Assembly: GCA_903889905.1 (NCBI GenBank) | Contig: CAISZI010000028.1 | Coordinates: 4,156-68,155 of the forward strand | DNA from: Candidatus Wirthbacteria bacterium | Lineage (GTDB): Bacteria; Patescibacteriota; CG2-30-54-11 | DNA: 64,000 bases | Reading direction: 5' to 3' | Shown here: piece by piece, positions 1 to 64,000 of the stretch | Position numbering within the stretch: the stretch's first letter is position 1 | Layout: every line of letters starts with the position of its first letter | The notes under the pieces: generated by a model | Database searches by the model: none | Told to the model about the DNA's origin: nothing | Seen by the model: only the letters and a program-made list of their open reading frames with translations | Translations under genes and position numbers: made by a program

Positions 1-64
1 TGACCAAAAAACAAACAAACTCTACTACACCAACAAAAACGGCAACAACAGAGTCATCAACACC

Positions 65-3000
65 ATGACATTAAGTGAAATTGCAGGACAGCTAAGCGGC
101 GCGATTGACAATCAGATCCTGACCCCTGGCTTTGCCGATTGGACCCCTCAGCACTTGATTGTCGATGCACCTGTATTGAACAATGTCACGCTTTACAATA
201 ACCTCTACATGAATTTCCGGGACAAGCAACAGGACAGTATTGGTATTGTGAACAATACCACCGGCAAGACGATGACGGTGCAGCTCCCGCTCCAAAATGG
301 CACCGACATCGCACCCGTTATTACCAACCTGACAATCAACCAGATCCAGAGTGCCGCTCGCACCGTCATCTATGCACTGGATGCCACGGCCCACAATGGC
401 GCTTATGGTTACTGGAAAATTGTCTACGACAACGCCACGACCAGTTTTGGCAGCATCCAGTTCATTGCCCTGCCACTGACCTCCACCAACCGCAATTTGA
501 CTGACCTGGTGATCGATGCCATTCATAATCGCCTCTATGTCAGTGACGCCGCCAACAATCAGGTGCTGGTACTGGATGCCATCAAAGACAGTGTAATCAC
601 GACATTAAATCTGGTGGAAAACAGCAACAATCCTGCTCCGACTGCACTTGCTTTTGATGCTGCCAACAACCGTGTCTTTACACTCAATGCTGCTACGCAC
701 CAAGTTGGCCAGATACGTAATGGCTATATTTCTACCGATAGCCAGGGTTTCTATATCTTCCAGAATGTTCTGGGTGGTGCCAACTATCAGGTACAGGAAA
801 CCAATCTGCCCAATTACGTTTCGACTACCTCAGACAGGATCAATGTCGCCCTGTTCCAGCAGAATTTGAGCACCGATAACGACTTTGGCGACCGCATCAG
901 CGGCAGCATCAGCGGCCGCGTAACTCTATCGGGAGGTTCTGGAACAGGAATTAACGGGACAACACTCGCGCTGGCAAATTACACCAATTTTAATCTCAAC
1001 ACGACTTCTGTTGCTGCCGGTCAAACTGTACCGAGTCAACAATCACGTGGCGTGAACAGAACCGTCAACATCCCCATCACCTCTGACGCTGGCTTCCCCT
1101 CCAGTGGTGACGTGATTGTCTTTGCCATAGATCCGATCACCCATGTGCGCAGCAACTTTGAAATGTTCCACTATGCCTCGATTGACCGCACTGCACAGCC
1201 CTACAAACTGGTTGCCGACAATCCTTCATACGCCGATATCGGCGCCATCAACGATCCGATTGATCCTACCACTGGCCATGCTGCTGGCGAAACAGTCAGT
1301 TTGCTCAAATTCACCCAAGTCCAGACCAACGCCCACGGTGACTTCCAGTTTAATGACTTGTCCGAAGGTGATTACGCCCTGATTGAAACCATACCAAATG
1401 GCTATGCCGCTGCGACGGACAGTTTCTATATGCGACTGCAGCTCAGCAGTTTAAACAGCAACATCAACAACGCCAATTTTGGCCTGACTGTCCTGCCCAG
1501 CTCCGTTTCCGGCTCAGTCTACTATGACCAGAATGGTAATGGTGTGCGTGAATCCACAGAATCGGTCTTCCCAGCTTTTGGCCAGATGACAACCATTGCC
1601 ATCAACTTATTCCAATCCACACAACTTGCAACCGATACCCCTTTCCGCCAGACCACCATCAACATTGATCCTTCGACCAATAGTGGCAATTTGAGCTACT
1701 CCTTCAATGATGTGCCGGTTGGGAATTATCATGTAACCCTAAGTGGCATGCCCACGAGCTGGACGACAAGCACCAATAATCCTCGTTCTACATTCAGTCT
1801 GGGAAATGCACTTTCCCAACAGGGTGAAGACTTCGGCATCTGGCTGCCCACCAGTATCTCCGGTGTGGTTTACAACGACAGCAATACGAACGGTCAGCTC
1901 GATAATGGCGAAACCGGAATTGCCTCCGTGCCACTCACACTGGCTGATCTGAATCTCTCTACGCTGTCGACATCGATCACAAATATCGAAGGCGTCAGCA
2001 CAAATACAGCCGCTCTAACGGTTAAATTTAATCAAAATGGGTATGACACGATCAGCAATTTCCCGCAAGCCGGACTCGCTCTGATCTACGGTGCTGCTGC
2101 TGCCCCCAAGACAGGCGAATTAGTCGCCTACACAACCCAGAATGGCACTCTGCATCTCACCCAACGTGGCATTGGTGCTGCTTCACCACAACTGGGCGTT
2201 GATCCAGCCACGGCAACGGTTGTCGATGGCAAAGGAACTGGCTTTATTACGTACAAAATTGCCAGCTGCCTGACCGAAACCTGTAACACACCCAATATTA
2301 GTCTGCCTTCGGCGTCGCTTTATGTGACCAAAATTGCTGATAGCACTCCAATCAAACTGATCTGGACCAACGTCCCGGGCGCCAAAGCCTATCGTATTTA
2401 CAAATCCATTGATGGTACGCATCAGGGCATACTGGCTACAGTGGTCGAAAACACCGACACCTTCACCAATCGTGTCTTTAGCGACAACAACACGGTACCC
2501 ACTGGTGGCAATAGTGCCTTTATTTCCGGCGTGGAAGCGTCTGCGGCCAAACCCATCGCCATTGGCGACAACATCATGCCAGTCGGCTCACGCACAACGA
2601 TCACCGACGTGAGTGGCCATTATGCCTTTGCCAATCTAGCTCAGGGCATCTATCGCGTCATCGAACAGCTCCCTTTTGGCTACTATGCCACCAACGATGC
2701 GGATCAATATGACATTGTCCAAAATACCCAAACCGACACCGGCAATAATCTGAATACCTACTTTGCTGATACTTCCAACCATTCAACCGACTACACCAAC
2801 ATCAACTTTGCCAATACACCTTATCTCTCCAGCCTCAACGGCATTGTTTTCAATGACCTCAATGCCAATGGTTTCTATAACAGCGGGATTGACGGGTTCT
2901 TGAACGGCGTACAAGTTGACCTCTTCAAAGGCACCCTCACCCAGGATCAAATCAATAACCAGACACCGTTTACCACGACGACAACCAACAGCAACAATCC

Positions 3001-6000
3001 TGGCACCTACACTTTTGCCAATCTGCCGACTGGCGCCTACACGATCTTTGAAGACCATGCCCATTCCGCAGTCCTGACCAGCTCGAACTATCTCTCAACC
3101 ACTGCCAATATCCTGTATGTTTATGTTGAACCCAATGCCAACCAGGATGGCCTTAACTTCGGCGATTACCTCCCCGCCAGCGGTACGATCAGCGGCATGG
3201 TTTACAATGACAATGGCACTGGAACTGGCGCTACAGCCGGAAATGGCGTGCGCGAGGGCAGTGAACCTGGTCTAGCCGGCGCTACCATTGAACTGCACAA
3301 CAATACCCAGAACGGCCCACTTTCCACCCTGCCGATGTTCTTTGATAATTTCCGTGATACCACCAACACCATCACCGCCAATCCGAACTACTACAAGGCA
3401 GTTGAAGACCAAGCCAATAACCGCATTTTTGTCTCTGACACCGCCAATAACCGGATCCTGATCATGGAGCGCGGAGCCGACTACGTCAGCCCGATCTTTA
3501 GTCAATTTGACCTGTCGCACCCACAGGTAAATCCAGCCGTTGCCGCTTGTCTCGCACCCAAAGGCATTGCTTTTGATGGCGCCCATACCCTGTACGTGGC
3601 TTGCTCCGGGTCAAACACAATTCAGACGATCAGTACACTGAATGGCGACCGTACGAGCTGGGCGCCCAATGATGAGCAATATCTGGTACCCACCGACCTT
3701 GCCTTGAGCAGTGACAATAGTCAATTGGCAATTATCTACGACGGAGCGACAGGGGCGATCCAATTCATCAACCCTGCCACACATACGATCCTCACTTCTC
3801 AAGTCAGTTTTTCCTTTAATGGCAGTAACAAGGCTACCCATATTGTGCGTGCGTCTGATACGGGTTGGGATCGTTACCTTGTCAGCTTTGATGCAATGGG
3901 CATCGATTCCGTGGCAATTTCCTATGATCAATCTGCAAACCCACCGTATTCCATTCACCACCAGACCGCTGCCACGCTGGGACTGACTACTGCTATGCCG
4001 GTCTCCAAGTTGGTGGTTGATAGCAGCGTCACGCCTCGCGTCATTTACGGCGTGACCGGTTCCGGCTATGTCAAAATCGTGCCGACTTATGCAAATGGCA
4101 ACTATACCAACGATGCCTACACCCTGACCAGCCATTCCTTCTCACCGATTAGCCAGGTTGTCGACCTCAGCCTGGACACGAATGCCAAACGCCTCTTCCT
4201 GCTGGACAGTAACCATGCAGTACATGTCGTGGACAGCACCAATGACACCTACGCTTTACTGGTGGGCGGGACCAATAGTGGCACACCACAACTGATCATT
4301 GCCTCGCCATTTATTACGGGTTCGAACTCGATCCTGCCTGATCCGGCCTATCATCAAGTCTTTGCCTTCATCAGCAGCAATCCCGCCAGCGTGGATATCT
4401 TTGCCGACAGCATCACCCACAGTGCTGCGGATGGCACATTTAATTTCCGCAATATCCCAACCCCGGCTAATTATTCGATCACTGAAATCAATCCCAATGG
4501 CTTTGCTTCCTCATCACCTGACACGATCGAAGTATCTTTGACCCTGGGTGGTAATTCCCTCAACAACAAGTTTGGTGACTGGCAACCACTGGGTGCCGCG
4601 CCCTTAAGTATTACCAAACATTACGACACCAACTACGACGCAATTCCCAATGGTACCGCAAGTGGCGCAACTGACTGGACAGCCAACAATAAGCCCGTTC
4701 GTGCTGGCGGCATCATCAGCTATGTGCTGCAAGCAACCAATAATTCCAGCCAGAGTACTTACAATTACTTCTTCCAGGAAACCATCCCCGCCAATGCAAC
4801 CGTGAATGCCAACAACGTCTTCTTGCTGCAGCCGATCAGCGGTGGTGCACCTTTGACTGCGCCTCTTAGCGGTCAACTCGGCCAACCGTTGACCTCGCCC
4901 ATCACCATTGGCAACACCAGCTATCAGATCTATGAACCCACCAGCAGTTCGATTACCATCACCGACTCCAACCGTGACGGGATTGTGGGTGACGCCGGTG
5001 ACAAGATTACCTGGAGTGTGCTCTCGGAAGGTATTCCTGCCAATGGTTCAGTCTATGCCGGCTTCCAGGCATTTGTATTGCCGGCACTTGCCGCCAATGT
5101 GACCTCGATCACCAATGCAAAAGACAATTACTTGGTGGATGTATCCAATCCCGACCTGCCCAAACAATCCGGCAGCATTGATGTCGTCACGCCAGTCGAT
5201 GAACTCGCATCCTTTGACGGAACCGGCAATGGTAAAGGGATTGAACTTGCTTACAGCAGTGACAATAAAACCTACACAGACAATGGCAGCGACATAACTC
5301 CAGGCCAGATCGCCGAATACCGCGTCGCGTTTAAGAATAATGGTAAAAAAGGTGCGACCAATGTTGCCATTACTGACAATCTACCCAGCCAGACACTCGC
5401 CTTTGTTGACCAAAATTTTCAGCTCACCATGTACCATGCCGCCAGCGGTACAGTTTCAACCAGCACTACGTCAACCAATGACGGCATTGCCACTATCAAT
5501 CAGGCCAACGGCGCCATTACCGCCAATGTCCACAATGTTCTGGTCGGCGACTACGGCTTCCTGACCTTCCAGGCCCGCGTCAATCGGTCCCTCGACAATG
5601 GAACGGCTGTTAACAACACCGCAACGCTCGTGGCAACAACACAAATTGATGCCACCCATACCAAAAACACGACCTGGACTTTCTCCACAACCAATACCGT
5701 TAAAAGCAATCCCAATTTGGAAGTAACCATTACCAATAATCCAACCAATCTCGTGGTGGCTGGCAACAATATTACCTACACAGTCAAAGTGGCCAATACC
5801 GGCACCATGACGTCTTACAATACCCAGGTCTTTGACGGTATCCCACTGGGGACGACTTATGTTGCTGGCTCAACGCAAATTTCTGATACCTGCAGCAGCG
5901 GCTATACCACGATTGCCGATGGCAATGGCGGTGCACCGCTTGCCCGCGCCGGTGACTGGCTCTTGCCCATCAACGGACAGCTCGATGCCGGCACCAGCAC

Positions 6001-9000
6001 TTGCTATCGCTTTACCGTTTCGACCAAAGCAACGTTACAACCGGGTTATTCGGTCAAAAATGACGCACTTGCGATTGGCTACAATCAATCTGGCAGTGCC
6101 AACTGGATTGATGCCAACAAAATCACGGCAAATGCTTCTATCCTCAATACCATTGGCCGTCCTGAATTTGACCAAAAATCTGCCAAAGCCGTGGCGTTTG
6201 CCCCCAATGGCGACATCCTTGGTGACGGCGCCTACAATCCTGGCGATACCGTGCGCTATACCATTCACCTCGAGAATACGGGTAATATGCCAGCGACGAA
6301 CGTGAGACTGATCGATCCACTACCGTCAGCACTAACCTTTGTGCCTCACAGTGTCACGCTCGACAAAATCGGCAAAGACGAAAGCCAGGCTGCAATCTGG
6401 GACAATACCAGCAAGACGCTGACGATTGCGATTGACGCCATGGCCCCGGATGGCAAGACGGATATCACCTTTGACGCAGTGATTAATTCCCCGCTCGATA
6501 ACGGCACAACCATTACCAACATTGCCTATGTCAGTGACACGGAACATTACAATATCAATCTAACCAATGACGCAAATGCCACGCCGCTTCCAGCACAAAT
6601 CAATAATATTGCCAATCCAGCCTTCACCAGTGCCATGAGCACCTCCTTCAAAGTCGCTTCCCGTCCGATCTTCACAGCCACCAAGACTGCCAGTCCTGAG
6701 CCCACATCGATTGTTCTCCAGGGCGACACATTGACTTATACGGTGACCATCACCAACACCGGCAACATGACCGCACATAATACTGTGGTCGCGGATGTGC
6801 TCGATGGCGCGCTGGTCAGCCCCAATTATTCCAGTTCGCCCTTTGCGACGCAGTTTGATACCATCACCCGTACCGAAATGTGGAATATCGGCGACCTGCT
6901 CCCGGGCGATGCCAACAAAGTCACCCTGATCTATAGTGCCCGCGTTTCCAGCCAGGCGCCAGACCTGACCCGTATCCACAATTTTGCGACCATGTATGCG
7001 GTGGGAGCTATCCCGACCAATACCAATACCGTCACCCACATCGTCCACCCGGCGCTGATTGTCAGCAATGCCAAACTTGTCCGCCTCGTCTGCGATACCT
7101 CCGGCGTCTGCAAACCCAACAATGACGGCGTCCTCAATCCCGGCGATATTGTCCAATACACCATCCGCATGGCCAACCGTGGTCTTGGCGTCGCCAGCAA
7201 TATTCACGTGGTTGACACGCTGCCTACCAACATGAGCTTTGTCGATGCCAATCCTGTCGCCCGCGTCACCGGCAATACGATTGACTGGGAGATTCCGAGC
7301 CTGAACGGTTTCAGCACCATGGACATCATCGTCAATGCCAAAGTGAACGCCGGTACCGAATGCAACACCACCGTCTCCAATGGCGCCCAGATCACCTACG
7401 TGGGTGCGGACAATACGGACAACACCACAACCGTCAACATCATTTCGCCACCCGTCAGCGTCTGCAGCCCGGTTGTCTCCTATGACCTGACCCAAAGCAG
7501 CATTACGGCAACCATGAAAACCGACGCCAATCACGACAGCAAACTAAACAGTGGCGACACCATCACCTTTAACGTCAATTTAAACAACACAGGCAATGGC
7601 GACGCTACCGGCATTAATGTAGCTGACGCTGTCCCGCTCTACACCACCATCGTCCCCAATTCGATCACCCAAAATGGCGCCTATGATGCCACCACCAACA
7701 AAATCAGCTGGACCAATGTGACGGTCCAAAGCGGTGGAGCCAACAAGGTTCTTTCCTTTGACGCCATGGTCAACCCTTCTGGTGTCTCGACCGACGCCAA
7801 CAATCCGACCGTCATCAAAGACAATGCAACCGTCCAGGGCAGCGTTGGCGACCAGAACATCCTGATCGGCCCCACGCTCTACAGTGAACGCCCACTGACC
7901 TATCCCGACTTCACGATATCGACCAAAAATGTCTCGATCAGCAGTGACCTCAACAAAGATGGCCAGGTAAACAATGGCGACACGCTGCTCTACACGATCG
8001 TTCTCAAAAACACAGGGAACGCCACCACCAACGTCGTGGTCTATGACACCCTCCCGCCGGGTCTGGATTGGGTCGCAGGCAGCCTCACGACCAATGACAA
8101 CATCAGCATTGACGCCAGCAATGGCAATGCTATCTTCTGGACGGTCAAAAACATGGCCGGTGGCAGTTCTTCTAACCCTGCGTTGCTCACCTTGACCGGT
8201 AACGCCCTGGTCAAAAATGTTGCCCCGGACAAACTGCTGCTCTGCAACAGCGCCCACATTACCGGTATTGACGAAGGCTCAATCGCCACCATCAATGACA
8301 AATGCATTTGTATCAATAACGTATCGAATATAACCGCCACCAAGACCGTGGCCAACATCACCCGCACCGACGGCCAGTACCGCATCGGCGACGTCGTCAG
8401 CTACACCATCACCGTCACCAACCATGGCGCCAATACGGCCAATAATATCAACATCGACGACACGGTGGACGGCAACCTGATTTACCAGAGTGGCTCGATC
8501 AAAGGCGGTGATAGTCGCAACGACAGCCAGGCACCCAATCTGCACTGGACCATCAATCAACTTGCCATTGGTGCCACCGCGACACTCACCTTTGACGCCT
8601 CCATCCGTTCCGGACTACCGGGCGGCACCGTCATCTCCAACAGCGCCAATGTCTCTTCCACCGACCAGAACAATCTCAAAGCGGCTGCACCAGATATTAC
8701 ACTCGCCGCCATGCCTTACTTTGGCGCCTCCAAAAAGTCCGCTGACCAAACTGCGGTCAAACCTGGTAATGTCATTACCTACACCATCAATGTCCAAAAC
8801 AGTGGCAATCTCGCTGCAACCGGTGTGAACTTCACGGATGCGATCCCGGCCAATGCCTCACTGGTAGCCGGCAGTGTCACCCTGGATGGTCAAGCCCAGG
8901 CCAATCCTACTGGTGCGATTGCCATCGGCCTCGGCAATATGGACATCAACGCCAGCCACACCATCACTTTCCAGGTACTCAGCGGCGCCAACGAAACCGG

Positions 9001-9220
9001 CTACAACCAAAAAATCATCAATACCGCGACCATCACTTCCACCGAAGCCGGTGCCAACAAGACCAATACTGTCACCATCACACTGAAGACGCCCAAATCC
9101 ACGGCGACGACGGGTAACGCCAACCTGATTCCGATTTTCCTCCTGGTCTTTAGCGTTATGGCAACGGTTTACATCGGTGGGAAGAGAATGCTCCGCAAGC
9201 TGCGGCAATCCAAATTGTGA
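65..9220 (+). CDS. Giant repeat-rich cell-surface protein of at least 3051 aa. It contains NHL/beta-propeller-like repeats, SdrD-B/Cna-B-like Ca-binding repeats, an FN3-like segment and at least 9 DUF11-type repeats, and ends in a TM helix plus basic tail. It is probably 5'-partial.
   Basis: The ORF is 9.2 kb. NHL-like motifs include NRLYVSDAANNQVLVLDA, ANNRIFVSDTANNRILIM and KRLFLLDSNHAVHVVDS. SdrD-B-like motifs include SGSVYYDQNGNGVRE, ISGVVYNDSNTNGQLDNGETG, DVSGHYAFANLAQGIYRVIEQLPFGY and NGIVFNDLNANGFYNSGIDG. DUF11-like motifs include NPGDTVRYTIHLENTGNMPATNVRLIDPLP, GDTLTYTVTITNTGNMTAHN, ITYTVKVANTGTMTSYN, PGDIVQYTIRMANRG, GDTLLYTIVLKNTGNATTN, IGDVVSYTITVTNHGANTANN and PGNVITYTINVQNSGNLAATG. 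The C-terminus is LIPIFLLVFSVMATVYIGGKRMLRKLRQSKL. There is no signal peptide after Met65, and the reading frame is open from nt 2 with no stop, so the true start is probably upstream of the window. Confidence 0.85.
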   Translation: MTLSEIAGQLSGAIDNQILTPGFADWTPQHLIVDAPVLNNVTLYNNLYMNFRDKQQDSIGIVNNTTGKTMTVQLPLQNGTDIAPVITNLTINQIQSAARTVIYALDATAHNGAYGYWKIVYDNATTSFGSIQFIALPLTSTNRNLTDLVIDAIHNRLYVSDAANNQVLVLDAIKDSVITTLNLVENSNNPAPTALAFDAANNRVFTLNAATHQVGQIRNGYISTDSQGFYIFQNVLGGANYQVQETNLPNYVSTTSDRINVALFQQNLSTDNDFGDRISGSISGRVTLSGGSGTGINGTTLALANYTNFNLNTTSVAAGQTVPSQQSRGVNRTVNIPITSDAGFPSSGDVIVFAIDPITHVRSNFEMFHYASIDRTAQPYKLVADNPSYADIGAINDPIDPTTGHAAGETVSLLKFTQVQTNAHGDFQFNDLSEGDYALIETIPNGYAAATDSFYMRLQLSSLNSNINNANFGLTVLPSSVSGSVYYDQNGNGVRESTESVFPAFGQMTTIAINLFQSTQLATDTPFRQTTINIDPSTNSGNLSYSFNDVPVGNYHVTLSGMPTSWTTSTNNPRSTFSLGNALSQQGEDFGIWLPTSISGVVYNDSNTNGQLDNGETGIASVPLTLADLNLSTLSTSITNIEGVSTNTAALTVKFNQNGYDTISNFPQAGLALIYGAAAAPKTGELVAYTTQNGTLHLTQRGIGAASPQLGVDPATATVVDGKGTGFITYKIASCLTETCNTPNISLPSASLYVTKIADSTPIKLIWTNVPGAKAYRIYKSIDGTHQGILATVVENTDTFTNRVFSDNNTVPTGGNSAFISGVEASAAKPIAIGDNIMPVGSRTTITDVSGHYAFANLAQGIYRVIEQLPFGYYATNDADQYDIVQNTQTDTGNNLNTYFADTSNHSTDYTNINFANTPYLSSLNGIVFNDLNANGFYNSGIDGFLNGVQVDLFKGTLTQDQINNQTPFTTTTTNSNNPGTYTFANLPTGAYTIFEDHAHSAVLTSSNYLSTTANILYVYVEPNANQDGLNFGDYLPASGTISGMVYNDNGTGTGATAGNGVREGSEPGLAGATIELHNNTQNGPLSTLPMFFDNFRDTTNTITANPNYYKAVEDQANNRIFVSDTANNRILIMERGADYVSPIFSQFDLSHPQVNPAVAACLAPKGIAFDGAHTLYVACSGSNTIQTISTLNGDRTSWAPNDEQYLVPTDLALSSDNSQLAIIYDGATGAIQFINPATHTILTSQVSFSFNGSNKATHIVRASDTGWDRYLVSFDAMGIDSVAISYDQSANPPYSIHHQTAATLGLTTAMPVSKLVVDSSVTPRVIYGVTGSGYVKIVPTYANGNYTNDAYTLTSHSFSPISQVVDLSLDTNAKRLFLLDSNHAVHVVDSTNDTYALLVGGTNSGTPQLIIASPFITGSNSILPDPAYHQVFAFISSNPASVDIFADSITHSAADGTFNFRNIPTPANYSITEINPNGFASSSPDTIEVSLTLGGNSLNNKFGDWQPLGAAPLSITKHYDTNYDAIPNGTASGATDWTANNKPVRAGGIISYVLQATNNSSQSTYNYFFQETIPANATVNANNVFLLQPISGGAPLTAPLSGQLGQPLTSPITIGNTSYQIYEPTSSSITITDSNRDGIVGDAGDKITWSVLSEGIPANGSVYAGFQAFVLPALAANVTSITNAKDNYLVDVSNPDLPKQSGSIDVVTPVDELASFDGTGNGKGIELAYSSDNKTYTDNGSDITPGQIAEYRVAFKNNGKKGATNVAITDNLPSQTLAFVDQNFQLTMYHAASGTVSTSTTSTNDGIATINQANGAITANVHNVLVGDYGFLTFQARVNRSLDNGTAVNNTATLVATTQIDATHTKNTTWTFSTTNTVKSNPNLEVTITNNPTNLVVAGNNITYTVKVANTGTMTSYNTQVFDGIPLGTTYVAGSTQISDTCSSGYTTIADGNGGAPLARAGDWLLPINGQLDAGTSTCYRFTVSTKATLQPGYSVKNDALAIGYNQSGSANWIDANKITANASILNTIGRPEFDQKSAKAVAFAPNGDILGDGAYNPGDTVRYTIHLENTGNMPATNVRLIDPLPSALTFVPHSVTLDKIGKDESQAAIWDNTSKTLTIAIDAMAPDGKTDITFDAVINSPLDNGTTITNIAYVSDTEHYNINLTNDANATPLPAQINNIANPAFTSAMSTSFKVASRPIFTATKTASPEPTSIVLQGDTLTYTVTITNTGNMTAHNTVVADVLDGALVSPNYSSSPFATQFDTITRTEMWNIGDLLPGDANKVTLIYSARVSSQAPDLTRIHNFATMYAVGAIPTNTNTVTHIVHPALIVSNAKLVRLVCDTSGVCKPNNDGVLNPGDIVQYTIRMANRGLGVASNIHVVDTLPTNMSFVDANPVARVTGNTIDWEIPSLNGFSTMDIIVNAKVNAGTECNTTVSNGAQITYVGADNTDNTTTVNIISPPVSVCSPVVSYDLTQSSITATMKTDANHDSKLNSGDTITFNVNLNNTGNGDATGINVADAVPLYTTIVPNSITQNGAYDATTNKISWTNVTVQSGGANKVLSFDAMVNPSGVSTDANNPTVIKDNATVQGSVGDQNILIGPTLYSERPLTYPDFTISTKNVSISSDLNKDGQVNNGDTLLYTIVLKNTGNATTNVVVYDTLPPGLDWVAGSLTTNDNISIDASNGNAIFWTVKNMAGGSSSNPALLTLTGNALVKNVAPDKLLLCNSAHITGIDEGSIATINDKCICINNVSNITATKTVANITRTDGQYRIGDVVSYTITVTNHGANTANNINIDDTVDGNLIYQSGSIKGGDSRNDSQAPNLHWTINQLAIGATATLTFDASIRSGLPGGTVISNSANVSSTDQNNLKAAAPDITLAAMPYFGASKKSADQTAVKPGNVITYTINVQNSGNLAATGVNFTDAIPANASLVAGSVTLDGQAQANPTGAIAIGLGNMDINASHTITFQVLSGANETGYNQKIINTATITSTEAGANKTNTVTITLKTPKSTATTGNANLIPIFLLVFSVMATVYIGGKRMLRKLRQSKL

Positions 9221-9233
9221 GGTGTTGGGTCAG

Positions 9234-9267
9234 GCCGGTCCGGCGGTTGAGGTCCGCCGGACTGGCC
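9234..9267 (+). terminator. GC-rich stem-loop just downstream of the giant gene's stop codon; intrinsic terminator or attenuator candidate
   Basis: The sequence is GGCCGGTCCGGCGG-ttgaggt-CCGCCGGACTGGCC, a 13-14 bp stem with a 7-nt loop, followed by aagcccttt (a weak U-tract). It lies between the giant gene's stop (9220) and the pilin-like start (9299). Confidence 0.45.
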
Positions 9268-9298
9268 AAGCCCTTTAGATAAATCCAAAGAAGCTGCC

Positions 9299-9649
9299 AT
9301 GAAACTCAAATCCACAATTTATCTCGCGCTTTTCCTCCTGCTGCCCCAGGTGGTTTTTGCTGATGACTGGCAGGTCAATACGGTCTTCGGCATGGTCAAC
9401 ACCCAAAACACAGCGCTTAGTGATTATCTCAATCTCATCCTCGATTTTCTCTACGGCATCATGGGATTGGTCGCGGTCATTCGAATTTTCTACGGTGCTT
9501 TCCAATATATTCAATCCAACGGCAATCCTGACCAGGCCCAAAAAGGCAAACGCATTATTCAGCATGCGGTTTATGGTTTACTCCTGGTCCTGTGCGCCGC
9601 TGTGATCACGGTTACTTTTGTCACTATCAAACTACCCACCATCAAATGA
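9299..9649 (+). CDS. VirB2/TrbC-like pilin-type small membrane protein (116 aa) with a signal peptide and two TM helices
   Basis: The protein reads MKLKSTIYLALFLLLPQVVFA|DD, then an ectodomain segment, then a hydrophobic helix LILDFLYGIMGLVAVIRIFYGAF, a charged loop QYIQSNGNPDQAQKGKRIIQH, and a second helix AVYGLLLVLCAAVITVTFVTI. This topology is typical of T4SS/conjugative pilin precursors. Its TGA stop overlaps the ATG of the downstream gene (ATGA at 9646-9649). Confidence 0.5.
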   Translation: MKLKSTIYLALFLLLPQVVFADDWQVNTVFGMVNTQNTALSDYLNLILDFLYGIMGLVAVIRIFYGAFQYIQSNGNPDQAQKGKRIIQHAVYGLLLVLCAAVITVTFVTIKLPTIK

Positions 9650-12600
9650 TCCAATTACACCAACCCAAAACCTGGCTGATCGTCCTGCTCCTCACACTCA
9701 CTTGTGTCGGGTTGGTCGGACAGGCACCAACGGCCGCAGCGGAACAGCTGAGTAGTATTCCCTATTGGTCCGACGCCACCAAGGAATCCGCTCTGCTCAC
9801 ACAAGCAAATAATCAGATTTATGGCAATCCACAGACCGATGCCAGTACCTACATCAAGGGTGCAACAGCCCTTGACAATGACGCCTCACAACTGGCCTCA
9901 ACCATTGAAAATGACGTTATCAGCGTCATCAAAGACACCAAACTGAAGCAACCAGCACAAGTGGCAGCCATCAAAGATATTGTCTACAAAATCTATCGTC
10001 CGGCCAATGCCTTTGTGAATGCATCCCCCAGCAACGGCGCCGACACCAAGGCTTATGTCGCTCAATTTGGCATTGTCAATTTTTTACGCATGTATTTGGG
10101 CCAGTGCACTGGCAGCCTGGGCAGTGACCCTTACTGTTCCAACCAAAGCTGGTATAGTGCTCCCAATGGCGACAATGCCTACAACTATACTGGGCCCAAT
10201 CAAAACGAAGTCCGCACTGCCACAGCCTATTATTTGCAGCAGGCAGCCGTCAAACAACCCTTTTACGATCGATTGAGCATCAACAACGATGGGACGCTCA
10301 CCGAAACGACTGGGATTGTCACCGAAATCAACCAGTTCCTCAAAAATTTGGATGACGCAACCTTGCAATCCAAAATGCTGACCCTGAAGACTTCTATGCT
10401 CGACCCGACTGACCCGACTAAAACTATTAACGTCCCCGAATATTCATTGGCTTCCAGCCAGCTTTACATGATTGTCTCCAAAAACCAAAGCCTGATCACC
10501 AACAAAGACTACACATTTTTCTGGACTTCTGATTATTTCCCCGGTGCGCCGGCTGCCAGCCTGACCACGCTGACTGACCTGACTGCTGATTTTCAATTGG
10601 TGGCCTACGTCCGCGCCAAGACCATTTATGAAAAAAATCGTTCCCAAAAACAGGCCCAATATAGCCTTGCTACCCAACTCACCAAGGAAGTCAGTGATGT
10701 TTACGGCACGCTCACGGCGTCACCCTATGATATGTCTACTGTCGTAAGCACTTTGAGCACCAAATTTGCAACAGTCAAAACATTAGGAAGTACCTGTAGT
10801 GCAGCGGAACAGGGGTACATTGGATGTACAAATAGCAACATTGAACCCATGAACATGGCGGACAATGCCAGTCAAGAAACTGTTATCCAAAACGCAATCG
10901 AAGCTGCCACGCAGGCGGTAGAGAATTACACCAAAACCTACCAAGGCAGCCCCAATCTGGGAGATCCCAATACGATTGCTGATATGGGCAAAGCTCGAGC
11001 CAGTATCTTGGCAGCACGTGATTCCATTTTGCGTTATTTGTCTGAAATGACCGACACCGCCAACCAACGCATCAATGAAGCTACGCTCAACATCGACCAG
11101 CTCGCCAATATCATTGGCAACCAGCTCTCGTCGCTCACCTCTGTCAATTCGCTCTGGACAGAGCTGCGCAAAGCCCTGATGAACCTGATCACCTGGTTAT
11201 TCAGCATTTTTGGCAAAATACTTAACTTTGGTATGACCTCGATCAACAACGAAGCGAGTTTGAATGCCATCTTCACGCTCACCGTCGGACTGGCCAACAT
11301 GATGTTTGTGCTCCTGGTGGCGCTTGCGGGACTCGCGATTGCGCTGGAGTGGAATGTGCAGACATACAGCATCCGCAACATTATCTGGCGCTTTATTGTG
11401 AGCGTCATCGCGGCTAATGCCAGTTTCCTGATTTCCCGCATTTTTGTCGACTTTTCCCTGATTTTTTCCAATGTTTTCCTCAGCATGGCATCCACTCTGA
11501 CCAGCAATACGACGGAATTGTTTATTCGCATGGGCACGGTTAACGGCACCTCCACGCTCGGACTTTCCAGTGCTGCCTTAAGTCATTTATTCGGTTCGCT
11601 GCTTACTTCCAATACCGCCGCGGTGGCCAATAATGTTTTTCAGAATGACATTTCCGCCGTGCTGGTCCTGGTCGTGATTATGCTGATTGTCGCGGCGGTT
11701 GACATCATGTTGATCGTGCGTACGGCAGCGATGTGGTTACTGATCATCGGTTCGCCCTTTATCCTGGCGCTCAATGTTCTGCCCAACACCCGCAGCATTT
11801 TGTCCAAATTCGCCAAAATTTTTGCCCAGCTGCTGGTGATCGCACCGATTGTAGCCATGATCTTCCTGATTGGTATTTCTCTGGCACAGTTGAGCGATGA
11901 TTTGCTCAAAATCCTGATTGGAATCGCCACCTTTACACTGATGTTGCTCTCGCCGTCGTTCCTGTCTTTTTTCAGCAACATTGTCAAAATCAACAAACGT
12001 TCGGATGCCCGCACGGCCATTGCCACCGCCTACAACAACAACTCCGCGCCGACATCTCCGCCCGGGAGCAGCGCCAAACCGAATTCCCCCACAGGGCCTG
12101 CTGGAACCAGTATCAAAAATACGTTTAATACCAATATCAAAAATTTCATCAACCGTCCCAAAAATGAAACCATGCCCGCAGGTCTGGGTGAACTGCCTCC
12201 GCAATCCATCCTGACTGCGGTCAAAAGCGGTGTGCTGAATAAACTGCCGCCCGAGGAACTGGACAAAGCTTTTAGCAAAATGAGCAAAGCCCAACGCGAA
12301 GCGCTGCTCTCGACCTTCAATGCCAAAGACCGAAATAGCGACCCGCTGTGGACCGAAGACCAGCAGGAACTGATCGGGAAACAGGTGAGCAAAAGCGATA
12401 TCAATGGCGCAGTACGCTCGAGTGAGTTGATTTCCAAAGCCTCGGTGGCCAAAGATTTCAATATCAACAAATTTGTCAAAACCGCAACGCCCTCAACGGG
12501 AGGAACCGAGCCCCTTGCCGATGAAATCAGCAACCAACTGGCGCAGGAACAAAACGATCAGCTCCAAAACAACTTACAGCATAAACTGGAAAGCAATAAA

Positions 12601-15387
12601 CTCTCTCCCCAGCTACTGCAGACGCTGTTCAGTCACGCACGCGGTGTTCCCTTTTTGGGTGGCCTGCTCAAATCCGGTACCGGCAGACCCCTGGGTGAAG
12701 CACTGGTCGGCAGCTACTATCAGAGCAATCCCCGCGAGATCACAGCGCTGGCCGGTGACATCAATGCTTCCGACTCTGTCCGTTCCGACGCCGCCAAAAC
12801 TGTGCTCAAAGTCGGTGTCGAAGCTTTGGGACAGGCACTCATGCAAAATCCCGATGATCCACAGCTCCGCGCCGCGGCCAAAGACCTGGTGACGATCATG
12901 CCCGAACAAATTGCCTCACTCTTAAGTGGCAATGACGACAAACAGTCACTGCGGGAATCCTTTGTCAATCAAGGCTTGTATCGCCAAGCTCCCTCGACCA
13001 CTGCCCCGGTCATGAGTTTTGATACAGCTCAGCCGCTCGGCACCTTCTCGACTCAACCGCTGCCGGCCAACGGCAACGGCCAGATTGACCAGAGCACCGC
13101 GAATGACATGAGTGGCTTGTACCGTCCCATACCCCCGGCCCATGTCCCGGTCATGAATTTTGATGGGGCGCAGCCGCTCGGTCCAGCCTCGGCTCAACAA
13201 CTGCAAGCCAAAATCAGTGGCCAGATCGACCAGATCACAGCGGGTGACGTGAGTGGACTGCTGGATAAAATGAACGAAATACCTACGCTTTACCGGAATT
13301 CACTGGGCAACCTCGTTGATCAATACAATCAGCAACTGGGTCATTTCGGTAACCAGGGCACACTAAGCCAATCCGCCGCCCAAACCATTAATCAAAATCG
13401 CGACCGTATCGCCCAGCTCGGCTTTAATTTAAAACAAACCGCCAATCAGGACATGGCTGCCGCGGGTGAATTAACGCGCATGAGTGGCCCCGAACTGCAG
13501 CAAGCCAGCGCCGATCTGCTGTCGGTTGGACTCCCGGCGATGATCGCCTCCAACCCTCAAGCCGTGAACGCTACTCTGATGGACCGTACGCTCCAGGGCT
13601 TGTCCCAAAACCCCGAAGTTTTCAAACCACTTATCTACTCCATGCTGTCGCCGCAGTCCGATATCCCGCCCGCCGTGTATGCCAATGGCTTGCAGGAACT
13701 GTTGCAGACCCATCCCGAAATGGTCATGCCCGAACATGTGGGTCACGCCATCAGCAATCTCAGCACCAATCCCGAAGCCTATTCACCTGTGGTCGGCGCC
13801 ATGGCCGAAATGTTTAATCAAAACAAAGACAAGATTGGTCAGACTGGACAACTTTCCATTCCTGCTGCCGCCGAACTGGCAGTCCACGCCGACGAACTTG
13901 CCACCCACAACGCCCCCTTGATCCTGAACGCCTTGCCCAATCCGACGCCGGAACTCAGTGCTGCCATTGCCAGCAAAGCTGCCAGTCAAGGGATCATGGG
14001 ATTACCCGATGGATTGATCCATGACGGTCTGGATTTCACACTCCAGAACCAATCCCTGGAATTCACCCCCGAGCAGTTTGCCCTGGTGGAAAATCGCGCC
14101 AGAGAAAATCCGGCAGAATACATGCCGCTTTTAAATCAAGTTGTTGAACATTTCAATGACTCCAATCTGGATGGCGCTGACCTTAAGCTCAACATGCCTG
14201 CCATGATGACCGTTGCCAGCCAGGAAAATTCACTGCGCGATCTTGGCTTTGAAATCAGCAGCCAGATCAGCGGACAACTCAAAAACCTGGCCTCCTCCCA
14301 AAACCTCGACCTCGGCAGCCTCGACAACATTGAAAAAGCGATTCGTGAAATTCCCAAAAACATGTCCCTGCCCAACCCCGGCGAAAACACCACAGAGAAT
14401 GCGGCCAAAAACACCAAATACGACGAACTTCCGGGCCTGGTGCACAAAACCGCCGCCGACCAGGACGAACTGGCGCGCGACAAAGTGGATATTGCCTCCA
14501 GCCTGGGCAAAAAGAACAGCCATTCTGACAATCTGGGCACGCTCGAGGATTATGCCCTCAATGTCCAAAGTGCGCTGATTGCCGGCGAAATGAGTCCGGA
14601 TTCGGCTTCGCCTGTCGACAAAAATGCCGAAATCGACGCGGTCAGTTTGCACGACCTGGCCAAATCGCTTGACCCCGGTACCGCAAGCTCGCTAATTCCC
14701 GAAAGCACGCAGTTTGTCCTGCCAGAGACAACTACCGGTGGCACTTTTGAAAGCCCAGCCGAACTCAGCGGCCAACCCGATCTGATGGCTGCAGTATCCA
14801 ACAATGAAGCGAACAACAAATCCAATGACTGGCCCCAGAAACCTTTTGCCTCTGATGCCATCCGCCCGGATGCGCCACTTGCGGACGACAAGGCCTCGAT
14901 CCAAAGCGGCATGAACGATCTCAACAAATTCCTCAGCAGCAAACCCCAGGCTATGCCCATTCCGACGGGTAACGCGGCAGCGCCCGCTGCAGCCGCCACC
15001 GATATGATGATCGATTATCAAGCCATCAAGGATTCCACGCTACCCAATGTACCTTTTCCTGAAACGATCGTCTCTGCCATCAGCGTAACGCCGGAATTGG
15101 AAAAAATCCTCAACCATAACCGCCTTGATGCTACCATTCCACCCAACACGTCGATCAAAATTGCGGAACCGCTGCAGGTTAAATCAGAATTATCAGCTGG
15201 CTCTGTCCAAAACCCGGCCAAACCGCTCAACCCATCCATTTTGCCTAATCAGAACAAGCTCAGCGACAATCTGCAGGATTTTGCCGCCAATGTCCAAAAC
15301 GCTGTCGGCCCGTCACCGGATGAAATTTTCCTCAACCCTGTCCCGGATGCCATCGCCGCTTTATCGCTCAAAGACCAAAAGGATTAA
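9646..15387 (+). CDS. Giant membrane protein (1913 aa) with a signal peptide, a ~480-aa extracytoplasmic N-domain, a ~7-TM bundle and a ~1150-aa Q/N/P/A/L-rich low-complexity C-terminal tail. It is a VirB6/TrbL-like candidate (an extended VirB6, as seen in Rickettsiales).
   Basis: The signal peptide MIQLHQPKTWLIVLLLTLTCVGLVGQAPTAAA begins at the ATG at 9646, which overlaps the pilin stop. The ORF-track start at 9592 is a GTG inside the pilin gene and is unlikely. TM helices span aa ~520-790 and include the motifs MLIVRTAAMWLLIIGSPF and LIGIATFTLMLLSPSFLSFFSNIV. These are clearly conserved in the paralog at 48791-52507. The assignment to the VirB6 family rests on architecture plus adjacency to the pilin-like gene and has not been verified by HMM. 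Confidence 0.5.
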   Translation: MIQLHQPKTWLIVLLLTLTCVGLVGQAPTAAAEQLSSIPYWSDATKESALLTQANNQIYGNPQTDASTYIKGATALDNDASQLASTIENDVISVIKDTKLKQPAQVAAIKDIVYKIYRPANAFVNASPSNGADTKAYVAQFGIVNFLRMYLGQCTGSLGSDPYCSNQSWYSAPNGDNAYNYTGPNQNEVRTATAYYLQQAAVKQPFYDRLSINNDGTLTETTGIVTEINQFLKNLDDATLQSKMLTLKTSMLDPTDPTKTINVPEYSLASSQLYMIVSKNQSLITNKDYTFFWTSDYFPGAPAASLTTLTDLTADFQLVAYVRAKTIYEKNRSQKQAQYSLATQLTKEVSDVYGTLTASPYDMSTVVSTLSTKFATVKTLGSTCSAAEQGYIGCTNSNIEPMNMADNASQETVIQNAIEAATQAVENYTKTYQGSPNLGDPNTIADMGKARASILAARDSILRYLSEMTDTANQRINEATLNIDQLANIIGNQLSSLTSVNSLWTELRKALMNLITWLFSIFGKILNFGMTSINNEASLNAIFTLTVGLANMMFVLLVALAGLAIALEWNVQTYSIRNIIWRFIVSVIAANASFLISRIFVDFSLIFSNVFLSMASTLTSNTTELFIRMGTVNGTSTLGLSSAALSHLFGSLLTSNTAAVANNVFQNDISAVLVLVVIMLIVAAVDIMLIVRTAAMWLLIIGSPFILALNVLPNTRSILSKFAKIFAQLLVIAPIVAMIFLIGISLAQLSDDLLKILIGIATFTLMLLSPSFLSFFSNIVKINKRSDARTAIATAYNNNSAPTSPPGSSAKPNSPTGPAGTSIKNTFNTNIKNFINRPKNETMPAGLGELPPQSILTAVKSGVLNKLPPEELDKAFSKMSKAQREALLSTFNAKDRNSDPLWTEDQQELIGKQVSKSDINGAVRSSELISKASVAKDFNINKFVKTATPSTGGTEPLADEISNQLAQEQNDQLQNNLQHKLESNKLSPQLLQTLFSHARGVPFLGGLLKSGTGRPLGEALVGSYYQSNPREITALAGDINASDSVRSDAAKTVLKVGVEALGQALMQNPDDPQLRAAAKDLVTIMPEQIASLLSGNDDKQSLRESFVNQGLYRQAPSTTAPVMSFDTAQPLGTFSTQPLPANGNGQIDQSTANDMSGLYRPIPPAHVPVMNFDGAQPLGPASAQQLQAKISGQIDQITAGDVSGLLDKMNEIPTLYRNSLGNLVDQYNQQLGHFGNQGTLSQSAAQTINQNRDRIAQLGFNLKQTANQDMAAAGELTRMSGPELQQASADLLSVGLPAMIASNPQAVNATLMDRTLQGLSQNPEVFKPLIYSMLSPQSDIPPAVYANGLQELLQTHPEMVMPEHVGHAISNLSTNPEAYSPVVGAMAEMFNQNKDKIGQTGQLSIPAAAELAVHADELATHNAPLILNALPNPTPELSAAIASKAASQGIMGLPDGLIHDGLDFTLQNQSLEFTPEQFALVENRARENPAEYMPLLNQVVEHFNDSNLDGADLKLNMPAMMTVASQENSLRDLGFEISSQISGQLKNLASSQNLDLGSLDNIEKAIREIPKNMSLPNPGENTTENAAKNTKYDELPGLVHKTAADQDELARDKVDIASSLGKKNSHSDNLGTLEDYALNVQSALIAGEMSPDSASPVDKNAEIDAVSLHDLAKSLDPGTASSLIPESTQFVLPETTTGGTFESPAELSGQPDLMAAVSNNEANNKSNDWPQKPFASDAIRPDAPLADDKASIQSGMNDLNKFLSSKPQAMPIPTGNAAAPAAAATDMMIDYQAIKDSTLPNVPFPETIVSAISVTPELEKILNHNRLDATIPPNTSIKIAEPLQVKSELSAGSVQNPAKPLNPSILPNQNKLSDNLQDFAANVQNAVGPSPDEIFLNPVPDAIAALSLKDQKD
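13006..13262 (+). repeat. Intragenic tandem repeat with two ~141-bp units, encoding PVM(S/N)FD(T/G)AQPLG...GQIDQ...SGL twice
   Basis: ccggtcatgagttttgat... at 13006 is repeated as ccggtcatgaattttgat... at 13147. The encoded peptide PVMSFDTAQPLGTFSTQPLPANGNGQIDQSTANDMSGL aligns with PVMNFDGAQPLGPASAQQLQAKISGQIDQITAGDVSGL. Confidence 0.7.
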
Positions 15388-16118
15388 CTCTCAGGCTGAA
15401 GCCAAAAAAGATACTCGTGATTGCCTTTATCCCCGACGAGCGGCGACTCGACAAAACCTTTTTCCAGCAAATGATTGGATTTGCACCACTGTCTGAAATC
15501 CTCCAGCAACCCGGCATGGATGGCCAGGTCCTTGATCACACCCTTGCAGCGTGCCACGATGTTGTCACTCGCCTCAAACTGTGGCTTGAACAAAACCACC
15601 AGATCACCCCCGGCAGCAAGCCATTTGGTTACATGCGGCAAAATTGATCGCAATGAGACAAAGGAAACATCCACAACAATTAAAGCCACCTGTTCCTCCA
15701 GCTTTTCAATTTGGCGGGCATCGTGCCGTTCCAGATTGATCACGCGCTCATCCTGCCTAAGTTTCGCATCCAGTTGCCCATAGCCCACGTCAATCGCATA
15801 AACCTTACGCGCCCCACGCCGCAGTACGGCATCGGTAAAACCACCGGTGGATGCGCCCACGTCTGCCACGACCAAATCACGGACGTCGAGCTGAAACAGC
15901 TGCAACGCATGGTCCAGTTTGTGGCCACCGCGCCCGACAAAACGAAGTGGCGCAGCTTCCACGATAATTGTCATTGGCTCACTCACCAATTGTCCGGGAC
16001 GCAATTCTTTTAGCCCATTCACCTTGACCAGACCCGATGTGATCGTTCGCTGGGCTTGATTGCGACTTTCGCTCAAGTGACGGGCGACCAGGGCATCGTC
16101 CAGACGCATTTTCTTCAT
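15384..16118 (-). CDS. tlyA: TlyA-family rRNA 2'-O-methyltransferase (hemolysin A-like; S4 domain plus FtsJ fold)
   Basis: The S4-like N-terminus reads MKKMRLDDALVARHLSESRNQAQRTITSGLVKVNG, and the methyltransferase motif is VVADVGASTGGFTDAVLRRGARKVYAIDVG. The stop overlaps the stop of the convergent 9646-15387 gene by 4 nt. Confidence 0.85.
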   Translation of the reverse strand: MKKMRLDDALVARHLSESRNQAQRTITSGLVKVNGLKELRPGQLVSEPMTIIVEAAPLRFVGRGGHKLDHALQLFQLDVRDLVVADVGASTGGFTDAVLRRGARKVYAIDVGYGQLDAKLRQDERVINLERHDARQIEKLEEQVALIVVDVSFVSLRSILPHVTKWLAAGGDLVVLFKPQFEASDNIVARCKGVIKDLAIHAGLLEDFRQWCKSNHLLEKGFVESPLVGDKGNHEYLFWLQPES

Positions 16119-16122
16119 GGTA

Positions 16123-16623
16123 TTAACCGACGAAATAATTGACAGAGAGTCCCAGCAATAGTCCCAGAACCGCACCCGCGATCACCTGCGGAAATGTGTG
16201 TCCAATACGCTGTTCGAGCATGACTTTATGTTCACGATGGTCAATATCGGCTTCAATATCGAGTAAATAATTCAACGCTTCAGCCTGTTCACCTGCCGCC
16301 CTCCGTACACCCCGAGCGTCATACATGACAATGATGGCAAAGGTCAGGGCAATCGCGAATAAATAGCTGTTAAACCCCGTACGCAGCCCGATCACCGTGG
16401 CCAGCGAACTAACGGAAGACGCATGCGTACTTGGCATGCCGCTCGCCGACCACACCAGTGACCAATCCCAGCGGCGGCGTCGCAGGTAAAAATACCCAAC
16501 CTTGATAAACTGCCCCACCACAAAGCTCAATAAAACGGCGAGCAGTGCTGGTGACGAAGTAATTTCCTGGCCAAAGTCCACGAGCGATTTCTGACTGAAT
16601 ATCTGCACCAACGTATGTAGCAT
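16123..16623 (-). CDS. Divergent PAP2 (DUF212, YuiD-like) membrane protein
   Basis: The motif SGMPSTHASSVSSLATVIG matches the GMPSSHSA signature of the divergent PAP2 family. There are several TM helices. The ATG at 16623 is preferred over the TTG at 16656. Confidence 0.6.
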   Translation of the reverse strand: MLHTLVQIFSQKSLVDFGQEITSSPALLAVLLSFVVGQFIKVGYFYLRRRRWDWSLVWSASGMPSTHASSVSSLATVIGLRTGFNSYLFAIALTFAIIVMYDARGVRRAAGEQAEALNYLLDIEADIDHREHKVMLEQRIGHTFPQVIAGAVLGLLLGLSVNYFVG

Positions 16624-16725
16624 TTTATGACCAACCCTCAAAAACAAGCCAGCCAAATACTATGGGATTTGTACTAAAAAAGCAAAGCAGGGGCAGATTG
16701 CAATACGCACTCCCCCGACCTGAAC

Positions 16726-17793
16726 CTACTGTTTAAATTCCGCCTTCGTCAACGTCTCTACTCCCTTTTCCGTCATCAACACCGTATCCTCGAGTCGTAT
16801 TCCAAACTCTCCCGGCAAATACACCGCTGGTTCCAACGTAAATACCATGCCCGGCAACAGTGGTTGTGCGGTGGGCATCAGCTGGTTCAGCGTTGGCGAT
16901 TCATGCACATGCGGATCCAACCCCACACCATGGCCTAAACCATGCGTAAAGGGTGGCAGACTATTTGCGGCGATTAAGTCTTTGGCCAGTTTGTCCAGCG
17001 TCCTGCCATCCACGCCCGGCTGACAAGCCGCACGCGCTGCTTGCAGTGATGCTTTGACACAATCATAAACCTGTGCCCATCTGGGCTGTGGCTCACCGAC
17101 AAACACCACACGGCTCAAGTCCGAACCATACCCCCCAATGCGGACGCCAATATCAAACTGCACGATGTCATTGACCTCAAGCCGACTCTCGCCGGGTTGA
17201 TGATGCGGGTTGGCTGAATTGGTGCCAAAGGCCACGATCGGTTCAAACGACAATTCGTGTCCGGCACCAAGGATAGATTGCTTAAGCATAATCGCCACCT
17301 GCTTTTCGCTCATGCCGGGCTTAAGCTGGGCAACAGCCAAGCGCAGTTGCTCGTCGGTCGCCCTGGAAGCCTGCCGCAGACATTCAATCTCATCGCTGTC
17401 CTTGACCAAACGTTGCTTCTCAATAACTCCCACAGCTGATGCTAATTCTGCTGACAGTGCTGTTGCCATGCGGTCGCGCAGGTGCACCGTGATGTGATCT
17501 GCTTCAAATAAAATCGTCTGCAACTGCCGCTCCGACACAATTGTTCCAAGTGTTTTGAGTAGCGGCCCAAGAAGTACTTCCAGGCCAAGTCGGGCTCCGA
17601 CCTGCTGCAGTTCATTTTCATAAAGTGGACTGCCCAGGATGAACGTCTTGTCAGTTGCCAGCAGTAAGACCACGTCAAAATCACTGTGGCCGCTTGCACC
17701 AATCAGATAAAAGACATTTTCCCGCCGCGTCACGAGCAATGACTGCCCTGCAAGTTGAGCCGTAACCTGATGGATACGCTGCAAATAGTTCAT
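16726..17793 (-). CDS. M24-family Xaa-Pro aminopeptidase / metallopeptidase
   Basis: Motifs HGLGHGVGLDPHVHESP and FTLEPAVYLPGEFGIRLEDTVLMTEKG. The start is MNYLQRIHQ at 17793. Confidence 0.85.
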   Translation of the reverse strand: MNYLQRIHQVTAQLAGQSLLVTRRENVFYLIGASGHSDFDVVLLLATDKTFILGSPLYENELQQVGARLGLEVLLGPLLKTLGTIVSERQLQTILFEADHITVHLRDRMATALSAELASAVGVIEKQRLVKDSDEIECLRQASRATDEQLRLAVAQLKPGMSEKQVAIMLKQSILGAGHELSFEPIVAFGTNSANPHHQPGESRLEVNDIVQFDIGVRIGGYGSDLSRVVFVGEPQPRWAQVYDCVKASLQAARAACQPGVDGRTLDKLAKDLIAANSLPPFTHGLGHGVGLDPHVHESPTLNQLMPTAQPLLPGMVFTLEPAVYLPGEFGIRLEDTVLMTEKGVETLTKAEFKQ

Positions 17794-17894
17794 GCGTAGT
17801 TCTCCACAAATCGATAGATACCAGTAGAGACGCAACCTGTTGCGTCTCTATCCTGCTGGCCCAAAAAATTGTTGCCGCTTGCGACCAACGAATC

Positions 17895-18173
17895 CTAGTA
17901 TTCCACCTTGACGGTGTAGGGCATGAGCGCCATGTAACGGGCACGTTTGATGGCATTGGCCACCGCGCGCTGGTGTTTGGCACACAGACCGGTTTTCTTG
18001 CGTCCGACAATTTTACCTACGTCCGTGGTGTATTTCTTGAGCGTGGACACGTCTTTGTAATCAATCTCGACGTCTTTGTCCTCGCAGAATTTGCAACAAC
18101 GTTTTTTGAACGTAAAGGTAGGACGGATCATGCCGGCGGAAGCACTTTTTCTGGCATCGTTCTCAGGTAACAT
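17895..18173 (-). CDS. rpsR: 30S ribosomal protein S18
   Basis: The sequence [60 protein letters not shown] is recognisable. An AGGAG Shine-Dalgarno lies 12 nt upstream of the ATG at 18173. Confidence 0.9.
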
Positions 18174-18211
18174 AAACTTATTTACTCCTATGGATTAAAA
18201 CGTCGGATGGA

Positions 18212-19162
18212 TTAGAAAGGAATTTCGTCATCGTTCTTGGACGAAGTGGAATTGGCATCGGTTTGGGATGAAGCATCGGTGTTCACTTTGCTGCCTGAGA
18301 AGGCGGCATCATGGGCAAGCAGTTCATCCACCGAACCGTAGACGACATTGCTGCTGGCCTGGGTTGGCGCGGGGGCAATGTTTTCCATGGCTGCAGCCGA
18401 GGATAATGGCGCAGCGGTTGGCACAGAAGGAGACTGCGACTGCATTTCATCGCGCACTGTGGAACCAATGATGTAGGCACCAACGGTTTCGGTCTTGTGG
18501 CGTTTGACACCATCTTCACCCTGCCAGGAACGGTTTTGGAGGCGGCCTTCGACAAACACTTTCTGGCTTTTCTTGATATCTTTGGAACTGGATTCGGCCA
18601 AGCCGTTCCAACAAACGATATTGTGAAATTCCGTCGATTCCTGGCGCTGGCCTTCGGAATTGGTCCAGACGCGATTGGTGGCAACGACAAAGGTTGTCAC
18701 GGCGGTACCGCTGGGCAAAAAGCGCAGTTCAGGTTCGCGCGCGACATTACCAATGATCTGGACACGGTTGAGGCATTCGGTGGAGGGCAACTTGATCTCG
18801 CCTTCGGTTGGCACACTGGGAGCGGATCCGGCGCGACCGCCCATCAACACCATGTCATCGGCCACGAGTTCGGTGCGGTAATGTTTGATACCTTCCTGGT
18901 CTTCCCAGCTGCGCGTCTGCAAACGGCCTTCGACAAACACTTTGCTGCCAGCCACGAGGAGTTGATTGCAAATCTCGGCTAACTTGCTCCAGGTGACAAC
19001 GTTGGTATATTCGGGTGATTCCTGCGCACTGTTTGCATCATCGGTCCAGCCACGGTAGGTCAGCACGGTAAAAGTGGTCACCGCTGTGCCACTGGGCATA
19101 TAACGCATTTCGGGATTACGAGGCAGCACACCAATCAGTTGAACACGGTTTAAAGCTTGCAT
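18212..19162 (-). CDS. ssb: Single-stranded DNA-binding protein with two tandem OB folds and an acidic DDEIPF C-terminal tip
   Basis: OB fold 1 is LNRVQLIGVLPRNPEMRYMPSGTAVTTFTV...KVFVEGRLQTRSWEDQEG. OB fold 2 is LNRVQIIGNVAREPELRFLPSGTAVTTFVV...KVFVEGRLQNRSWQGEDG. The C-terminus DDEIPF resembles the E. coli DDDIPF tail. The gene sits in the classic position between rpsF and rpsR. Confidence 0.85.
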   Translation of the reverse strand: MQALNRVQLIGVLPRNPEMRYMPSGTAVTTFTVLTYRGWTDDANSAQESPEYTNVVTWSKLAEICNQLLVAGSKVFVEGRLQTRSWEDQEGIKHYRTELVADDMVLMGGRAGSAPSVPTEGEIKLPSTECLNRVQIIGNVAREPELRFLPSGTAVTTFVVATNRVWTNSEGQRQESTEFHNIVCWNGLAESSSKDIKKSQKVFVEGRLQNRSWQGEDGVKRHKTETVGAYIIGSTVRDEMQSQSPSVPTAAPLSSAAAMENIAPAPTQASSNVVYGSVDELLAHDAAFSGSKVNTDASSQTDANSTSSKNDDEIPF

Positions 19163-19295
19163 TGTGGTTTACACCTAAACTACTGGATTAAACAACGAAA
19201 GGACACTCACAATCTTGGTATTACTTCACTTCCTCCTTGGTTAACTGGACAATGTCCGACCCCAAACAAATGGAGCGAATGACCAGTAATTGGAA

Positions 19296-19736
19296 CTATT
19301 CAGCCGTTACAGTTTCCTGTGCCGTGGCTTCGGCAGCGACAACCGGTGCAACTTCGGCAACTTCATCCGAAGTTCCACTTTTTGTCATTTTTTTCAATTC
19401 ATCATCGCCTGCCATGTCGGCAAACACGTCAATATCGCCACCTTCACGGTCGCCAGTCTTGAGCATGATGAAACGCAGCACTTTTTCAATGCTTTTGAGA
19501 CGGGTTTCAAATTCGGCAGCTTTTTCTTCACCAATCAACACCTGCATGATGACATAATATCCATAGTCAAATCCGCCGATATCATAAGCAAGCTCTCTCA
19601 GACCCCAGGGGCGCACACGCAGTACGCGGCCTTCGAGCTTTTCCACCAGGGCACGGATTTCTTCGACTTTGGCTTCGTGCGTACCTTCTTTGATATCTCT
19701 CTGGGCCACAATAAACATGAGTTCGTATTCCCGCAT
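19296..19736 (-). CDS. rpsF: 30S ribosomal protein S6 with an acidic C-terminal tail
   Basis: The protein begins MREYELMFIVAQRDIKEGTHEAKVEEIRALVEKLEGRVLRVRPWGLRELAYDI. An AAGGA Shine-Dalgarno lies 4 nt upstream of the ATG at 19736. The ORF-track start at 19775 is an N-terminal over-extension. Confidence 0.88.
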   Translation of the reverse strand: MREYELMFIVAQRDIKEGTHEAKVEEIRALVEKLEGRVLRVRPWGLRELAYDIGGFDYGYYVIMQVLIGEEKAAEFETRLKSIEKVLRFIMLKTGDREGGDIDVFADMAGDDELKKMTKSGTSDEVAEVAPVVAAEATAQETVTAE

Positions 19737-20035
19737 CGATGCGTTCCTTAAATGAAAATGAATCAAACAGGCCAAATTATACTAACGAAAACCACTTTTG
19801 GTCAACAATACAATAAAAGTGAGGTGTGGGTGATGAGTCTGAAACTGGGTAAGTGCCAACTTTGGCACCTCTCATCCCCGCTGCTCACTGAGGTGAATTT
19901 TTGTCTGAAAGAACGAGAAATTATGGTTTGGCGGTGGTAAAAAAAACCATCTGTGTCGCCAGTCCTCCTTCGCTGCCGCAGCTTCGGAGGACACTATTGC
20001 TGTCAAACCAAGCCCAGAGGCTTGGGACAGCAATG

Positions 20036-20110
20036 TGGAGGCGACGAGCGGATTCGAACCGCTGCATGAAGGTTTTGCAGACCTCTCCCTTACCACTTGG
20101 GTACGTCGCC
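20036..20110 (-). tRNA. tRNA-Cys (anticodon GCA) with an encoded CCA 3' end
   Basis: The reverse complement reads GGCGACG-UA-CCCAAGUGGUAAGGG-AG-AGGUC/GAGGU CUGCAAA ACCUU-CAUG-AGCGG UUCGAAU CCGCU-CGUCGCC-U-CCA. It has a 7-bp acceptor stem, a TΨC loop TTCGAAT, a 7-nt anticodon loop CUGCAAA with U33 and A37, and a CCA end. Palindromic hairpins at about 19965-20030, downstream of its 3' end, may be a terminator. Confidence 0.85.
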
Positions 20111-20200
20111 AATATTAAGCTTGGAGCATAGAGCTTTGAGCTTGGAGACAAAACATTAGTAGCTTTTGAGATATTAACGGGAAATGCCCAAAACGTCAAT

Positions 20201-21349
<1,149 letters not shown>

Positions 21350-21640
21350 CTAAATCTCCTCATACAAATCCTTCCAATTCGTGTTTGTAGAAATAATCAT
21401 ATCAACTTTCTTTTCTCTTGAACCAGCCTTAATCTGCTTCTCTCTCATAATTGCCATTTCAACATCATCAAAAACCTCAAAATAAACCAAACGACTAACG
21501 TTATATCGGGAAGTAAAACTCGCCACGAGCTTTTCTCTGTGCTCGTAGACTCGACGCTTCAAATCATTGGTAACGCCGGTATTAATAACTGTACGAGCGG
21601 GGTTGGTCAAAAGATAAACATAATATTGACGGTCTTCCAT
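21350..21640 (-). CDS. GIY-YIG nuclease-superfamily small protein (YhbQ/UPF0213-like)
   Basis: MEDRQYYVYLLTNPARTVINTGVTNDLKRRVYEHREK carries the GIY...YIG-type motif (YVYLL...GVTNDLKRRVYEH). Confidence 0.7.
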   Translation of the reverse strand: MEDRQYYVYLLTNPARTVINTGVTNDLKRRVYEHREKLVASFTSRYNVSRLVYFEVFDDVEMAIMREKQIKAGSREKKVDMIISTNTNWKDLYEEI

Positions 21641-21663
21641 TATTGGACTCCAAAATCAAGAAA

Positions 21664-21702
21664 GAGAGATTGCCGCGCCCCGCTGACGGGACTCGCAATG
21701 AC
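21664..21702 (-). repeat. Dispersed short repeat, copy C (reverse orientation)
   Basis: gagagattgccgcgccccgctgacgggactcgcaatgac; the reverse complement is GTCATTGCGAG-TCCCGTCAGCGGGGC-GCGGCAATCTCTC, with an internal hairpin CCCG-tcag-CGGG. Confidence 0.8.
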
Positions 21703-21714
21703 AGACACGAATGC

Positions 21715-23022
21715 TCAAACAAAATCGATCATCTCCTTTTCCACTCCCCCATACAACTCATCAATCTGCTTCTGCACCTCAATCGTCCGCTCCAGTGCCG
21801 TCACCACGCGGCAATAATGCCTGATATCATTGGCACTCAGGCTGCGGCCTTTACGGTCTTTGAGCCATTTGTCGCAGACCTGGTAGCCACCGATCTGGTA
21901 CTGCCAAACCTCGGCCGGTACGCAGTCAAAGTGCTGCGTGGCATTGATCCAAACCTTGCCAGCTTCAAACCGTGGTTTCTCTACTTTCCCGTCGCCGGTT
22001 CCCTCGAACTTGGCAATCGGCACCTCCAACACTGGCGACTTGAGCAAGTGCAAATCCACCAGTTGCTGCCCCAACCCGCCCAGTTTCACAAACAGTTCAT
22101 AATCCCTGGTAAACGGCACCCGCGGGAAATCCCGTTTCAGGAAGTCGGCGTACTTCTCGCGGTAGACATTGGAATACAATACGGCGTAGATGTAGTTAAA
22201 AATTGCTTCTGGCGCCAAAGGTTCCGTCCCTCCGTCATTGCGAGGAGTCTCCGACGTGGCAATCTCTCCGAGCATCTTCTGCAAGGCAACTATCAGCCGT
22301 GGATTAATGTTTGCCGTTTTTTCCGTAATTTCAACATCAAACATTGTCTTTTTCTTGGCGCTTGGATCGGGATACAAATAAAGTGGAAACATGCATGACT
22401 GCGTGGTTCGTTCACCACATTTTGTTTCCATAATTGCATCTGTGCAGAAAAAATGATCCATTTGTTGAGATTTATTACTTCTGGCAGTAATCAACGCAAC
22501 ATTAGCTTGCTGCATATGTGCCATTACTCGTCTAACAGTTCTCCAAACAACTGCATCGTGATAAAAAATATATCTATGATCAAAAGGTCGATACGATATT
22601 GACACAATGTTTTCATCGAGATTGATATTATCTAACTTCGCCAAAATCCGGTGTGCAACATCTATATCCCATCCAGTTTTTATATTAACTTGAAAGAAAG
22701 TATATAAATCATTACCAGAATAAATGCTAACTGAAAAACGTCGCATCCGGTTCACTAACTCCGTCTTGCTCATATCAATAACAAAATCATCATGTGCCGT
22801 CGTTATTCCCACCCCATTCACCGGAAACACATCCGTCACCTTCCAGAACCGCTCATAGTGTGCCAGAAGTTCCGTATTCTGCGGCACCAGCAAATACGAC
22901 TCACTCTGCGGATGAAGTTCCTGCCAGTCGGTGGTGCTCACATCGTGATGGTCGAGGTAGTCGTATTTCTGCTCCCGCAGTCCCCACACATCAGAGTAGA
23001 AGACTTTGGCCTGGTTTGACAT
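21715..23022 (-). CDS. C-terminal target-recognition-domain-like portion of an MmeI-like Type IIG RM enzyme, as a separate ORF. It contains an in-frame copy of the dispersed repeat.
   Basis: The N-terminus MSNQAKVFYSDVWGLREQKYDYLDHHDVSTTDWQELHPQSESYLLVPQ resembles the region following the methyltransferase domain in Type IIG/ISP/PglX-like enzymes. The ORF is separated from the upstream methyltransferase ORF by ~300 nt containing in-frame stops (a TAA at 23107-23109). Repeat copy B at 22234-22269 encodes EIATSETPRND within the ORF. Confidence 0.55.
   Translation of the reverse strand: MSNQAKVFYSDVWGLREQKYDYLDHHDVSTTDWQELHPQSESYLLVPQNTELLAHYERFWKVTDVFPVNGVGITTAHDDFVIDMSKTELVNRMRRFSVSIYSGNDLYTFFQVNIKTGWDIDVAHRILAKLDNINLDENIVSISYRPFDHRYIFYHDAVVWRTVRRVMAHMQQANVALITARSNKSQQMDHFFCTDAIMETKCGERTTQSCMFPLYLYPDPSAKKKTMFDVEITEKTANINPRLIVALQKMLGEIATSETPRNDGGTEPLAPEAIFNYIYAVLYSNVYREKYADFLKRDFPRVPFTRDYELFVKLGGLGQQLVDLHLLKSPVLEVPIAKFEGTGDGKVEKPRFEAGKVWINATQHFDCVPAEVWQYQIGGYQVCDKWLKDRKGRSLSANDIRHYCRVVTALERTIEVQKQIDELYGGVEKEMIDFV
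22234..22269 (+). repeat. Dispersed short repeat, copy B, located inside a CDS and in frame
   Basis: GTCATTGCGAG-GAGTCTCCGAC-GTGGCAATCTCTC, nearly identical to copy A. On the minus strand it translates as G-EIATSETPRND-G inside ORF 21715-23022 with no stop codon. Confidence 0.8.
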
Positions 23023-23320
23023 GGTTTGATTGCCTTGGTAAAATTGAAGCAGAAGTCCTCTGTAATGATATTCGGCGTCGAGCCGTGCTTCGCGCAAGCG
23101 AACTAGTTACAGAGGGCTTACTGTATTCAGATCAAATTTATGCTTGGAATTGTAATAATTTTTCCCATCGGCATAGTTAGATTTAGGCGCGTTTGACACT
23201 CTAAAGATTACCTTGATAAGATACTATCACAAAGATCCATTTTCCGAACTGTCACCGTAAGGTGGCGTGCCTGGGAGACACCAGGAGTAGGAAATGGATC
23301 GTTTTTTATACAGATGACAA

Positions 23321-25165
23321 TCATTTCTTCTCCCCCATCTTCACAAACAACGCGATCGCCACGCCGGCCTGGATGTCGAAGACGTTTTCGTCTTTGGAGC
23401 CGTCCGGGCATTTTTCTTTCTTGAGACTGTTGCCGTGCAGGTTGAGAATGTAGAGCTCGTCAAAACTCGTCATCAAGGACTGGCGCATACCGCGGAAGGT
23501 AGGGTTGTCTAGGTAGCTGTGGTTGGTAATAAAGCCAAGGATGCCTTCCCCGGCTTGGTCAATCTTCCACTGCGCGAAGCGGATGAATTTGACGTAGTCG
23601 TCCTGCAGCCACTTGGGATTGCGTTCGTTGAGTGAATGCCCATCAACCTGAAAATATTCCCGGATTTCCTTGGCAATCCACTCGCCATTGTTGTCGGAAT
23701 GACCGGAATACGGCGGATTGCCCATCACGACCATGATCGGGATTTCGCGCTTCACTTTGCCGGCAAGCTCGGACTCATGCGACAGTGACGTGAGGCCAGG
23801 TAAGGCAGATTGCTCGAGATCTTTCCATTCCAGCGTATTGGTGAGGTAAAGCTGGAACCGTTCATCATCCTTGAGCCGGTAGCCAAGTTCATCAAAGGTA
23901 ATCCCCGCCTTGAGATGCCCCACCGCATACGGCGCCATCATCAGTTCAAAGGCGAAGAAGTGCTTCAGGATGTGGTCATGAATCAAACTCGAAACCCCAC
24001 CGCTTCCATACTTGTTCTTGTATTCCTCTACCGCAAGGCGGATGGCGGCAACCGGAAAAGTAATGGTTCCGGCTGCTGGGTCTAGCACCGTCACAGTGTC
24101 GGAAGCAAACCCGTCAGCGCGGCCAAACCGGGTTTTGAGCAGGTGATGGATGGAACGCGTAATGTATGAAACAACCGGTTCCGGCGTGTAATAAACGCCA
24201 CGTTTTTCCCGTTCTTTGGGGTCGTATTCTGACAAAAACGTTTCGTAGAAATGAATAACCGGGTCGCGGCCTTTGCCTTCCTGATAGAAATTGTTGATGA
24301 TTTTATTGACGTCGCAATTGGCCAGTACTTCGGCGATATCATCGATGATCCATTCCATGTTGGGCGGCAAATCACCCAGTGAAATAAACTTGAACACGTC
24401 GCGCAAAATGCCGATGGTGTGCGGAATAAACTGGTAAGCCAGTGGACGGTTGAATTCCTTGTTTGCCCGGGTGCGCGCGGCAAACAATCCGTAAGTGATC
24501 GTCTGGGCAAACAAATTGGCAAAATCCTGTACCGTGAGTGTTGACAACAAGTGTTGCTTGAAGGCTTCCAAAAATGCTTCCAGAGTCTGCGTGCCCTCAA
24601 TTTTCTCTTCTTTCATTTCCTCGGCAATCACATTGTCGCGCAAAAACCGCGTGCGTTTGGCCAATTCGGTGGCGAGCTGTTTGGCGGTGAAGGTGCGGGG
24701 AATCGAAAAGGAAAAAAACTGGTCCAGTAGCTGACCAAATTCAGTTTCATTTTCCACCGGCGGCACAGCTTTGAGCTGTTGCAGGACAAACGGCCGGCCG
24801 ACCTCGGTTTTGGCAATCAACACGCCATTGCGGTACAGACGGAATTCCAGAAAATTGGTCAAGATCAAATTGGGAAAAGTCTGCCGATAACGCTTGAGTT
24901 GCTCGGATTCGGCAATCTCATCCAAATTCCCAACCGTCGGCGCCTTGGCTTCGATGTAACCGACGATTTTACTTTTGCCGTCCCAAATACGGAAATCGGG
25001 ATTGCCACCTTCGGTCTTGCGTGGCAACGTGATGACATCAAACTGCTTGTTCTGGTTTTGAATCCATAGCTTGAGCAGTTGTTTGAGGTCAGAATAAAAA
25101 CTCTCCTCCCGTGCGTCACCGTGCAGGCTGGTGGTATGAAGGGATTTGAGATAGTCAAAAAGCAT
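23321..25165 (-). CDS. MmeI-like Type IIG restriction-modification enzyme, N-terminal part: PD-ExK nuclease domain plus gamma-class N6-adenine methyltransferase (NPPY)
   Basis: The N-terminal PD-(D/E)xK-like motif is GNPDFRIWDG...IVGYIEAKAP. Methyltransferase motif I is VLDPAAGTITF and motif IV is MVVMGNPPYSGHS. The downstream region LGFITNHSYLDNPTFRGMRQSL...NVFDIQAGVAIALF is typical of Type IIG/ISP gamma-methyltransferases. Confidence 0.7.
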   Translation of the reverse strand: MLFDYLKSLHTTSLHGDAREESFYSDLKQLLKLWIQNQNKQFDVITLPRKTEGGNPDFRIWDGKSKIVGYIEAKAPTVGNLDEIAESEQLKRYRQTFPNLILTNFLEFRLYRNGVLIAKTEVGRPFVLQQLKAVPPVENETEFGQLLDQFFSFSIPRTFTAKQLATELAKRTRFLRDNVIAEEMKEEKIEGTQTLEAFLEAFKQHLLSTLTVQDFANLFAQTITYGLFAARTRANKEFNRPLAYQFIPHTIGILRDVFKFISLGDLPPNMEWIIDDIAEVLANCDVNKIINNFYQEGKGRDPVIHFYETFLSEYDPKEREKRGVYYTPEPVVSYITRSIHHLLKTRFGRADGFASDTVTVLDPAAGTITFPVAAIRLAVEEYKNKYGSGGVSSLIHDHILKHFFAFELMMAPYAVGHLKAGITFDELGYRLKDDERFQLYLTNTLEWKDLEQSALPGLTSLSHESELAGKVKREIPIMVVMGNPPYSGHSDNNGEWIAKEIREYFQVDGHSLNERNPKWLQDDYVKFIRFAQWKIDQAGEGILGFITNHSYLDNPTFRGMRQSLMTSFDELYILNLHGNSLKKEKCPDGSKDENVFDIQAGVAIALFVKMGEKK

Positions 25166-25184
25166 TTAAGACCTTATGAAGAAA

Positions 25185-25221
25185 GAGAGATTGCCGCGGT
25201 CGAGGACTCACTCGCAATGAC
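25185..25221 (-). repeat. Dispersed short repeat, copy D (reverse orientation)
   Basis: gagagattgccgcggtcgaggactcactcgcaatgac; the reverse complement is GTCATTGCGAG-TGAGTCCTCGAC-CGCGGCAATCTCTC. It lies between the RM gene start and the ruvB stop. Confidence 0.8.
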
Positions 25222-25241
25222 AGCCACAACCAATTTCCACT

Positions 25242-26264
25242 TTATATAAACTTCGTCTGCTCTTCCTGTGGCATCTCCAACCCCAGATGCTCCAGCGCCC
25301 GTCGTGTAATTTTGCGTCCACGCGGCGTGCGCTCCAAAAATCCGATTTGCATCAGATAAGGTTCATAAACATCTTCGAGTGTATCGGCTTCCTGGGCCGT
25401 GCTGGCTGCAAGTGTCTCAATCCCAACCGGTCCACCCGCGTATTTCTCAACAATGGCGAGGAGAAGCTTGCGATCAATTTCATCGAGTCCGAGCTCATCT
25501 ACTTGTAAATCAGCGAGCGCGCGTTCGGCAATAGCCAGCGTCACATTGCCGTCATGTTCCACCTGGGCAAAGTCGCGCACACGTTTCAGCAGGCGGTTGG
25601 CGATACGCGCTGTACCGCGGGCACGTTTACCGATTTCAGCAGCGGCTTCAGCCTCTACTTCCACATTCAAAATACGTGCTGATCGCTTCACGATCTGGGC
25701 ACATTCGGCCGGTGAGTAAAAATCCAGATGGTACGTTACGCCAAACCGGTCCCTTAGCGGCGAGCTCAGCAGTGACATGCGTGTCGTGGCACCAATGATC
25801 GTGAATTTGGCGAGGTCAATACGGAAGGTTCGTGCTGCCGGGCCTTTGCCTGTGACAATGTCCAAACGGTAATCTTCCATCGCCGGGTACAAGTATTCTT
25901 CCACCATTTTGTTGAGCCGGTGAATTTCATCGATAAACAGCACGTCGCCTTCATTCAAGTTGGTCAAAATCGCCGCCAGATCGCCGGCACGCTCAATCGC
26001 CGGACCGGTGGTGGTTTTGATCGCCACGCCCATTTCGTTGGCAATAATGTTGGCGAGCGTGGTTTTGCCCAGGCCGGGAGGACCATACAACAAAACATGC
26101 TCGAGCACATCGCTGCGTTTGCGGGCAGCACCCATAAAAATGCGCAGGTTTTTCTTGACCTGCTGCTGGCCAATGTATTCTTCCAGACTGCGTGGCCGAA
26201 GGGTTTGTTCAAAAACCTCTTCCCCACTGTCATCCACATGCGCTTCCACAACCCTGTCCGTCAT
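25242..26264 (-). CDS. ruvB: Holliday junction branch-migration ATPase RuvB
   Basis: The Walker A motif is [22 protein letters not shown], with overall RuvB similarity throughout. Confidence 0.92.
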
Positions 26265-26273
26265 TCGTTCTCC

Positions 26274-26855
26274 TTAGTCAAACTTGGTCTGGCCAATCAT
26301 TCTGAGCGCCTGCCGGATTTGTTCGGATGCGGGCAATGTCGCGTCAATCCGCAGCAAAACTTCACGAATCTGGGTATTCTGGTAACCCAGGCTGAGCAGC
26401 GCTTCATTCACTTCGGCCGCAACACTACCACTCACACTGGCCATCCCACCTGCACTCCAATCGTATTTGCCCTGCAGCTCCAGCACCACTTTTCCGGCAG
26501 TTTTTTTGCCAATGCCTTTGGCGGTACTTAAATACGAAGCATTTGCTCCCCCAATCGCGCCACGTAAATCATCCAGTGGACCCAGGTCCAGAATCGACAG
26601 TGCGCTTTTGGGGCCAACGCCACTCACGGTTAGCAAACGTTCAAACAATTCGACTTCATCGGCCGTGGGAAAACCATAGAGGGCAATCAAATTTTCACGC
26701 ACCACCATATGCGTGTACATCACGATTTCGGTTGATGACGACAACTCCAAACCCCGTCGACTGGTAAACACCTGATAGCCAACACCGGCTTTGGTTTCCA
26801 CCAAGGCCCAGGTCATTCCCCGCTCGACAATCATACCGCGAACTGTTCTGATCAC
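26274..26855 (-). CDS. ruvA: Holliday junction DNA helicase subunit RuvA
   Basis: MIRTVRGMIVERGMTWALVETKAGVGYQVF matches the OB-fold N-terminus, and HhH motifs follow. Confidence 0.88.
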   Translation of the reverse strand: MIRTVRGMIVERGMTWALVETKAGVGYQVFTSRRGLELSSSTEIVMYTHMVVRENLIALYGFPTADEVELFERLLTVSGVGPKSALSILDLGPLDDLRGAIGGANASYLSTAKGIGKKTAGKVVLELQGKYDWSAGGMASVSGSVAAEVNEALLSLGYQNTQIREVLLRIDATLPASEQIRQALRMIGQTKFD

Positions 26856-26867
26856 TTGTATCCCTCT

Positions 26868-27371
26868 TTAACGGAGCAACCGATTAATTTTCGATGAATT
26901 ACTGTGACAAACCGCCGCCGCCAGTGCATCAGCGGCATGGTCACTGGCGGGAATTTCCTTGAGCCCCAGCACCATTTTGACCATGCGCTGCACCTGCTGC
27001 TTATCCGCCCGGCCATAGCATGCAATAGAGAGTTTGATTTGTAAAGGCGTGTACTCGGCAAAATCCAGCCCCAGTTTCGCCGCAAGCAACGTGGCAATAC
27101 CGCAGACTTCCCCCACGCCATAAACCGATTTCATATTGTTTACGGCAAACAGTTGTTCCAGGGCCAAACTGGTGGCTCCGGCGTCGCGCGCCACTGTTTC
27201 CAGCTGGTTGTAGATAAGGTCAAGACGTTCAACTTTGGGCATCTCGGCAGCGGTTTTGATCACCCCCCACACGCTGGCCGAAAGTTTCCCCTTGGCATCC
27301 ACAGACACGATCCCGTAACCACAATTGGCCAACCCGGGATCCACACCCAAAACAACTTTGCTCGCTGTCAT
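26868..27371 (-). CDS. ruvC: Crossover junction endodeoxyribonuclease RuvC
   Basis: VLGVDPGLANCGYGIV is the RuvC N-terminal catalytic Asp motif. The start overlaps the stop of the upstream binding-protein gene. Confidence 0.9.
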   Translation of the reverse strand: MTASKVVLGVDPGLANCGYGIVSVDAKGKLSASVWGVIKTAAEMPKVERLDLIYNQLETVARDAGATSLALEQLFAVNNMKSVYGVGEVCGIATLLAAKLGLDFAEYTPLQIKLSIACYGRADKQQVQRMVKMVLGLKEIPASDHAADALAAAVCHSNSSKINRLLR

Positions 27372-29083
27372 TACAAGTCCTCATCGTGGTTGACAGTGAC
27401 CGGTTTTGCGGCAGCTTTGGTCGTCAGTTTGACCCGTTTGGTGTCCATATACCAGGCGCTCAGATCGCCAAAGCGGTCCTGGGAGTTGATCATGATGGGC
27501 AATGTCACGTTATGAATAGCACTGCTTACAACATAGGTATACCAGGGCGAATACAAAAAGGCAGCTGGCGCATCATCCCGAATCGCCTGTTGCAGCTCGG
27601 CGTATTTGTCCTGTCGCTTTTGCTGATCCGTGAGCTTGCGTGCATCTTCGAGCAGCTTGTCAACTTTGGTGTCATTCAGCAGCGAAATATTCAGGCCAGG
27701 GTCGTTGATCTGGCTCGAATGCCAGTAGGCATAGATGTCTGGGTCCCACGATAAGTTCTGGCCAAAAAGCACCGCATCATAATCCCGTTTGCGCAGGTAA
27801 GTATCGATAAAAACGCCGAGCAAAAACGATTTGGTGTTGGCTTGAACGCCAATTGCCGTCCACATGGTGGTCACATCCTTGGCGGTCTGGTAACGGTCAG
27901 CCTGGTCATCGGTCAGAATCGTGACTGCAAGTTTGACGTTGTTTTTTTCTAAAATGCCATCACCATCCGTGTCTTTCCAACCGTCATCGGCCAGAATTTG
28001 TCTGGCTTTGGCGACATCATAAGTTATGGCGTCTTTGGGAGGCGTATATGCCCAGGATGAGGACACGAGCGGGCCATCCACGGCATCACCGCGGCCACCC
28101 AAGACGTCCTTGATCAATTGCTTCCGATCAATTGCCAGACTAAGTGCCTGTCGGACTTTGACATCCTGCAAATAGGTCTTGTCACTTTTGGTATTAAAAA
28201 AAACCGCCTGATACTGTGGCAGCGTCGCATGCAGGATCTGGGCATTGTGCAGATCTTCAACCTGTTTGAAGGACGAAGATGGAACCTGCTGCATGCCCAA
28301 CACTTTGTGGCTGCGAAAATCAGACAGCATGTCATCAAAGTTGGAATAAAACCGCAACGTCAGCGTCCGGATATAAGGCGGCTTACCATAAAAATCTGAG
28401 AAATAGGGCAATGCGGCCGACACAGCCTGATCCCCCAATGATTTGACTTGTCCCAAACGGTAAGCGCCGGTACCAATCGGATTTTTATTGAAATCATTTT
28501 TGAGCAAATCCGCAATATTGACTTTGCTCAACAAGTGCTGTGGAACAATACCAATTGAGGTGTTTTCCAAAAAGGCGGCATAGGGGCCACTTAGTTTGAA
28601 TTGCACGGTGTAATCATCGGGAGCCTGCACGTCCACACCCAGCCAGTTGCCACGAATATTTAAGGGGCCTGGGTAGTTGGGGTCCTGAATGGTTTTGATC
28701 GTAAAAACGACGTCCTGGGCTGTGAAGGGCTGGCCGTCATGCCATTTGACATCGTGACGGAGGGCAAACGTATACGTCAGATTGTCTGCACTGATATCCC
28801 AATGCAGTGCCAGGTCTCCCACAATCTGGTTGTTGGCACCAATCTTAGTCAATCCCGAAAAAACCAGGGAACAAATATCCCGGTCAACATCAGAAATAGC
28901 AGTCAGCGGATTGAGGCTAACCGGTGCCCCCACCACACCCTCGACATATTCACCGCCGACATTGGGAACCACCGTGGTATTGGAGTAATATCGGTCCAAA
29001 GCCAAATACCCAATCAGAATGCAAACATTCACCACGAGGCCAATGAGCAGGATAACCCGGCCGCGGGTAAAGAGAAGTCGCAT
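27371..29083 (-). CDS. ABC transporter substrate-binding protein, family 5 (OppA/DppA/NikA-like), with an N-terminal TM anchor
   Basis: The N-terminal hydrophobic helix is VILLIGLVVNVCILIGYLAL. The following region PVSLNPLTAISDVDRDICSLVFSGLTK...KWHDGQPFTAQDVVFT is typical of SBP_bac_5. No permease or ATPase genes are adjacent. Confidence 0.8.
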   Translation of the reverse strand: MRLLFTRGRVILLIGLVVNVCILIGYLALDRYYSNTTVVPNVGGEYVEGVVGAPVSLNPLTAISDVDRDICSLVFSGLTKIGANNQIVGDLALHWDISADNLTYTFALRHDVKWHDGQPFTAQDVVFTIKTIQDPNYPGPLNIRGNWLGVDVQAPDDYTVQFKLSGPYAAFLENTSIGIVPQHLLSKVNIADLLKNDFNKNPIGTGAYRLGQVKSLGDQAVSAALPYFSDFYGKPPYIRTLTLRFYSNFDDMLSDFRSHKVLGMQQVPSSSFKQVEDLHNAQILHATLPQYQAVFFNTKSDKTYLQDVKVRQALSLAIDRKQLIKDVLGGRGDAVDGPLVSSSWAYTPPKDAITYDVAKARQILADDGWKDTDGDGILEKNNVKLAVTILTDDQADRYQTAKDVTTMWTAIGVQANTKSFLLGVFIDTYLRKRDYDAVLFGQNLSWDPDIYAYWHSSQINDPGLNISLLNDTKVDKLLEDARKLTDQQKRQDKYAELQQAIRDDAPAAFLYSPWYTYVVSSAIHNVTLPIMINSQDRFGDLSAWYMDTKRVKLTTKAAAKPVTVNHDEDL

Positions 29084-29108
29084 CAGGTTCGCCCCACTTT
29101 AAAAAAAC

Positions 29109-29342
29109 CTACTTCGCGTACAGTGACAAAAATGAACTGAGCAAAAATACCCCGCTGAAGACAATCGTCAGATTGAAGACAATTTTTTCCACGCCGCGTT
29201 TGCTGCGATAGACACCACCATCCCCGCCATAGAATGACGGCATGGCAGAACCCTTGGCCTGCATCATCACCAATACGATCATGACCACAGCCGACACGGC
29301 CTGCAAACCAAAAATAAATCCCTGGGAAAGCACAAAGTTCAT
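29109..29342 (-). CDS. secG: Preprotein translocase subunit SecG
   Basis: MNFVLSQGFIFGLQAVSAVVMIVLVMMQAKGSAMPSFYGGDGG has the SecG TM1 plus Gly-rich loop pattern. Confidence 0.8.
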   Translation of the reverse strand: MNFVLSQGFIFGLQAVSAVVMIVLVMMQAKGSAMPSFYGGDGGVYRSKRGVEKIVFNLTIVFSGVFLLSSFLSLYAK

Positions 29343-29473
29343 AGGATTAACCTGCTAAGATTTGAACGGCGACAGTATAACACAAATTTCATTTTTCGAA
29401 ATTCCCTTGTTCTATCATTGCAAGCCTTGCGCGGCCCAAGTCCGGCAGAACTGGGCAATCTAGCTTCTGAAAC

Positions 29474-29508
29474 GAAAGATTGCCACGTCGAAGACTCCTC
29501 GCAATGAC
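29474..29508 (-). repeat. Dispersed short repeat, copy E (reverse orientation)
   Basis: gaaagattgccacgtcgaagactcctcgcaatgac; the reverse complement is GTCATTGCGAG-GAGTCTTCGAC-GTGGCAATCTTTC. It lies between the tpiA stop and the secG start. Confidence 0.8.
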
Positions 29509-29514
29509 AGAAAA

Positions 29515-30288
29515 CTAACGCGCCCTGCTTTTCTCTGCTTCCGCAATCATCTTCGTAAATTTCTCTGTTTTCAGGCTGGCCCCACCCACGAGCGCACCAT
29601 CAATATCGGGCATGGCCATATATTCGGCGATGTTCTCCTCGGTTGTGCTACCACCGTACAGGATCAGCGTTTTGTCAGCAATCTCCGCCCCAAACATCGC
29701 GTTGACCAAATTGCGGAGTGCACCGATAACTTCTTCGGCTTGTTCCTTGGATGCGGCAAGCCCAGTACCAATCGCCCAGACCGGTTCATAAGCAATAACG
29801 AGATTTTCACCATTAATTGCCTGACCTGTTAACGCAACACGAGCTTGATTGAGGATGAAGTTAAGATAATCACCCCCCTGGCGCACATCCAGGAGTTCAC
29901 CCACGCAGACAATGGGAAGCAACCCGTTCGCCATGGCAATAGTTGTCTTCTTGTTGACGAGTTCGTTGGTTTCACCAAAGTACTGGCGGCGTTCGGAGTG
30001 GCCAATGATGACATATTTCACCAATCCGGCCAGCATTTTGGCGGAGATTTCACCGGTATATGCCCCTTTTTCTTCGGACCAGACATTTTGTGCGCCCACA
30101 GCAATGTCGCTGCCAACCACAGATTTCACCACTTCGCTCAAATGGGTAAACGGCGGACAGATGACCACCAGAGTTTTGGTAAACTTTCCACTTGAGCTCA
30201 CAAAACCGCTCAGATTGATGGCCAGATCAGAGCCTTCGGCGACTGTAGTGTTCATTTTCCAGTTACCCGCGATCATGGCTTTGCGCAT
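29515..30288 (-). CDS. tpiA: Triosephosphate isomerase
   Basis: Signature motifs AGNWKMN, IGHSERR, YEPVWAIGTG and LYGGS are all present. Confidence 0.93.
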   Translation of the reverse strand: MRKAMIAGNWKMNTTVAEGSDLAINLSGFVSSSGKFTKTLVVICPPFTHLSEVVKSVVGSDIAVGAQNVWSEEKGAYTGEISAKMLAGLVKYVIIGHSERRQYFGETNELVNKKTTIAMANGLLPIVCVGELLDVRQGGDYLNFILNQARVALTGQAINGENLVIAYEPVWAIGTGLAASKEQAEEVIGALRNLVNAMFGAEIADKTLILYGGSTTEENIAEYMAMPDIDGALVGGASLKTEKFTKMIAEAEKSRAR

Positions 30289-30356
30289 AGCTGTCTCCTA
30301 ATGGATTTAACCAACGAATTTATACCACAAAAATAGGGAGAATTTAACTCACCCTA

Positions 30357-30425
30357 CCCTCTCTTTAAAAAAAGAGAGGGTAAATACAAAAAAAATCTTC
30401 CTCCCCCTTTGTTCAAAGGGGGAGG
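30357..30425. terminator. Pair of palindromic hairpins (CCCTCTCTTT-aaaa-AAAGAGAGGG and CCTCCCCCTTT-gttc-AAAGGGGGAGG) between maf and tpiA; terminator-like
   Basis: Both are perfect inverted repeats read directly from the sequence. They lie downstream of the minus-strand maf gene and upstream of tpiA. Confidence 0.45.
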
Positions 30426-31072
30426 TTGGAGGGAGTTCTCTTTACCTTCCCCTTGTTCCAGCATTCCTCCCCCGGCTTCCATACTTCCCCAATATTATCC
30501 TCATGTGGCAACAACATTTCATACACCTGACAAAGTGGCATACCCACGATATTGTTGTAGCAGCCCTGGTACCAGGACACAAAGCTACGGGCGCCTTCCT
30601 GGATGCCGTAGGAACCGGCTTTGTCCAATGCATTTCCGGTGGCGACATACTCACTGATTTCATCTAGAGTTAAATCCCTCATCGCAACCAGTGTTTCAGT
30701 TAATGTTTGACCAACCAGTTCGCTGTCCACAACCAGTGCCATGGCCGTATAAACCTGCTGGATTTTGCCACTCTCAAACTGCAGCATTTTGACGGCATCA
30801 TCTGCGTCCAAAGGTTTGCCGAGAATCCTGCCCTCCAAAACAACAATTGTGTCGGCACCAAGGATAAAACAATCCGAATACTGTCTGGAAACGTCCATGG
30901 CTTTGGTCATCGCGAGCCGCTTGACCAAGGCAACTGAATCGACATTGGCACCCATTTCCGCTTCAATCGCTTCCTCGTTGACGCACGAAGGGACGACTTC
31001 AAAGCGAGGTACAACCTGTTTAAGCAACATTTGTCGCCGAGGTGACTGCGAAGCAAGAATTAATTTAATCAT
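30413..31072 (-). CDS. maf: Maf-like nucleoside triphosphate pyrophosphatase (septum formation protein)
   Basis: MIKLILASQSPRRQMLLKQVVPRFEVV matches the Maf N-terminal signature. The start at 31072 overlaps the uvrC stop by 8 nt, and the ORF-track N-terminus is over-extended. Confidence 0.85.
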   Translation of the reverse strand: MIKLILASQSPRRQMLLKQVVPRFEVVPSCVNEEAIEAEMGANVDSVALVKRLAMTKAMDVSRQYSDCFILGADTIVVLEGRILGKPLDADDAVKMLQFESGKIQQVYTAMALVVDSELVGQTLTETLVAMRDLTLDEISEYVATGNALDKAGSYGIQEGARSFVSWYQGCYNNIVGMPLCQVYEMLLPHEDNIGEVWKPGEECWNKGKVKRTPSNLPL

Positions 31073-33374
31073 ACGGTTTTTTGGCTCCCGTTTTCTGGGC
31101 ATCCCAAATCTTTTCGCGCACTTTGCCCTGATAGACATTGGCAAAACGGTGCGCCTCGTTGCGCGCTGCCTGAAGCAAAAGCGAACCATGGCTATCATTC
31201 TTGAGTGCCACCGGCTTAGTGTCCCACGGGACGAAGACTTCCTCGTGTTCCTTGGCCAAACCGACAATCGGGAAGGCGAAATTTTTCCAGGGGGAGGGTG
31301 ATTTGGATGATTTGGACAAAGTCTTTTTTTTCTTTTTTTTGGGCGATTCGTGAATCGCCCCTACGGGAACATCTTGCCGAATTAATCCCATTTGCTTCAA
31401 GATTGAAACAGCCACCGAGAGCTGTCCTTTGCCGCCATCCACCACGACGAGTTCAGGCAACGTCGTAAAGGAAACGTCCTCTTTTTTGCGAATGATTTTG
31501 TCGTAACGCAGCAGCACAGGTTTACCGTCGCCACAGATCGCACAGACCCGCGCCATTTTATCCAACAAGACCTGAGGTCCACTTTTAATAGGTTTAAAAG
31601 AAAATCCTTCATAATATTCCTGTAACTTTTCCCAAGTGGTCACATAGAATACCAAGCCCTTGGTGCGCTGGATCAGTTCGCTGATCAGCTGATAACCCAA
31701 CTTGCGACCGCGATAATCGGGATGGATCCACAGGCTGGCAATTTCACAAATAAACTTGTCATTGTCCTGGTACGTTTTCACCCGGCCAAAACCGATGATC
31801 TCGCTTTCAAATTTCATGGCCAGAAATTGTGCTGCTTCCAGATTATTGCCATCCAGTTTTTCTGCATCAATCTTGTCCTGGATAAATTTCATATCCTTAG
31901 GAGACGGTTGCCGCGTTTTGAGTCCTTCCAGGCCGATTTTTAGTCCTTTGAGATATTCAAAACGTCGGCTCAGCACTTCCTGCATGGCGGTATAATCATC
32001 GCCGCCGCTGACTTCCCTGATTTTGAAGTGGCGGTAATCCGCCTTTTTGGGTTCGGCATTCTGGAAAACCACCATCGACGCCACGGTGCCTTCACCACCC
32101 AGGTGCGAAATATCATAACATTCGATCCGTTCCGGTTTGTTGGGGAGTTGCAGCACGGTTTTGAGTTCTGCCATGGCGGCATTTTTGCGTTTCTGGTCAT
32201 TCATCCATTCGCCCACCAATTCGCGCAGGCGCTCTTCAGCATTCTGCTGCGCCAATTCCAATACCTGACGTTTATCGCCGCGTTCTGGCATCAACAATTC
32301 GAGCGCGCTCGGCTTTTCCATGGCTTTGGTGCGCTGGTCCTTGAGCCACTCGGCAAGAGCCGCCATGCCTTCAAGCTTGAACGGGATCAAAATTTCCGGA
32401 GGTATATCGGAGGTCTTGTCGTAATAATCGGCAAAGGTCATGGCCAGAACCTCCGCCTCTTCGCCATGCTCCACCCCTTCAAAGGTAAATTCTTCCTTGC
32501 CAATCAGGATGCCGCGTCGGATTTTGAACAGGTAAACACACGCCTTGTCGTCCATCACCGCCACCCCAAATACGTCGCGGCTAAGCTGGTCGGTCATGAC
32601 AGCCTGCTGCTTTTCGGTGGCGTGTTCCACTGCCATCAGCTGATCACGGATTTTGGCCGCACCTTCGAAGTTCTGGTCCATGGCTGCCTGCGTCATGCGA
32701 TCGGTTAATTCCTTGATAATCTCATCCGCCCGGCCTTCCAGGAATTTGCGCACCTGGCCAATGATCGCCTGGTGTTCCGATTGTGTGATTTCCGGCCCTT
32801 TGCACGGCGCAATGCATCGGCCCATCTGAAATTCGATGCAGGGACGAATTTGCTTGGGATTACGCGGTTTGCCCTCGCGTTCAAAGAATTCGTGCGTGCA
32901 TTTGCGGTAAGGAAAAATTTTCTGAATCAGATAAAGCAAATTCTTGACCGCGTAACCAGAGGTGTACGGACCATAATACTTGGCGCCGTCTTTGAGCATT
33001 TTGCGCACTACCACAACTTGCGGGAAATCCTCGGCGGTAATTTTGACATATTGGTAATTCTTGTCGTCCTTCATACGGATGTTGTAGCGCGGCCGGTGTT
33101 CCTTGATCAGGTTATTTTCCAAAATCAGTGCTTCCACCTCGCTCGACATGACAATGTGTTCCATGTCGGCAATATTCTTGACCAGAATTTTGGTTTTGAC
33201 ACTCAATTTGGGATCATTGCGAAAGTACGACCGCACTCGATCGCGGAGGCGAATGGCTTTGCCCACATAGATAATTTCGCCGGCACCGCTTTTGTAAATA
33301 TAAACGCCGGGTTTGAGCGGAAGTGCCTCAACTTTGTCTTTGACCACGTCGCTGGGATAGGTTGGACTGGGCAT
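31065..33374 (-). CDS. uvrC: Excinuclease ABC subunit C, atypical (769 aa), with a ~165-aa insertion carrying a GNAT acetyltransferase-like motif, a poly-Lys tract, and no C-terminal (HhH)2 domain
   Basis: The GIY-YIG N-terminus is LKPGVYIYKSGAGEIIYVGKAIRLRDRVRSYF. The endonuclease-domain start DISHLGGEGTVASMVVFQN...DYRHFKIRE is separated from its continuation LPELVVVDGGKGQLSVAVSILKQMGL by an insert that contains IASLWIHPDYRGRKLGYQLISELIQ, a GNAT motif-A-like sequence. A tract SPKKKKKKTLSKSSKSPSP follows. The protein ends about 25 aa after LLLQAARNEAHRFA. Confidence 0.85.
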   Translation of the reverse strand: MPSPTYPSDVVKDKVEALPLKPGVYIYKSGAGEIIYVGKAIRLRDRVRSYFRNDPKLSVKTKILVKNIADMEHIVMSSEVEALILENNLIKEHRPRYNIRMKDDKNYQYVKITAEDFPQVVVVRKMLKDGAKYYGPYTSGYAVKNLLYLIQKIFPYRKCTHEFFEREGKPRNPKQIRPCIEFQMGRCIAPCKGPEITQSEHQAIIGQVRKFLEGRADEIIKELTDRMTQAAMDQNFEGAAKIRDQLMAVEHATEKQQAVMTDQLSRDVFGVAVMDDKACVYLFKIRRGILIGKEEFTFEGVEHGEEAEVLAMTFADYYDKTSDIPPEILIPFKLEGMAALAEWLKDQRTKAMEKPSALELLMPERGDKRQVLELAQQNAEERLRELVGEWMNDQKRKNAAMAELKTVLQLPNKPERIECYDISHLGGEGTVASMVVFQNAEPKKADYRHFKIREVSGGDDYTAMQEVLSRRFEYLKGLKIGLEGLKTRQPSPKDMKFIQDKIDAEKLDGNNLEAAQFLAMKFESEIIGFGRVKTYQDNDKFICEIASLWIHPDYRGRKLGYQLISELIQRTKGLVFYVTTWEKLQEYYEGFSFKPIKSGPQVLLDKMARVCAICGDGKPVLLRYDKIIRKKEDVSFTTLPELVVVDGGKGQLSVAVSILKQMGLIRQDVPVGAIHESPKKKKKKTLSKSSKSPSPWKNFAFPIVGLAKEHEEVFVPWDTKPVALKNDSHGSLLLQAARNEAHRFANVYQGKVREKIWDAQKTGAKKPYD

Positions 33375-33391
33375 GACAAACCATTTATAAT
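33362..33391 (+). promoter_or_regulatory. Candidate sigma-70 promoter for truB (TTGGAC, 18-nt spacer, TATAAT)
   Basis: ttggac at 33362-33367 and tataat at 33386-33391, about 50 nt upstream of the truB ATG in the divergent uvrC/truB intergenic region. Confidence 0.35.
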
Positions 33392-33441
33392 CCGGTAAGC
33401 GAAATAAATTCTACCATTTAGCTGCAACGAGATAAACCGCT

Positions 33442-34167
33442 ATGATTGCCAAAGAACTCAAACGACAAATCGTGGACGAATGGTCGCTCACCCTGCCAGA
33501 AACTTTGCCATCAGACGGCATTCTGGTTCTCGACAAGCCCTCCGGCCCCACCTCGCACGACCTTGTTTATGCTGTACGGCGCCGTTACGGCAACCCGAAA
33601 GTTGGCCACACCGGCACGTTGGATCCGCTCGCCAGTGGCTTGATGATTCTGCTCGTGGACAATGCCACCAAACGTGCCAAGGAATTCGAAGGGCTGGACA
33701 AAACGTATGAAGTAGAGTGTGTGCTCGGCATTGAAACCGATACGTTTGACAGCGAGGGACAAGTCACGACAATGGCGTCGGTACCATTGCTTCAAGCGAT
33801 AACCCAAACACAAGTTGAAGCTGCGGTAATAACCTTTGTTGGCACCCAGCAACAGCAAGTCCCCGCCTTTTCCGCCGTCAAAGTCGGTGGCAAAGCGCTT
33901 TACAAAATGGCCCGACAAGGAACTGTGGATCAAGTGGCATTACCAGTCAAGACGATCACGATTTATGAACTGGACCTGCTCCATTTTCAACCGTACGACG
34001 CGGCTCAAACCGACAGCAACAATCGTCTTCCTCATCTCAAGTTGCGGGTGAGTTGCTCCAAGGGGACTTATGTGCGGTCGCTGATAAGTGATTTTGGCAA
34101 AAAAATCGGTGCGGGGGCATGTGTGACGATGCTCCGCAGGACCCACATTGGATTATATAGTTTGTAA
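33442..34167 (+). CDS. truB: tRNA pseudouridine(55) synthase TruB
   Basis: LVLDKPSGPTSHDLVYAVRRRYGNPKVGHTGTLDPLASGLMILLV includes the catalytic Asp motif HTGTLDP. Confidence 0.9.
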   Translation: MIAKELKRQIVDEWSLTLPETLPSDGILVLDKPSGPTSHDLVYAVRRRYGNPKVGHTGTLDPLASGLMILLVDNATKRAKEFEGLDKTYEVECVLGIETDTFDSEGQVTTMASVPLLQAITQTQVEAAVITFVGTQQQQVPAFSAVKVGGKALYKMARQGTVDQVALPVKTITIYELDLLHFQPYDAAQTDSNNRLPHLKLRVSCSKGTYVRSLISDFGKKIGAGACVTMLRRTHIGLYSL

Positions 34168-34240
34168 CGTGACTTAACTACAAGATATCATCGCTTTTCC
34201 AATTTGACTTAAAATTCTTTTTCAAAAACAGGCTTCAGTT

Positions 34241-37200
34241 TCAATCAGTATCTTTTGATTTCAACAATGGCTCCACAACATTTTTCCAATTATGCATTAT
34301 TGACTCAACATCATGCGCTTGTAATTCCACAAAGTGGTCAAAATCCATCAAATTTATCCACTGGTGGAAATCTCGCTGATACTCAGAAGTAAATCCTCTT
34401 TCCAGCTCAACCAGCAGTGTTTGATAAGCATCTGGAAAACGCTGTTGTAATTCCTTAACCTGGGCAGGGCTTAAATCAGCCTCAGGATTTGTTTCTACCC
34501 CTTCAACTGCCGCGGCGACGACGTCTCCATATTCAAAGCCATAGCAAATGATATCTAACACGAGACGACTGATGCCTTGTTCTATAGCGTCACGTACATT
34601 CTTGAGGACATATCGCTCATATAATGTTTTGCACAATTCACGAAATTCAAATTCCCTAGACAGGAATTCAGCATTGTAGGTTCCTACCAGCTCCCCAATT
34701 GATTTTTGGAGTTTTTGCAGCTCAAAAGCATAGGATTTATTGACTGGCATAAGTACTTTGGTACGGCTTAGCTTTGATACTAGTGGCAGCTCATCGTTTG
34801 CAGTGAAAATTTTGTCGGCTTTGGCCAATGTCTTTCGCAGTTTTTGCACTTCACTCGTGCTAAGAACTGCTCTATACCCAACATGTTTGAGGTAATCCAC
34901 GACTAAATAATTTCCCCTTGTTTCATCTGAGTTATTAGAATTACTGCTTGCTTCATCATCATGATAAATATTTGTAGAAGCTCTGGCTCGACCGACTTTG
35001 TTCAACACTGCTGCAGAGTCACGAAATATCAGCGAGGCATCAACTGTAAAGGCATCCTGTATGTTATTATCCCAGGCGACTTCCACTGGCCGGACTGCCT
35101 GTTGTAACTTTGCCCGCATATGTTCCAAGTTGCGGATCGAGACATCGTCGGGTCGGTGCATCGTGTGGCGCACCAGCACCCATTGTCCACTTCTATTTTC
35201 CTGACCAACTAAAACCCAGAGTAAAATAAATCCCGTTGCACTAGGATCGTTCTGCAGGGCCACTTCGCGGCCGACCAAATTATCAGCCGCCGGTATCAAA
35301 TATTTATCCAATCCGGGCCGCGATGCAGCAATATCTTGGCCTACCTTCGCTCTGTATCGGATACCTTGTCGCAATTTGGTTATAGTGGCCGGCGAATATA
35401 AATCAAATTTAGCGCCCAAATTGGCAGTAGGAGGTAATGGTACTTTATCAACTGAATCTTCTCCCAATTCTGATTCAGCGAAAACAATTCCGTCAGTGAA
35501 CACAATGGTTGTATCCGCCGGCATTTTTGTTTCAATAAAATGTCTATCGATGGCATCGACAATGCCATGCTGTATCCAATGTTGCAAGCGCCTATCTAGT
35601 TGATTGCGCTCAAGGATATTGATTAATTCGACAACCATTTGGTCGGGTTTGAAGGGCTGATTGGGATCAATTTGTCTTACCTGCCGGGATGATTCTGTTT
35701 GTCGCGCAGCACTGGCAATTCGCCCGCCAAAAAGTCGCTCAAATTCTTTTTGTATTAGCTGATAGTCGCAACTATCTACTATCAATTCCGGTTCCAACTG
35801 CTTGGCACTTTGAATATTTTTGGCCTGTAACCACGCTTCATATGCTTGCATAAAAAAAAGTTTCGCCTGATGTTCATCGCTAAAGCCATAAATTTCCGCT
35901 AAATGAATTTGCAAATCTTGAGAGACGACATAATGACGGTTGGGATGATTTAGTGCTAACAATTTACCACCCAAGTCGAAAGCGAATTCAATCGTTATCG
36001 AATTACCTAAATAACAAGAAATTGGTATCAGTCCATTCAGTTCTTTGCCGTCAGTATTGGTAATCGTCACTTTGTCTGACTGCGCGAAATCGAGACCACC
36101 GAATTTCCACTTTGGGAGCTGTCGCTGATTGGCTTTGGCCCAACGCTCAAGGGCATCACTTTGGATTGGGAGTGGAACATTAAAATCGGTACTGCCTTCG
36201 GTTACAGCACGCGTGCGGACCCATTGTGTCCAAATCTCTAGCTGTTTGTCGGACCGCGCCTGCAGGTATTCTTGATAACTTCTGAGTGAAGCAAAGATAA
36301 CCTCTGCTCTTGATTGATAATCACGCTCTGGTAAAGCCAGGAAGTCATCAATCGGTATGGGTAATGGCAGCTGCAACTGATCCAACGCTAACCAGGTAGT
36401 GGCACCCCAAGATACGTCACCAATAGTCCTAGGCGGGATATGTGAATCATGAAGCTCAATGGTAACTTTGCCATCGCCAAATCCGGCGCTCAGTTTGGCC
36501 TTTTGCTGCAACATGTTTGCGGCGACCAGACTAATCGCAAATACTCCCTCATTTACTTCCTGCACAGCGGCATGGCGACGCTCCTGTTCACTTAGTCTTG
36601 ATTTCAAAGCGGCCGTTGCCTGCTGTTCGGCAATATGCCTGGCAAGAGCTTCCTGTTTTGCGTTTTGAACAACTTGGGCACTTGCAGCAGCCCTTGCCAA
36701 TTCAATCTTCTCTTCACTCACGACCCGAGCGATGTATTGCTTAATCCCTAGCAGCCGATCGTCGATCTCTTTGACCGCTTTTTGCAAGCGTGCAAGCAAA
36801 TCCTGCAAAGCGCCTGCTTCCACATAGGCAATTTGTAACGGATGCATGAGCTGTTCGGCAGCCAATGTAAGTGAAAGACTGTCGTTTTGAGCAAGGTTGA
36901 AAGTCATTTTCATCTGATCCAGTTGCACTGACAAGGCATCAGCATTAAGTATGGAGCCCATGCCAATCTCGACCGATGCTGACAATTCTTCTTGACCATT
37001 AACCTGATCCTGGAGTAGGAACCAATCTGGTTCCTGCCTGTGCGGCAGGGCTAGTTGCTCAAATTGCTGCCGCATGAGCTCAGCGGTCTCATTGGTGTGG
37101 CGCTTGAACCATTCAGAAATGGTGACCGTCTTGTCTTTGACGTCAGTAACGGTTGCGCCTTGGATGGCTCTACGTAATCCGGCGGCTTGTTCCAATATTT

Positions 37201-40200
37201 GTTGCTTCAAACCGGCTAGTTCCGCCTCCATGGGTTTTGTCGCCAGATCTTCGCCAGCTGCAGAAGCCACTGCCCACGCATGCAGTTGCGGCCAGGGAGG
37301 TTGCTGGTCTTTTAAATCATGCCAATGGTAAATTTGGCTTCCACGTCGACAAATTAAGGGATTAGAAAAATTTTTGACAACAGCCCCACATTTATTTTCT
37401 AAGTTGTTGGTCCAATTACCAAAAGCAGTAACATTTTGTTGCCGCAAAATAAGCATAAAAGGCACCATGTCACTAATGGCAGGCAGCAACTCAGGTTTAG
37501 CCAATCGACTTATTTCTTCCAACCCACCCACGACTGCCTGTATTTGTACTATGTCCGGTGTGTCCGTTCCGCCCATAGCCTGATGCAGAGATTCTGTATC
37601 GATCCAGCCACCAATATCTATATCGCCCAAAGGTTGCCAAGTAAAGATTGCCTGCTCCAGCCGCTCGTTTTGCGCCAGAAGTCTAGTTTCCAGTTTACTT
37701 AACCACTGCCTGTATTCCTGCAACAGGTTTTGCAATCTGGGCTTGAGCTCCTGCATCACTCCGGCATCGGTCAACGTAGAATCGATAGTAGCGTCATTGT
37801 CGGAGAGCATAATCGCATAAGCAATGCCCCTTTCAAGCGCATCTAAATTATCGAATGCTTGATTGTCATCAAGCTGAGGCTTCACCGCAGCAAGGTTGTT
37901 TTCCATATCCAAAATCAAAGTCTGCATCGCGGGCGCCATTAGTTGCACCAATTGCTCAGGATGCCAGGGCTGATCCAAAGCCTCCAATTCCTGTTTGGCC
38001 CGGATTGATTTATTGGTTTCTCCGTTTTTCACCAGAGAATCCAAGACAGTCCACATCAAGTAAAAAAACATGACAATTTCACGCAAATTCTTGGTCTGAT
38101 CGAGCGGAAGATTCAGATCACTTCCCCAATCCCAGGACTTTTCCCGATGTTCGGCAAAGGCGCGTGCCAACTTGCGCATATTTTCAATTGGCAGAACAGT
38201 TGACACCTCATGATTGAGGTGCATTGCATCATCCCAGCGTTGGTCAATAACGTCTGATAATTCATGCAGCAAAGGATGATTTACCATTTCACCAGCCAGC
38301 AACACTTGCCACAGATACCCGGCATCAACCGGCATGGCGCCTGTCTGCAAGGTCTGCAATAATTCATCCACAATATCGCTGCTTGAGCTCGCTCCCAATT
38401 GCGATAACAAATCACGAATTTTTTGCTGACGGGCATAAGAATCCTGATCAGCAGCCACAAAAACTTCATTAAAGAGTGCATCCATCCCCATAAAAGTAGG
38501 GATGGATGGGATGATTTTTTGATCCATCAAATCCAGTAATGGGGCGCTGTCCTGTGTCAGGTTAATTTGCGCTATTGCATAGGCAAATTTGCGCGCTGCC
38601 GGCTTATCCGTTGCGCGCAAAGCCAAATGTAAATTTGCTGCCGCTGCGTTGAGGGCTGACGTGGCGCGATTTTGTAAAGGGGCTGCCAATTGCTCATAAT
38701 GAACTTTGATAGAAGGATCCACATTTTTGGTTAATAATTCCCAGCTGCGTACGGCTGCACCGGCGGCAAACGCATTTGACACATCCATGGCTGATGAAGT
38801 CGGCCGAAAACAATCCAACTGTTCCAGGACTGCAAACGGTTGCTCCAGTCGTTTCGAGACTTCATACCAGACTTTGGCAAGTCCTTCGTCGCGTTGTTTA
38901 CGCTTGCTCTCAACAAACTCTGAACTGGTTCTTATGTTGTTAATTCCTTTGGGGTCTGGTTGTGCAAAAGCTTCGATAATATATTGACCTAGCCACACAA
39001 CTTCTTGCCATGAAGCTCGACGCAGAACAACCAAATAGATCTCATCCAGTTCATTGCCTTGAATAAACGTAACGTCCTCTGGCACTTTCGCTGGCACTCC
39101 CTTCTTATACTTTTCTTTAGGAGAACCTTGTTCAAATCCGTCTCCCTTCTTCACTGTGACTGAGCCCTGCATCATTTGCTTCATTGCGACAATCAGATCA
39201 TCCGTCAATGGACCCATTAGCCAGAGGGCGGCTCTCAACTCCGTTAATAGTTTTAGTCTTTCGGAGGATGATTTACTTCCAATCGTTGCTTCAATTTCGC
39301 TCATAATTGGTACCAGACCACGCCGAAGTTGGGCGACGATCAGCAGTAGCTTTTCAGCGTTGATAATCTTGATCTCACTCCGATCCCGTGACGGTGCCTT
39401 CCGTACCAACCCTGTCCCATAATTCCTGTTATTATTTATTGCTGTAACGTTAGTCATCCCAAGCTCACGCAAAAATTTAACAATTGTCCCCAACCAACTG
39501 ATATACGTTGTCTCGTCGTAATCACCATCGCCGGCGGCACTGGTTTGGATATCCCTAAGCAAAAGGTCCCATTCCTCTGGATTAGAGGTGTGAAACACTT
39601 TAATAGCCGCCCGCTCTGTGCTGTTATGCTTGGTATCAGCCTGCAGCAGTTCCCAATAGAATGGTTGAAAAGCAGCACGCCAACGTTGGGCCTGAATTTG
39701 GTCAATATGTGTACCCGCTTGCACCACATTTTCGCCACCGTCAACAGGCATGCCCATGGTCATACGCATGGCTGCTTCAGACCATTCTGTCTCCGGGATC
39801 CACTTGAGGAAATAGTAGAGCTCCTGCCAATTGGGAATTTTGATCAAATCTTCATAAGTAATTGTCGATTTATCTGCTATCTGCGGCGGCAGAGCCGTCG
39901 CTGCTATTTCATATCCGGTGGAAGTTGCCCTGGCAAATCCGCATACAGGATTACTAACCGATGCCCCCAGATACATCTCAGCTCCAAGTTCAGGATTACG
40001 CGTTGCCAAATGATCAAAGCGTGAACCATGGATGCGAGCTATTGGAATTGAAGGCAACTGGCCACTAGCCCACTGACGCAAGGACAACCCCAGGACAAAA
40101 GCCTGTTTGAAGTCCTGATTCGCTCCTGCGAGCACCGCAGTAATTGCCTCTGGCTGCCATGCCATGGCTGCCCTGCCGGCCAAACGACCCAAAGCTTCCA

Positions 40201-41272
40201 CCAATACATGAGTATAATTACGTTCATCTGGCTTCACTGTTGTTTGATAATGGACAGGTTCAAACTTACTACGACTATTTACACGATCAGAATCACTTAG
40301 TCGCAGCATAAACTCCGTCTTTTCCACGTATGCCATCATTTTTTGCACAAATGCTAATGCGTTACCAGTATCGACGTCGGCAAGCAACTGTTCCATGGGA
40401 TTAAGCACCTGGCCATAATCCATACCCCGGGAAGCCAGTATGTACAGTAATGCTTCTGCGTAAACGAGTCGGGAATCCTCCCAATGACCCGCTAACCGAT
40501 TGAGCAGGATGTTGGCATCCCCGCCAGTGTGCAAGTATTGTTCAACAAATTGCGTTATTTCTTCAACTTTCTGGAGCCTGTTATTAGAATTTGCGGCATC
40601 CAATCCGACAAATCCGAGACACAGATCCAGCTGATCCAGATCTCCGCCTGGTTTTAGCTGCGTCAACGCATCAATTGTTGGCGACGCCTGCAATTGCATG
40701 TTAGCAGTGAGCAGCGGGTGCAGATAAACTTCCTGCAGGGCCAGTTTTGCCTCAGGAAAAAAAATGGAAGATTCAACGACTCCAGCGTAATTACTAATTG
40801 AGTCGGAGACTGACTTCTGAATTTGACGCAAAACATCAGGCTTCAAAGCTTTATTTTCCAGACGACCCAACCAGTTAAATGGAGCCAGGTTTGTCATCAG
40901 TACATAAGCAGCCGTGAGAATGCATTCACTTGGATGCTTAAATACTTTCAGCAGGTCGCTGTATTCACGCACTTCGTCTTTATCATTGTAGGAAGAAAGC
41001 ATCTTATCGAAAGCTGTGGCTTCCCCGGAAGCACTGACGATACGGGAGGACAATACTATTTGAGCTTCGATGGCCTGCAAAGCCAGCGCTAAACTCTCCG
41101 GATTCCGGGCATGGCGGAAAGCGTTGACAAGTTGGTGAAAAGTTGCCTCGGCTTGCGCCATTTCGCGCTCAAAAGCCGCCACGATCAAATCAGACAATTG
41201 ATCGCCACTGCCTTGTTCCATTCCCATCACATCTGCCATAGCGTCCCTGTGGTTACCTGATAAAGACAACAA
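34241..41272 (-). CDS. Giant (2343 aa) predicted cytoplasmic, largely alpha-helical protein of unknown function, with no signal peptide, no TM helix and no domain recognisable by eye
   Basis: It is a single uninterrupted 7-kb ORF. The composition is rich in L/A/Q/E, with no hydrophobic helices and no internal repeats that I can see. Confidence 0.6.
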   Translation of the reverse strand: MLSLSGNHRDAMADVMGMEQGSGDQLSDLIVAAFEREMAQAEATFHQLVNAFRHARNPESLALALQAIEAQIVLSSRIVSASGEATAFDKMLSSYNDKDEVREYSDLLKVFKHPSECILTAAYVLMTNLAPFNWLGRLENKALKPDVLRQIQKSVSDSISNYAGVVESSIFFPEAKLALQEVYLHPLLTANMQLQASPTIDALTQLKPGGDLDQLDLCLGFVGLDAANSNNRLQKVEEITQFVEQYLHTGGDANILLNRLAGHWEDSRLVYAEALLYILASRGMDYGQVLNPMEQLLADVDTGNALAFVQKMMAYVEKTEFMLRLSDSDRVNSRSKFEPVHYQTTVKPDERNYTHVLVEALGRLAGRAAMAWQPEAITAVLAGANQDFKQAFVLGLSLRQWASGQLPSIPIARIHGSRFDHLATRNPELGAEMYLGASVSNPVCGFARATSTGYEIAATALPPQIADKSTITYEDLIKIPNWQELYYFLKWIPETEWSEAAMRMTMGMPVDGGENVVQAGTHIDQIQAQRWRAAFQPFYWELLQADTKHNSTERAAIKVFHTSNPEEWDLLLRDIQTSAAGDGDYDETTYISWLGTIVKFLRELGMTNVTAINNNRNYGTGLVRKAPSRDRSEIKIINAEKLLLIVAQLRRGLVPIMSEIEATIGSKSSSERLKLLTELRAALWLMGPLTDDLIVAMKQMMQGSVTVKKGDGFEQGSPKEKYKKGVPAKVPEDVTFIQGNELDEIYLVVLRRASWQEVVWLGQYIIEAFAQPDPKGINNIRTSSEFVESKRKQRDEGLAKVWYEVSKRLEQPFAVLEQLDCFRPTSSAMDVSNAFAAGAAVRSWELLTKNVDPSIKVHYEQLAAPLQNRATSALNAAAANLHLALRATDKPAARKFAYAIAQINLTQDSAPLLDLMDQKIIPSIPTFMGMDALFNEVFVAADQDSYARQQKIRDLLSQLGASSSSDIVDELLQTLQTGAMPVDAGYLWQVLLAGEMVNHPLLHELSDVIDQRWDDAMHLNHEVSTVLPIENMRKLARAFAEHREKSWDWGSDLNLPLDQTKNLREIVMFFYLMWTVLDSLVKNGETNKSIRAKQELEALDQPWHPEQLVQLMAPAMQTLILDMENNLAAVKPQLDDNQAFDNLDALERGIAYAIMLSDNDATIDSTLTDAGVMQELKPRLQNLLQEYRQWLSKLETRLLAQNERLEQAIFTWQPLGDIDIGGWIDTESLHQAMGGTDTPDIVQIQAVVGGLEEISRLAKPELLPAISDMVPFMLILRQQNVTAFGNWTNNLENKCGAVVKNFSNPLICRRGSQIYHWHDLKDQQPPWPQLHAWAVASAAGEDLATKPMEAELAGLKQQILEQAAGLRRAIQGATVTDVKDKTVTISEWFKRHTNETAELMRQQFEQLALPHRQEPDWFLLQDQVNGQEELSASVEIGMGSILNADALSVQLDQMKMTFNLAQNDSLSLTLAAEQLMHPLQIAYVEAGALQDLLARLQKAVKEIDDRLLGIKQYIARVVSEEKIELARAAASAQVVQNAKQEALARHIAEQQATAALKSRLSEQERRHAAVQEVNEGVFAISLVAANMLQQKAKLSAGFGDGKVTIELHDSHIPPRTIGDVSWGATTWLALDQLQLPLPIPIDDFLALPERDYQSRAEVIFASLRSYQEYLQARSDKQLEIWTQWVRTRAVTEGSTDFNVPLPIQSDALERWAKANQRQLPKWKFGGLDFAQSDKVTITNTDGKELNGLIPISCYLGNSITIEFAFDLGGKLLALNHPNRHYVVSQDLQIHLAEIYGFSDEHQAKLFFMQAYEAWLQAKNIQSAKQLEPELIVDSCDYQLIQKEFERLFGGRIASAARQTESSRQVRQIDPNQPFKPDQMVVELINILERNQLDRRLQHWIQHGIVDAIDRHFIETKMPADTTIVFTDGIVFAESELGEDSVDKVPLPPTANLGAKFDLYSPATITKLRQGIRYRAKVGQDIAASRPGLDKYLIPAADNLVGREVALQNDPSATGFILLWVLVGQENRSGQWVLVRHTMHRPDDVSIRNLEHMRAKLQQAVRPVEVAWDNNIQDAFTVDASLIFRDSAAVLNKVGRARASTNIYHDDEASSNSNNSDETRGNYLVVDYLKHVGYRAVLSTSEVQKLRKTLAKADKIFTANDELPLVSKLSRTKVLMPVNKSYAFELQKLQKSIGELVGTYNAEFLSREFEFRELCKTLYERYVLKNVRDAIEQGISRLVLDIICYGFEYGDVVAAAVEGVETNPEADLSPAQVKELQQRFPDAYQTLLVELERGFTSEYQRDFHQWINLMDFDHFVELQAHDVESIMHNWKNVVEPLLKSKDTD

Positions 41273-41330
41273 ATTATCAAATTAAGGCATTATTGTACCA
41301 ATAATTGACCAAATTTACCACGTACCCAAA

Positions 41331-41358
41331 GGAGCACTCGCGTGAACGCGGGTGCTCC
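41331..41358 (-). terminator. Hairpin GGAGCACTCGCG-tgaa-CGCGGGTGCTCC downstream of the S41 peptidase cluster
   Basis: A ~12-bp imperfect inverted repeat. On the minus strand it is followed by TTTGGG. It lies between the stop of ctp copy 1 (41384) and the giant gene start (41272). Confidence 0.45.
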
Positions 41359-41383
41359 CAGGGAATGCAGCTTGGACAGTAAA

Positions 41384-42655
41384 TTATTTGACGATGTCTT
41401 TCATTGCCTGATCCATGACCTGATCCTGCTTGGCGTCATAAGCGGCCTGCGTCAATTTGATGACAGTGTCCGGTTTGATGCCAATATCCTGAATCCAGGT
41501 ACCGCTTGGGGTGTACCACTTATCGGTCACAACACGCACGGAGCCGGGCGCGGTGGAACCAGGGACATTAATCGAGAAAATTTCCTGAATCACGCCCTTG
41601 CCAAAGGTTTGTTCGCCATAAACTTTGGCGCGCTTGTGATCCTGCAGTGCGCCAGTTACCATTTCGGCTGCACTTGCAGTGCCACCATTGGTGAGCACGA
41701 GCATGGGAACGTCCAGCAGTTTGCCTTTGCCATCCACGGTCGAGACCTGTTTGTTGTCAGCGCCAAAATCCTGGGTGATCGAAATGCCGCTACGCACCAG
41801 GTCATTGATCACATGCTCGGCCGCGTCCACATACCCGCCCGGATTGTTGCGCAGGTCGAGGATCACGCCCTTGGGTTTCTTGCTGACCAAATCTTTGACG
41901 ACTGCGTCCCATTCCGCAATGGTATCGGCGGTGAAACTATGAATCGACAAGTCAAAAATTCCATTACCTTTGTCAGCCAGCTCCACGCTTTTGACATTGA
42001 TCACGGCGCGCGTCAGAGTTTTGTCAAACGTATCGAGCGTACCATCGTCCTTGATACGCTGGATCGACAGCGTCACTTTGGACCCGACATCGCCACGGAT
42101 TTTGGCAACCGCGTCAGTCACGGTGAGTTCCTGGACTGAAGCTCCGTCCACTTTCTTGATCACATCACCGGCCAGAATGCCAGCCAGGTCACCGGGAGTA
42201 CCATTGAGCGGAGCCACGACCATCAGTTCGCCATTGCGTTTTTCCAGTTCCAGTCCAACCCCGCCAAAATTCCCCTGCAAATCCTGCGTTGCCAGCGTAT
42301 TGATCGCCGGTGGCAAAAAGGTTGAGAACTGGTCATTAAAACCGTACTGCAGCATGCCATTGATGGCACCAAACATCAGCTTCTGCGGATCCCCCGGACG
42401 ATCGACGTGTTTGGCTTTGGCCAGATTGTAAACTTCCCAAAACAATCCCAGATATTTCTCCGCAGCTGGATCCGGGGTGGAATCCGTTGCTGTGATGGCC
42501 GTGCTGAGGGTATCCTTTAAACCTAATTTCGCCGTCTGCCCGGCAGCGAGACCAAACCACTCGGGGTCATAATGCCCAGCCAAAACGCCACTTAGAAACA
42601 AGCTGCAAGCAAGTCCTGCTGCCACAAATCCCAGTGCTAATTTACGTACGGACAT
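41384..42655 (-). CDS. S41-family C-terminal processing peptidase (Ctp/tail-specific protease-like) with an N-terminal TM anchor and PDZ domain, copy 1
   Basis: S41 catalytic region motifs ILDLRNNPGGYVDAAEHV and VLTNGGTASAAEMVTGALQD. The N-terminal TM helix is LALGFVAAGLACSLFLSGVLAG. Confidence 0.8.
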   Translation of the reverse strand: MSVRKLALGFVAAGLACSLFLSGVLAGHYDPEWFGLAAGQTAKLGLKDTLSTAITATDSTPDPAAEKYLGLFWEVYNLAKAKHVDRPGDPQKLMFGAINGMLQYGFNDQFSTFLPPAINTLATQDLQGNFGGVGLELEKRNGELMVVAPLNGTPGDLAGILAGDVIKKVDGASVQELTVTDAVAKIRGDVGSKVTLSIQRIKDDGTLDTFDKTLTRAVINVKSVELADKGNGIFDLSIHSFTADTIAEWDAVVKDLVSKKPKGVILDLRNNPGGYVDAAEHVINDLVRSGISITQDFGADNKQVSTVDGKGKLLDVPMLVLTNGGTASAAEMVTGALQDHKRAKVYGEQTFGKGVIQEIFSINVPGSTAPGSVRVVTDKWYTPSGTWIQDIGIKPDTVIKLTQAAYDAKQDQVMDQAMKDIVK

Positions 42656-42965
42656 ACCTCGTCTCCTGCAAAATCTAACTTGTGAAAAAGTGAGCCAATC
42701 CTAGCCCATCGCTGCCCAAGCTGCAAGTCGGAAACCGCTAAAGCCCTCCATCACATTTCCCCCAACGCCCAACCCAACGGTCGTCGGGGAAGACTTTTTC
42801 TCCTGTCGCCACTCCTGAACCTGACACTCCAAGTGGCACCGCCAACCTCAGGTTGAAAATACATTAACATCAAAACACCCCGTGCAAGCGCTTCCACCCG
42901 TGAAATCAAAAACGGGCACCTGATTGGCGTCAGGAGAAAAAATCTTCCCCGACGAACAAGCTGCA

Positions 42966-44258
42966 CTATCTTCCAATCGCCTTGAGCAGTTCCAGCGCCT
43001 TCAAAACAACCGGATCCTGTGCCAAAGGCAGAGGCTGACTGGGCCGATCCAGCAAAAAGTCAGGTTGCAGGCCAAGTCCCGTAAGATCGCGCCCTTTGGG
43101 CGTAAACCATTTGGAGGTCACAAGCCGCACCGAAGCGTCATTGCTTTCCCCTGCGATCTGTACGTTAAAAATCTGTTGAATCACGCCTTTGCCAAATGTA
43201 CGTTCGCCCACCAGCGGCCCGCGGTCATAATCCTGCAGGGCCGCAGCCACCATTTCAGCCGCGCTCGCCGTACCGCGGTTCACCAACACAACGAGCGGCA
43301 AACCAAACCATTTGCCACTGCCAGACACTTCAAATTTCTTTTCCGTGCCGTCGTTGAACTTCTGGTCCAGCACCAGGCCGCTTTTAACAAATTCACTGAC
43401 AATATGCGGCGTATCGGTTACATAGCCACCGGCATTGTCACGCAAGTCCAGGATGATAGCTTTGGGCTTGGTGAGCTGAATTTCATTGACGATTTTGTCC
43501 CACTGATCCGGTGTATCCTGCGCCATGGTCGTAACCTGCACATAAACCACTTTGTTGGCGAGCCCTTGCCAGTAAACACTCGGGATATTTATCTGCTGCC
43601 GGGTAAGCGTGGCATCGATCACGACCGCACCCTGTTCACGGCCGTGCTGGTATTTGAGTTTGACCGTGGACCCGACCGCGCCACGCAGGGCACTGATTTC
43701 CTCAACGGATGACTTGCCATCCGTGGGCTGCTCCCCGATCTGCAAAATCACATCCCCGGCCAATAGGCCAGCTTTGTCCGCGGGTGAGCCGGGTGTCACG
43801 GAAGCAATCGTCAAGTAACCATTCAGTGTTTCCAATTCCACCCCAATCCCGCCAAAACTGCCATCCAGATTGGTCTGAGCGACATGATTGACAACCGGTG
43901 GCAAAAAAGATGAAAAGGGATCATTAAAACCAAACTGCAGCATGCCGTTGATCGCACCGTAAAGCAGCTCGTTAAACACGGGATGTGTTGTCAGCGAATT
44001 CATTTGCACTATTTTCCAGACATTGGCAAAGAGCGTGAAATTAATTTTATCAGTGGCCGCGAGACTCGACTGATTGGCCAGGTTCGCATTGTTCTGACTG
44101 GTCGCCGCTACATCAACCAGTACCCGTGGTGATTGCAAACCAAACAACGCCGGAAACTGATAACCGACCTCAATTCCAACGCCAAGCACAATCACGAAAG
44201 CCCCGCCCCAAAGCAATGCGAACAAGGGCAACCGCAAGCGTTTAAAAAGCTTTGTCAT
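42966..44258 (-). CDS. S41-family C-terminal processing peptidase, copy 2
   Basis: Motifs IILDLRDNAGGYVTDTPHIV and VLVNRGTASAAEMVAAALQD. It is paralogous to copies 1 and 3. Confidence 0.8.
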   Translation of the reverse strand: MTKLFKRLRLPLFALLWGGAFVIVLGVGIEVGYQFPALFGLQSPRVLVDVAATSQNNANLANQSSLAATDKINFTLFANVWKIVQMNSLTTHPVFNELLYGAINGMLQFGFNDPFSSFLPPVVNHVAQTNLDGSFGGIGVELETLNGYLTIASVTPGSPADKAGLLAGDVILQIGEQPTDGKSSVEEISALRGAVGSTVKLKYQHGREQGAVVIDATLTRQQINIPSVYWQGLANKVVYVQVTTMAQDTPDQWDKIVNEIQLTKPKAIILDLRDNAGGYVTDTPHIVSEFVKSGLVLDQKFNDGTEKKFEVSGSGKWFGLPLVVLVNRGTASAAEMVAAALQDYDRGPLVGERTFGKGVIQQIFNVQIAGESNDASVRLVTSKWFTPKGRDLTGLGLQPDFLLDRPSQPLPLAQDPVVLKALELLKAIGR

Positions 44259-45559
44259 GGCGTACCCCCGCTTGCCTGGTCGATTTTGGCACGCAACAGT
44301 TCTTTGGCCTTGAACATGACGGTATCCTTGTTTGCTGCCCAGTCAGCCGCGGTTGGCGTCACCACTGAATCCGGTGTCAGGCCCACCCCTTCTACGGATT
44401 TACCATTGGGTGTGTACCACTTCAGATGTTCGAGGCTGAGTACGGCTGGCGCAATTTCGCCCGGAATGGCAAACGTATAAAGCTGCTGGATCACACCTTT
44501 ACCAAAGGTATTGGTTCCAACCAGCGTTGCTCTGGCGTGATCCTGCAAAGCCGCTGCGACCATTTCGGCGGCGCTGGCGGTACCACGATTGACGAGTACG
44601 ACCACGGGGACGTCGGTTAATTTGCCATGCCTGGTTACCGACCAGTTTTTGCGGTCACCATTGCGGTCGGCCTGGGTAAACACCACCCCGGCCGGCACAA
44701 AGTCGCTGACCATGGGCACGACGGCTTGTGTTAGACCGCCGCCATTGCCACGCAAATCCAGAATAATACCTTTGAGGTCCTTGTTGGCAATGACGTTGAC
44801 AGTATTGCCCCATTGTTTCAGTGTCTGATCAGAAAAACGGTCCACGTTAATGTCATAAACGCCTTTTTCCAATTCGGTCCAATTCAACGTCTCGGTTTTG
44901 ACCGGCGCGCGTACCAGGTCGTAATCTTTTTCTACCCACTGGTTATTCTGCATGCGCAGAGTGACAATGTGGACCTTGCTGCTGACCTTGCCCAGCAGTT
45001 CCAGTTGTGCATCCATCAGTGACATCCCTTGTACCGATTTGCCACTTAAACTGACAATCAAATCCCCATCCTGGATGCCAGCGTTACCAGCGGGACCATC
45101 CGGAACGACATTGACGATCACCAGATCGCTGCTGCTCAGATCCATTTCAATGCCAATGTCTCCCACCGTGGTCGCCAGCTGGTCAAGTTGGTAAAAATCT
45201 TTTTCCGGCGGCAGAAAATACGAATATTTGTCTTTGAGGCCAAAGCGCAGCATCCCGTTGATCGCACCATAAATCATCTCCGTGGTGTTGGCCGGCGCGT
45301 CAAAGTGCTTGCTTTGGGCCAGTTCCCACACTTTCCAAAACAGGTCGAACGTCTGCGTTGGCTGCCTGTTTTTGGCCAGATAAATCAAATTGTCACTGCT
45401 GCCTCGCCCCAGACTCTGAAATTCCAGATTCCAATTCTTCAACCCGATTGTTTCCGGCCGCGCAAAACCCACATAAACACCCAGCCCAAAGGCGAGGCCC
45501 AGGCTGAGCACAACTGCAATCACAATCAACCGTTTGGTTTTGGGATGGGTCATGAGCAC
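44255..45559 (-). CDS. S41-family C-terminal processing peptidase, copy 3
   Basis: Motifs IILDLRGNGGGLTQAVVPMV and VLVNRGTASAAEMVAAALQD. Its stop overlaps the start of copy 2 by 4 nt (44255-44258). Confidence 0.8.
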   Translation of the reverse strand: MLMTHPKTKRLIVIAVVLSLGLAFGLGVYVGFARPETIGLKNWNLEFQSLGRGSSDNLIYLAKNRQPTQTFDLFWKVWELAQSKHFDAPANTTEMIYGAINGMLRFGLKDKYSYFLPPEKDFYQLDQLATTVGDIGIEMDLSSSDLVIVNVVPDGPAGNAGIQDGDLIVSLSGKSVQGMSLMDAQLELLGKVSSKVHIVTLRMQNNQWVEKDYDLVRAPVKTETLNWTELEKGVYDINVDRFSDQTLKQWGNTVNVIANKDLKGIILDLRGNGGGLTQAVVPMVSDFVPAGVVFTQADRNGDRKNWSVTRHGKLTDVPVVVLVNRGTASAAEMVAAALQDHARATLVGTNTFGKGVIQQLYTFAIPGEIAPAVLSLEHLKWYTPNGKSVEGVGLTPDSVVTPTAADWAANKDTVMFKAKELLRAKIDQASGGTP

Positions 45560-45629
45560 TCAATAAAATACGCCACCCATGATAACCGCAAATGGTATTT
45601 AAGCCAATAAGGACCAACGTTATTGGTAT

Positions 45630-47750
45630 TCAATGCCACAGCATCAATTCACTTCCTGCCGCAACAATTTGTCTCCCCAAAACAGGCATTTCCGCCAGGC
45701 GCGGGAGCCAGGCCAAGGCAGCCGTTCGAGTTCGTTTTAGAAGTCGTACATCCAGCAATGATGCCATCTTGAGGTCTGGCATGCCGGATTGACGCGCCCC
45801 AAAGACTTCACCGGGGCCGCGCAATTTGAGGTCGGCTTCGGCCAGTTCAAAACCATTCTGGGTACGGGCAAACGCCGTGAGTCGCTCAGCAGATTCCGGA
45901 TTTTCACTTTCACTCAGGAGGAAGCAATACGATTGAGCCTGTCCGCGACCAACCCGTCCACGAAACTGGTGCAATTGCGACAAGCCAAAACGATCCGCAC
46001 CCTCGATCATCATCACGGTGGCGTTGGGAATATCCACACCAACTTCGACCACAGAGGTGCTCACCAGCACATCGAGTTCATGTCGCCGAAAAGCCTCAAT
46101 CACACCGTCTTTTTCCCTGGTTTTGAGCCGGCCATGCAGCAACCCGACTTTCCATTCACGCAATGGTCCGTTTTGCAAAAAAGCAAACGTTTCAGTCGCG
46201 GCCTTGACTTCGAGTGTCTCCGATTCATCGATCAACGGACAGACGACAAACGTCTGGTGGCCTTCCTGCAGTTGCTGAATGACAAAGGTGTAAGCCGAAG
46301 CGCGTTTGGGTTCCGGAACAATTTTAGTGACTATCGGTTTGCGACCTGCTGGCATTTCTTCTAAAATCGACAGATCCAAATCGCCATACAGTGCTAGCGC
46401 CAACGTTCGCGGAATTGGTGTCGCGGTCATCACCAGGACGTCGGGATTACCGCCTTTTTGGGTTAATTCCGTGCGTTGCATCACCCCAAAGCGGTGCTGC
46501 TCGTCGATCACGACCAGGGCCAAGCTGTCGAATTTCACTTCACCCCCGATCAAGGCATGGGTCCCGATCAGAACGTCAATCTGATGTGTTTTGATCAATT
46601 CCAGCATCTGCGTCCGTGGCACCCGCACGCAAGTCTCTTCCTCACTTTTTTCCAGCAAACCAAGCTGCACTCCAGTTTCCGGCAAGCCCGCCACCAGATT
46701 TTTGGTACCAGTAATCAATCCAATTTTAAATTTAAGCGGCAGTAATAACTTATTGAGTCCACGAAAATGCTGTTCAGCCAGGATTTCCGTTGGTGCCATC
46801 AATGCCGCCTGGTGGCCATTGGCTACGGTATTCACCAGCGCCGTCGCCGCAACGACCGTTTTACCCGACCCGACATCACCCTCCAACAGTCTTGCCATGG
46901 GGGCATCGGCGCAGATGGCTTGCAGAATTTCCCTGACCGCCACACGTTGCCCCTGGGTCAATTCAAATGGCAGTTGTGATTTAAATTCCGACAGTTTGCC
47001 GGTTTGGATCCGCTGGCCAAACGCTTTGCCTTTTAGTTCCCACTGCTGCCGCTGCCAGAGTGATTTGAGTTGCCAGATAAACAATTCTTCAAAACCCACA
47101 CGTTCTTTGGCGCGCTTCAAGTTGTCATTGGACGAGGGGAAATGTAATTCCTCGATCGCCGCCTGCATCCCGACCAGTTGTTCGGCAACGACAAGCGCAG
47201 ACGGCAGCCGCTCCACCAGCTGCGGTTTTACCAGATCCAGCGCCGTGCGGATTTTCTGCCGCAACCATTTGGAGGTCAATCCTTCGGTTTCGGCGTAAAT
47301 CGGGACAATGCGCCCGACGTGCAATGATGAACCATCCGGCGCCTTTTCCAGCACCTCAAAGGATGGATTGGAAAAACTGGTATACCCGCGATAAAGCTGT
47401 ACTTCGCCTGAAACCACGATTTCGGCGCCCTCCAGGAGCTGATCCTTGAGGTACATCTGATTGAACCAGGTCAGCCGCACCACGCCCGTACCATCAATCA
47501 AACTCGCCTGGATCATTTTGAGCCCACGGCGGCTGTCTGTCGCTTTGACCTGCCACAGCGTTCCACGCACAGTTTGCCGCGAACCCACCACCAGATCCCG
47601 CACCGGGACGGTCTGGCTGTAATCTTCGTAACGTCGCGGGAAATAAAAAACAAGATCGCCCACAGTGCTCAGCATGAGGCGATCTAATTTGGCTTTGAGC
47701 TTGGGCCCAACTCCATAAAGTTCAGAAACTGGTGACTTGAGTGTGATCAC
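45630..47750 (-). CDS. recG: ATP-dependent DNA helicase RecG
   Basis: Walker A motif LLEGDVGSGKTVVAATAL, motif II VIDEQHRFGV, and a helicase C-terminal region. Confidence 0.9.
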   Translation of the reverse strand: MITLKSPVSELYGVGPKLKAKLDRLMLSTVGDLVFYFPRRYEDYSQTVPVRDLVVGSRQTVRGTLWQVKATDSRRGLKMIQASLIDGTGVVRLTWFNQMYLKDQLLEGAEIVVSGEVQLYRGYTSFSNPSFEVLEKAPDGSSLHVGRIVPIYAETEGLTSKWLRQKIRTALDLVKPQLVERLPSALVVAEQLVGMQAAIEELHFPSSNDNLKRAKERVGFEELFIWQLKSLWQRQQWELKGKAFGQRIQTGKLSEFKSQLPFELTQGQRVAVREILQAICADAPMARLLEGDVGSGKTVVAATALVNTVANGHQAALMAPTEILAEQHFRGLNKLLLPLKFKIGLITGTKNLVAGLPETGVQLGLLEKSEEETCVRVPRTQMLELIKTHQIDVLIGTHALIGGEVKFDSLALVVIDEQHRFGVMQRTELTQKGGNPDVLVMTATPIPRTLALALYGDLDLSILEEMPAGRKPIVTKIVPEPKRASAYTFVIQQLQEGHQTFVVCPLIDESETLEVKAATETFAFLQNGPLREWKVGLLHGRLKTREKDGVIEAFRRHELDVLVSTSVVEVGVDIPNATVMMIEGADRFGLSQLHQFRGRVGRGQAQSYCFLLSESENPESAERLTAFARTQNGFELAEADLKLRGPGEVFGARQSGMPDLKMASLLDVRLLKRTRTAALAWLPRLAEMPVLGRQIVAAGSELMLWH

Positions 47751-47783
47751 TTGAGTAGCAAATACAAACTAATCCAGACGTGT

Positions 47784-47897
47784 CTAACGCACAAAGGAGG
47801 CAGCAATCAAAGTCGAAAACATCGAAATGATCATCAAAACAGCCAGGGCAATCCAGACGGCTTTGTACTTTTTGCTAATTTTACGGGCTGATGACAT
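47784..47897 (-). CDS. Small (37 aa) single-TM peptide MSSARKISKKYKAVWIALAVLMIISMFSTLIAASFVR, not in the ORF track because it is under 60 aa
   Basis: An ATG at 47897 is preceded by GAGGAA 7 nt upstream. It has a basic N-terminus plus one hydrophobic helix and lies between rpe and recG on the same strand. Confidence 0.35.
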   Translation of the reverse strand: MSSARKISKKYKAVWIALAVLMIISMFSTLIAASFVR

Positions 47898-47929
47898 GAT
47901 GGGTTCCTCATTGCTTGACTAACTGCCAG

Positions 47930-48586
47930 CTAGATTATCATATTCGAAAGTTGCTTAAAAGCTTCGCCAATCCCAAGTGGAGACTTAAAAATAGCACTGG
48001 ACACCACAAACCAGTTCGCCCCTGCGGCACGTGCCGCAACAATCGTCTCCTCAGTAATCCCGATATCTACCATAATGTTGAGTCGATCCCCACCCATTTT
48101 CCGCAGCGCACGCACTTTATCAAATTGGGCAGGATCCAGCGGTCGTCCTGATTCCCCTACTTTACCGGTGGCGACAAGCACGACTTCCAGATCGTCCAGG
48201 TTGGCCTCAATTTCGCACAAATCCAGCGTTGGGGTATCAATGGCGATACCCGCCTTTTTGCCCGTCGCCCGAATCAAGGCAATATGCTTTGGAATATGGT
48301 CGACCGCTTCGGCGTGAAACGTAATAATATCGGCCCCGCATGCGGCAAACACAGGATAATGTCGTTCTGGATGGACGATCATCAGATGGGTGTCCATCGT
48401 GCCACGAAACAATCGACGGGCGCCGCTTATAACCTTTTCGCCATAGGTAATCTGTGGCACAAAACTGCCATCCATGATGTCCAGGTGCAAATGGGTGCAC
48501 CCCGCTGCCTGAAGCGCATGGATATCCTGTCCAAAAGCCATAAAATCCGCGGCCAGAATTGACGGACAGACCTGGTATTGAAGCAT
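47930..48586 (-). CDS. rpe: Ribulose-phosphate 3-epimerase
   Basis: MLQYQVCPSILAADFMAFGQD aligns with E. coli Rpe (MKQYLIAPSILSADFARLGED). The ORF-track start at 48649 is over-extended. Confidence 0.85.
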   Translation of the reverse strand: MLQYQVCPSILAADFMAFGQDIHALQAAGCTHLHLDIMDGSFVPQITYGEKVISGARRLFRGTMDTHLMIVHPERHYPVFAACGADIITFHAEAVDHIPKHIALIRATGKKAGIAIDTPTLDLCEIEANLDDLEVVLVATGKVGESGRPLDPAQFDKVRALRKMGGDRLNIMVDIGITEETIVAARAAGANWFVVSSAIFKSPLGIGEAFKQLSNMII

Positions 48587-48712
48587 CCACGACTCCATGA
48601 TTAAATGGTTCAGCCAAACCATCATACTCAAATTCATACCAGTTTCCAACCAAAGTATGCTACTTTAGAAGCATACTTTGATGGCATACCTGAGGGCATC
48701 CTTGGGACAGGG

Positions 48713-48741
48713 TTGTTAATTTGGGGCAGCTTTGTTATAAT
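48713..48741 (+). promoter_or_regulatory. Near-consensus sigma-70 promoter (TTGTTA, 17-nt spacer, TATAAT) upstream of the second VirB6-like gene
   Basis: ttgtta at 48713-48718, spacer atttggggcagctttgt, and tataat at 48736-48741, about 50 nt upstream of the TTG start at 48791. Confidence 0.5.
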
Positions 48742-48790
48742 AAATAGAATTACTTTGGATAAAATCGTTTAACCTTAAGAAGTATTTCCT

Positions 48791-51700
48791 TTGCCACAAG
48801 CCAAACCAAAACCAAAACTGATTCTCTCGCTGCTCGCTGCCCTGCTGGTTGCGGTGGCTGTGCTTGGCTTCGCGCCTGCATCAAGTCATGCCGCCAATAG
48901 CCCCACCATTGAACCCAATGAAGGCTACGCCGGCATTCCGGTTTCGATCAACGCATCCGGTTTGGGTACGATTGTTGACAAGTACGATGACACCAAAATG
49001 TACGTTGAATTCGTCGACGCAATGGGCACCAAAACCAAAGCTACTGTCACCTATCCGGTAGCCCAAAACTGGAACGATACCAACGTCAATTTTACCGTTC
49101 CCAGCGGCCTTCCCAACAACGCCTATGATGTCTTTGTCGTGAGCAACGGCAACCGGATTGGCCCGCTGAAATTTCACATCATCGCCTATGCCACGCCCGC
49201 CAACGTCAATGGCACGCCGGATTATACATCCGACTACATCATCGCCAACACCCAGAGCATTAACGTGTCTGACGCCATTCGACAGATTGCCCAGGGCTTT
49301 CTGCTACCCAGCAAAGACACCATTATAGAATTGGGCAGCTACCTGCAGGATGCGCTGGTTTTGAAACTAGACCTGGGGTCCTCCGACACGGATGGCAGTG
49401 CTTACAAAAAACTGGAGCCCATCTGGTCAATCAGCCACAACCTCGTCAATAGTCTTTTTTTGCTGGCGATTGTCTTCATTGGCATCATGATCACTCTCCG
49501 CATGCAGAACCGCATCAACCGCTACTGGCTGCGCAACATTATCCCCCGTGGCATTCTGGCACTGGTGCTGATCAATCTCAGCCTGCTCCTGAGCCAGGCG
49601 CTGATGGATTTCTTTGTCATCTTTACCCATGTCATCCGTGATTCATTCTCCACCATGCCTTCGGGCCAGCAGTTTGCGACCGCTTTACTGGGTGATTTGC
49701 GCTTAAACATTTTCGTGCTCGCCATGCTGGCTTTTTATTTGCTCACCATTGCCCTGATGTCATGCGCCCTTGTAATGATGATCCTGCGTACTATTGCCAT
49801 CTGGCTGATGGTCGCGATCGCGCCTTTTGTCTTCATGGGCGTCTTGTTTCCATTTACGAGCCACGCGCCAATTGTCTGGTTGAAACGATTTATGCAAATG
49901 CTGCTGGTGGGTCCAATCGCAACCTTTTTACTATTTATTGGTTACCAACTGAGTATCTCGGTCAAAGCGGATTTTGAAAATGCCGACCTGATCCGGGCTT
50001 TTATTGGTATCGCCACCCTGACATTGCTGTTGTTTATTCCTTCGTTCATTGGCAGCATTTTTGACTATGTCCAAAAAGTTCTCCCAACGAACAAAAATAC
50101 CACCAATAATACCAGCACAACCACCAAAACCTCGAACCAGAACAATCAGGACAACTCTACCTCCATCAAGAATAAAATCGGGCTCCAGGATGGCAGCCTG
50201 GCCGACAAAATCCAGACCATCAAAATTCCGCTCACTGACCAGTTCCAAAAACGCTTCCAGTCGCTGATCAGCGGTAAACCAAACATCAGCACCCCAGCCG
50301 ATTCCGGCACGGCGGCAGTCAATTCCGCCGCATCAGACGCCAGACAGACCGCGACCAATGCCAGCACTGCAAGCTCCAGCGAAGCGACGACGACCGAACG
50401 CAAGCAAGGGCCCAGCCGCGACGACTCCGCCGGCAAACCCCAGATTGACCTGGACCGGGCCAAAGAACAGGCACGCGCCAAGAACAACGTATTGTTTGAC
50501 CAGGCCACCCCCAACAAACTGTTTGATACTGCACCACCGCAACTGGTGATTAACTGGCTGAACGACAAAGGCAAAATCAAAATCGTCAGCGCCGGGCTCG
50601 TGGCAAGCAAAGGCAACCTTGAAAACAACAAAGCCAACGCCATCATCGACAGCCAGCCTGGCAAACAGTTACTTTCCGACATGTATGGCAACGGCAGTAA
50701 AGACGAAAAAAATGCCTCATCGAATTTGATTTCCAATATCTTCCTGGCTTCACCGGACCGGATCAAAACGATCGTTGATGCAACCGGCAACAACGCGCCC
50801 CCGATCAAACAGGCTGCACAAACGGTACTCGAAGCTGGCATCGTTCGTCTGGGCCAACGCCTCCAGGAAAACCCAGGCGATGAAAAACTGCAGAAAGCTG
50901 CCGAACGCGTTGTCATGTCTGCGCCTCATCTGCTCAGTTCCACTCTGGCCAATGTTCCCGACCAGGGTCCTGTGCTAATCAATGCCGGCATTATGGAGCT
51001 GGCGGCAACGCTGGGTGCCACCCTGGCAAAACTGACGGACAGGATTTCACCCCGAGTGATGTTTGCAAACCCGACACCAGACTCCAAGGAATATTTCGAC
51101 GTCGGACAGCTGGCATCACAGATTGTCGTTTATCCCGCATTGCAACTTTCACGACTTGGAACCAGCCATGCCGGCGCCCAGTTCGTGGCCTCTGCCGCAC
51201 TGTCCAACACGCCGCAAAGCACTGAAGTCAAACAAAAACTCGTCGGTGAACTCGAGCAATCCCCCAGTAATATTTCGCTGCAAGCGATTGCCGCCGAAAT
51301 TTTCAAACACACTCCTCCTGCTGCGGTCGCTGCACTGCCTGTCCCCATTGCCACCGCTGCCCGTGAATATTTGAAGTCACCGGCCATGCAGCAAAAACCT
51401 GATCCGGAATTGATCCAGCAATACCTGACTGCGACCAGCGGTCCCGATCTGTTGCAGCACGAATCCCTGAGTGGCAATTTGCTCAAACAACTTAACCTGC
51501 CTGATTTGCTCAAACACATCGGCATTGAAAATCATGACAAAAACACACTTGAATTGCCCAGCAAAATCGTCATGGCTTCCCCGGTTGTCGAGTTGGTAGA
51601 AAAACAAAAAGATTTATTTAATGAATCCCAAAAAACACTTCCCTATCTTGAACCCCAGAATCCCGCACTGGCAGCTGCGACAGCGGTCAAACTGGTCGCC

Positions 51701-52507
51701 GACACGCCAGCTAATTTTCAGCCTGATTTGCATGAGGGCACCCGCGCGCTGGCCAAAAAAACGCTGCAGCATGAAGGTAACCAGGAAAACCTGCCTACCA
51801 CCATGAAGGCCAATGCCGCCCGGAACCTGGGATTGCCTGTAACGGACAGTGCTAACAATACCAATACGCCGGCAGCTGTGCAGGCACTCAAGCAATCGCC
51901 CATGTCCCAACCCAACCCACTTGATACCCAACAATCCGCTGATTTACTCCAATCTGCCAATGCGATTTCCACTGATTTGGCCGCCAAAATAAAGGCTAAT
52001 GCCGCCCGGAACCAGGGATTGCCTGCGACGGACAACACCGAAATTGCCAAAACGCCGGATGCATTGCAGACACTCAAGAATACGCCCATGTCCCAACTCA
52101 AACCACTTGATACCAAACAATCCGCTGATTTACTCCAATACGCGAATGCCAATCCTAATGCGATTTCCCCTGACATGGCTGCAAAAATGGTGATGACTCT
52201 ACCGATCGAAGACCTGGGACGCATACCCCAAACTGTCTCCGCCATGGCCGAGAATCAACTGCAGCACAAAGATTCTTCGCAGCTCACGCATGCAGACATC
52301 GAACTCGCTGCCCGCGTAATTGCCGCCACGCCCAAACCCACGCTCTCCAGCCTCCAGTCAAACACGTTCAAAGTTGGTGCGCAGCTTTCTGGCCAGGATT
52401 TAAGCCAGGCCACCCGCGACCAGGTGCAGATTACCCTCTCCGCAGAACTTGAAAAAATGATCGCCCCCCAGAAGTCGCCATTGAACGATCCCGAACTCAA
52501 CACTTAA
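48791..52507 (+). CDS. Paralog of the VirB6/TrbL-like giant membrane protein (1238 aa), with a signal peptide, an IPT/TIG-like Ig-fold N-domain, a ~7-TM bundle and a ~780-aa low-complexity C-terminal tail. It has a TTG start.
   Basis: The signal peptide is LILSLLAALLVAVAVLGFAPASSHA. The N-domain motifs PTIEPNEGYAGIPVSINASGLG...VTYPV...FTVPSGLPNNAYDVFVVSNG fit an IPT/TIG fold. The TM motifs MMILRTIAIWLMVAIAPF and FIGIATLTLLLFIPSFIGSIF match MLIVRTAAMWLLIIGSPF and LIGIATFTLMLLSPSFLSFF in the protein at 9646-15387. Confidence 0.5.
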   Translation: MPQAKPKPKLILSLLAALLVAVAVLGFAPASSHAANSPTIEPNEGYAGIPVSINASGLGTIVDKYDDTKMYVEFVDAMGTKTKATVTYPVAQNWNDTNVNFTVPSGLPNNAYDVFVVSNGNRIGPLKFHIIAYATPANVNGTPDYTSDYIIANTQSINVSDAIRQIAQGFLLPSKDTIIELGSYLQDALVLKLDLGSSDTDGSAYKKLEPIWSISHNLVNSLFLLAIVFIGIMITLRMQNRINRYWLRNIIPRGILALVLINLSLLLSQALMDFFVIFTHVIRDSFSTMPSGQQFATALLGDLRLNIFVLAMLAFYLLTIALMSCALVMMILRTIAIWLMVAIAPFVFMGVLFPFTSHAPIVWLKRFMQMLLVGPIATFLLFIGYQLSISVKADFENADLIRAFIGIATLTLLLFIPSFIGSIFDYVQKVLPTNKNTTNNTSTTTKTSNQNNQDNSTSIKNKIGLQDGSLADKIQTIKIPLTDQFQKRFQSLISGKPNISTPADSGTAAVNSAASDARQTATNASTASSSEATTTERKQGPSRDDSAGKPQIDLDRAKEQARAKNNVLFDQATPNKLFDTAPPQLVINWLNDKGKIKIVSAGLVASKGNLENNKANAIIDSQPGKQLLSDMYGNGSKDEKNASSNLISNIFLASPDRIKTIVDATGNNAPPIKQAAQTVLEAGIVRLGQRLQENPGDEKLQKAAERVVMSAPHLLSSTLANVPDQGPVLINAGIMELAATLGATLAKLTDRISPRVMFANPTPDSKEYFDVGQLASQIVVYPALQLSRLGTSHAGAQFVASAALSNTPQSTEVKQKLVGELEQSPSNISLQAIAAEIFKHTPPAAVAALPVPIATAAREYLKSPAMQQKPDPELIQQYLTATSGPDLLQHESLSGNLLKQLNLPDLLKHIGIENHDKNTLELPSKIVMASPVVELVEKQKDLFNESQKTLPYLEPQNPALAAATAVKLVADTPANFQPDLHEGTRALAKKTLQHEGNQENLPTTMKANAARNLGLPVTDSANNTNTPAAVQALKQSPMSQPNPLDTQQSADLLQSANAISTDLAAKIKANAARNQGLPATDNTEIAKTPDALQTLKNTPMSQLKPLDTKQSADLLQYANANPNAISPDMAAKMVMTLPIEDLGRIPQTVSAMAENQLQHKDSSQLTHADIELAARVIAATPKPTLSSLQSNTFKVGAQLSGQDLSQATRDQVQITLSAELEKMIAPQKSPLNDPELNT
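51806..52190 (+). repeat. Intragenic tandem repeat with two ~186-bp units, in the tail of the second VirB6-like protein
   Basis: aaggccaatgccgcccggaacctgggattgcct... at 51806 is repeated at 51992 as aaggctaatgccgcccggaaccagggattgcct.... The encoded unit is KANAARN(L/Q)GLP(V/A)TD...(L/K)PLDT(Q/K)QSADLLQ(S/Y)AN. Confidence 0.75.
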
Positions 52508-52531
52508 GCATCCATCTAAACACACGTTGCT

Positions 52532-52587
52532 CACAAACACTGGTTTGGTTTTTTCCATAACGCGGAAAAACCAAACCAGTGTTTGTG
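52532..52587 (+). terminator. Near-perfect 24-bp stem-loop (CACAAACACTGGTTTGGTTTTTTCC-ataacgc-GGAAAAACCAAACCAGTGTTTGTG) between the two genes of module 2; terminator or attenuator
   Basis: The inverted repeat can be read directly from the sequence and differs between arms only by one extra T in the left arm. It begins 25 nt after the stop at 52507 and lies upstream of a candidate promoter and the GGGAG Shine-Dalgarno of the next gene. Confidence 0.55.
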
Positions 52588-52606
52588 ATTGGCAATGAAA
52601 GGACAT

Positions 52607-52634
52607 TGCAGGTTCCCCTCAGCTATGAAATAAT
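52607..52634 (+). promoter_or_regulatory. Weak candidate promoter (TTGCAG, 16-17-nt spacer, AATAAT) plus an AAAGGGAG Shine-Dalgarno for the 52670 gene
   Basis: ttgcag at 52607-52612 and aataat at about 52629-52634. The Shine-Dalgarno aaagggag ends 6 nt before the ATG at 52670. Confidence 0.3.
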
Positions 52635-52669
52635 CCCTTTTGGCTGGTTATCAAAAAGGGAGAAACTAA

Positions 52670-55600
52670 ATGGGTTTCAAGAAATGTCTTTATCTTGCCT
52701 GCAGCGTTTGCATAGCCGGGTCCATTGCTGCCACTTTTTGGGTAACCAATCCTTTTGCGACAGAAGCGGCCAGCACGTCGGCTTACCGTTGCCAGATCAC
52801 GACCATCACTGGCAAAATCTTCAGCAGTACCAATTTGGATGGAGTGTCAGGCCAATTCAAACTTCATCTCTCCGACGACACCCATGAATTGGTCAATGCC
52901 ACGGCGCTAACCGGAAATAGCTACACAATCCCACTCACCGGCCCGGGCATCACAGCTGATACAGCCAACCAATGGTACTTGTCGCTGGCTTCAGAGGATA
53001 ATACGCCACTCCCGATTCGAATCAGCAACGAAGGACTGTTCGAAGAAATGCAAATCAGCTCTGAAGCCGACCTCAAATACAAACTCTCCCAGGAAGTACT
53101 GAATTTCTGGTGTACAAGTCAGGTTTACAACAATGGCAAACTTACCCTGAACATCAAAATTCCCGGCCTGGTGCAGGGCTGGAAACTGGACAAACCCGAT
53201 ATCACCGTCAACCTGATCAGCCGTTACAACAATCTCACCCCGGACTTGATTGCCGCCCAGCATGGCAGCATCGCCAACAAAACCGACACCAATGGCAATG
53301 CCGTCACCGCGCTGTGGGATTTTGATCCAGCGCTGGATTACTACACGATTTTACGTGACAAAAGCGGCACGTATTACCACATCAACCCGACGGGGGCGGA
53401 GGCACAAGCCATTTTTGGCACGCCACTAAGTGAAGTACTGCCAGGGCAGTATCGTATTGCGCATATCTCAAACTGGATGGTCAACAACAATCTGGTCAAA
53501 ACCAAACCGCTCGAAATCACGCTGGGTGAAGCGGTCAACACCGGTAGCGTCACCGGTACCGTGGACTCGACATCGAACTTCACCGCCAACACGCGCCTCA
53601 AAGCCTACATTGGCAACATTTTTGCCCAAAACAGTGCCCCACTTGGGACCTCGCTCAAGTCCAGCAATTATACACTGAATCCTTTGGCCAAGAGTAATAA
53701 CTATACCTTTCTGGTTTCCAGTAAAGTTAATAACACTTTCCAGTGCTACGCCATCACCCAGTACAAACTGCAGGGCACCGCTCACACCGTCCCTGCGACC
53801 CAGCCAGACCCCTGGAAATTGAATCTGAGTGGCGCTGACATGACCACTGCCGCAATCCTCGACTTGAGCATTGATGCCAACAAAACTACCGATTGCAGCA
53901 GCTATGTCAAAACAGGAAACGATAACGCACCCGGCAGCCCAGATCCGGACGATCAGGCGGGCAAACCAACCGTCCTGCCCATTTCCATACCCATGACCTC
54001 ACCTCTTGGCGAAAACCGCCAGTGCAATCCCCTGCCTGACACTGCCTATGACTGGGGGACATGGAGTGGTTTCACCAACCCGATGGGTATTCATTTGCTC
54101 AATCAAGACGACCAATCACTCCTCAATCAGGATCTCACGGCTGCCGCTCAAGTAGTCGGCCCCCGGGGTTTTATGAAAAACATCTGGTATCCGATCATGG
54201 GTTTCGTGGGTGGGAGTTGCCCGTTTGGTGACTGCGGCGTGTGGCGTAATGGCAGCGCTCCTGCCGGACAGGTTTGTGCCAGCTGGGGTGTGCGCTTTGC
54301 CGCCGTCTCGCTGTTGAGCGGTGAAATCCCCCTGATTCGCCTGGCGACCCAAAACCTCCCTGCCGGTTATTGGCAGTCCCCATCTCAGGCTGGTCTGATT
54401 CCACGTGATATCGGCAGCAATATTATTTTTTACACTGCCAACAAAGAGTTTTTGCCTGAGCGTTATAGTGGCGGTCGCCAGGGTGGAATCGAAAAAGCAC
54501 CCATCCTGTTTGAGGTATTTAACGAAGTCAACCTGCCGGGTGAATGGGGCAATGCTATTGATGCCAAAGGGTATGCCGATTTCCTGGTTGGCACGTACCA
54601 GACTTTGCATGATGCCATCAACATCGGCCGCAACCCCTTTGACGGCACCAAGCAGGATCACGATGCCAACGCCGAATACCAGAACGTTTATGTCCTAAAT
54701 GCAGGGCTCACCCCATTTAATGGCACGAATGGCAAGACGTCATTGGACTACATTCTTGACATGTACAACGCCAATAGATCATTCCTGAGTTCCTTTGACA
54801 TCTGGGCCAGCCAGGGCAAACTGAGTTCCGATGCCTCCCATTTTGTGCCACTGGAAGGTGTTTCCTATCCAAGCATCCTGACCCCCAGCGTAACCGTCAC
54901 CAACCCATTTACCGATCCCGACTACAACTGCAACAATTATCCTGCCACCGCTTCAGCTACTGACCTGCCTGGCCTGGTGGCCAAGATGAACAGCGTCATG
55001 TTGCGCGGTGGTTTTGGTTCTACCGAATACCATCCCCTGGAATACAAACTCGAACTCTGTCTGCTCAAACGCATGATGAAAATTGAAAGCCTTGGCCAAC
55101 CCCGGATTGATAACCTCAAAGCGTTCCTGGTCGAAGCCGGTTATGCCAACACAGTACCCAATGCCGCGAGCTGGACCCGCAAAGCTGCTGACGCCTGGGC
55201 GACCCAATCCGACCTAGTGGGTTGGACATTCTGGATGTGGAAACAAACCACCCTGACCCATGTCACCAACTGGGGTGACTGGGCGTGGACGGCTCCGATG
55301 ATCGCGGCGATGAATGGATTCCAGGGAGCCAAAACAACTGGGATGACGATCGTCAAAGGTGACGGCAGAAGCCAACAGTTCAGTGCTGCTACGACTCCTC
55401 CCCCGGGGGCGCCAGCGGTCAGCTCAGGCCCGGCGATTCAGCCCGACAATGCCAGCGCTCCGGCGCTGGGTACAGGCCAGGGTGCCAATAGCGGCCAGCA
55501 GGAAACACTTACCATCAACCTCGTCAATCAGACCAACAACGCTTTGAATGTGCGCCCACTCGAAGGCAACGGTACTGTTCCTAACAACGTCAACTGCAGT

Positions 55601-57142
55601 TTATTCTCGGCAAGCGGCATGCGAGTGACAGCTCAAAGCAACCCAACTAACGCCGTGGCTGTCATCAATATCACCAAAGCCAACCTTGCCTCCACGCAAA
55701 TCAGTGTGCAGCCACTAGTCGCAGCAACAGGAACCATTGGCTATGTTTACAGTCTGAGCAACCTGAGCAATGTTACAGGAACATCGTTAACGCTGACCTT
55801 CAGCCAAAGTGGTAATAGCTGGAGCCTCACTCCACCTGCGGCTAACGGAAGCCAGTTGCAGCCGCTCACACCCACTTGTACCGGACTTACCGTAGGCACC
55901 CAGACCGGCAATCTGTTGATCTCCACTTTACGCAACTTGCCCCATCTGTTTGACACAGCCTTTGCCGATATCAATCAAGCCGCACGCATGCCCTGGGGAA
56001 CGACCGCCAGTGGTGAACTGTTTTTACAACCAACAGACAAAGCCGTTGTCCTGGAACTCAAACAATCCAAGTCCGCCTTCAAAACTCTCGATTTTGACTA
56101 TCGGGCACCGCTTGCAACGAGTCCTGCCATGACATTTCAGGTACTTATTTCCACGGCTGACTCAACCAGCATTGCCTACACACCCAAAACCGGCAGCACT
56201 TCACCGGGCCTCTGGATCAGTGCCAATGACCAAAACGGCACCTCCAAGTCTGGCTTTACCCAGGATGGCAAAATCGACTTGTCTTCCTTTCTGGGCCAGG
56301 ACATTGCGATTCGCTTTGTGGCATCCTACCCGGACAAACATGCACCCACTTCTATAGATCTCCCCAATCATGCTCTTTTCCTGCGCCAGGTTCTTTTTCA
56401 TGCCAATGATGCCAGCACCGGTCTTGCCTACTTCAACACCACCAGCAGCCTGCAAACCATTAGCCTCTTTAACAGCCAGGTACGGTCTTACTTGAGTACT
56501 GATCCAACCTTACCCGGCGACGCGGCGGTGACAACCCTTGATGACCTCGTGTCTGCAGGCATTGGTACTCCTGATGGCGCGGGCAAAAACCAGCATGGTC
56601 AGGTGAGCCATCAAATGACAGGTTCTCTCTGCGATCAGGTACATGAGAATGTCTGGGGCCTTACGCCCAACACCTCAACGGACGCGACGTACATTGATTT
56701 TGATTTCAGCAAACAATCCGGTTCCACAGTACAGGGCATGTCCTTTGGTACTGGCGGTGATTGCGGGAGTGGCCCCACAGACAACACCAAACTGACGATC
56801 GCAGCCATCATGCTCGACAACAATGGTATTCCTGACCCGACCCAGACACACATTCTCTGGAGCCGTGACCGTTTCAGCTCCTGGCAATCTGACTACCTTG
56901 ATTTGCAGCAGTATCAGGGCCACAAATTCATCCTGCGCATCTCCGCCGCTGCCCTTAGTGACACTAAGGTTACGACCGCCTTTATTGACAAACTGCGCAT
57001 CAGCCACGGAGACCTCTCTGGTGCTGTGGGGGCGCTCATCCCGAGTCTTGGCATTGTCACGTTTATCCTGCCCATCATCGGGTTGATCCTGCTGGTTGGC
57101 CTGTTGGCCGGTTGGTTGATCACACGCCGCAAACGCAAATAA
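52670..57142 (+). CDS. Giant (1490 aa) secreted surface protein with an N-terminal signal peptide, a C-terminal TM helix plus RRKRK tail, and a possible clan GH-A glycoside-hydrolase-like segment
   Basis: The signal peptide is MGFKKCLYLACSVCIAGSIAATFWVTNPFATEAAS. The C-terminus is ALIPSLGIVTFILPIIGLILLVGLLAGWLITRRKRK. The motif APILFEVFNEVNLPGEWG at nt ~54500-54550 resembles the strand-4 NEP acid/base motif of clan GH-A hydrolases; this is weak evidence from pattern only. Confidence 0.8.
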   Translation: MGFKKCLYLACSVCIAGSIAATFWVTNPFATEAASTSAYRCQITTITGKIFSSTNLDGVSGQFKLHLSDDTHELVNATALTGNSYTIPLTGPGITADTANQWYLSLASEDNTPLPIRISNEGLFEEMQISSEADLKYKLSQEVLNFWCTSQVYNNGKLTLNIKIPGLVQGWKLDKPDITVNLISRYNNLTPDLIAAQHGSIANKTDTNGNAVTALWDFDPALDYYTILRDKSGTYYHINPTGAEAQAIFGTPLSEVLPGQYRIAHISNWMVNNNLVKTKPLEITLGEAVNTGSVTGTVDSTSNFTANTRLKAYIGNIFAQNSAPLGTSLKSSNYTLNPLAKSNNYTFLVSSKVNNTFQCYAITQYKLQGTAHTVPATQPDPWKLNLSGADMTTAAILDLSIDANKTTDCSSYVKTGNDNAPGSPDPDDQAGKPTVLPISIPMTSPLGENRQCNPLPDTAYDWGTWSGFTNPMGIHLLNQDDQSLLNQDLTAAAQVVGPRGFMKNIWYPIMGFVGGSCPFGDCGVWRNGSAPAGQVCASWGVRFAAVSLLSGEIPLIRLATQNLPAGYWQSPSQAGLIPRDIGSNIIFYTANKEFLPERYSGGRQGGIEKAPILFEVFNEVNLPGEWGNAIDAKGYADFLVGTYQTLHDAINIGRNPFDGTKQDHDANAEYQNVYVLNAGLTPFNGTNGKTSLDYILDMYNANRSFLSSFDIWASQGKLSSDASHFVPLEGVSYPSILTPSVTVTNPFTDPDYNCNNYPATASATDLPGLVAKMNSVMLRGGFGSTEYHPLEYKLELCLLKRMMKIESLGQPRIDNLKAFLVEAGYANTVPNAASWTRKAADAWATQSDLVGWTFWMWKQTTLTHVTNWGDWAWTAPMIAAMNGFQGAKTTGMTIVKGDGRSQQFSAATTPPPGAPAVSSGPAIQPDNASAPALGTGQGANSGQQETLTINLVNQTNNALNVRPLEGNGTVPNNVNCSLFSASGMRVTAQSNPTNAVAVINITKANLASTQISVQPLVAATGTIGYVYSLSNLSNVTGTSLTLTFSQSGNSWSLTPPAANGSQLQPLTPTCTGLTVGTQTGNLLISTLRNLPHLFDTAFADINQAARMPWGTTASGELFLQPTDKAVVLELKQSKSAFKTLDFDYRAPLATSPAMTFQVLISTADSTSIAYTPKTGSTSPGLWISANDQNGTSKSGFTQDGKIDLSSFLGQDIAIRFVASYPDKHAPTSIDLPNHALFLRQVLFHANDASTGLAYFNTTSSLQTISLFNSQVRSYLSTDPTLPGDAAVTTLDDLVSAGIGTPDGAGKNQHGQVSHQMTGSLCDQVHENVWGLTPNTSTDATYIDFDFSKQSGSTVQGMSFGTGGDCGSGPTDNTKLTIAAIMLDNNGIPDPTQTHILWSRDRFSSWQSDYLDLQQYQGHKFILRISAAALSDTKVTTAFIDKLRISHGDLSGAVGALIPSLGIVTFILPIIGLILLVGLLAGWLITRRKRK

Positions 57143-57167
57143 ATCTCCTCTGCCTCTCCGTCTGTCC

Positions 57168-57201
57168 AAAAAAGTCCACCAATAGTATTGGTGGACTTTT
57201 T
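57168..57201. terminator. Bidirectional intrinsic terminator between the convergent 52670-57142 gene and tal
   Basis: aaaaaaGTCCACCAATAgtATTGGTGGACttttt is a perfect 10-bp stem flanked by an A6 run and a T5 run. Confidence 0.7.
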
Positions 57202-57223
57202 GATTAACCTGACTAAGTGGCGG

Positions 57224-57871
57224 CTATTTTTTGGTTTTGTTCCAGTCAGCCAAAAATTTTTCCAGTCCGGCGTCGGTCAACTGATGTTTAATCATTTGTT
57301 TAAACACTTTGTATGGGATGGTAGCCACGTGTGAGCCAACCAAAGCGGCATCGGTGACATGTTTGACGGAACGGATACTGGCGGCGATCACCTGGGTATC
57401 CAAATCATGGGTTTCAAAAATCGCCACAATATCCGATACAAGTTGAATGCCGTCTTCACCAATATCCTCCATCCGCCCCAGGAACGGGCTGCAATACGTC
57501 GCTCCGGCTCGCGCCACCAGCAACGCCTGGGCAGGCGAAAAAATCAGTGTTGCATTGATCTTGATTCCTTCTTTGGACAATACGGCAATGGCTTTGAGGC
57601 CTTCGGGAATGGTCGGAATTTTGACCACAATATTGGGGTGCCACTTGGCGTACTCGCGGCCTTCTTTGATCATGCCAGCGGCATCCGTACTTACCACTTC
57701 CGCACTGATAGCACCATCCACAATTCCGGTAATTTCCGTGATCAGTGTCTTGAAATCTTTACCCGATTCCTTGGAGATCAACGACGGATTAGTCGTTACC
57801 CCGGCGAGCACTCCCCAGCTGGCAATTTCCTTGATCTCGTCGATGTTGGCTGTGTCGATGAAGAATTTCAT
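57224..57871 (-). CDS. tal: Transaldolase / fructose-6-phosphate aldolase family (short Tal)
   Basis: [34 protein letters not shown] is the typical N-terminus of the FSA/TalC subfamily. Confidence 0.88.
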
Positions 57872-57899
57872 CCTACGCTCCGATTAAAAAATAAAATCT

Positions 57900-57985
57900 T
57901 CCTCTCCCCCTTGGGGGGAAAGCCAGAGAGAGGGAAAAAGACTTAAGCATTCCCCTCTCCTTATTTCTCCCCCAAAGGGGCAGAC
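57900..57985. terminator. Cluster of C-run/G-run hairpins (TCCCCC-ttgg-GGGGGA and CTCCCCC-aaa-GGGG) between tal and cvpA
   Basis: Inverted repeats read directly from the sequence. They belong to the same hairpin style as those at 30357-30425 and 61690-61765. Confidence 0.4.
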
Positions 57986-57995
57986 AATTGAGGGA

Positions 57996-58508
57996 CTACT
58001 TTCCCTGCTTCACCAGCGTGATCACCTCTTTCCAATCCTTGGGCAATAACGGTTCCATGAATGCCGTGGCATTCAGACTGATTTTGACAATCTGCGACTG
58101 GCTTGCTTGTTCTTTCTGGCCGTTCCACAATGGGAAATTGGCCATAATAAACGTCAGCGTCCCCACCACAATCAAACCAATCAGCAACCCCAGCAATGCT
58201 CCACCGACATGTTTCAAAAACCCCACCAGCGGTATCTCAGTCAGTACGTTGACCAAGCCCAATAGTAAATTTCCCACGATGTTGAGCACGACAAAAAACA
58301 ACAAAAAAATCACCTGATGAAACACATTGCTGGTCCCCTGGTTTGCCCCGCCCAGGCCTGCGCCGATGATGCTGGAAGCGTGGGAAGCAATCAGCGCCGA
58401 CAGCACCACGACAACCACCCCGCCAATCATCAGCAGTAGTCCCCGCCAGAATCCCCAGAGCACAGCAATCGTAATAATCAGCATAAATACAACATCGAAC
58501 AAGTTCAT
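57996..58508 (-). CDS. cvpA: CvpA-family membrane protein
   Basis: MNLFDVVFMLIITIAVLWGFWRGLL plus four predicted TM helices and the family's Gly-rich loop. Confidence 0.7.
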   Translation of the reverse strand: MNLFDVVFMLIITIAVLWGFWRGLLLMIGGVVVVVLSALIASHASSIIGAGLGGANQGTSNVFHQVIFLLFFVVLNIVGNLLLGLVNVLTEIPLVGFLKHVGGALLGLLIGLIVVGTLTFIMANFPLWNGQKEQASQSQIVKISLNATAFMEPLLPKDWKEVITLVKQGK

Positions 58509-58634
58509 TTTGGTTTCCTCAATAGGCTGACCCGATCATATCGGTTTTGGGATGTTTGGGCAAATATCCCACGTTTACGCTCCTGTCATTTGGGCTTATA
58601 CTAAGATAGCTTTGTTTTTGACCGAACTGACCGC

Positions 58635-59399
58635 ATGCCTTTTTTGACCCATCTATTATTCTCCCTCTGTTACCAGCCGTTTGCCAATTTGCTGGTTTGG
58701 TTGCAGTCGCTGTTGCCGTCAAATGCCAGTTTTGGCTGGACCGTGATTCTGGTTGCAGTGGTGATCAAGCTGTTCACCAGCCCGTATCTGCTGGAACGCA
58801 GCCTCAGCCTGAGCCAACGTGAAGCCCTGGCCAAAGCGATTGAGGACATTGACGCCCGCTATGCCAAAGACCCCGACATGCGCCGCAAGCTGACCCGCCA
58901 TCTGATCAACGAAAACCGTTTTTCGGTGTTTGTCTCGGGCTTTATTTTTGTCATTCAACTGCTGGTGGGGATTGCCATCCTGGAACTATTTGCCAATGAC
59001 TTGTTTCACACTGACCGTTTTCTCTACAGTTACATGACCCAACCCGACAGTATTGTCTCCAAGTTCCTGTGGGCTGATCTCACGCAACCCAACTTTATTT
59101 TTGCCATTATCGCCTCTATCACCCTGCTTTTGCAACTGACTTCCAATCAGCTCCTGGCTGGCATTGGCTTTGGCCGCAATGACAAATTTCTGCAATACGC
59201 CGTACCGGTTGCCGCGTACATCATCCTGATCCAAACACCCGCGGCGCTTAGCCTGTTTGTTTTCACCAACGCCTTTACGACGCTGCTTACGCTGTTTGGT
59301 TACCAGACAATCAGGGGATTTGGCGCCAAACCCAGCCAAGCCGATACGGATGAGTTCGACAAACTGTTTCCTCAGGAATCTGTTCCACCCAAACTCTAA
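58635..59399 (+). CDS. yidC: YidC/Oxa1-family membrane protein insertase (short form), putative
   Basis: GWTVILVAVVIKLFTSPYLLERSLSLSQREALAKAIEDIDARYAKDPDMRRKL resembles the YidC TM1 plus amphipathic helix region (ILPLT.KQ..S...MQ...P....I..KYK.D). Five hydrophobic helices are predicted. Confidence 0.55.
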   Translation: MPFLTHLLFSLCYQPFANLLVWLQSLLPSNASFGWTVILVAVVIKLFTSPYLLERSLSLSQREALAKAIEDIDARYAKDPDMRRKLTRHLINENRFSVFVSGFIFVIQLLVGIAILELFANDLFHTDRFLYSYMTQPDSIVSKFLWADLTQPNFIFAIIASITLLLQLTSNQLLAGIGFGRNDKFLQYAVPVAAYIILIQTPAALSLFVFTNAFTTLLTLFGYQTIRGFGAKPSQADTDEFDKLFPQESVPPKL

Positions 59400-59410
59400 G
59401 ATTACCACCT

Positions 59411-60133
59411 ATGCAAATTCTGGCGTTTTCCGACCTCCACGGTCGTCATGAAATTTTTGACAAACTGACCCCCCGCCTTAACTGGTCAACACTCGACGTG
59501 ATTGCAGCCTGTGGTGATTTGACTCAATTTGGTGACTTTGCCGATGCGACAGCGATCGTCAATAAACTGCAAACCCTTAGCCAGGCCGAGGTATTTACCA
59601 TCCACGGCAACTGCGATCCAAGTGAAGTACTACTCGCGATGCAGGCCTCGGGTACAGCTTTACACCAGCGAACTACCCATGTTCAAAACCAGCGTTTCTT
59701 TGGCTACGGCAATGTGCCTCCCACGCCCTTTGGCACACGCAACGAACTGTTGGAATCAGACATCCTGCGCGACCTCGAAAATGTTGAGCCCTTTGACATC
59801 GGCCTCTTTCACGCACCTGCCTACCAGATCAATGACGAACCACGTCCTGGCCTGCACGGAGGCTGTCACGCCATCCGCGACCTGATTCAACGCGCCAAAC
59901 CAAAACTCATGCTGCACGGCCATATCCACGAAGGATGCGGATACACGATTTATGATTATGCAAAACAAAAGGTAATCGAAGCACACAAATTCAGCGACCA
60001 AAACGAGATTCACCCCTTGCAGCTACTCCCGCACTGGGGCGTCATTATCAATCTGGCGGCTGCCAAAAATGGCGCGGTGCAGGTGATTGAGCTTGAGGGT
60101 GATCGGGTGAGCATTGAACGGATCGTGGTCTAA
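59411..60133 (+). CDS. Calcineurin-like metallophosphoesterase
   Basis: Motifs MQILAFSDLHGRHE, GDLTQFGD, HGNCD and LHGHIHEG are the metallophosphoesterase signatures. Confidence 0.8.
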   Translation: MQILAFSDLHGRHEIFDKLTPRLNWSTLDVIAACGDLTQFGDFADATAIVNKLQTLSQAEVFTIHGNCDPSEVLLAMQASGTALHQRTTHVQNQRFFGYGNVPPTPFGTRNELLESDILRDLENVEPFDIGLFHAPAYQINDEPRPGLHGGCHAIRDLIQRAKPKLMLHGHIHEGCGYTIYDYAKQKVIEAHKFSDQNEIHPLQLLPHWGVIINLAAAKNGAVQVIELEGDRVSIERIVV

Positions 60134-60138
60134 CGTTA

Positions 60139-61671
60139 CTACTTTTGCTGGCTACCCAACTGTAATTTTTTCAATGATTTGTTACCCCCTGGTGTCGGGT
60201 ACCTGCCCGTGAAGCAACCCAGACAAAAATCTTCTTTTCTGAGCCCATGTGCACCGGCCACGCCACGCACCATATCATCGACGGTATTGTAGGCCAGTGA
60301 GTCCGCACCGATTTCTTTGCGGATTTCCTCCAGCGGCCGGTTGTTGGACGCGATCAATTCGCTCAGTGTGGGCATGTTGATACCATAAAAACACGGGAAA
60401 CGGCTCGGTGCTGCGGCGACTCGCATGTGCACTTTGGTGGCTTTGGTCTGTTCACGGATGTACTGGATCAGTTGTTTGGAGGTGCTGCCACGCACGATGC
60501 TGTCGTCGACCAGGATCAGTTCCTTGCCCTCGAGGTAGTGCGGCGTCAGGTCAAACTTGCCGCGAATTACCTGGTGTCGGCTATGATACCCAAAGTCCGC
60601 GATAAACGACCTGGACTCGCTGACTTTGACCAGCGCATCAAAACGTGGCAAAAATTTACCCGTCCGGTCAAATGTCCCGTGCTGATAGCCATCACACATG
60701 CCAATCGCTGTCCCCGGAACCGGTGCCGTGACCATATCATCATTAATCGTCATTTTCTCCGCCTTGGCCAGATGATAACCCAGTGAACCGCGGGCGCGCT
60801 GCACCAGTCGGTCACCAAACGTGGATGCGGCATTCATGAAATAAACGTATTCAAAAATGCAGTGCGCCTTGCGCGGTGAGGTGGCGTACTTCACTTTTTT
60901 GACCGTCTTGCCATCGCTGTAGATGAAATACCCTGGTGGAACTTCGTGGACATCGTCAATCGAAATACCCCGGATGGCACTGTCTTCACCACTTACGACC
61001 AGCGTGTTTTCGTGTACGGCATAGCTCAGAGGATGAAAACCCATGGGATCCCTGAGCGCGATGAAATGGCCGTTGGCATCCATGAACAAAATATTGTAAG
61101 CACCATCAAAAGTCTCAGCCAGCGTGGCAAAAATACGTTTAAAATCGAGCAGTGTGGTGGGTTTCTTGAGTTTGTTGAGTTCGAGCGAGAGGAAAATTTT
61201 GATCATCTCGGTATCGACATCAGTCTTGAAATAGTAGTTGCCGTCTTTTTTGTCCATGATCTTTTGTTTGATTTCGTCGTCGTTGTTGATGTTGCCGTTG
61301 AAACAAAAAGTGAACTCCTTCCATTTACGGTTGTGTTCGCGCACATACGGCTGGGCAAAGTTACGGATGGCATTGTCATCGTTGGTCTGGCCCGAGGTGG
61401 CATAGCGATTATGGCCAATGGCTGCGACAGATTTGAAATCATCCAGAAATTTTTCATTGCGATAACTACCCATTTCGCCAAAAAATTCCTTGACCGTGCC
61501 GCGCCCTTTGTGGACCTCAAGTCGATTAAAACCACTCGGGTTGTACCGCGCCATGCCGGTCGACAGGTCACCCCGGTTCTGCAGCCGCGCCAGCAGCATG
61601 TTCACCATCATCGGCGTACGCTTGGATGGTTCGTCAGAATTCAATAGGTAAACGCCAGCGATTCCGCACAT
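60139..61671 (-). CDS. purF: Amidophosphoribosyltransferase
   Basis: The N-terminal nucleophile is MCGIAGVY. Motifs GHNRYATSG and the PRPP-binding LVDDSIVRGSTSKQ are present. The start is at 61671. Confidence 0.9.
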   Translation of the reverse strand: MCGIAGVYLLNSDEPSKRTPMMVNMLLARLQNRGDLSTGMARYNPSGFNRLEVHKGRGTVKEFFGEMGSYRNEKFLDDFKSVAAIGHNRYATSGQTNDDNAIRNFAQPYVREHNRKWKEFTFCFNGNINNDDEIKQKIMDKKDGNYYFKTDVDTEMIKIFLSLELNKLKKPTTLLDFKRIFATLAETFDGAYNILFMDANGHFIALRDPMGFHPLSYAVHENTLVVSGEDSAIRGISIDDVHEVPPGYFIYSDGKTVKKVKYATSPRKAHCIFEYVYFMNAASTFGDRLVQRARGSLGYHLAKAEKMTINDDMVTAPVPGTAIGMCDGYQHGTFDRTGKFLPRFDALVKVSESRSFIADFGYHSRHQVIRGKFDLTPHYLEGKELILVDDSIVRGSTSKQLIQYIREQTKATKVHMRVAAAPSRFPCFYGINMPTLSELIASNNRPLEEIRKEIGADSLAYNTVDDMVRGVAGAHGLRKEDFCLGCFTGRYPTPGGNKSLKKLQLGSQQK

Positions 61672-61689
61672 AAGAAAACCCTCCTTTAT

Positions 61690-61765
61690 CCTCCCTTGCA
61701 AGGAGGAAAGACAAAATGCTCCTACCCCCTATGTAAAGGGGGTGCAGGGGGATTTATCCCCGCCT
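61690..61765. terminator. Three C-run/G-run hairpins (CCTCC-cttgcaa-GGAGG, CCCCC-tatgtaaa-GGGGG and GGGGG-atttat-CCCC) upstream of purF that overlap the 3' end of ORF 61722-62348
   Basis: Inverted repeats read directly from the sequence. Confidence 0.4.
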
Positions 61766-62348
61766 GATTAATTGCCTCATACTTCCAGATCACCCCCGCA
61801 TTGGGACTGAACTCAAGCCGCAGCAACTGCCCGTCCTGGTATTGCTGGCTGATTGCTGCTATTTCAACGGGCGACACCAGGCTACTAAACCTACGGCCCT
61901 GCACATCAATCGCCTGTTGAAATTCTGGCTTCAACCATGTTTTCCAATTGGGTGAGAATAACCAGAATAAACGTTGAAAATTGGCAAGACTAAAAGTCGG
62001 CAAATGCATATTTTCAACAGGAACTTTGACCATACTTCCCTCCATTGCAAATACCGGCGCATCGATATCCAATGCCAAAGATTGATCCGGACGATTGGTG
62101 GTATAACTGCGACTAATCGCCACCATAAAGGCAATCAGACTCAAAAACCAAATGAGTAAAAATGAAAATATCATCGCCATAATTAGCAACACAACCAGCA
62201 AACCCATTGCCAGCTGAATACTACTTTTCCGTTCCATCACAGCATGCTCGTGTAGAACGATCAACTGTTGCTTTTCGGTTGGTTGCAGGTCTCTCAAGAC
62301 TTTGCCAGGAGGTAACGGTTTGACGAGATTTTCAACGGACTTCTGCAT
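61722..62348 (-). CDS. Hypothetical membrane protein (one or two TM helices) inserted between purN and purF
   Basis: The hydrophobic segment is LAMGLLVVLLIMAMIFSFLLIWFLSLIAFMVAI. There are no recognisable motifs. Its 3' end runs into the hairpin cluster, so the last ~15 codons may not be real. Confidence 0.45.
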   Translation of the reverse strand: MQKSVENLVKPLPPGKVLRDLQPTEKQQLIVLHEHAVMERKSSIQLAMGLLVVLLIMAMIFSFLLIWFLSLIAFMVAISRSYTTNRPDQSLALDIDAPVFAMEGSMVKVPVENMHLPTFSLANFQRLFWLFSPNWKTWLKPEFQQAIDVQGRRFSSLVSPVEIAAISQQYQDGQLLRLEFSPNAGVIWKYEAINQAGINPPAPPLHRG

Positions 62349-62978
62349 TTATGCATCCTTGAGAAAAACGATATTGTTGTTGATCACAATTCTTCCCTCT
62401 GCCCACGCCTCCAGCACCGCGACAAATCCTTCCACCTCCAATTGCTGCACCTTATCCTTCAAACTCTCCACCGTTTCGTCATGTTCAACCGGAATTGCCT
62501 TTTGCCAGATGATCGGGCCACTGTCGGTGCCTTCATCGACAAAATGCAGTGTACACCCTGTGACCTTGACTCCCGCATCCAGTATCGCCTGGTGCACATT
62601 GAGATCCATGCCACCCCCAAAAGCAGGGAGCAGCGACGGGTGGACATTGATAATACGACTCTGAAAGTGCTGCACAAACCATGGACTCAAAATCCGCATG
62701 TAACCAATCAGCAGAATCAACTCCACGCCAAGTTTATCAAAAATTGCCGCCACTGCGCGATCAAATTCTTCACGTGTCGCAAAGGCAGTTGGATCGACAA
62801 ACTGGCATGACAAATGATGCTGATGGCAACGCTCAATAACAGGTGCATCCGCTTTGTTGGTGAGCACCATCGCGACCTCAACCTGGGTAAGTTTCCCGCT
62901 TGCCTGCGCCTCAAGAATGCCTTGCAGGTCGGAACCGCGGGTGGAAGCCATGACACCGATTTTGAATGTCTGTTGCAT
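62349..62978 (-). CDS. purN: Phosphoribosylglycinamide formyltransferase
   Basis: MQQTFKIGVMASTRGSDLQGIL, the catalytic region NVHPSLLPAFGG, and D at the active site. The start is at 62978. Confidence 0.88.
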   Translation of the reverse strand: MQQTFKIGVMASTRGSDLQGILEAQASGKLTQVEVAMVLTNKADAPVIERCHQHHLSCQFVDPTAFATREEFDRAVAAIFDKLGVELILLIGYMRILSPWFVQHFQSRIINVHPSLLPAFGGGMDLNVHQAILDAGVKVTGCTLHFVDEGTDSGPIIWQKAIPVEHDETVESLKDKVQQLEVEGFVAVLEAWAEGRIVINNNIVFLKDA

Positions 62979-63058
62979 CTTTGCCTCTCGATCTATCATT
63001 GCGAATCCTGTTTCGGGATGTGGCAATCTAGTGTATTGGATCCTGTGACCGATAAAGA

Positions 63059-63089
63059 TGAAAGATTGCCGCGCATGGCTCGCAATGAC
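63059..63089 (-). repeat. Dispersed short repeat, copy F (reverse orientation, shortest copy)
   Basis: gaaagattgccgcgcatggctcgcaatgac; the reverse complement is GTCATTGCGAG-CCATGC-GCGGCAATCTTTC. It lies between the purN start and the purM stop. Confidence 0.75.
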
Positions 63090-63132
63090 TGCTGAAAACT
63101 GAATAAAGATATAATGTCTTTGTTCAAAAAAA

Positions 63133-64000
63133 TTACTCTCTCACTTTTAAACTTTCCCCGCCAAACGTCACTCCGATTGATCGCAGCTCCACCTGTTTAG
63201 GTCCTGCCTGCAGAAAACCCACATCATAGGCCATAATCTGCTGCTCGGCTGCCAGCTTGATTGTTGCGGCCACATCCTTTGCCGCGACAAAAGCCGCAAA
63301 CCCGGCGCCCATGTTAAAATTGCCGTACATTTCTTCATCTCCCAGCCCAGATTGCTGCTGGATAAAATTCAAAACCGCAGGGACTGGTGGCAAATCCGTG
63401 ATGATATACTGCCAGTCCTCTGAACGTCGCATCAACTTGCGCCAGCCGTGGCCAGTGATGTTGACGAGGTATCGCAGATCCACTTTGGCTGCGAGCAATG
63501 ACTCGACCAGGCGTGCGTAAATAATCGTTGGATCAAGTAAAGCGTCACCATAGTGGCGACCATCGTCCATTCGCGTCAAAAATCCTTCCGGCAACTGCTC
63601 GGCCAGCTTACGCGCCAATGTCAGTCCATTGGCATGAATGCCGCTGCTTGCAAACACCACGATGCGTAATCCAGCGGCAAGCGGTTTGCCAATGAGCAGA
63701 TTTTCGCGCGGACGGATGATGCCCATGCAAGCACCCGCCAAATCGATCGATTCAGCGTTAACGAGACCAGAAAGTGTCGGTGTTTCGCCACCACCCCAAA
63801 CCGCTCCCGCGAGGTCGCAGGCATAGGCCCAACCATCGAGCAGCTGATGCACCTGTTCCTCATGCGCAAACCATTCACTGCTGCCCACTGCCCAATAAGC
63901 GTGTACCACCAACGGTTTGGCACCAACCGTGATCAGATCATTGACCATCATCGCCACCGTGTCCTGGGCAATTGCTGCATAGTGGTGTTTACCGGTGAGT
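63133..64000 (-). CDS. purM: Phosphoribosylformylglycinamidine cyclo-ligase (AIR synthetase), 5'-partial; the reading frame continues past the window end
   Basis: It encodes the PurM C-terminal two-thirds, including VNDLITVGAKPL and GGETPTLSGL. The frame is open from 63958 to 64000 with no stop. Confidence 0.85.
   Translation of the reverse strand, partial: LTGKHHYAAIAQDTVAMMVNDLITVGAKPLVVHAYWAVGSSEWFAHEEQVHQLLDGWAYACDLAGAVWGGGETPTLSGLVNAESIDLAGACMGIIRPRENLLIGKPLAAGLRIVVFASSGIHANGLTLARKLAEQLPEGFLTRMDDGRHYGDALLDPTIIYARLVESLLAAKVDLRYLVNITGHGWRKLMRRSEDWQYIITDLPPVPAVLNFIQQQSGLGDEEMYGNFNMGAGFAAFVAAKDVAATIKLAAEQQIMAYDVGFLQAGPKQVELRSIGVTFGGESLKVRE

Follow-up and report, generated by a model that had tools for sequence, protein, structure and literature searches.

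The 64-kb stretch of DNA analysed here (the window) encodes two giant polytopic membrane proteins, A and B, which lie 33 kb apart (Table 1) and whose starts are identical in public gene calls. In each, a signal peptide and an N-terminal ectodomain precede a set of 5-6 hydrophobic helices, and a long tail follows, in which hydropathy indicates no further hydrophobic segment. The sole pilin gene of the window directly precedes A, its stop overlapping the A start by 4 nt. The pilin matches PF18895 (E=2.6e-11, 43.9 bits against a cut-off of 26.6) and the NCBIfam Mbov_0395 pilin-like conjugal transfer protein (E=7e-6), and has a signal peptide and two TM helices. Linkage of the pair is demonstrated by four further loci (L002, L003, L088, L093), in which a pilin gene is found immediately 5' of an A-type gene. 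B has no adjoining pilin gene.

Both genes adjoin a gene for another giant protein. Upstream of the pilin and A lies G1, which contains DUF11, SdrD_B, SpaA and NHL repeats and a C-terminal TM anchor; its orthologues (46-50% identical) occupy the equivalent position in L002 and L003, and no promoter-like site was found between G1 and the pilin gene. G2 has a signal peptide and a C-terminal TM anchor followed by RRKRK, but no Pfam domain. A G2 homologue (25-32% identity) is located 3' of the B-type gene in L001, with transaldolase/YidC neighbours as in the window, so that synteny is demonstrated for B as well. A candidate promoter (TTGTTA, a 17-nt spacer and TG-TATAAT; 10/12 matches, with an extended -10 element) lies ~50 nt 5' of the B start, and no terminator-like site was found on the + strand between B and the next gene. 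Purine-synthesis genes are also encoded in the window. The RecG of this organism shares at most 48% identity with any GTDB species representative, its best matches being split between Anaerolineae and Patescibacteria.

Table 1. Features of the A and B loci (nucleotide positions in the window; residues of the respective protein).
Feature	Position	Strand	Size or residues	Basis
G1, giant surface protein	1..9220	+	>3051 aa	frame open to window start; Pfam
VirB2-like T4SS pilin gene	9299..9649	+	116 aa	Pfam T4SS_pilin PF18895
A, extended VirB6/TrbL-like	9646..15387	+	1913 aa	ORF
A signal peptide			~1-32
A N-terminal ectodomain	9736..11205	+	~33-520 (~470-490 aa)	AF2 model, mainly alpha-helical
A VirB6-like hydrophobic core (TM bundle)	11206..12015	+	~521-790	A/B alignment, hydropathy
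A basic low-complexity linker			791-990
A helical-repeat tail			991-1913
A tail module common with B	12616..13035	+	991-1130	BLASTP HSP, HMM
A two-copy tandem repeat	13006..13260	+	1121-1158 / 1168-1205	66% identity
A degenerate helical-repeat array	13192..14265	+	~1183-1540	HHalign self-comparison
Candidate sigma-70-like promoter for B	48713..48741	+		consensus match only
B, extended VirB6/TrbL_3-like	48791..52507	+	1238 aa	ORF; TTG start
B signal peptide			~1-34
B N-terminal Ig-like beta-sandwich	48917..49180	+	43-130	AF2 strands, Foldseek
B conserved pre-membrane helix			136-205
B VirB6-like hydrophobic core	49406..50080	+	206-430	family alignment, profile vs PDB, AF2 and Foldseek
B linker			431-615
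B tail			616-1238
B tail module common with A	50636..51055	+	616-755	BLASTP HSP, HMM
B two-copy tandem repeat	51791..52189	+	1001-1067 / 1063-1133	61% identity
G2, giant protein	52670..57142	+	1490 aa	ORF; directly downstream of B

The homology of A and B, first proposed in a sequence-only reading of the window, is demonstrated by a pairwise BLASTP match over the hydrophobic core (A 429-782 with B 85-430; E=4e-20, 84.7 bits, 27% identity, composition-based statistics), where the core alignment reaches 31% identity with 80+ invariant columns. Conservation had been described as confined to the TM bundle, but a second HSP joins the tails (A 1020-1115 with B 646-738; E=8e-7). This module of ~110-140 aa, with the motif VL..G...LGQ.L..NP.D..L..AA..V...P in A, was found by an HMM built from A-type proteins only in all three B-type proteins (39-44 bits, against a best score of 11 bits among 900 shuffled tails), always at the equivalent relative position, and has no detectable relatives outside the A/B clade. 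Being homologous in the two proteins, it implies that the tail was already present in their ancestor. A-type orthologues (P0002, P0003, P0004, P0006, P0007, P0008, P0010) and B-type orthologues (including P0005; P0009 is also taken as B-type) come from deeply diverged genomes and share 28-40% identity over their full length within each type. Core identity is 33-56% among A-types and 40-45% among B-types, but 19-28% between them. Between orthologues, the distal tails (18-25%) and the B Ig domain evolve fastest, at 18-29% identity together against 43-59% for the core. Since A-types and B-types have separate sets of orthologues, each with a distinct conserved gene neighbourhood, the duplication is ancient on this sequence evidence, and the N-domains and tails represent modules conserved by lineage instead of hypervariable cassettes. 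The proposed course of events, duplication and then divergence of the flanking domains, therefore stands.

The two N-terminal domains are unrelated (best BLASTP E=0.74), in line with the difference noted earlier. The A ectodomain is made of long helices with two Cys pairs (AF2 model m12c4522ee46f, pLDDT ~75-93 over model residues 10-470) and keeps its earlier description as a ~480-aa domain of unknown fold: the best Foldseek match in the PDB has E=0.049, with none at E<=0.001, and a Pfam search gave no match. Among the top 150 family members it is limited to the eight A-type proteins. In B, residues 43-130 (pLDDT 56-87 by block) resemble filamin repeat 2dia (E=0.038), Sap S-layer Ig domains and BCAP DBB in Foldseek. 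The Ig-like sandwich in the earlier label "IPT/TIG-like" is thus retained, but B itself has no Pfam IPT/TIG match even at E<=10; one member of alignment A2, probably the orthologue P0009 as judged by sequence, matches TIG with E=3e-4.

The tails are rich in A, L, S, Q, N and P, close to the Q/N/P/A/L reported before, and each has an internal tandem repeat of its own, present in two copies at the protein level; TRF detected no DNA-level arrays in either tail. When the A-type tail alignment is compared with itself by HHalign, off-diagonal matches appear at E=1.7e-15 to 1.2e-11, and the unit of the A array resembles GL..L.Q.PE.V.PEHV...I..LS.NPE.Y.P....M...FN. Degenerate helical repeats, and not simply low-complexity sequence, make up the tails.

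An exhaustive HMM search with the A and B core profile retrieved 9402 proteins at E<=1e-3, with a median length of 857 aa, about half that of the VirB6 proteins of the A/B clade. Pfam TrbL is matched by 8 of 25 sampled members (best E=1.5e-6), and PF19590 (TrbL_3) has precomputed matches on B and on its orthologue P0005; the A-type proteins have no precomputed Pfam match, and with PF04610 (TrbL) of the current library A and B stay below threshold (13-15 bits against a gathering value of 25.9). A profile of the 25 members, in which N220, Y245, N262, S264, R333, P345, P354 and P375 of the B core are invariant, has a sole match in the PDB at E<=10, TrwI/VirB6 of plasmid R388 (E=0.002). TrwI chains are also the top five Foldseek matches of the B model (pLDDT 71; prob 0.97-1.00), with a TM-score of 0.38-0.52 normalised to the target and an rmsd of 7-11 Å. 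This similarity is only moderate and counts against the family reading, and the TrwI matches of the A core are weaker still (8rtd_L: prob 0.84, target-normalised TM-score 0.42). Family membership is nevertheless demonstrated for both proteins, and the fuller interpretation, that A and B are anciently diverged VirB6/TrbL (TrbL_3-type) paralogues of a monoderm/Patescibacteria-type T4SS, is favoured with a probability of roughly 0.6. The idea that they are envelope proteins for host interaction survives in so far as such a system is a plausible machine for cell-cell or host contact, but A and B are VirB6/TrbL-family subunits instead of generic envelope proteins.

T4SS parts known from Patescibacteria comprise VirB4, TrsD, PrgI/VirB3, VirB6 and VirB2-like pilins, and virB6 is essential in Southlakia epibionticum (PMC12102498). 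"Extended VirB6" with large hydrophilic C-proximal domains is a recognised class (PMC12857230). In Gram-positive systems virB2-like genes adjoin virB6, and their products have been modelled as a pilus atop a VirB6 pentamer (bioRxiv 10.64898/2025.12.18.695078). The nearest outgroup relative, P0011, is encoded within a full T4SS cluster, which includes a pilin, two TrbL_3 genes, PrgI/VirB3, a TraC-like gene, M23/lysozyme hydrolases and a VirB4-like ATPase (DUF87/AAA_10/P-loop_TraG). By contrast, VirB4, VirB3/PrgI, TrsD and coupling protein genes are absent from the window and, in L093, from the 10 kb around the A-type gene; given their absence from the window, the T4SS role in this genome is putative.

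In the proposed mechanism, the conserved core would oligomerise at the cytoplasmic membrane, probably as a pentamer by analogy with TrwI of R388 and PrgH of pCF10, to form the base of a translocation channel and a platform on which VirB2-like pilins taken from the membrane would be polymerised. A would be the partner of the pilin encoded directly upstream, as suggested by the translational coupling of the two genes and the conservation of the pair in other genomes. The Sec-exported N-domains (the helical one of A and, in B, the Ig-like sandwich with its helix) would project outward and provide paralogue-specific contacts, for example with the cell wall, G1/G2 or a host cell; they may also replace the missing VirB5 tip/stalk protein. 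The tails of 800-1100 aa each comprise a basic low-complexity linker and then degenerate helical-hairpin repeats, including the common module.

Mean net loop charges over 151 homologues (+1.7, -1.6, +1.3, +1.6, -0.9, +2.0) show a positive-inside pattern that fits an N-out/C-in arrangement with a cytoplasmic tail, in agreement with the topology classically assigned to VirB6 (cited in PMC7648143). The tails are tentatively regarded as cytoplasmic docking scaffolds for ATPases or substrates. It is also conceivable, though short of an even chance, that members of this same family carry their tails outside, surface-displayed or cleaved and released, as adhesin or effector arrays directed toward the host. 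The first two helices would then act as the anchor and the other hydrophobic helices as an external stalk, following the R388 structure, in which the membrane part of VirB6 consists of two N-proximal helices and the remainder is periplasmic, including the region (TrwI 145-271) to which a B segment aligns (PMC12857230). In Anaplasma, the C-termini of extended VirB6 are trypsin-accessible and the repeats of VirB6-3/-4 are surface exposed; the TraG C-domain works beyond the cytoplasm (PMC7648143). An adhesin/effector role has been proposed for F-plasmid TraG and for VirB6-3/-4 of Anaplasma and Ehrlichia. A within-genome composition test gives every tail segment an exported-like score (+0.037 to +0.106 per residue), where 18 of 19 cytoplasmic reference proteins are negative and 6 of 7 assumed-exported ones positive. 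The one exception in the latter group, G3, is without a signal peptide and probably cytoplasmic. The 1921 tail residues contain no Cys, against ~1.0% in cytoplasmic proteins, and rapid evolution of the distal tails would also suit exposure. However, an SSB tail likewise scores positive, and cytoplasmic regions that are disordered or of low complexity are also typically rich in N, S, T, Q and P and free of Cys. A strongly basic stretch, of the kind normally retained in the cytoplasm, directly follows the last hydrophobic helix (~+7 in A and ~+5 in B over 70 residues, counted from the translations; family-wide mean +2.0 over 30 residues), and no cleavage or sorting motif was identified in A or B, both of which argue against extracytoplasmic tails.

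Two further explanations rank below these. The pilin, A-type protein and G1 might form a stand-alone module for surface filaments or attachment, independent of VirB4, with B and G2 as a second, pilin-less module, neither paralogue being any longer engaged in substrate translocation. In all five loci the pilin/A-type pairs are indeed surrounded by housekeeping genes and lack a nearby VirB4, giant adhesin-like genes are conserved beside both paralogues, and ~37% of Patescibacteria VirB6 homologues are encoded away from virB4 (304 of 480 being near it), but T4SS genes of Patescibacteria are often scattered through the genome (PMC12102498). The absence of VirB4 moreover covers the 64-kb window, with ~29 kb of the contig and the remaining genome outside it, and P0011 belongs to a complete cluster. 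To our knowledge, VirB4 is required in all VirB2 pilus assembly. The module is considered unlikely. Less probable again is the sequence-only reading of A and B as envelope proteins subject to phase or antigenic variation, in which host selection would drive fast diversification of the exposed domains. It could draw on the unrelated N-domains, on the fast evolution of the B Ig domain and distal tails, and on contigs of independent assemblies, which all break off near codon 100 of A (three share the identical end base) and could reflect strain-level variation downstream. Simple repeats give no indication of phase variation: no SSR of at least 5 units and no homopolymer above 7 nt able to switch expression exists in or upstream of A or B. 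DNA-level tandem arrays are likewise absent, each domain type is kept in orthologues across deeply diverged genomes at 28-42% identity, and contigs from other samples are 99.9-100% identical to the window where they overlap.

A and B are therefore best described as enlarged members of the known VirB6/TrbL family, and the type of system itself is not new. With TrwI of R388 (PDB 7o3v, 8rt9) they share a polytopic hydrophobic helical core, by profile and fold matches, and as in the VirB6/TrbL family a VirB2-like pilin gene adjoins A and relatives occur in clusters with VirB4 and VirB3. Unlike TrwI (342 aa), both have a Sec signal peptide, a pre-core ectodomain of 170-490 aa and a long post-core tail, and unlike that family they have no known VirB5 partner. 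Patescibacteria (CPR) T4SS, which are related to monoderm MPF-FATA systems (PMC12102498), resemble the A/B relatives in combining a PF18895 pilin, VirB6-like proteins, PrgI/VirB3, VirB4 and peptidoglycan hydrolases; no relaxase is seen, the genes are chromosomal amid housekeeping genes, and duplicated VirB6 and pilin genes occur. A and B differ in lying apart from each other, with no VirB4 in the window. The split RecG matches, the purine-synthesis genes and the roughly doubled length of the VirB6 proteins of the A/B clade also set this case apart.

Rickettsiales extended VirB6 (Anaplasma/Ehrlichia VirB6-1 to -4, Rickettsia RvhB6a-e; PMC7648143) and F-type TraG are similar in having several divergent paralogues per genome, conservation centred on the hydrophobic core and very long hydrophilic, repeat-bearing C-terminal extensions. 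The Rickettsiales paralogues, however, are tandem genes of diderm cells that share a single operon with virB3 and virB4, whereas A and B are dispersed. Their repeats form long, near-identical, strain-variable arrays at the DNA level, as opposed to the old, degenerate two-copy repeats (61-66% amino-acid identity) and cryptic helical units of A and B, whose tails have a common module of their own. The monoderm setting is shared with Gram-positive VirB6 such as PrgH of pCF10, and there too a VirB2-like gene with (S)OMIMO topology lies beside virB6, as for A (bioRxiv 10.64898/2025.12.18.695078). The larger MPF-FA VirB6 proteins (TcpH/Orf15, 700-900 aa) also carry extra domains, which are poorly structured (PMC12857230). 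By contrast, A and B are still larger and combine a cleavable signal peptide, a folded N-terminal ectodomain and a conserved helical-repeat tail.

A platform subunit of type IV secretion systems (T4SS), of extended VirB6/TrbL_3 type, is present here as two anciently diverged paralogues, the giant membrane proteins A and B. The sequence-only reading, which saw in them duplicated host-interaction or phase-variable envelope proteins, was essentially right as an observation; its interpretation has to be re-framed in terms of the T4SS. In a BLASTP comparison with composition-based statistics, residues 429-782 of A align with residues 85-430 of B (84.7 bits, E=4e-20, 27% identity), confirming the paralogy of the two ORFs, and a MAFFT alignment of their cores (the hydrophobic helical parts) shows 31% identity, the residues agreeing in more than 80 columns. 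A hydropathy scan reveals a common layout of signal peptide, hydrophilic N-terminal domain (~490 aa in A vs. ~170 in B), a set of five to six hydrophobic helices and a long tail (1123 aa in A, 798 aa in B) with no further hydrophobic segments. The four to six or more hydrophobic helices that mark VirB6/TrbL proteins are thereby present in both. No similarity was detected between the N-terminal domains of A and B, and the claim that these have diverged stands.

Coordinates and main characteristics of the genes discussed (positions in nt of the window; hydrophobic segments in aa)
Feature	Position	Strand	Product	Characteristics
G1, giant gene upstream of the pilin gene and A	1-9220	+	>3051 aa	10 DUF11 repeats, DUF7619, DUF7927, SdrD_B, SpaA, NHL repeats; C-terminal TM anchor followed by a basic tail
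T4SS pilin gene	9299-9649	+	116 aa	Same strand as A, stop overlaps the start of A by 4 nt; PF18895, 43.9 bits (cut-off 26.6)
A	9646-15387	+	1913-aa ORF	Boundaries match public gene calls; hydrophobic segments (Kyte-Doolittle) 549-567, 583-601, 672-690, 694-712, 729-747, 756-774
SSB	18212-19162	-	316 aa	Two SSB/OB domains (two matched stretches)
Type ISP restriction-modification enzyme	21715-25165	-	614 aa; 460 aa	Apparently split in two adjacent ORFs, gap ~220 nt; N6_Mtase + Eco57I (614 aa), Type_ISP_C specificity domain (460 aa)
Maf ORF	30413-31267	-		Overlaps the 3' end of uvrC by ~200 nt
UvrC	31065-33374	-	769 aa	GNAT acetyltransferase domain inside the RNase H-like endonuclease domain (two matched stretches)
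G3	34241-41272	-	2343-aa ORF	Pfam or NCBIfam match, signal peptide and C-terminal anchor not found
S41 (C-terminal processing) peptidases	41384-45559	-	423, 430, 434 aa	Three tandem paralogues with PDZ
B	48791-52507	+	1238-aa ORF	Boundaries match public gene calls; hydrophobic segments (Kyte-Doolittle) 218-236, 254-272, 299-317, 335-353, 371-389, 403-421
G2, giant gene downstream of B	52670-57142	+	1490 aa	Signal peptide; Pfam domain not found; C-terminal TM anchor, end RRKRK

The family is assigned to VirB6/TrbL because of its matches to TrbL and TrbL_3, its profile and fold matches to TrwI (the VirB6 of plasmid R388) and the position of its nearest outgroup relative, P0011, in a T4SS cluster. 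When 1.84 billion representative proteins were searched exhaustively with an HMM profile of the A and B cores, 9402 of them scored E<=1e-3 and 1352 reached E<=1e-10. Eight of 25 sampled family members match Pfam TrbL/VirB6 (PF04610) at E<=0.01 (best E=1.5e-6), and precomputed matches to PF19590 (TrbL_3) exist for B and its orthologue P0005. Against PF04610 in the current Pfam library B scores 13.3-14.7 bits, below the cut-off of 25.9; for A no direct match to the TrbL or TrbL_3 profiles was found, and precomputed Pfam matches are also absent from its orthologues. When the profile of the 25-member alignment was compared with all PDB chains, TrwI alone matched at E<=10. Its E-value was 0.002, and its residues 145-271 align with positions 176-294 of the profile. 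The AF2 model of B residues 1-460 (mean pLDDT 71, ~80-93 in the core) agrees with this result, TrwI chains occupying Foldseek PDB ranks 1-5 (E=1.2e-3 to 8.3e-3, prob 0.97-1.00, TM-score 0.33-0.52 normalised to the target). The similarity of the A model to TrwI is weaker (8rtd_L, prob 0.84).

P0011 is encoded in a textbook monoderm/Patescibacteria-type T4SS cluster, which comprises a pilin, TrbL_3, a 1244-aa protein, a second TrbL_3, DUF5663, PrgI/VirB3, a TraC-like gene, a VirB4-like ATPase, and M23 and lysozyme hydrolases, a gene set in agreement with the components of Patescibacteria T4SSs (PMC12102498). The TrbL_3 paralogues of this nearest outgroup cluster (L085/L086, 1479-12187) measure 694 and 728 aa, and the 1244-aa protein follows the first of them. 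The family may more generally pair duplicated VirB6 genes with a very large neighbour.

At E<=1e-30 the core profile selects ten representatives, B and nine others, which with the addition of A sort into two architectures; A itself is absent from the representative library because a 126-aa fragment represents its 90%-identity cluster. The clade is small, with about ten representatives at 50% clustering, every one labelled "hypothetical protein" in public data. The A-type proteins (P0002, P0003, P0004, P0006, P0007, P0008 and P0010 in addition to A) have an N-terminal domain of ~460-510 aa and a tail of ~860-1000 aa, and the B-type proteins (B, P0005 and P0009) an N-terminal domain of ~175 aa. 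Full-length alignments of orthologues show 28-40% identity. Core identity amounts to 33-56% within the A-type and 40-45% within the B-type, vs. 19-28% between types, and the distance between the two types is similar to that from the outgroup; the duplication is therefore much older than the split between these lineages. Along the proteins, orthologue identity is 43-59% in the hydrophobic core, 57-61% in the pre-membrane helix of B, mostly 36-48% in a tail module shared by both types (18% in P0003), 29-42% in the ectodomain of A, 19-29% in the Ig domain of B and 18-25% in the distal tails.

Three more A-type loci were found by a metagenome scan with alignment A3; the same kind of scan with A residues 1-800 found nothing. 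With B as query, a scan of genome contigs found no relative, and a word-indexed homologue search with the full-length protein returned B as its sole match. The RecG encoded in the window is at most 48% identical to that of any GTDB species representative, its best matches being split between Anaerolineae and Patescibacteria; among these representatives the organism lacks a close relative.

The ectodomain of A is modelled by AF2 at pLDDT ~75-93 across ~460 residues as a mainly helical structure, consisting of several helices of 25-85 residues and two small hairpins. Its best Foldseek match in the PDB reaches only E=0.049, no Pfam match was found, and among the top 150 family members the domain is restricted to the eight A-type proteins. 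It contains two Cys pairs in A, P0002 and P0003, which would fit an extracytoplasmic location. The N-terminal domain of B had been described as an IPT/TIG-like Ig domain, and the Ig-like half of that description is the one that survives. In the AF2 model, of moderate confidence here, seven strands form a sandwich at residues 43-130, and Foldseek matches it to filamin repeat 2dia (E=0.038, prob 1.00, TM-score 0.47 normalised to the target) and to other Ig-like domains, so that the model supports a predicted Ig-like/E-set domain. Strict membership of IPT/TIG is not established: residues 1-170 of B do not match TIG (Pfam PF01833) even at E<=10, and one member of the 25-sequence alignment, probably the orthologue P0009, matches it at E=3.1e-4.

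Conservation between A and B is not confined to the membrane part, as had been proposed, since a second BLASTP HSP joins the tails (A 1020-1115 / B 646-738, E=8e-7). This block lies ~200 residues past the core in both proteins and is found in most of their close orthologues. An HMM built from four A-type sequences alone detects it at the equivalent position in each of the three B-type proteins. The scores are 39-44 bits, against a maximum of 11 bits among 900 shuffled B-type tails, and the result indicates that the tail of the common ancestor already carried the module. Both tails are rich in A, L, S, Q, N and P, and each has a two-copy tandem repeat of its own, as the sequence-only reading had noted: 1121-1158 / 1168-1205 in A (66% identity) and 1001-1067 / 1063-1133 in B (61% identity). 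These copies are visible at the protein level only, having diverged too far for TRF, whose scan of the tails for tandem repeats in the DNA was negative. When the profile of the A-type tails is compared with itself, it shows off-diagonal matches of E=1.7e-15 to 1.2e-11 and a recurring helical unit, "GL..L.Q.PE.V.PEHV...I..LS.NPE.Y.P", which the shared module resembles. Hence the tails, preceded by a low-complexity linker, are arrays of helical repeats, old and degenerate, and not plain disordered low complexity. An enrichment of the motif "NP" in the tails was tested and is unconvincing. In a PDB profile search the module matched the GAT domain of GGA1 (whole-sequence E=6e-5, domain i-E=0.008, first 57 positions only); a relationship was rejected, the resemblance being that of generic helical hairpins and not homology. 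A word-indexed search with the module alignment gave nothing at E<=0.01 and missed the input proteins too, so nothing is concluded from it.

The side of the membrane on which the tails reside is a matter of evidence in both directions. Classical reporter fusions gave VirB6 an N-out/C-in topology (cited in PMC7648143), and five spans plus one interfacial helix in this orientation would be compatible with the net loop charges, which across 151 homologues run +1.7, -1.6, +1.3, +1.6, -0.9 and +2.0. Together with the strongly basic initial ~70 tail residues of A and B, this positive-inside pattern points to a cytoplasmic tail. Exposure outside the cytoplasm, by contrast, is favoured by the assembled R388 machine, in which two N-proximal helices of VirB6 alone lie in the membrane and the rest forms a periplasmic stalk (PMC12857230), and by the C-terminal repeats of Anaplasma VirB6-3/-4, which are accessible to trypsin (PMC7648143). 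Composition points the same way: in a within-genome classifier every tail segment scores as the exported proteins of the window do (+0.04 to +0.11 per residue), while 18 of 19 cytoplasmic proteins score negative, and the 1921 tail residues contain no Cys. On balance we lean slightly towards the tails forming a cytoplasmic scaffold.

Of the two paralogues, A is the one with a VirB2-like pilin as dedicated partner. The small protein encoded immediately upstream also matches the NCBIfam Mbov_0395 pilin-like conjugal transfer protein and has the VirB2-like combination of a signal peptide and two TM helices, with hydrophobic segments at 3-21, 46-68 and 90-108. The pair of pilin gene and A-type gene recurs at four other loci (L002, L003, L088 and L093), and their adjacency agrees with that of Gram-positive systems, where VirB2-like genes adjoin virB6 and are modelled as a pilus on a VirB6 pentamer (bioRxiv 10.64898/2025.12.18.695078). 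By analogy, the core of A or of B would be expected to assemble into a VirB6-like pentamer binding VirB2 pilin. Genes for VirB4, VirB3/PrgI, TrsD or a coupling protein were found neither in the 64-kb window nor within 10 kb of the A-type gene in L093, and B has no T4SS gene as neighbour in the window.

The giant neighbours are also conserved. In L002 and L003 the order is a G1-like giant adhesin, pilin, A-type gene and a convergent tlyA, the G1 orthologues being 46-50% identical. In L001, as in the window, the B-type gene precedes a giant G2-like protein, transaldolase and YidC, which makes B and G2 a conserved pair. G2 bears weak hints of choice-of-anchor J and IPTL-CTERM. The proposal that G1 lacks a signal peptide and might be a T4SS substrate was rejected, as its ORF is still open at the edge of the window and its true N-terminus lies beyond. 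G3 was dropped as a candidate exported protein, having no signal peptide and a cytoplasm-like amino-acid composition.

The remaining genes of the window are housekeeping genes (tlyA, ssb, tgt, ruvABC, tpiA, uvrC, recG, rpe, tal, yidC and pur genes). UvrC is unusually long, and the double-OB SSB also occurs in L002, between rpsR and rpsF. The Maf start probably lies further downstream, given the overlap with uvrC. GC skew is negative in all 2-kb bins (-0.008 to -0.21) irrespective of gene strand, most strongly, and with positive AT skew, at the giant + strand genes.

As to phase variation, no simple-sequence repeats of at least 5 units and no homopolymers longer than 7 nt were found in or upstream of A or B. 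The end of G1, the pilin gene and A up to codons 90-99 are 99.9-100% identical to the window in three short contigs with DNA from other samples, assembled independently from metagenomes, and a fourth contig record agrees in layout, as judged from its gene table. Such near-identical contigs occur in the samples ERZ18626762, ERZ27313102, ERZ1426681 and ERR4193360. Three of the four records end at window position 9943 (~codon 100 of A) and the Logan contig 27 nt earlier (9916-9943); no repeated 15-mer was found at this site. The shared end may represent an assembly-graph branch, with allelic variation downstream, in the ectodomain of A.

VirB6 is the least understood core subunit of the T4SS, and the role of "extended VirB6" is still an open question (PMC12857230); in the sole cultivated Patescibacteria model, the T4SS, virB6 and pilin genes included, is essential for epibiotic growth (PMC12102498). 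It is conceivable, if improbable, that the pilin, A-type VirB6 and G1 on the one hand and B and G2 on the other represent one host-contact organelle in two versions, in a bacterium that is uncultured and possibly epibiotic. VirB6 would then have absorbed the missing VirB5 tip/stalk function into a new 470-aa helical ectodomain, and the ~1000-aa helical-repeat tail would be displayed on or delivered to a partner cell. If so, extended VirB6 would have arisen independently in a free-living-lineage monoderm and in Rickettsiales. Apart from this speculation, the extended VirB6 paralogues provide a clean natural experiment, in which anciently split proteins with a common core and one common tail module carry different exported domains, one of them is always coupled to a pilin, and each has its own giant surface protein as partner. 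A further asset of the clade is a confidently modelled 470-aa ectodomain without structural relative in the PDB, and hypotheses on how pili are nucleated where VirB5 is missing can be derived from it and tested. In practice annotation benefits, since A-type proteins are invisible to Pfam.

The closest precedents for A and B are the extended-VirB6 paralogue families of Rickettsiales and the larger VirB6 homologues of monoderms, and a new kind of system is not revealed. Like A and B with their tandem and cryptic repeats, the Rickettsiales proteins carry a large, hydrophilic, repeat-bearing C-proximal extension. Their genes, however, are tandem paralogues in an operon with virB3 and virB4, whereas A and B lie 33 kb apart with housekeeping genes between them and neither virB3 nor virB4 was found in the window. 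What is new here is the helical ectodomain without PDB match, the clade-specific helical-repeat tail with a module common to both paralogues, and the dispersal of the genes, with no VirB4 gene found in the window.
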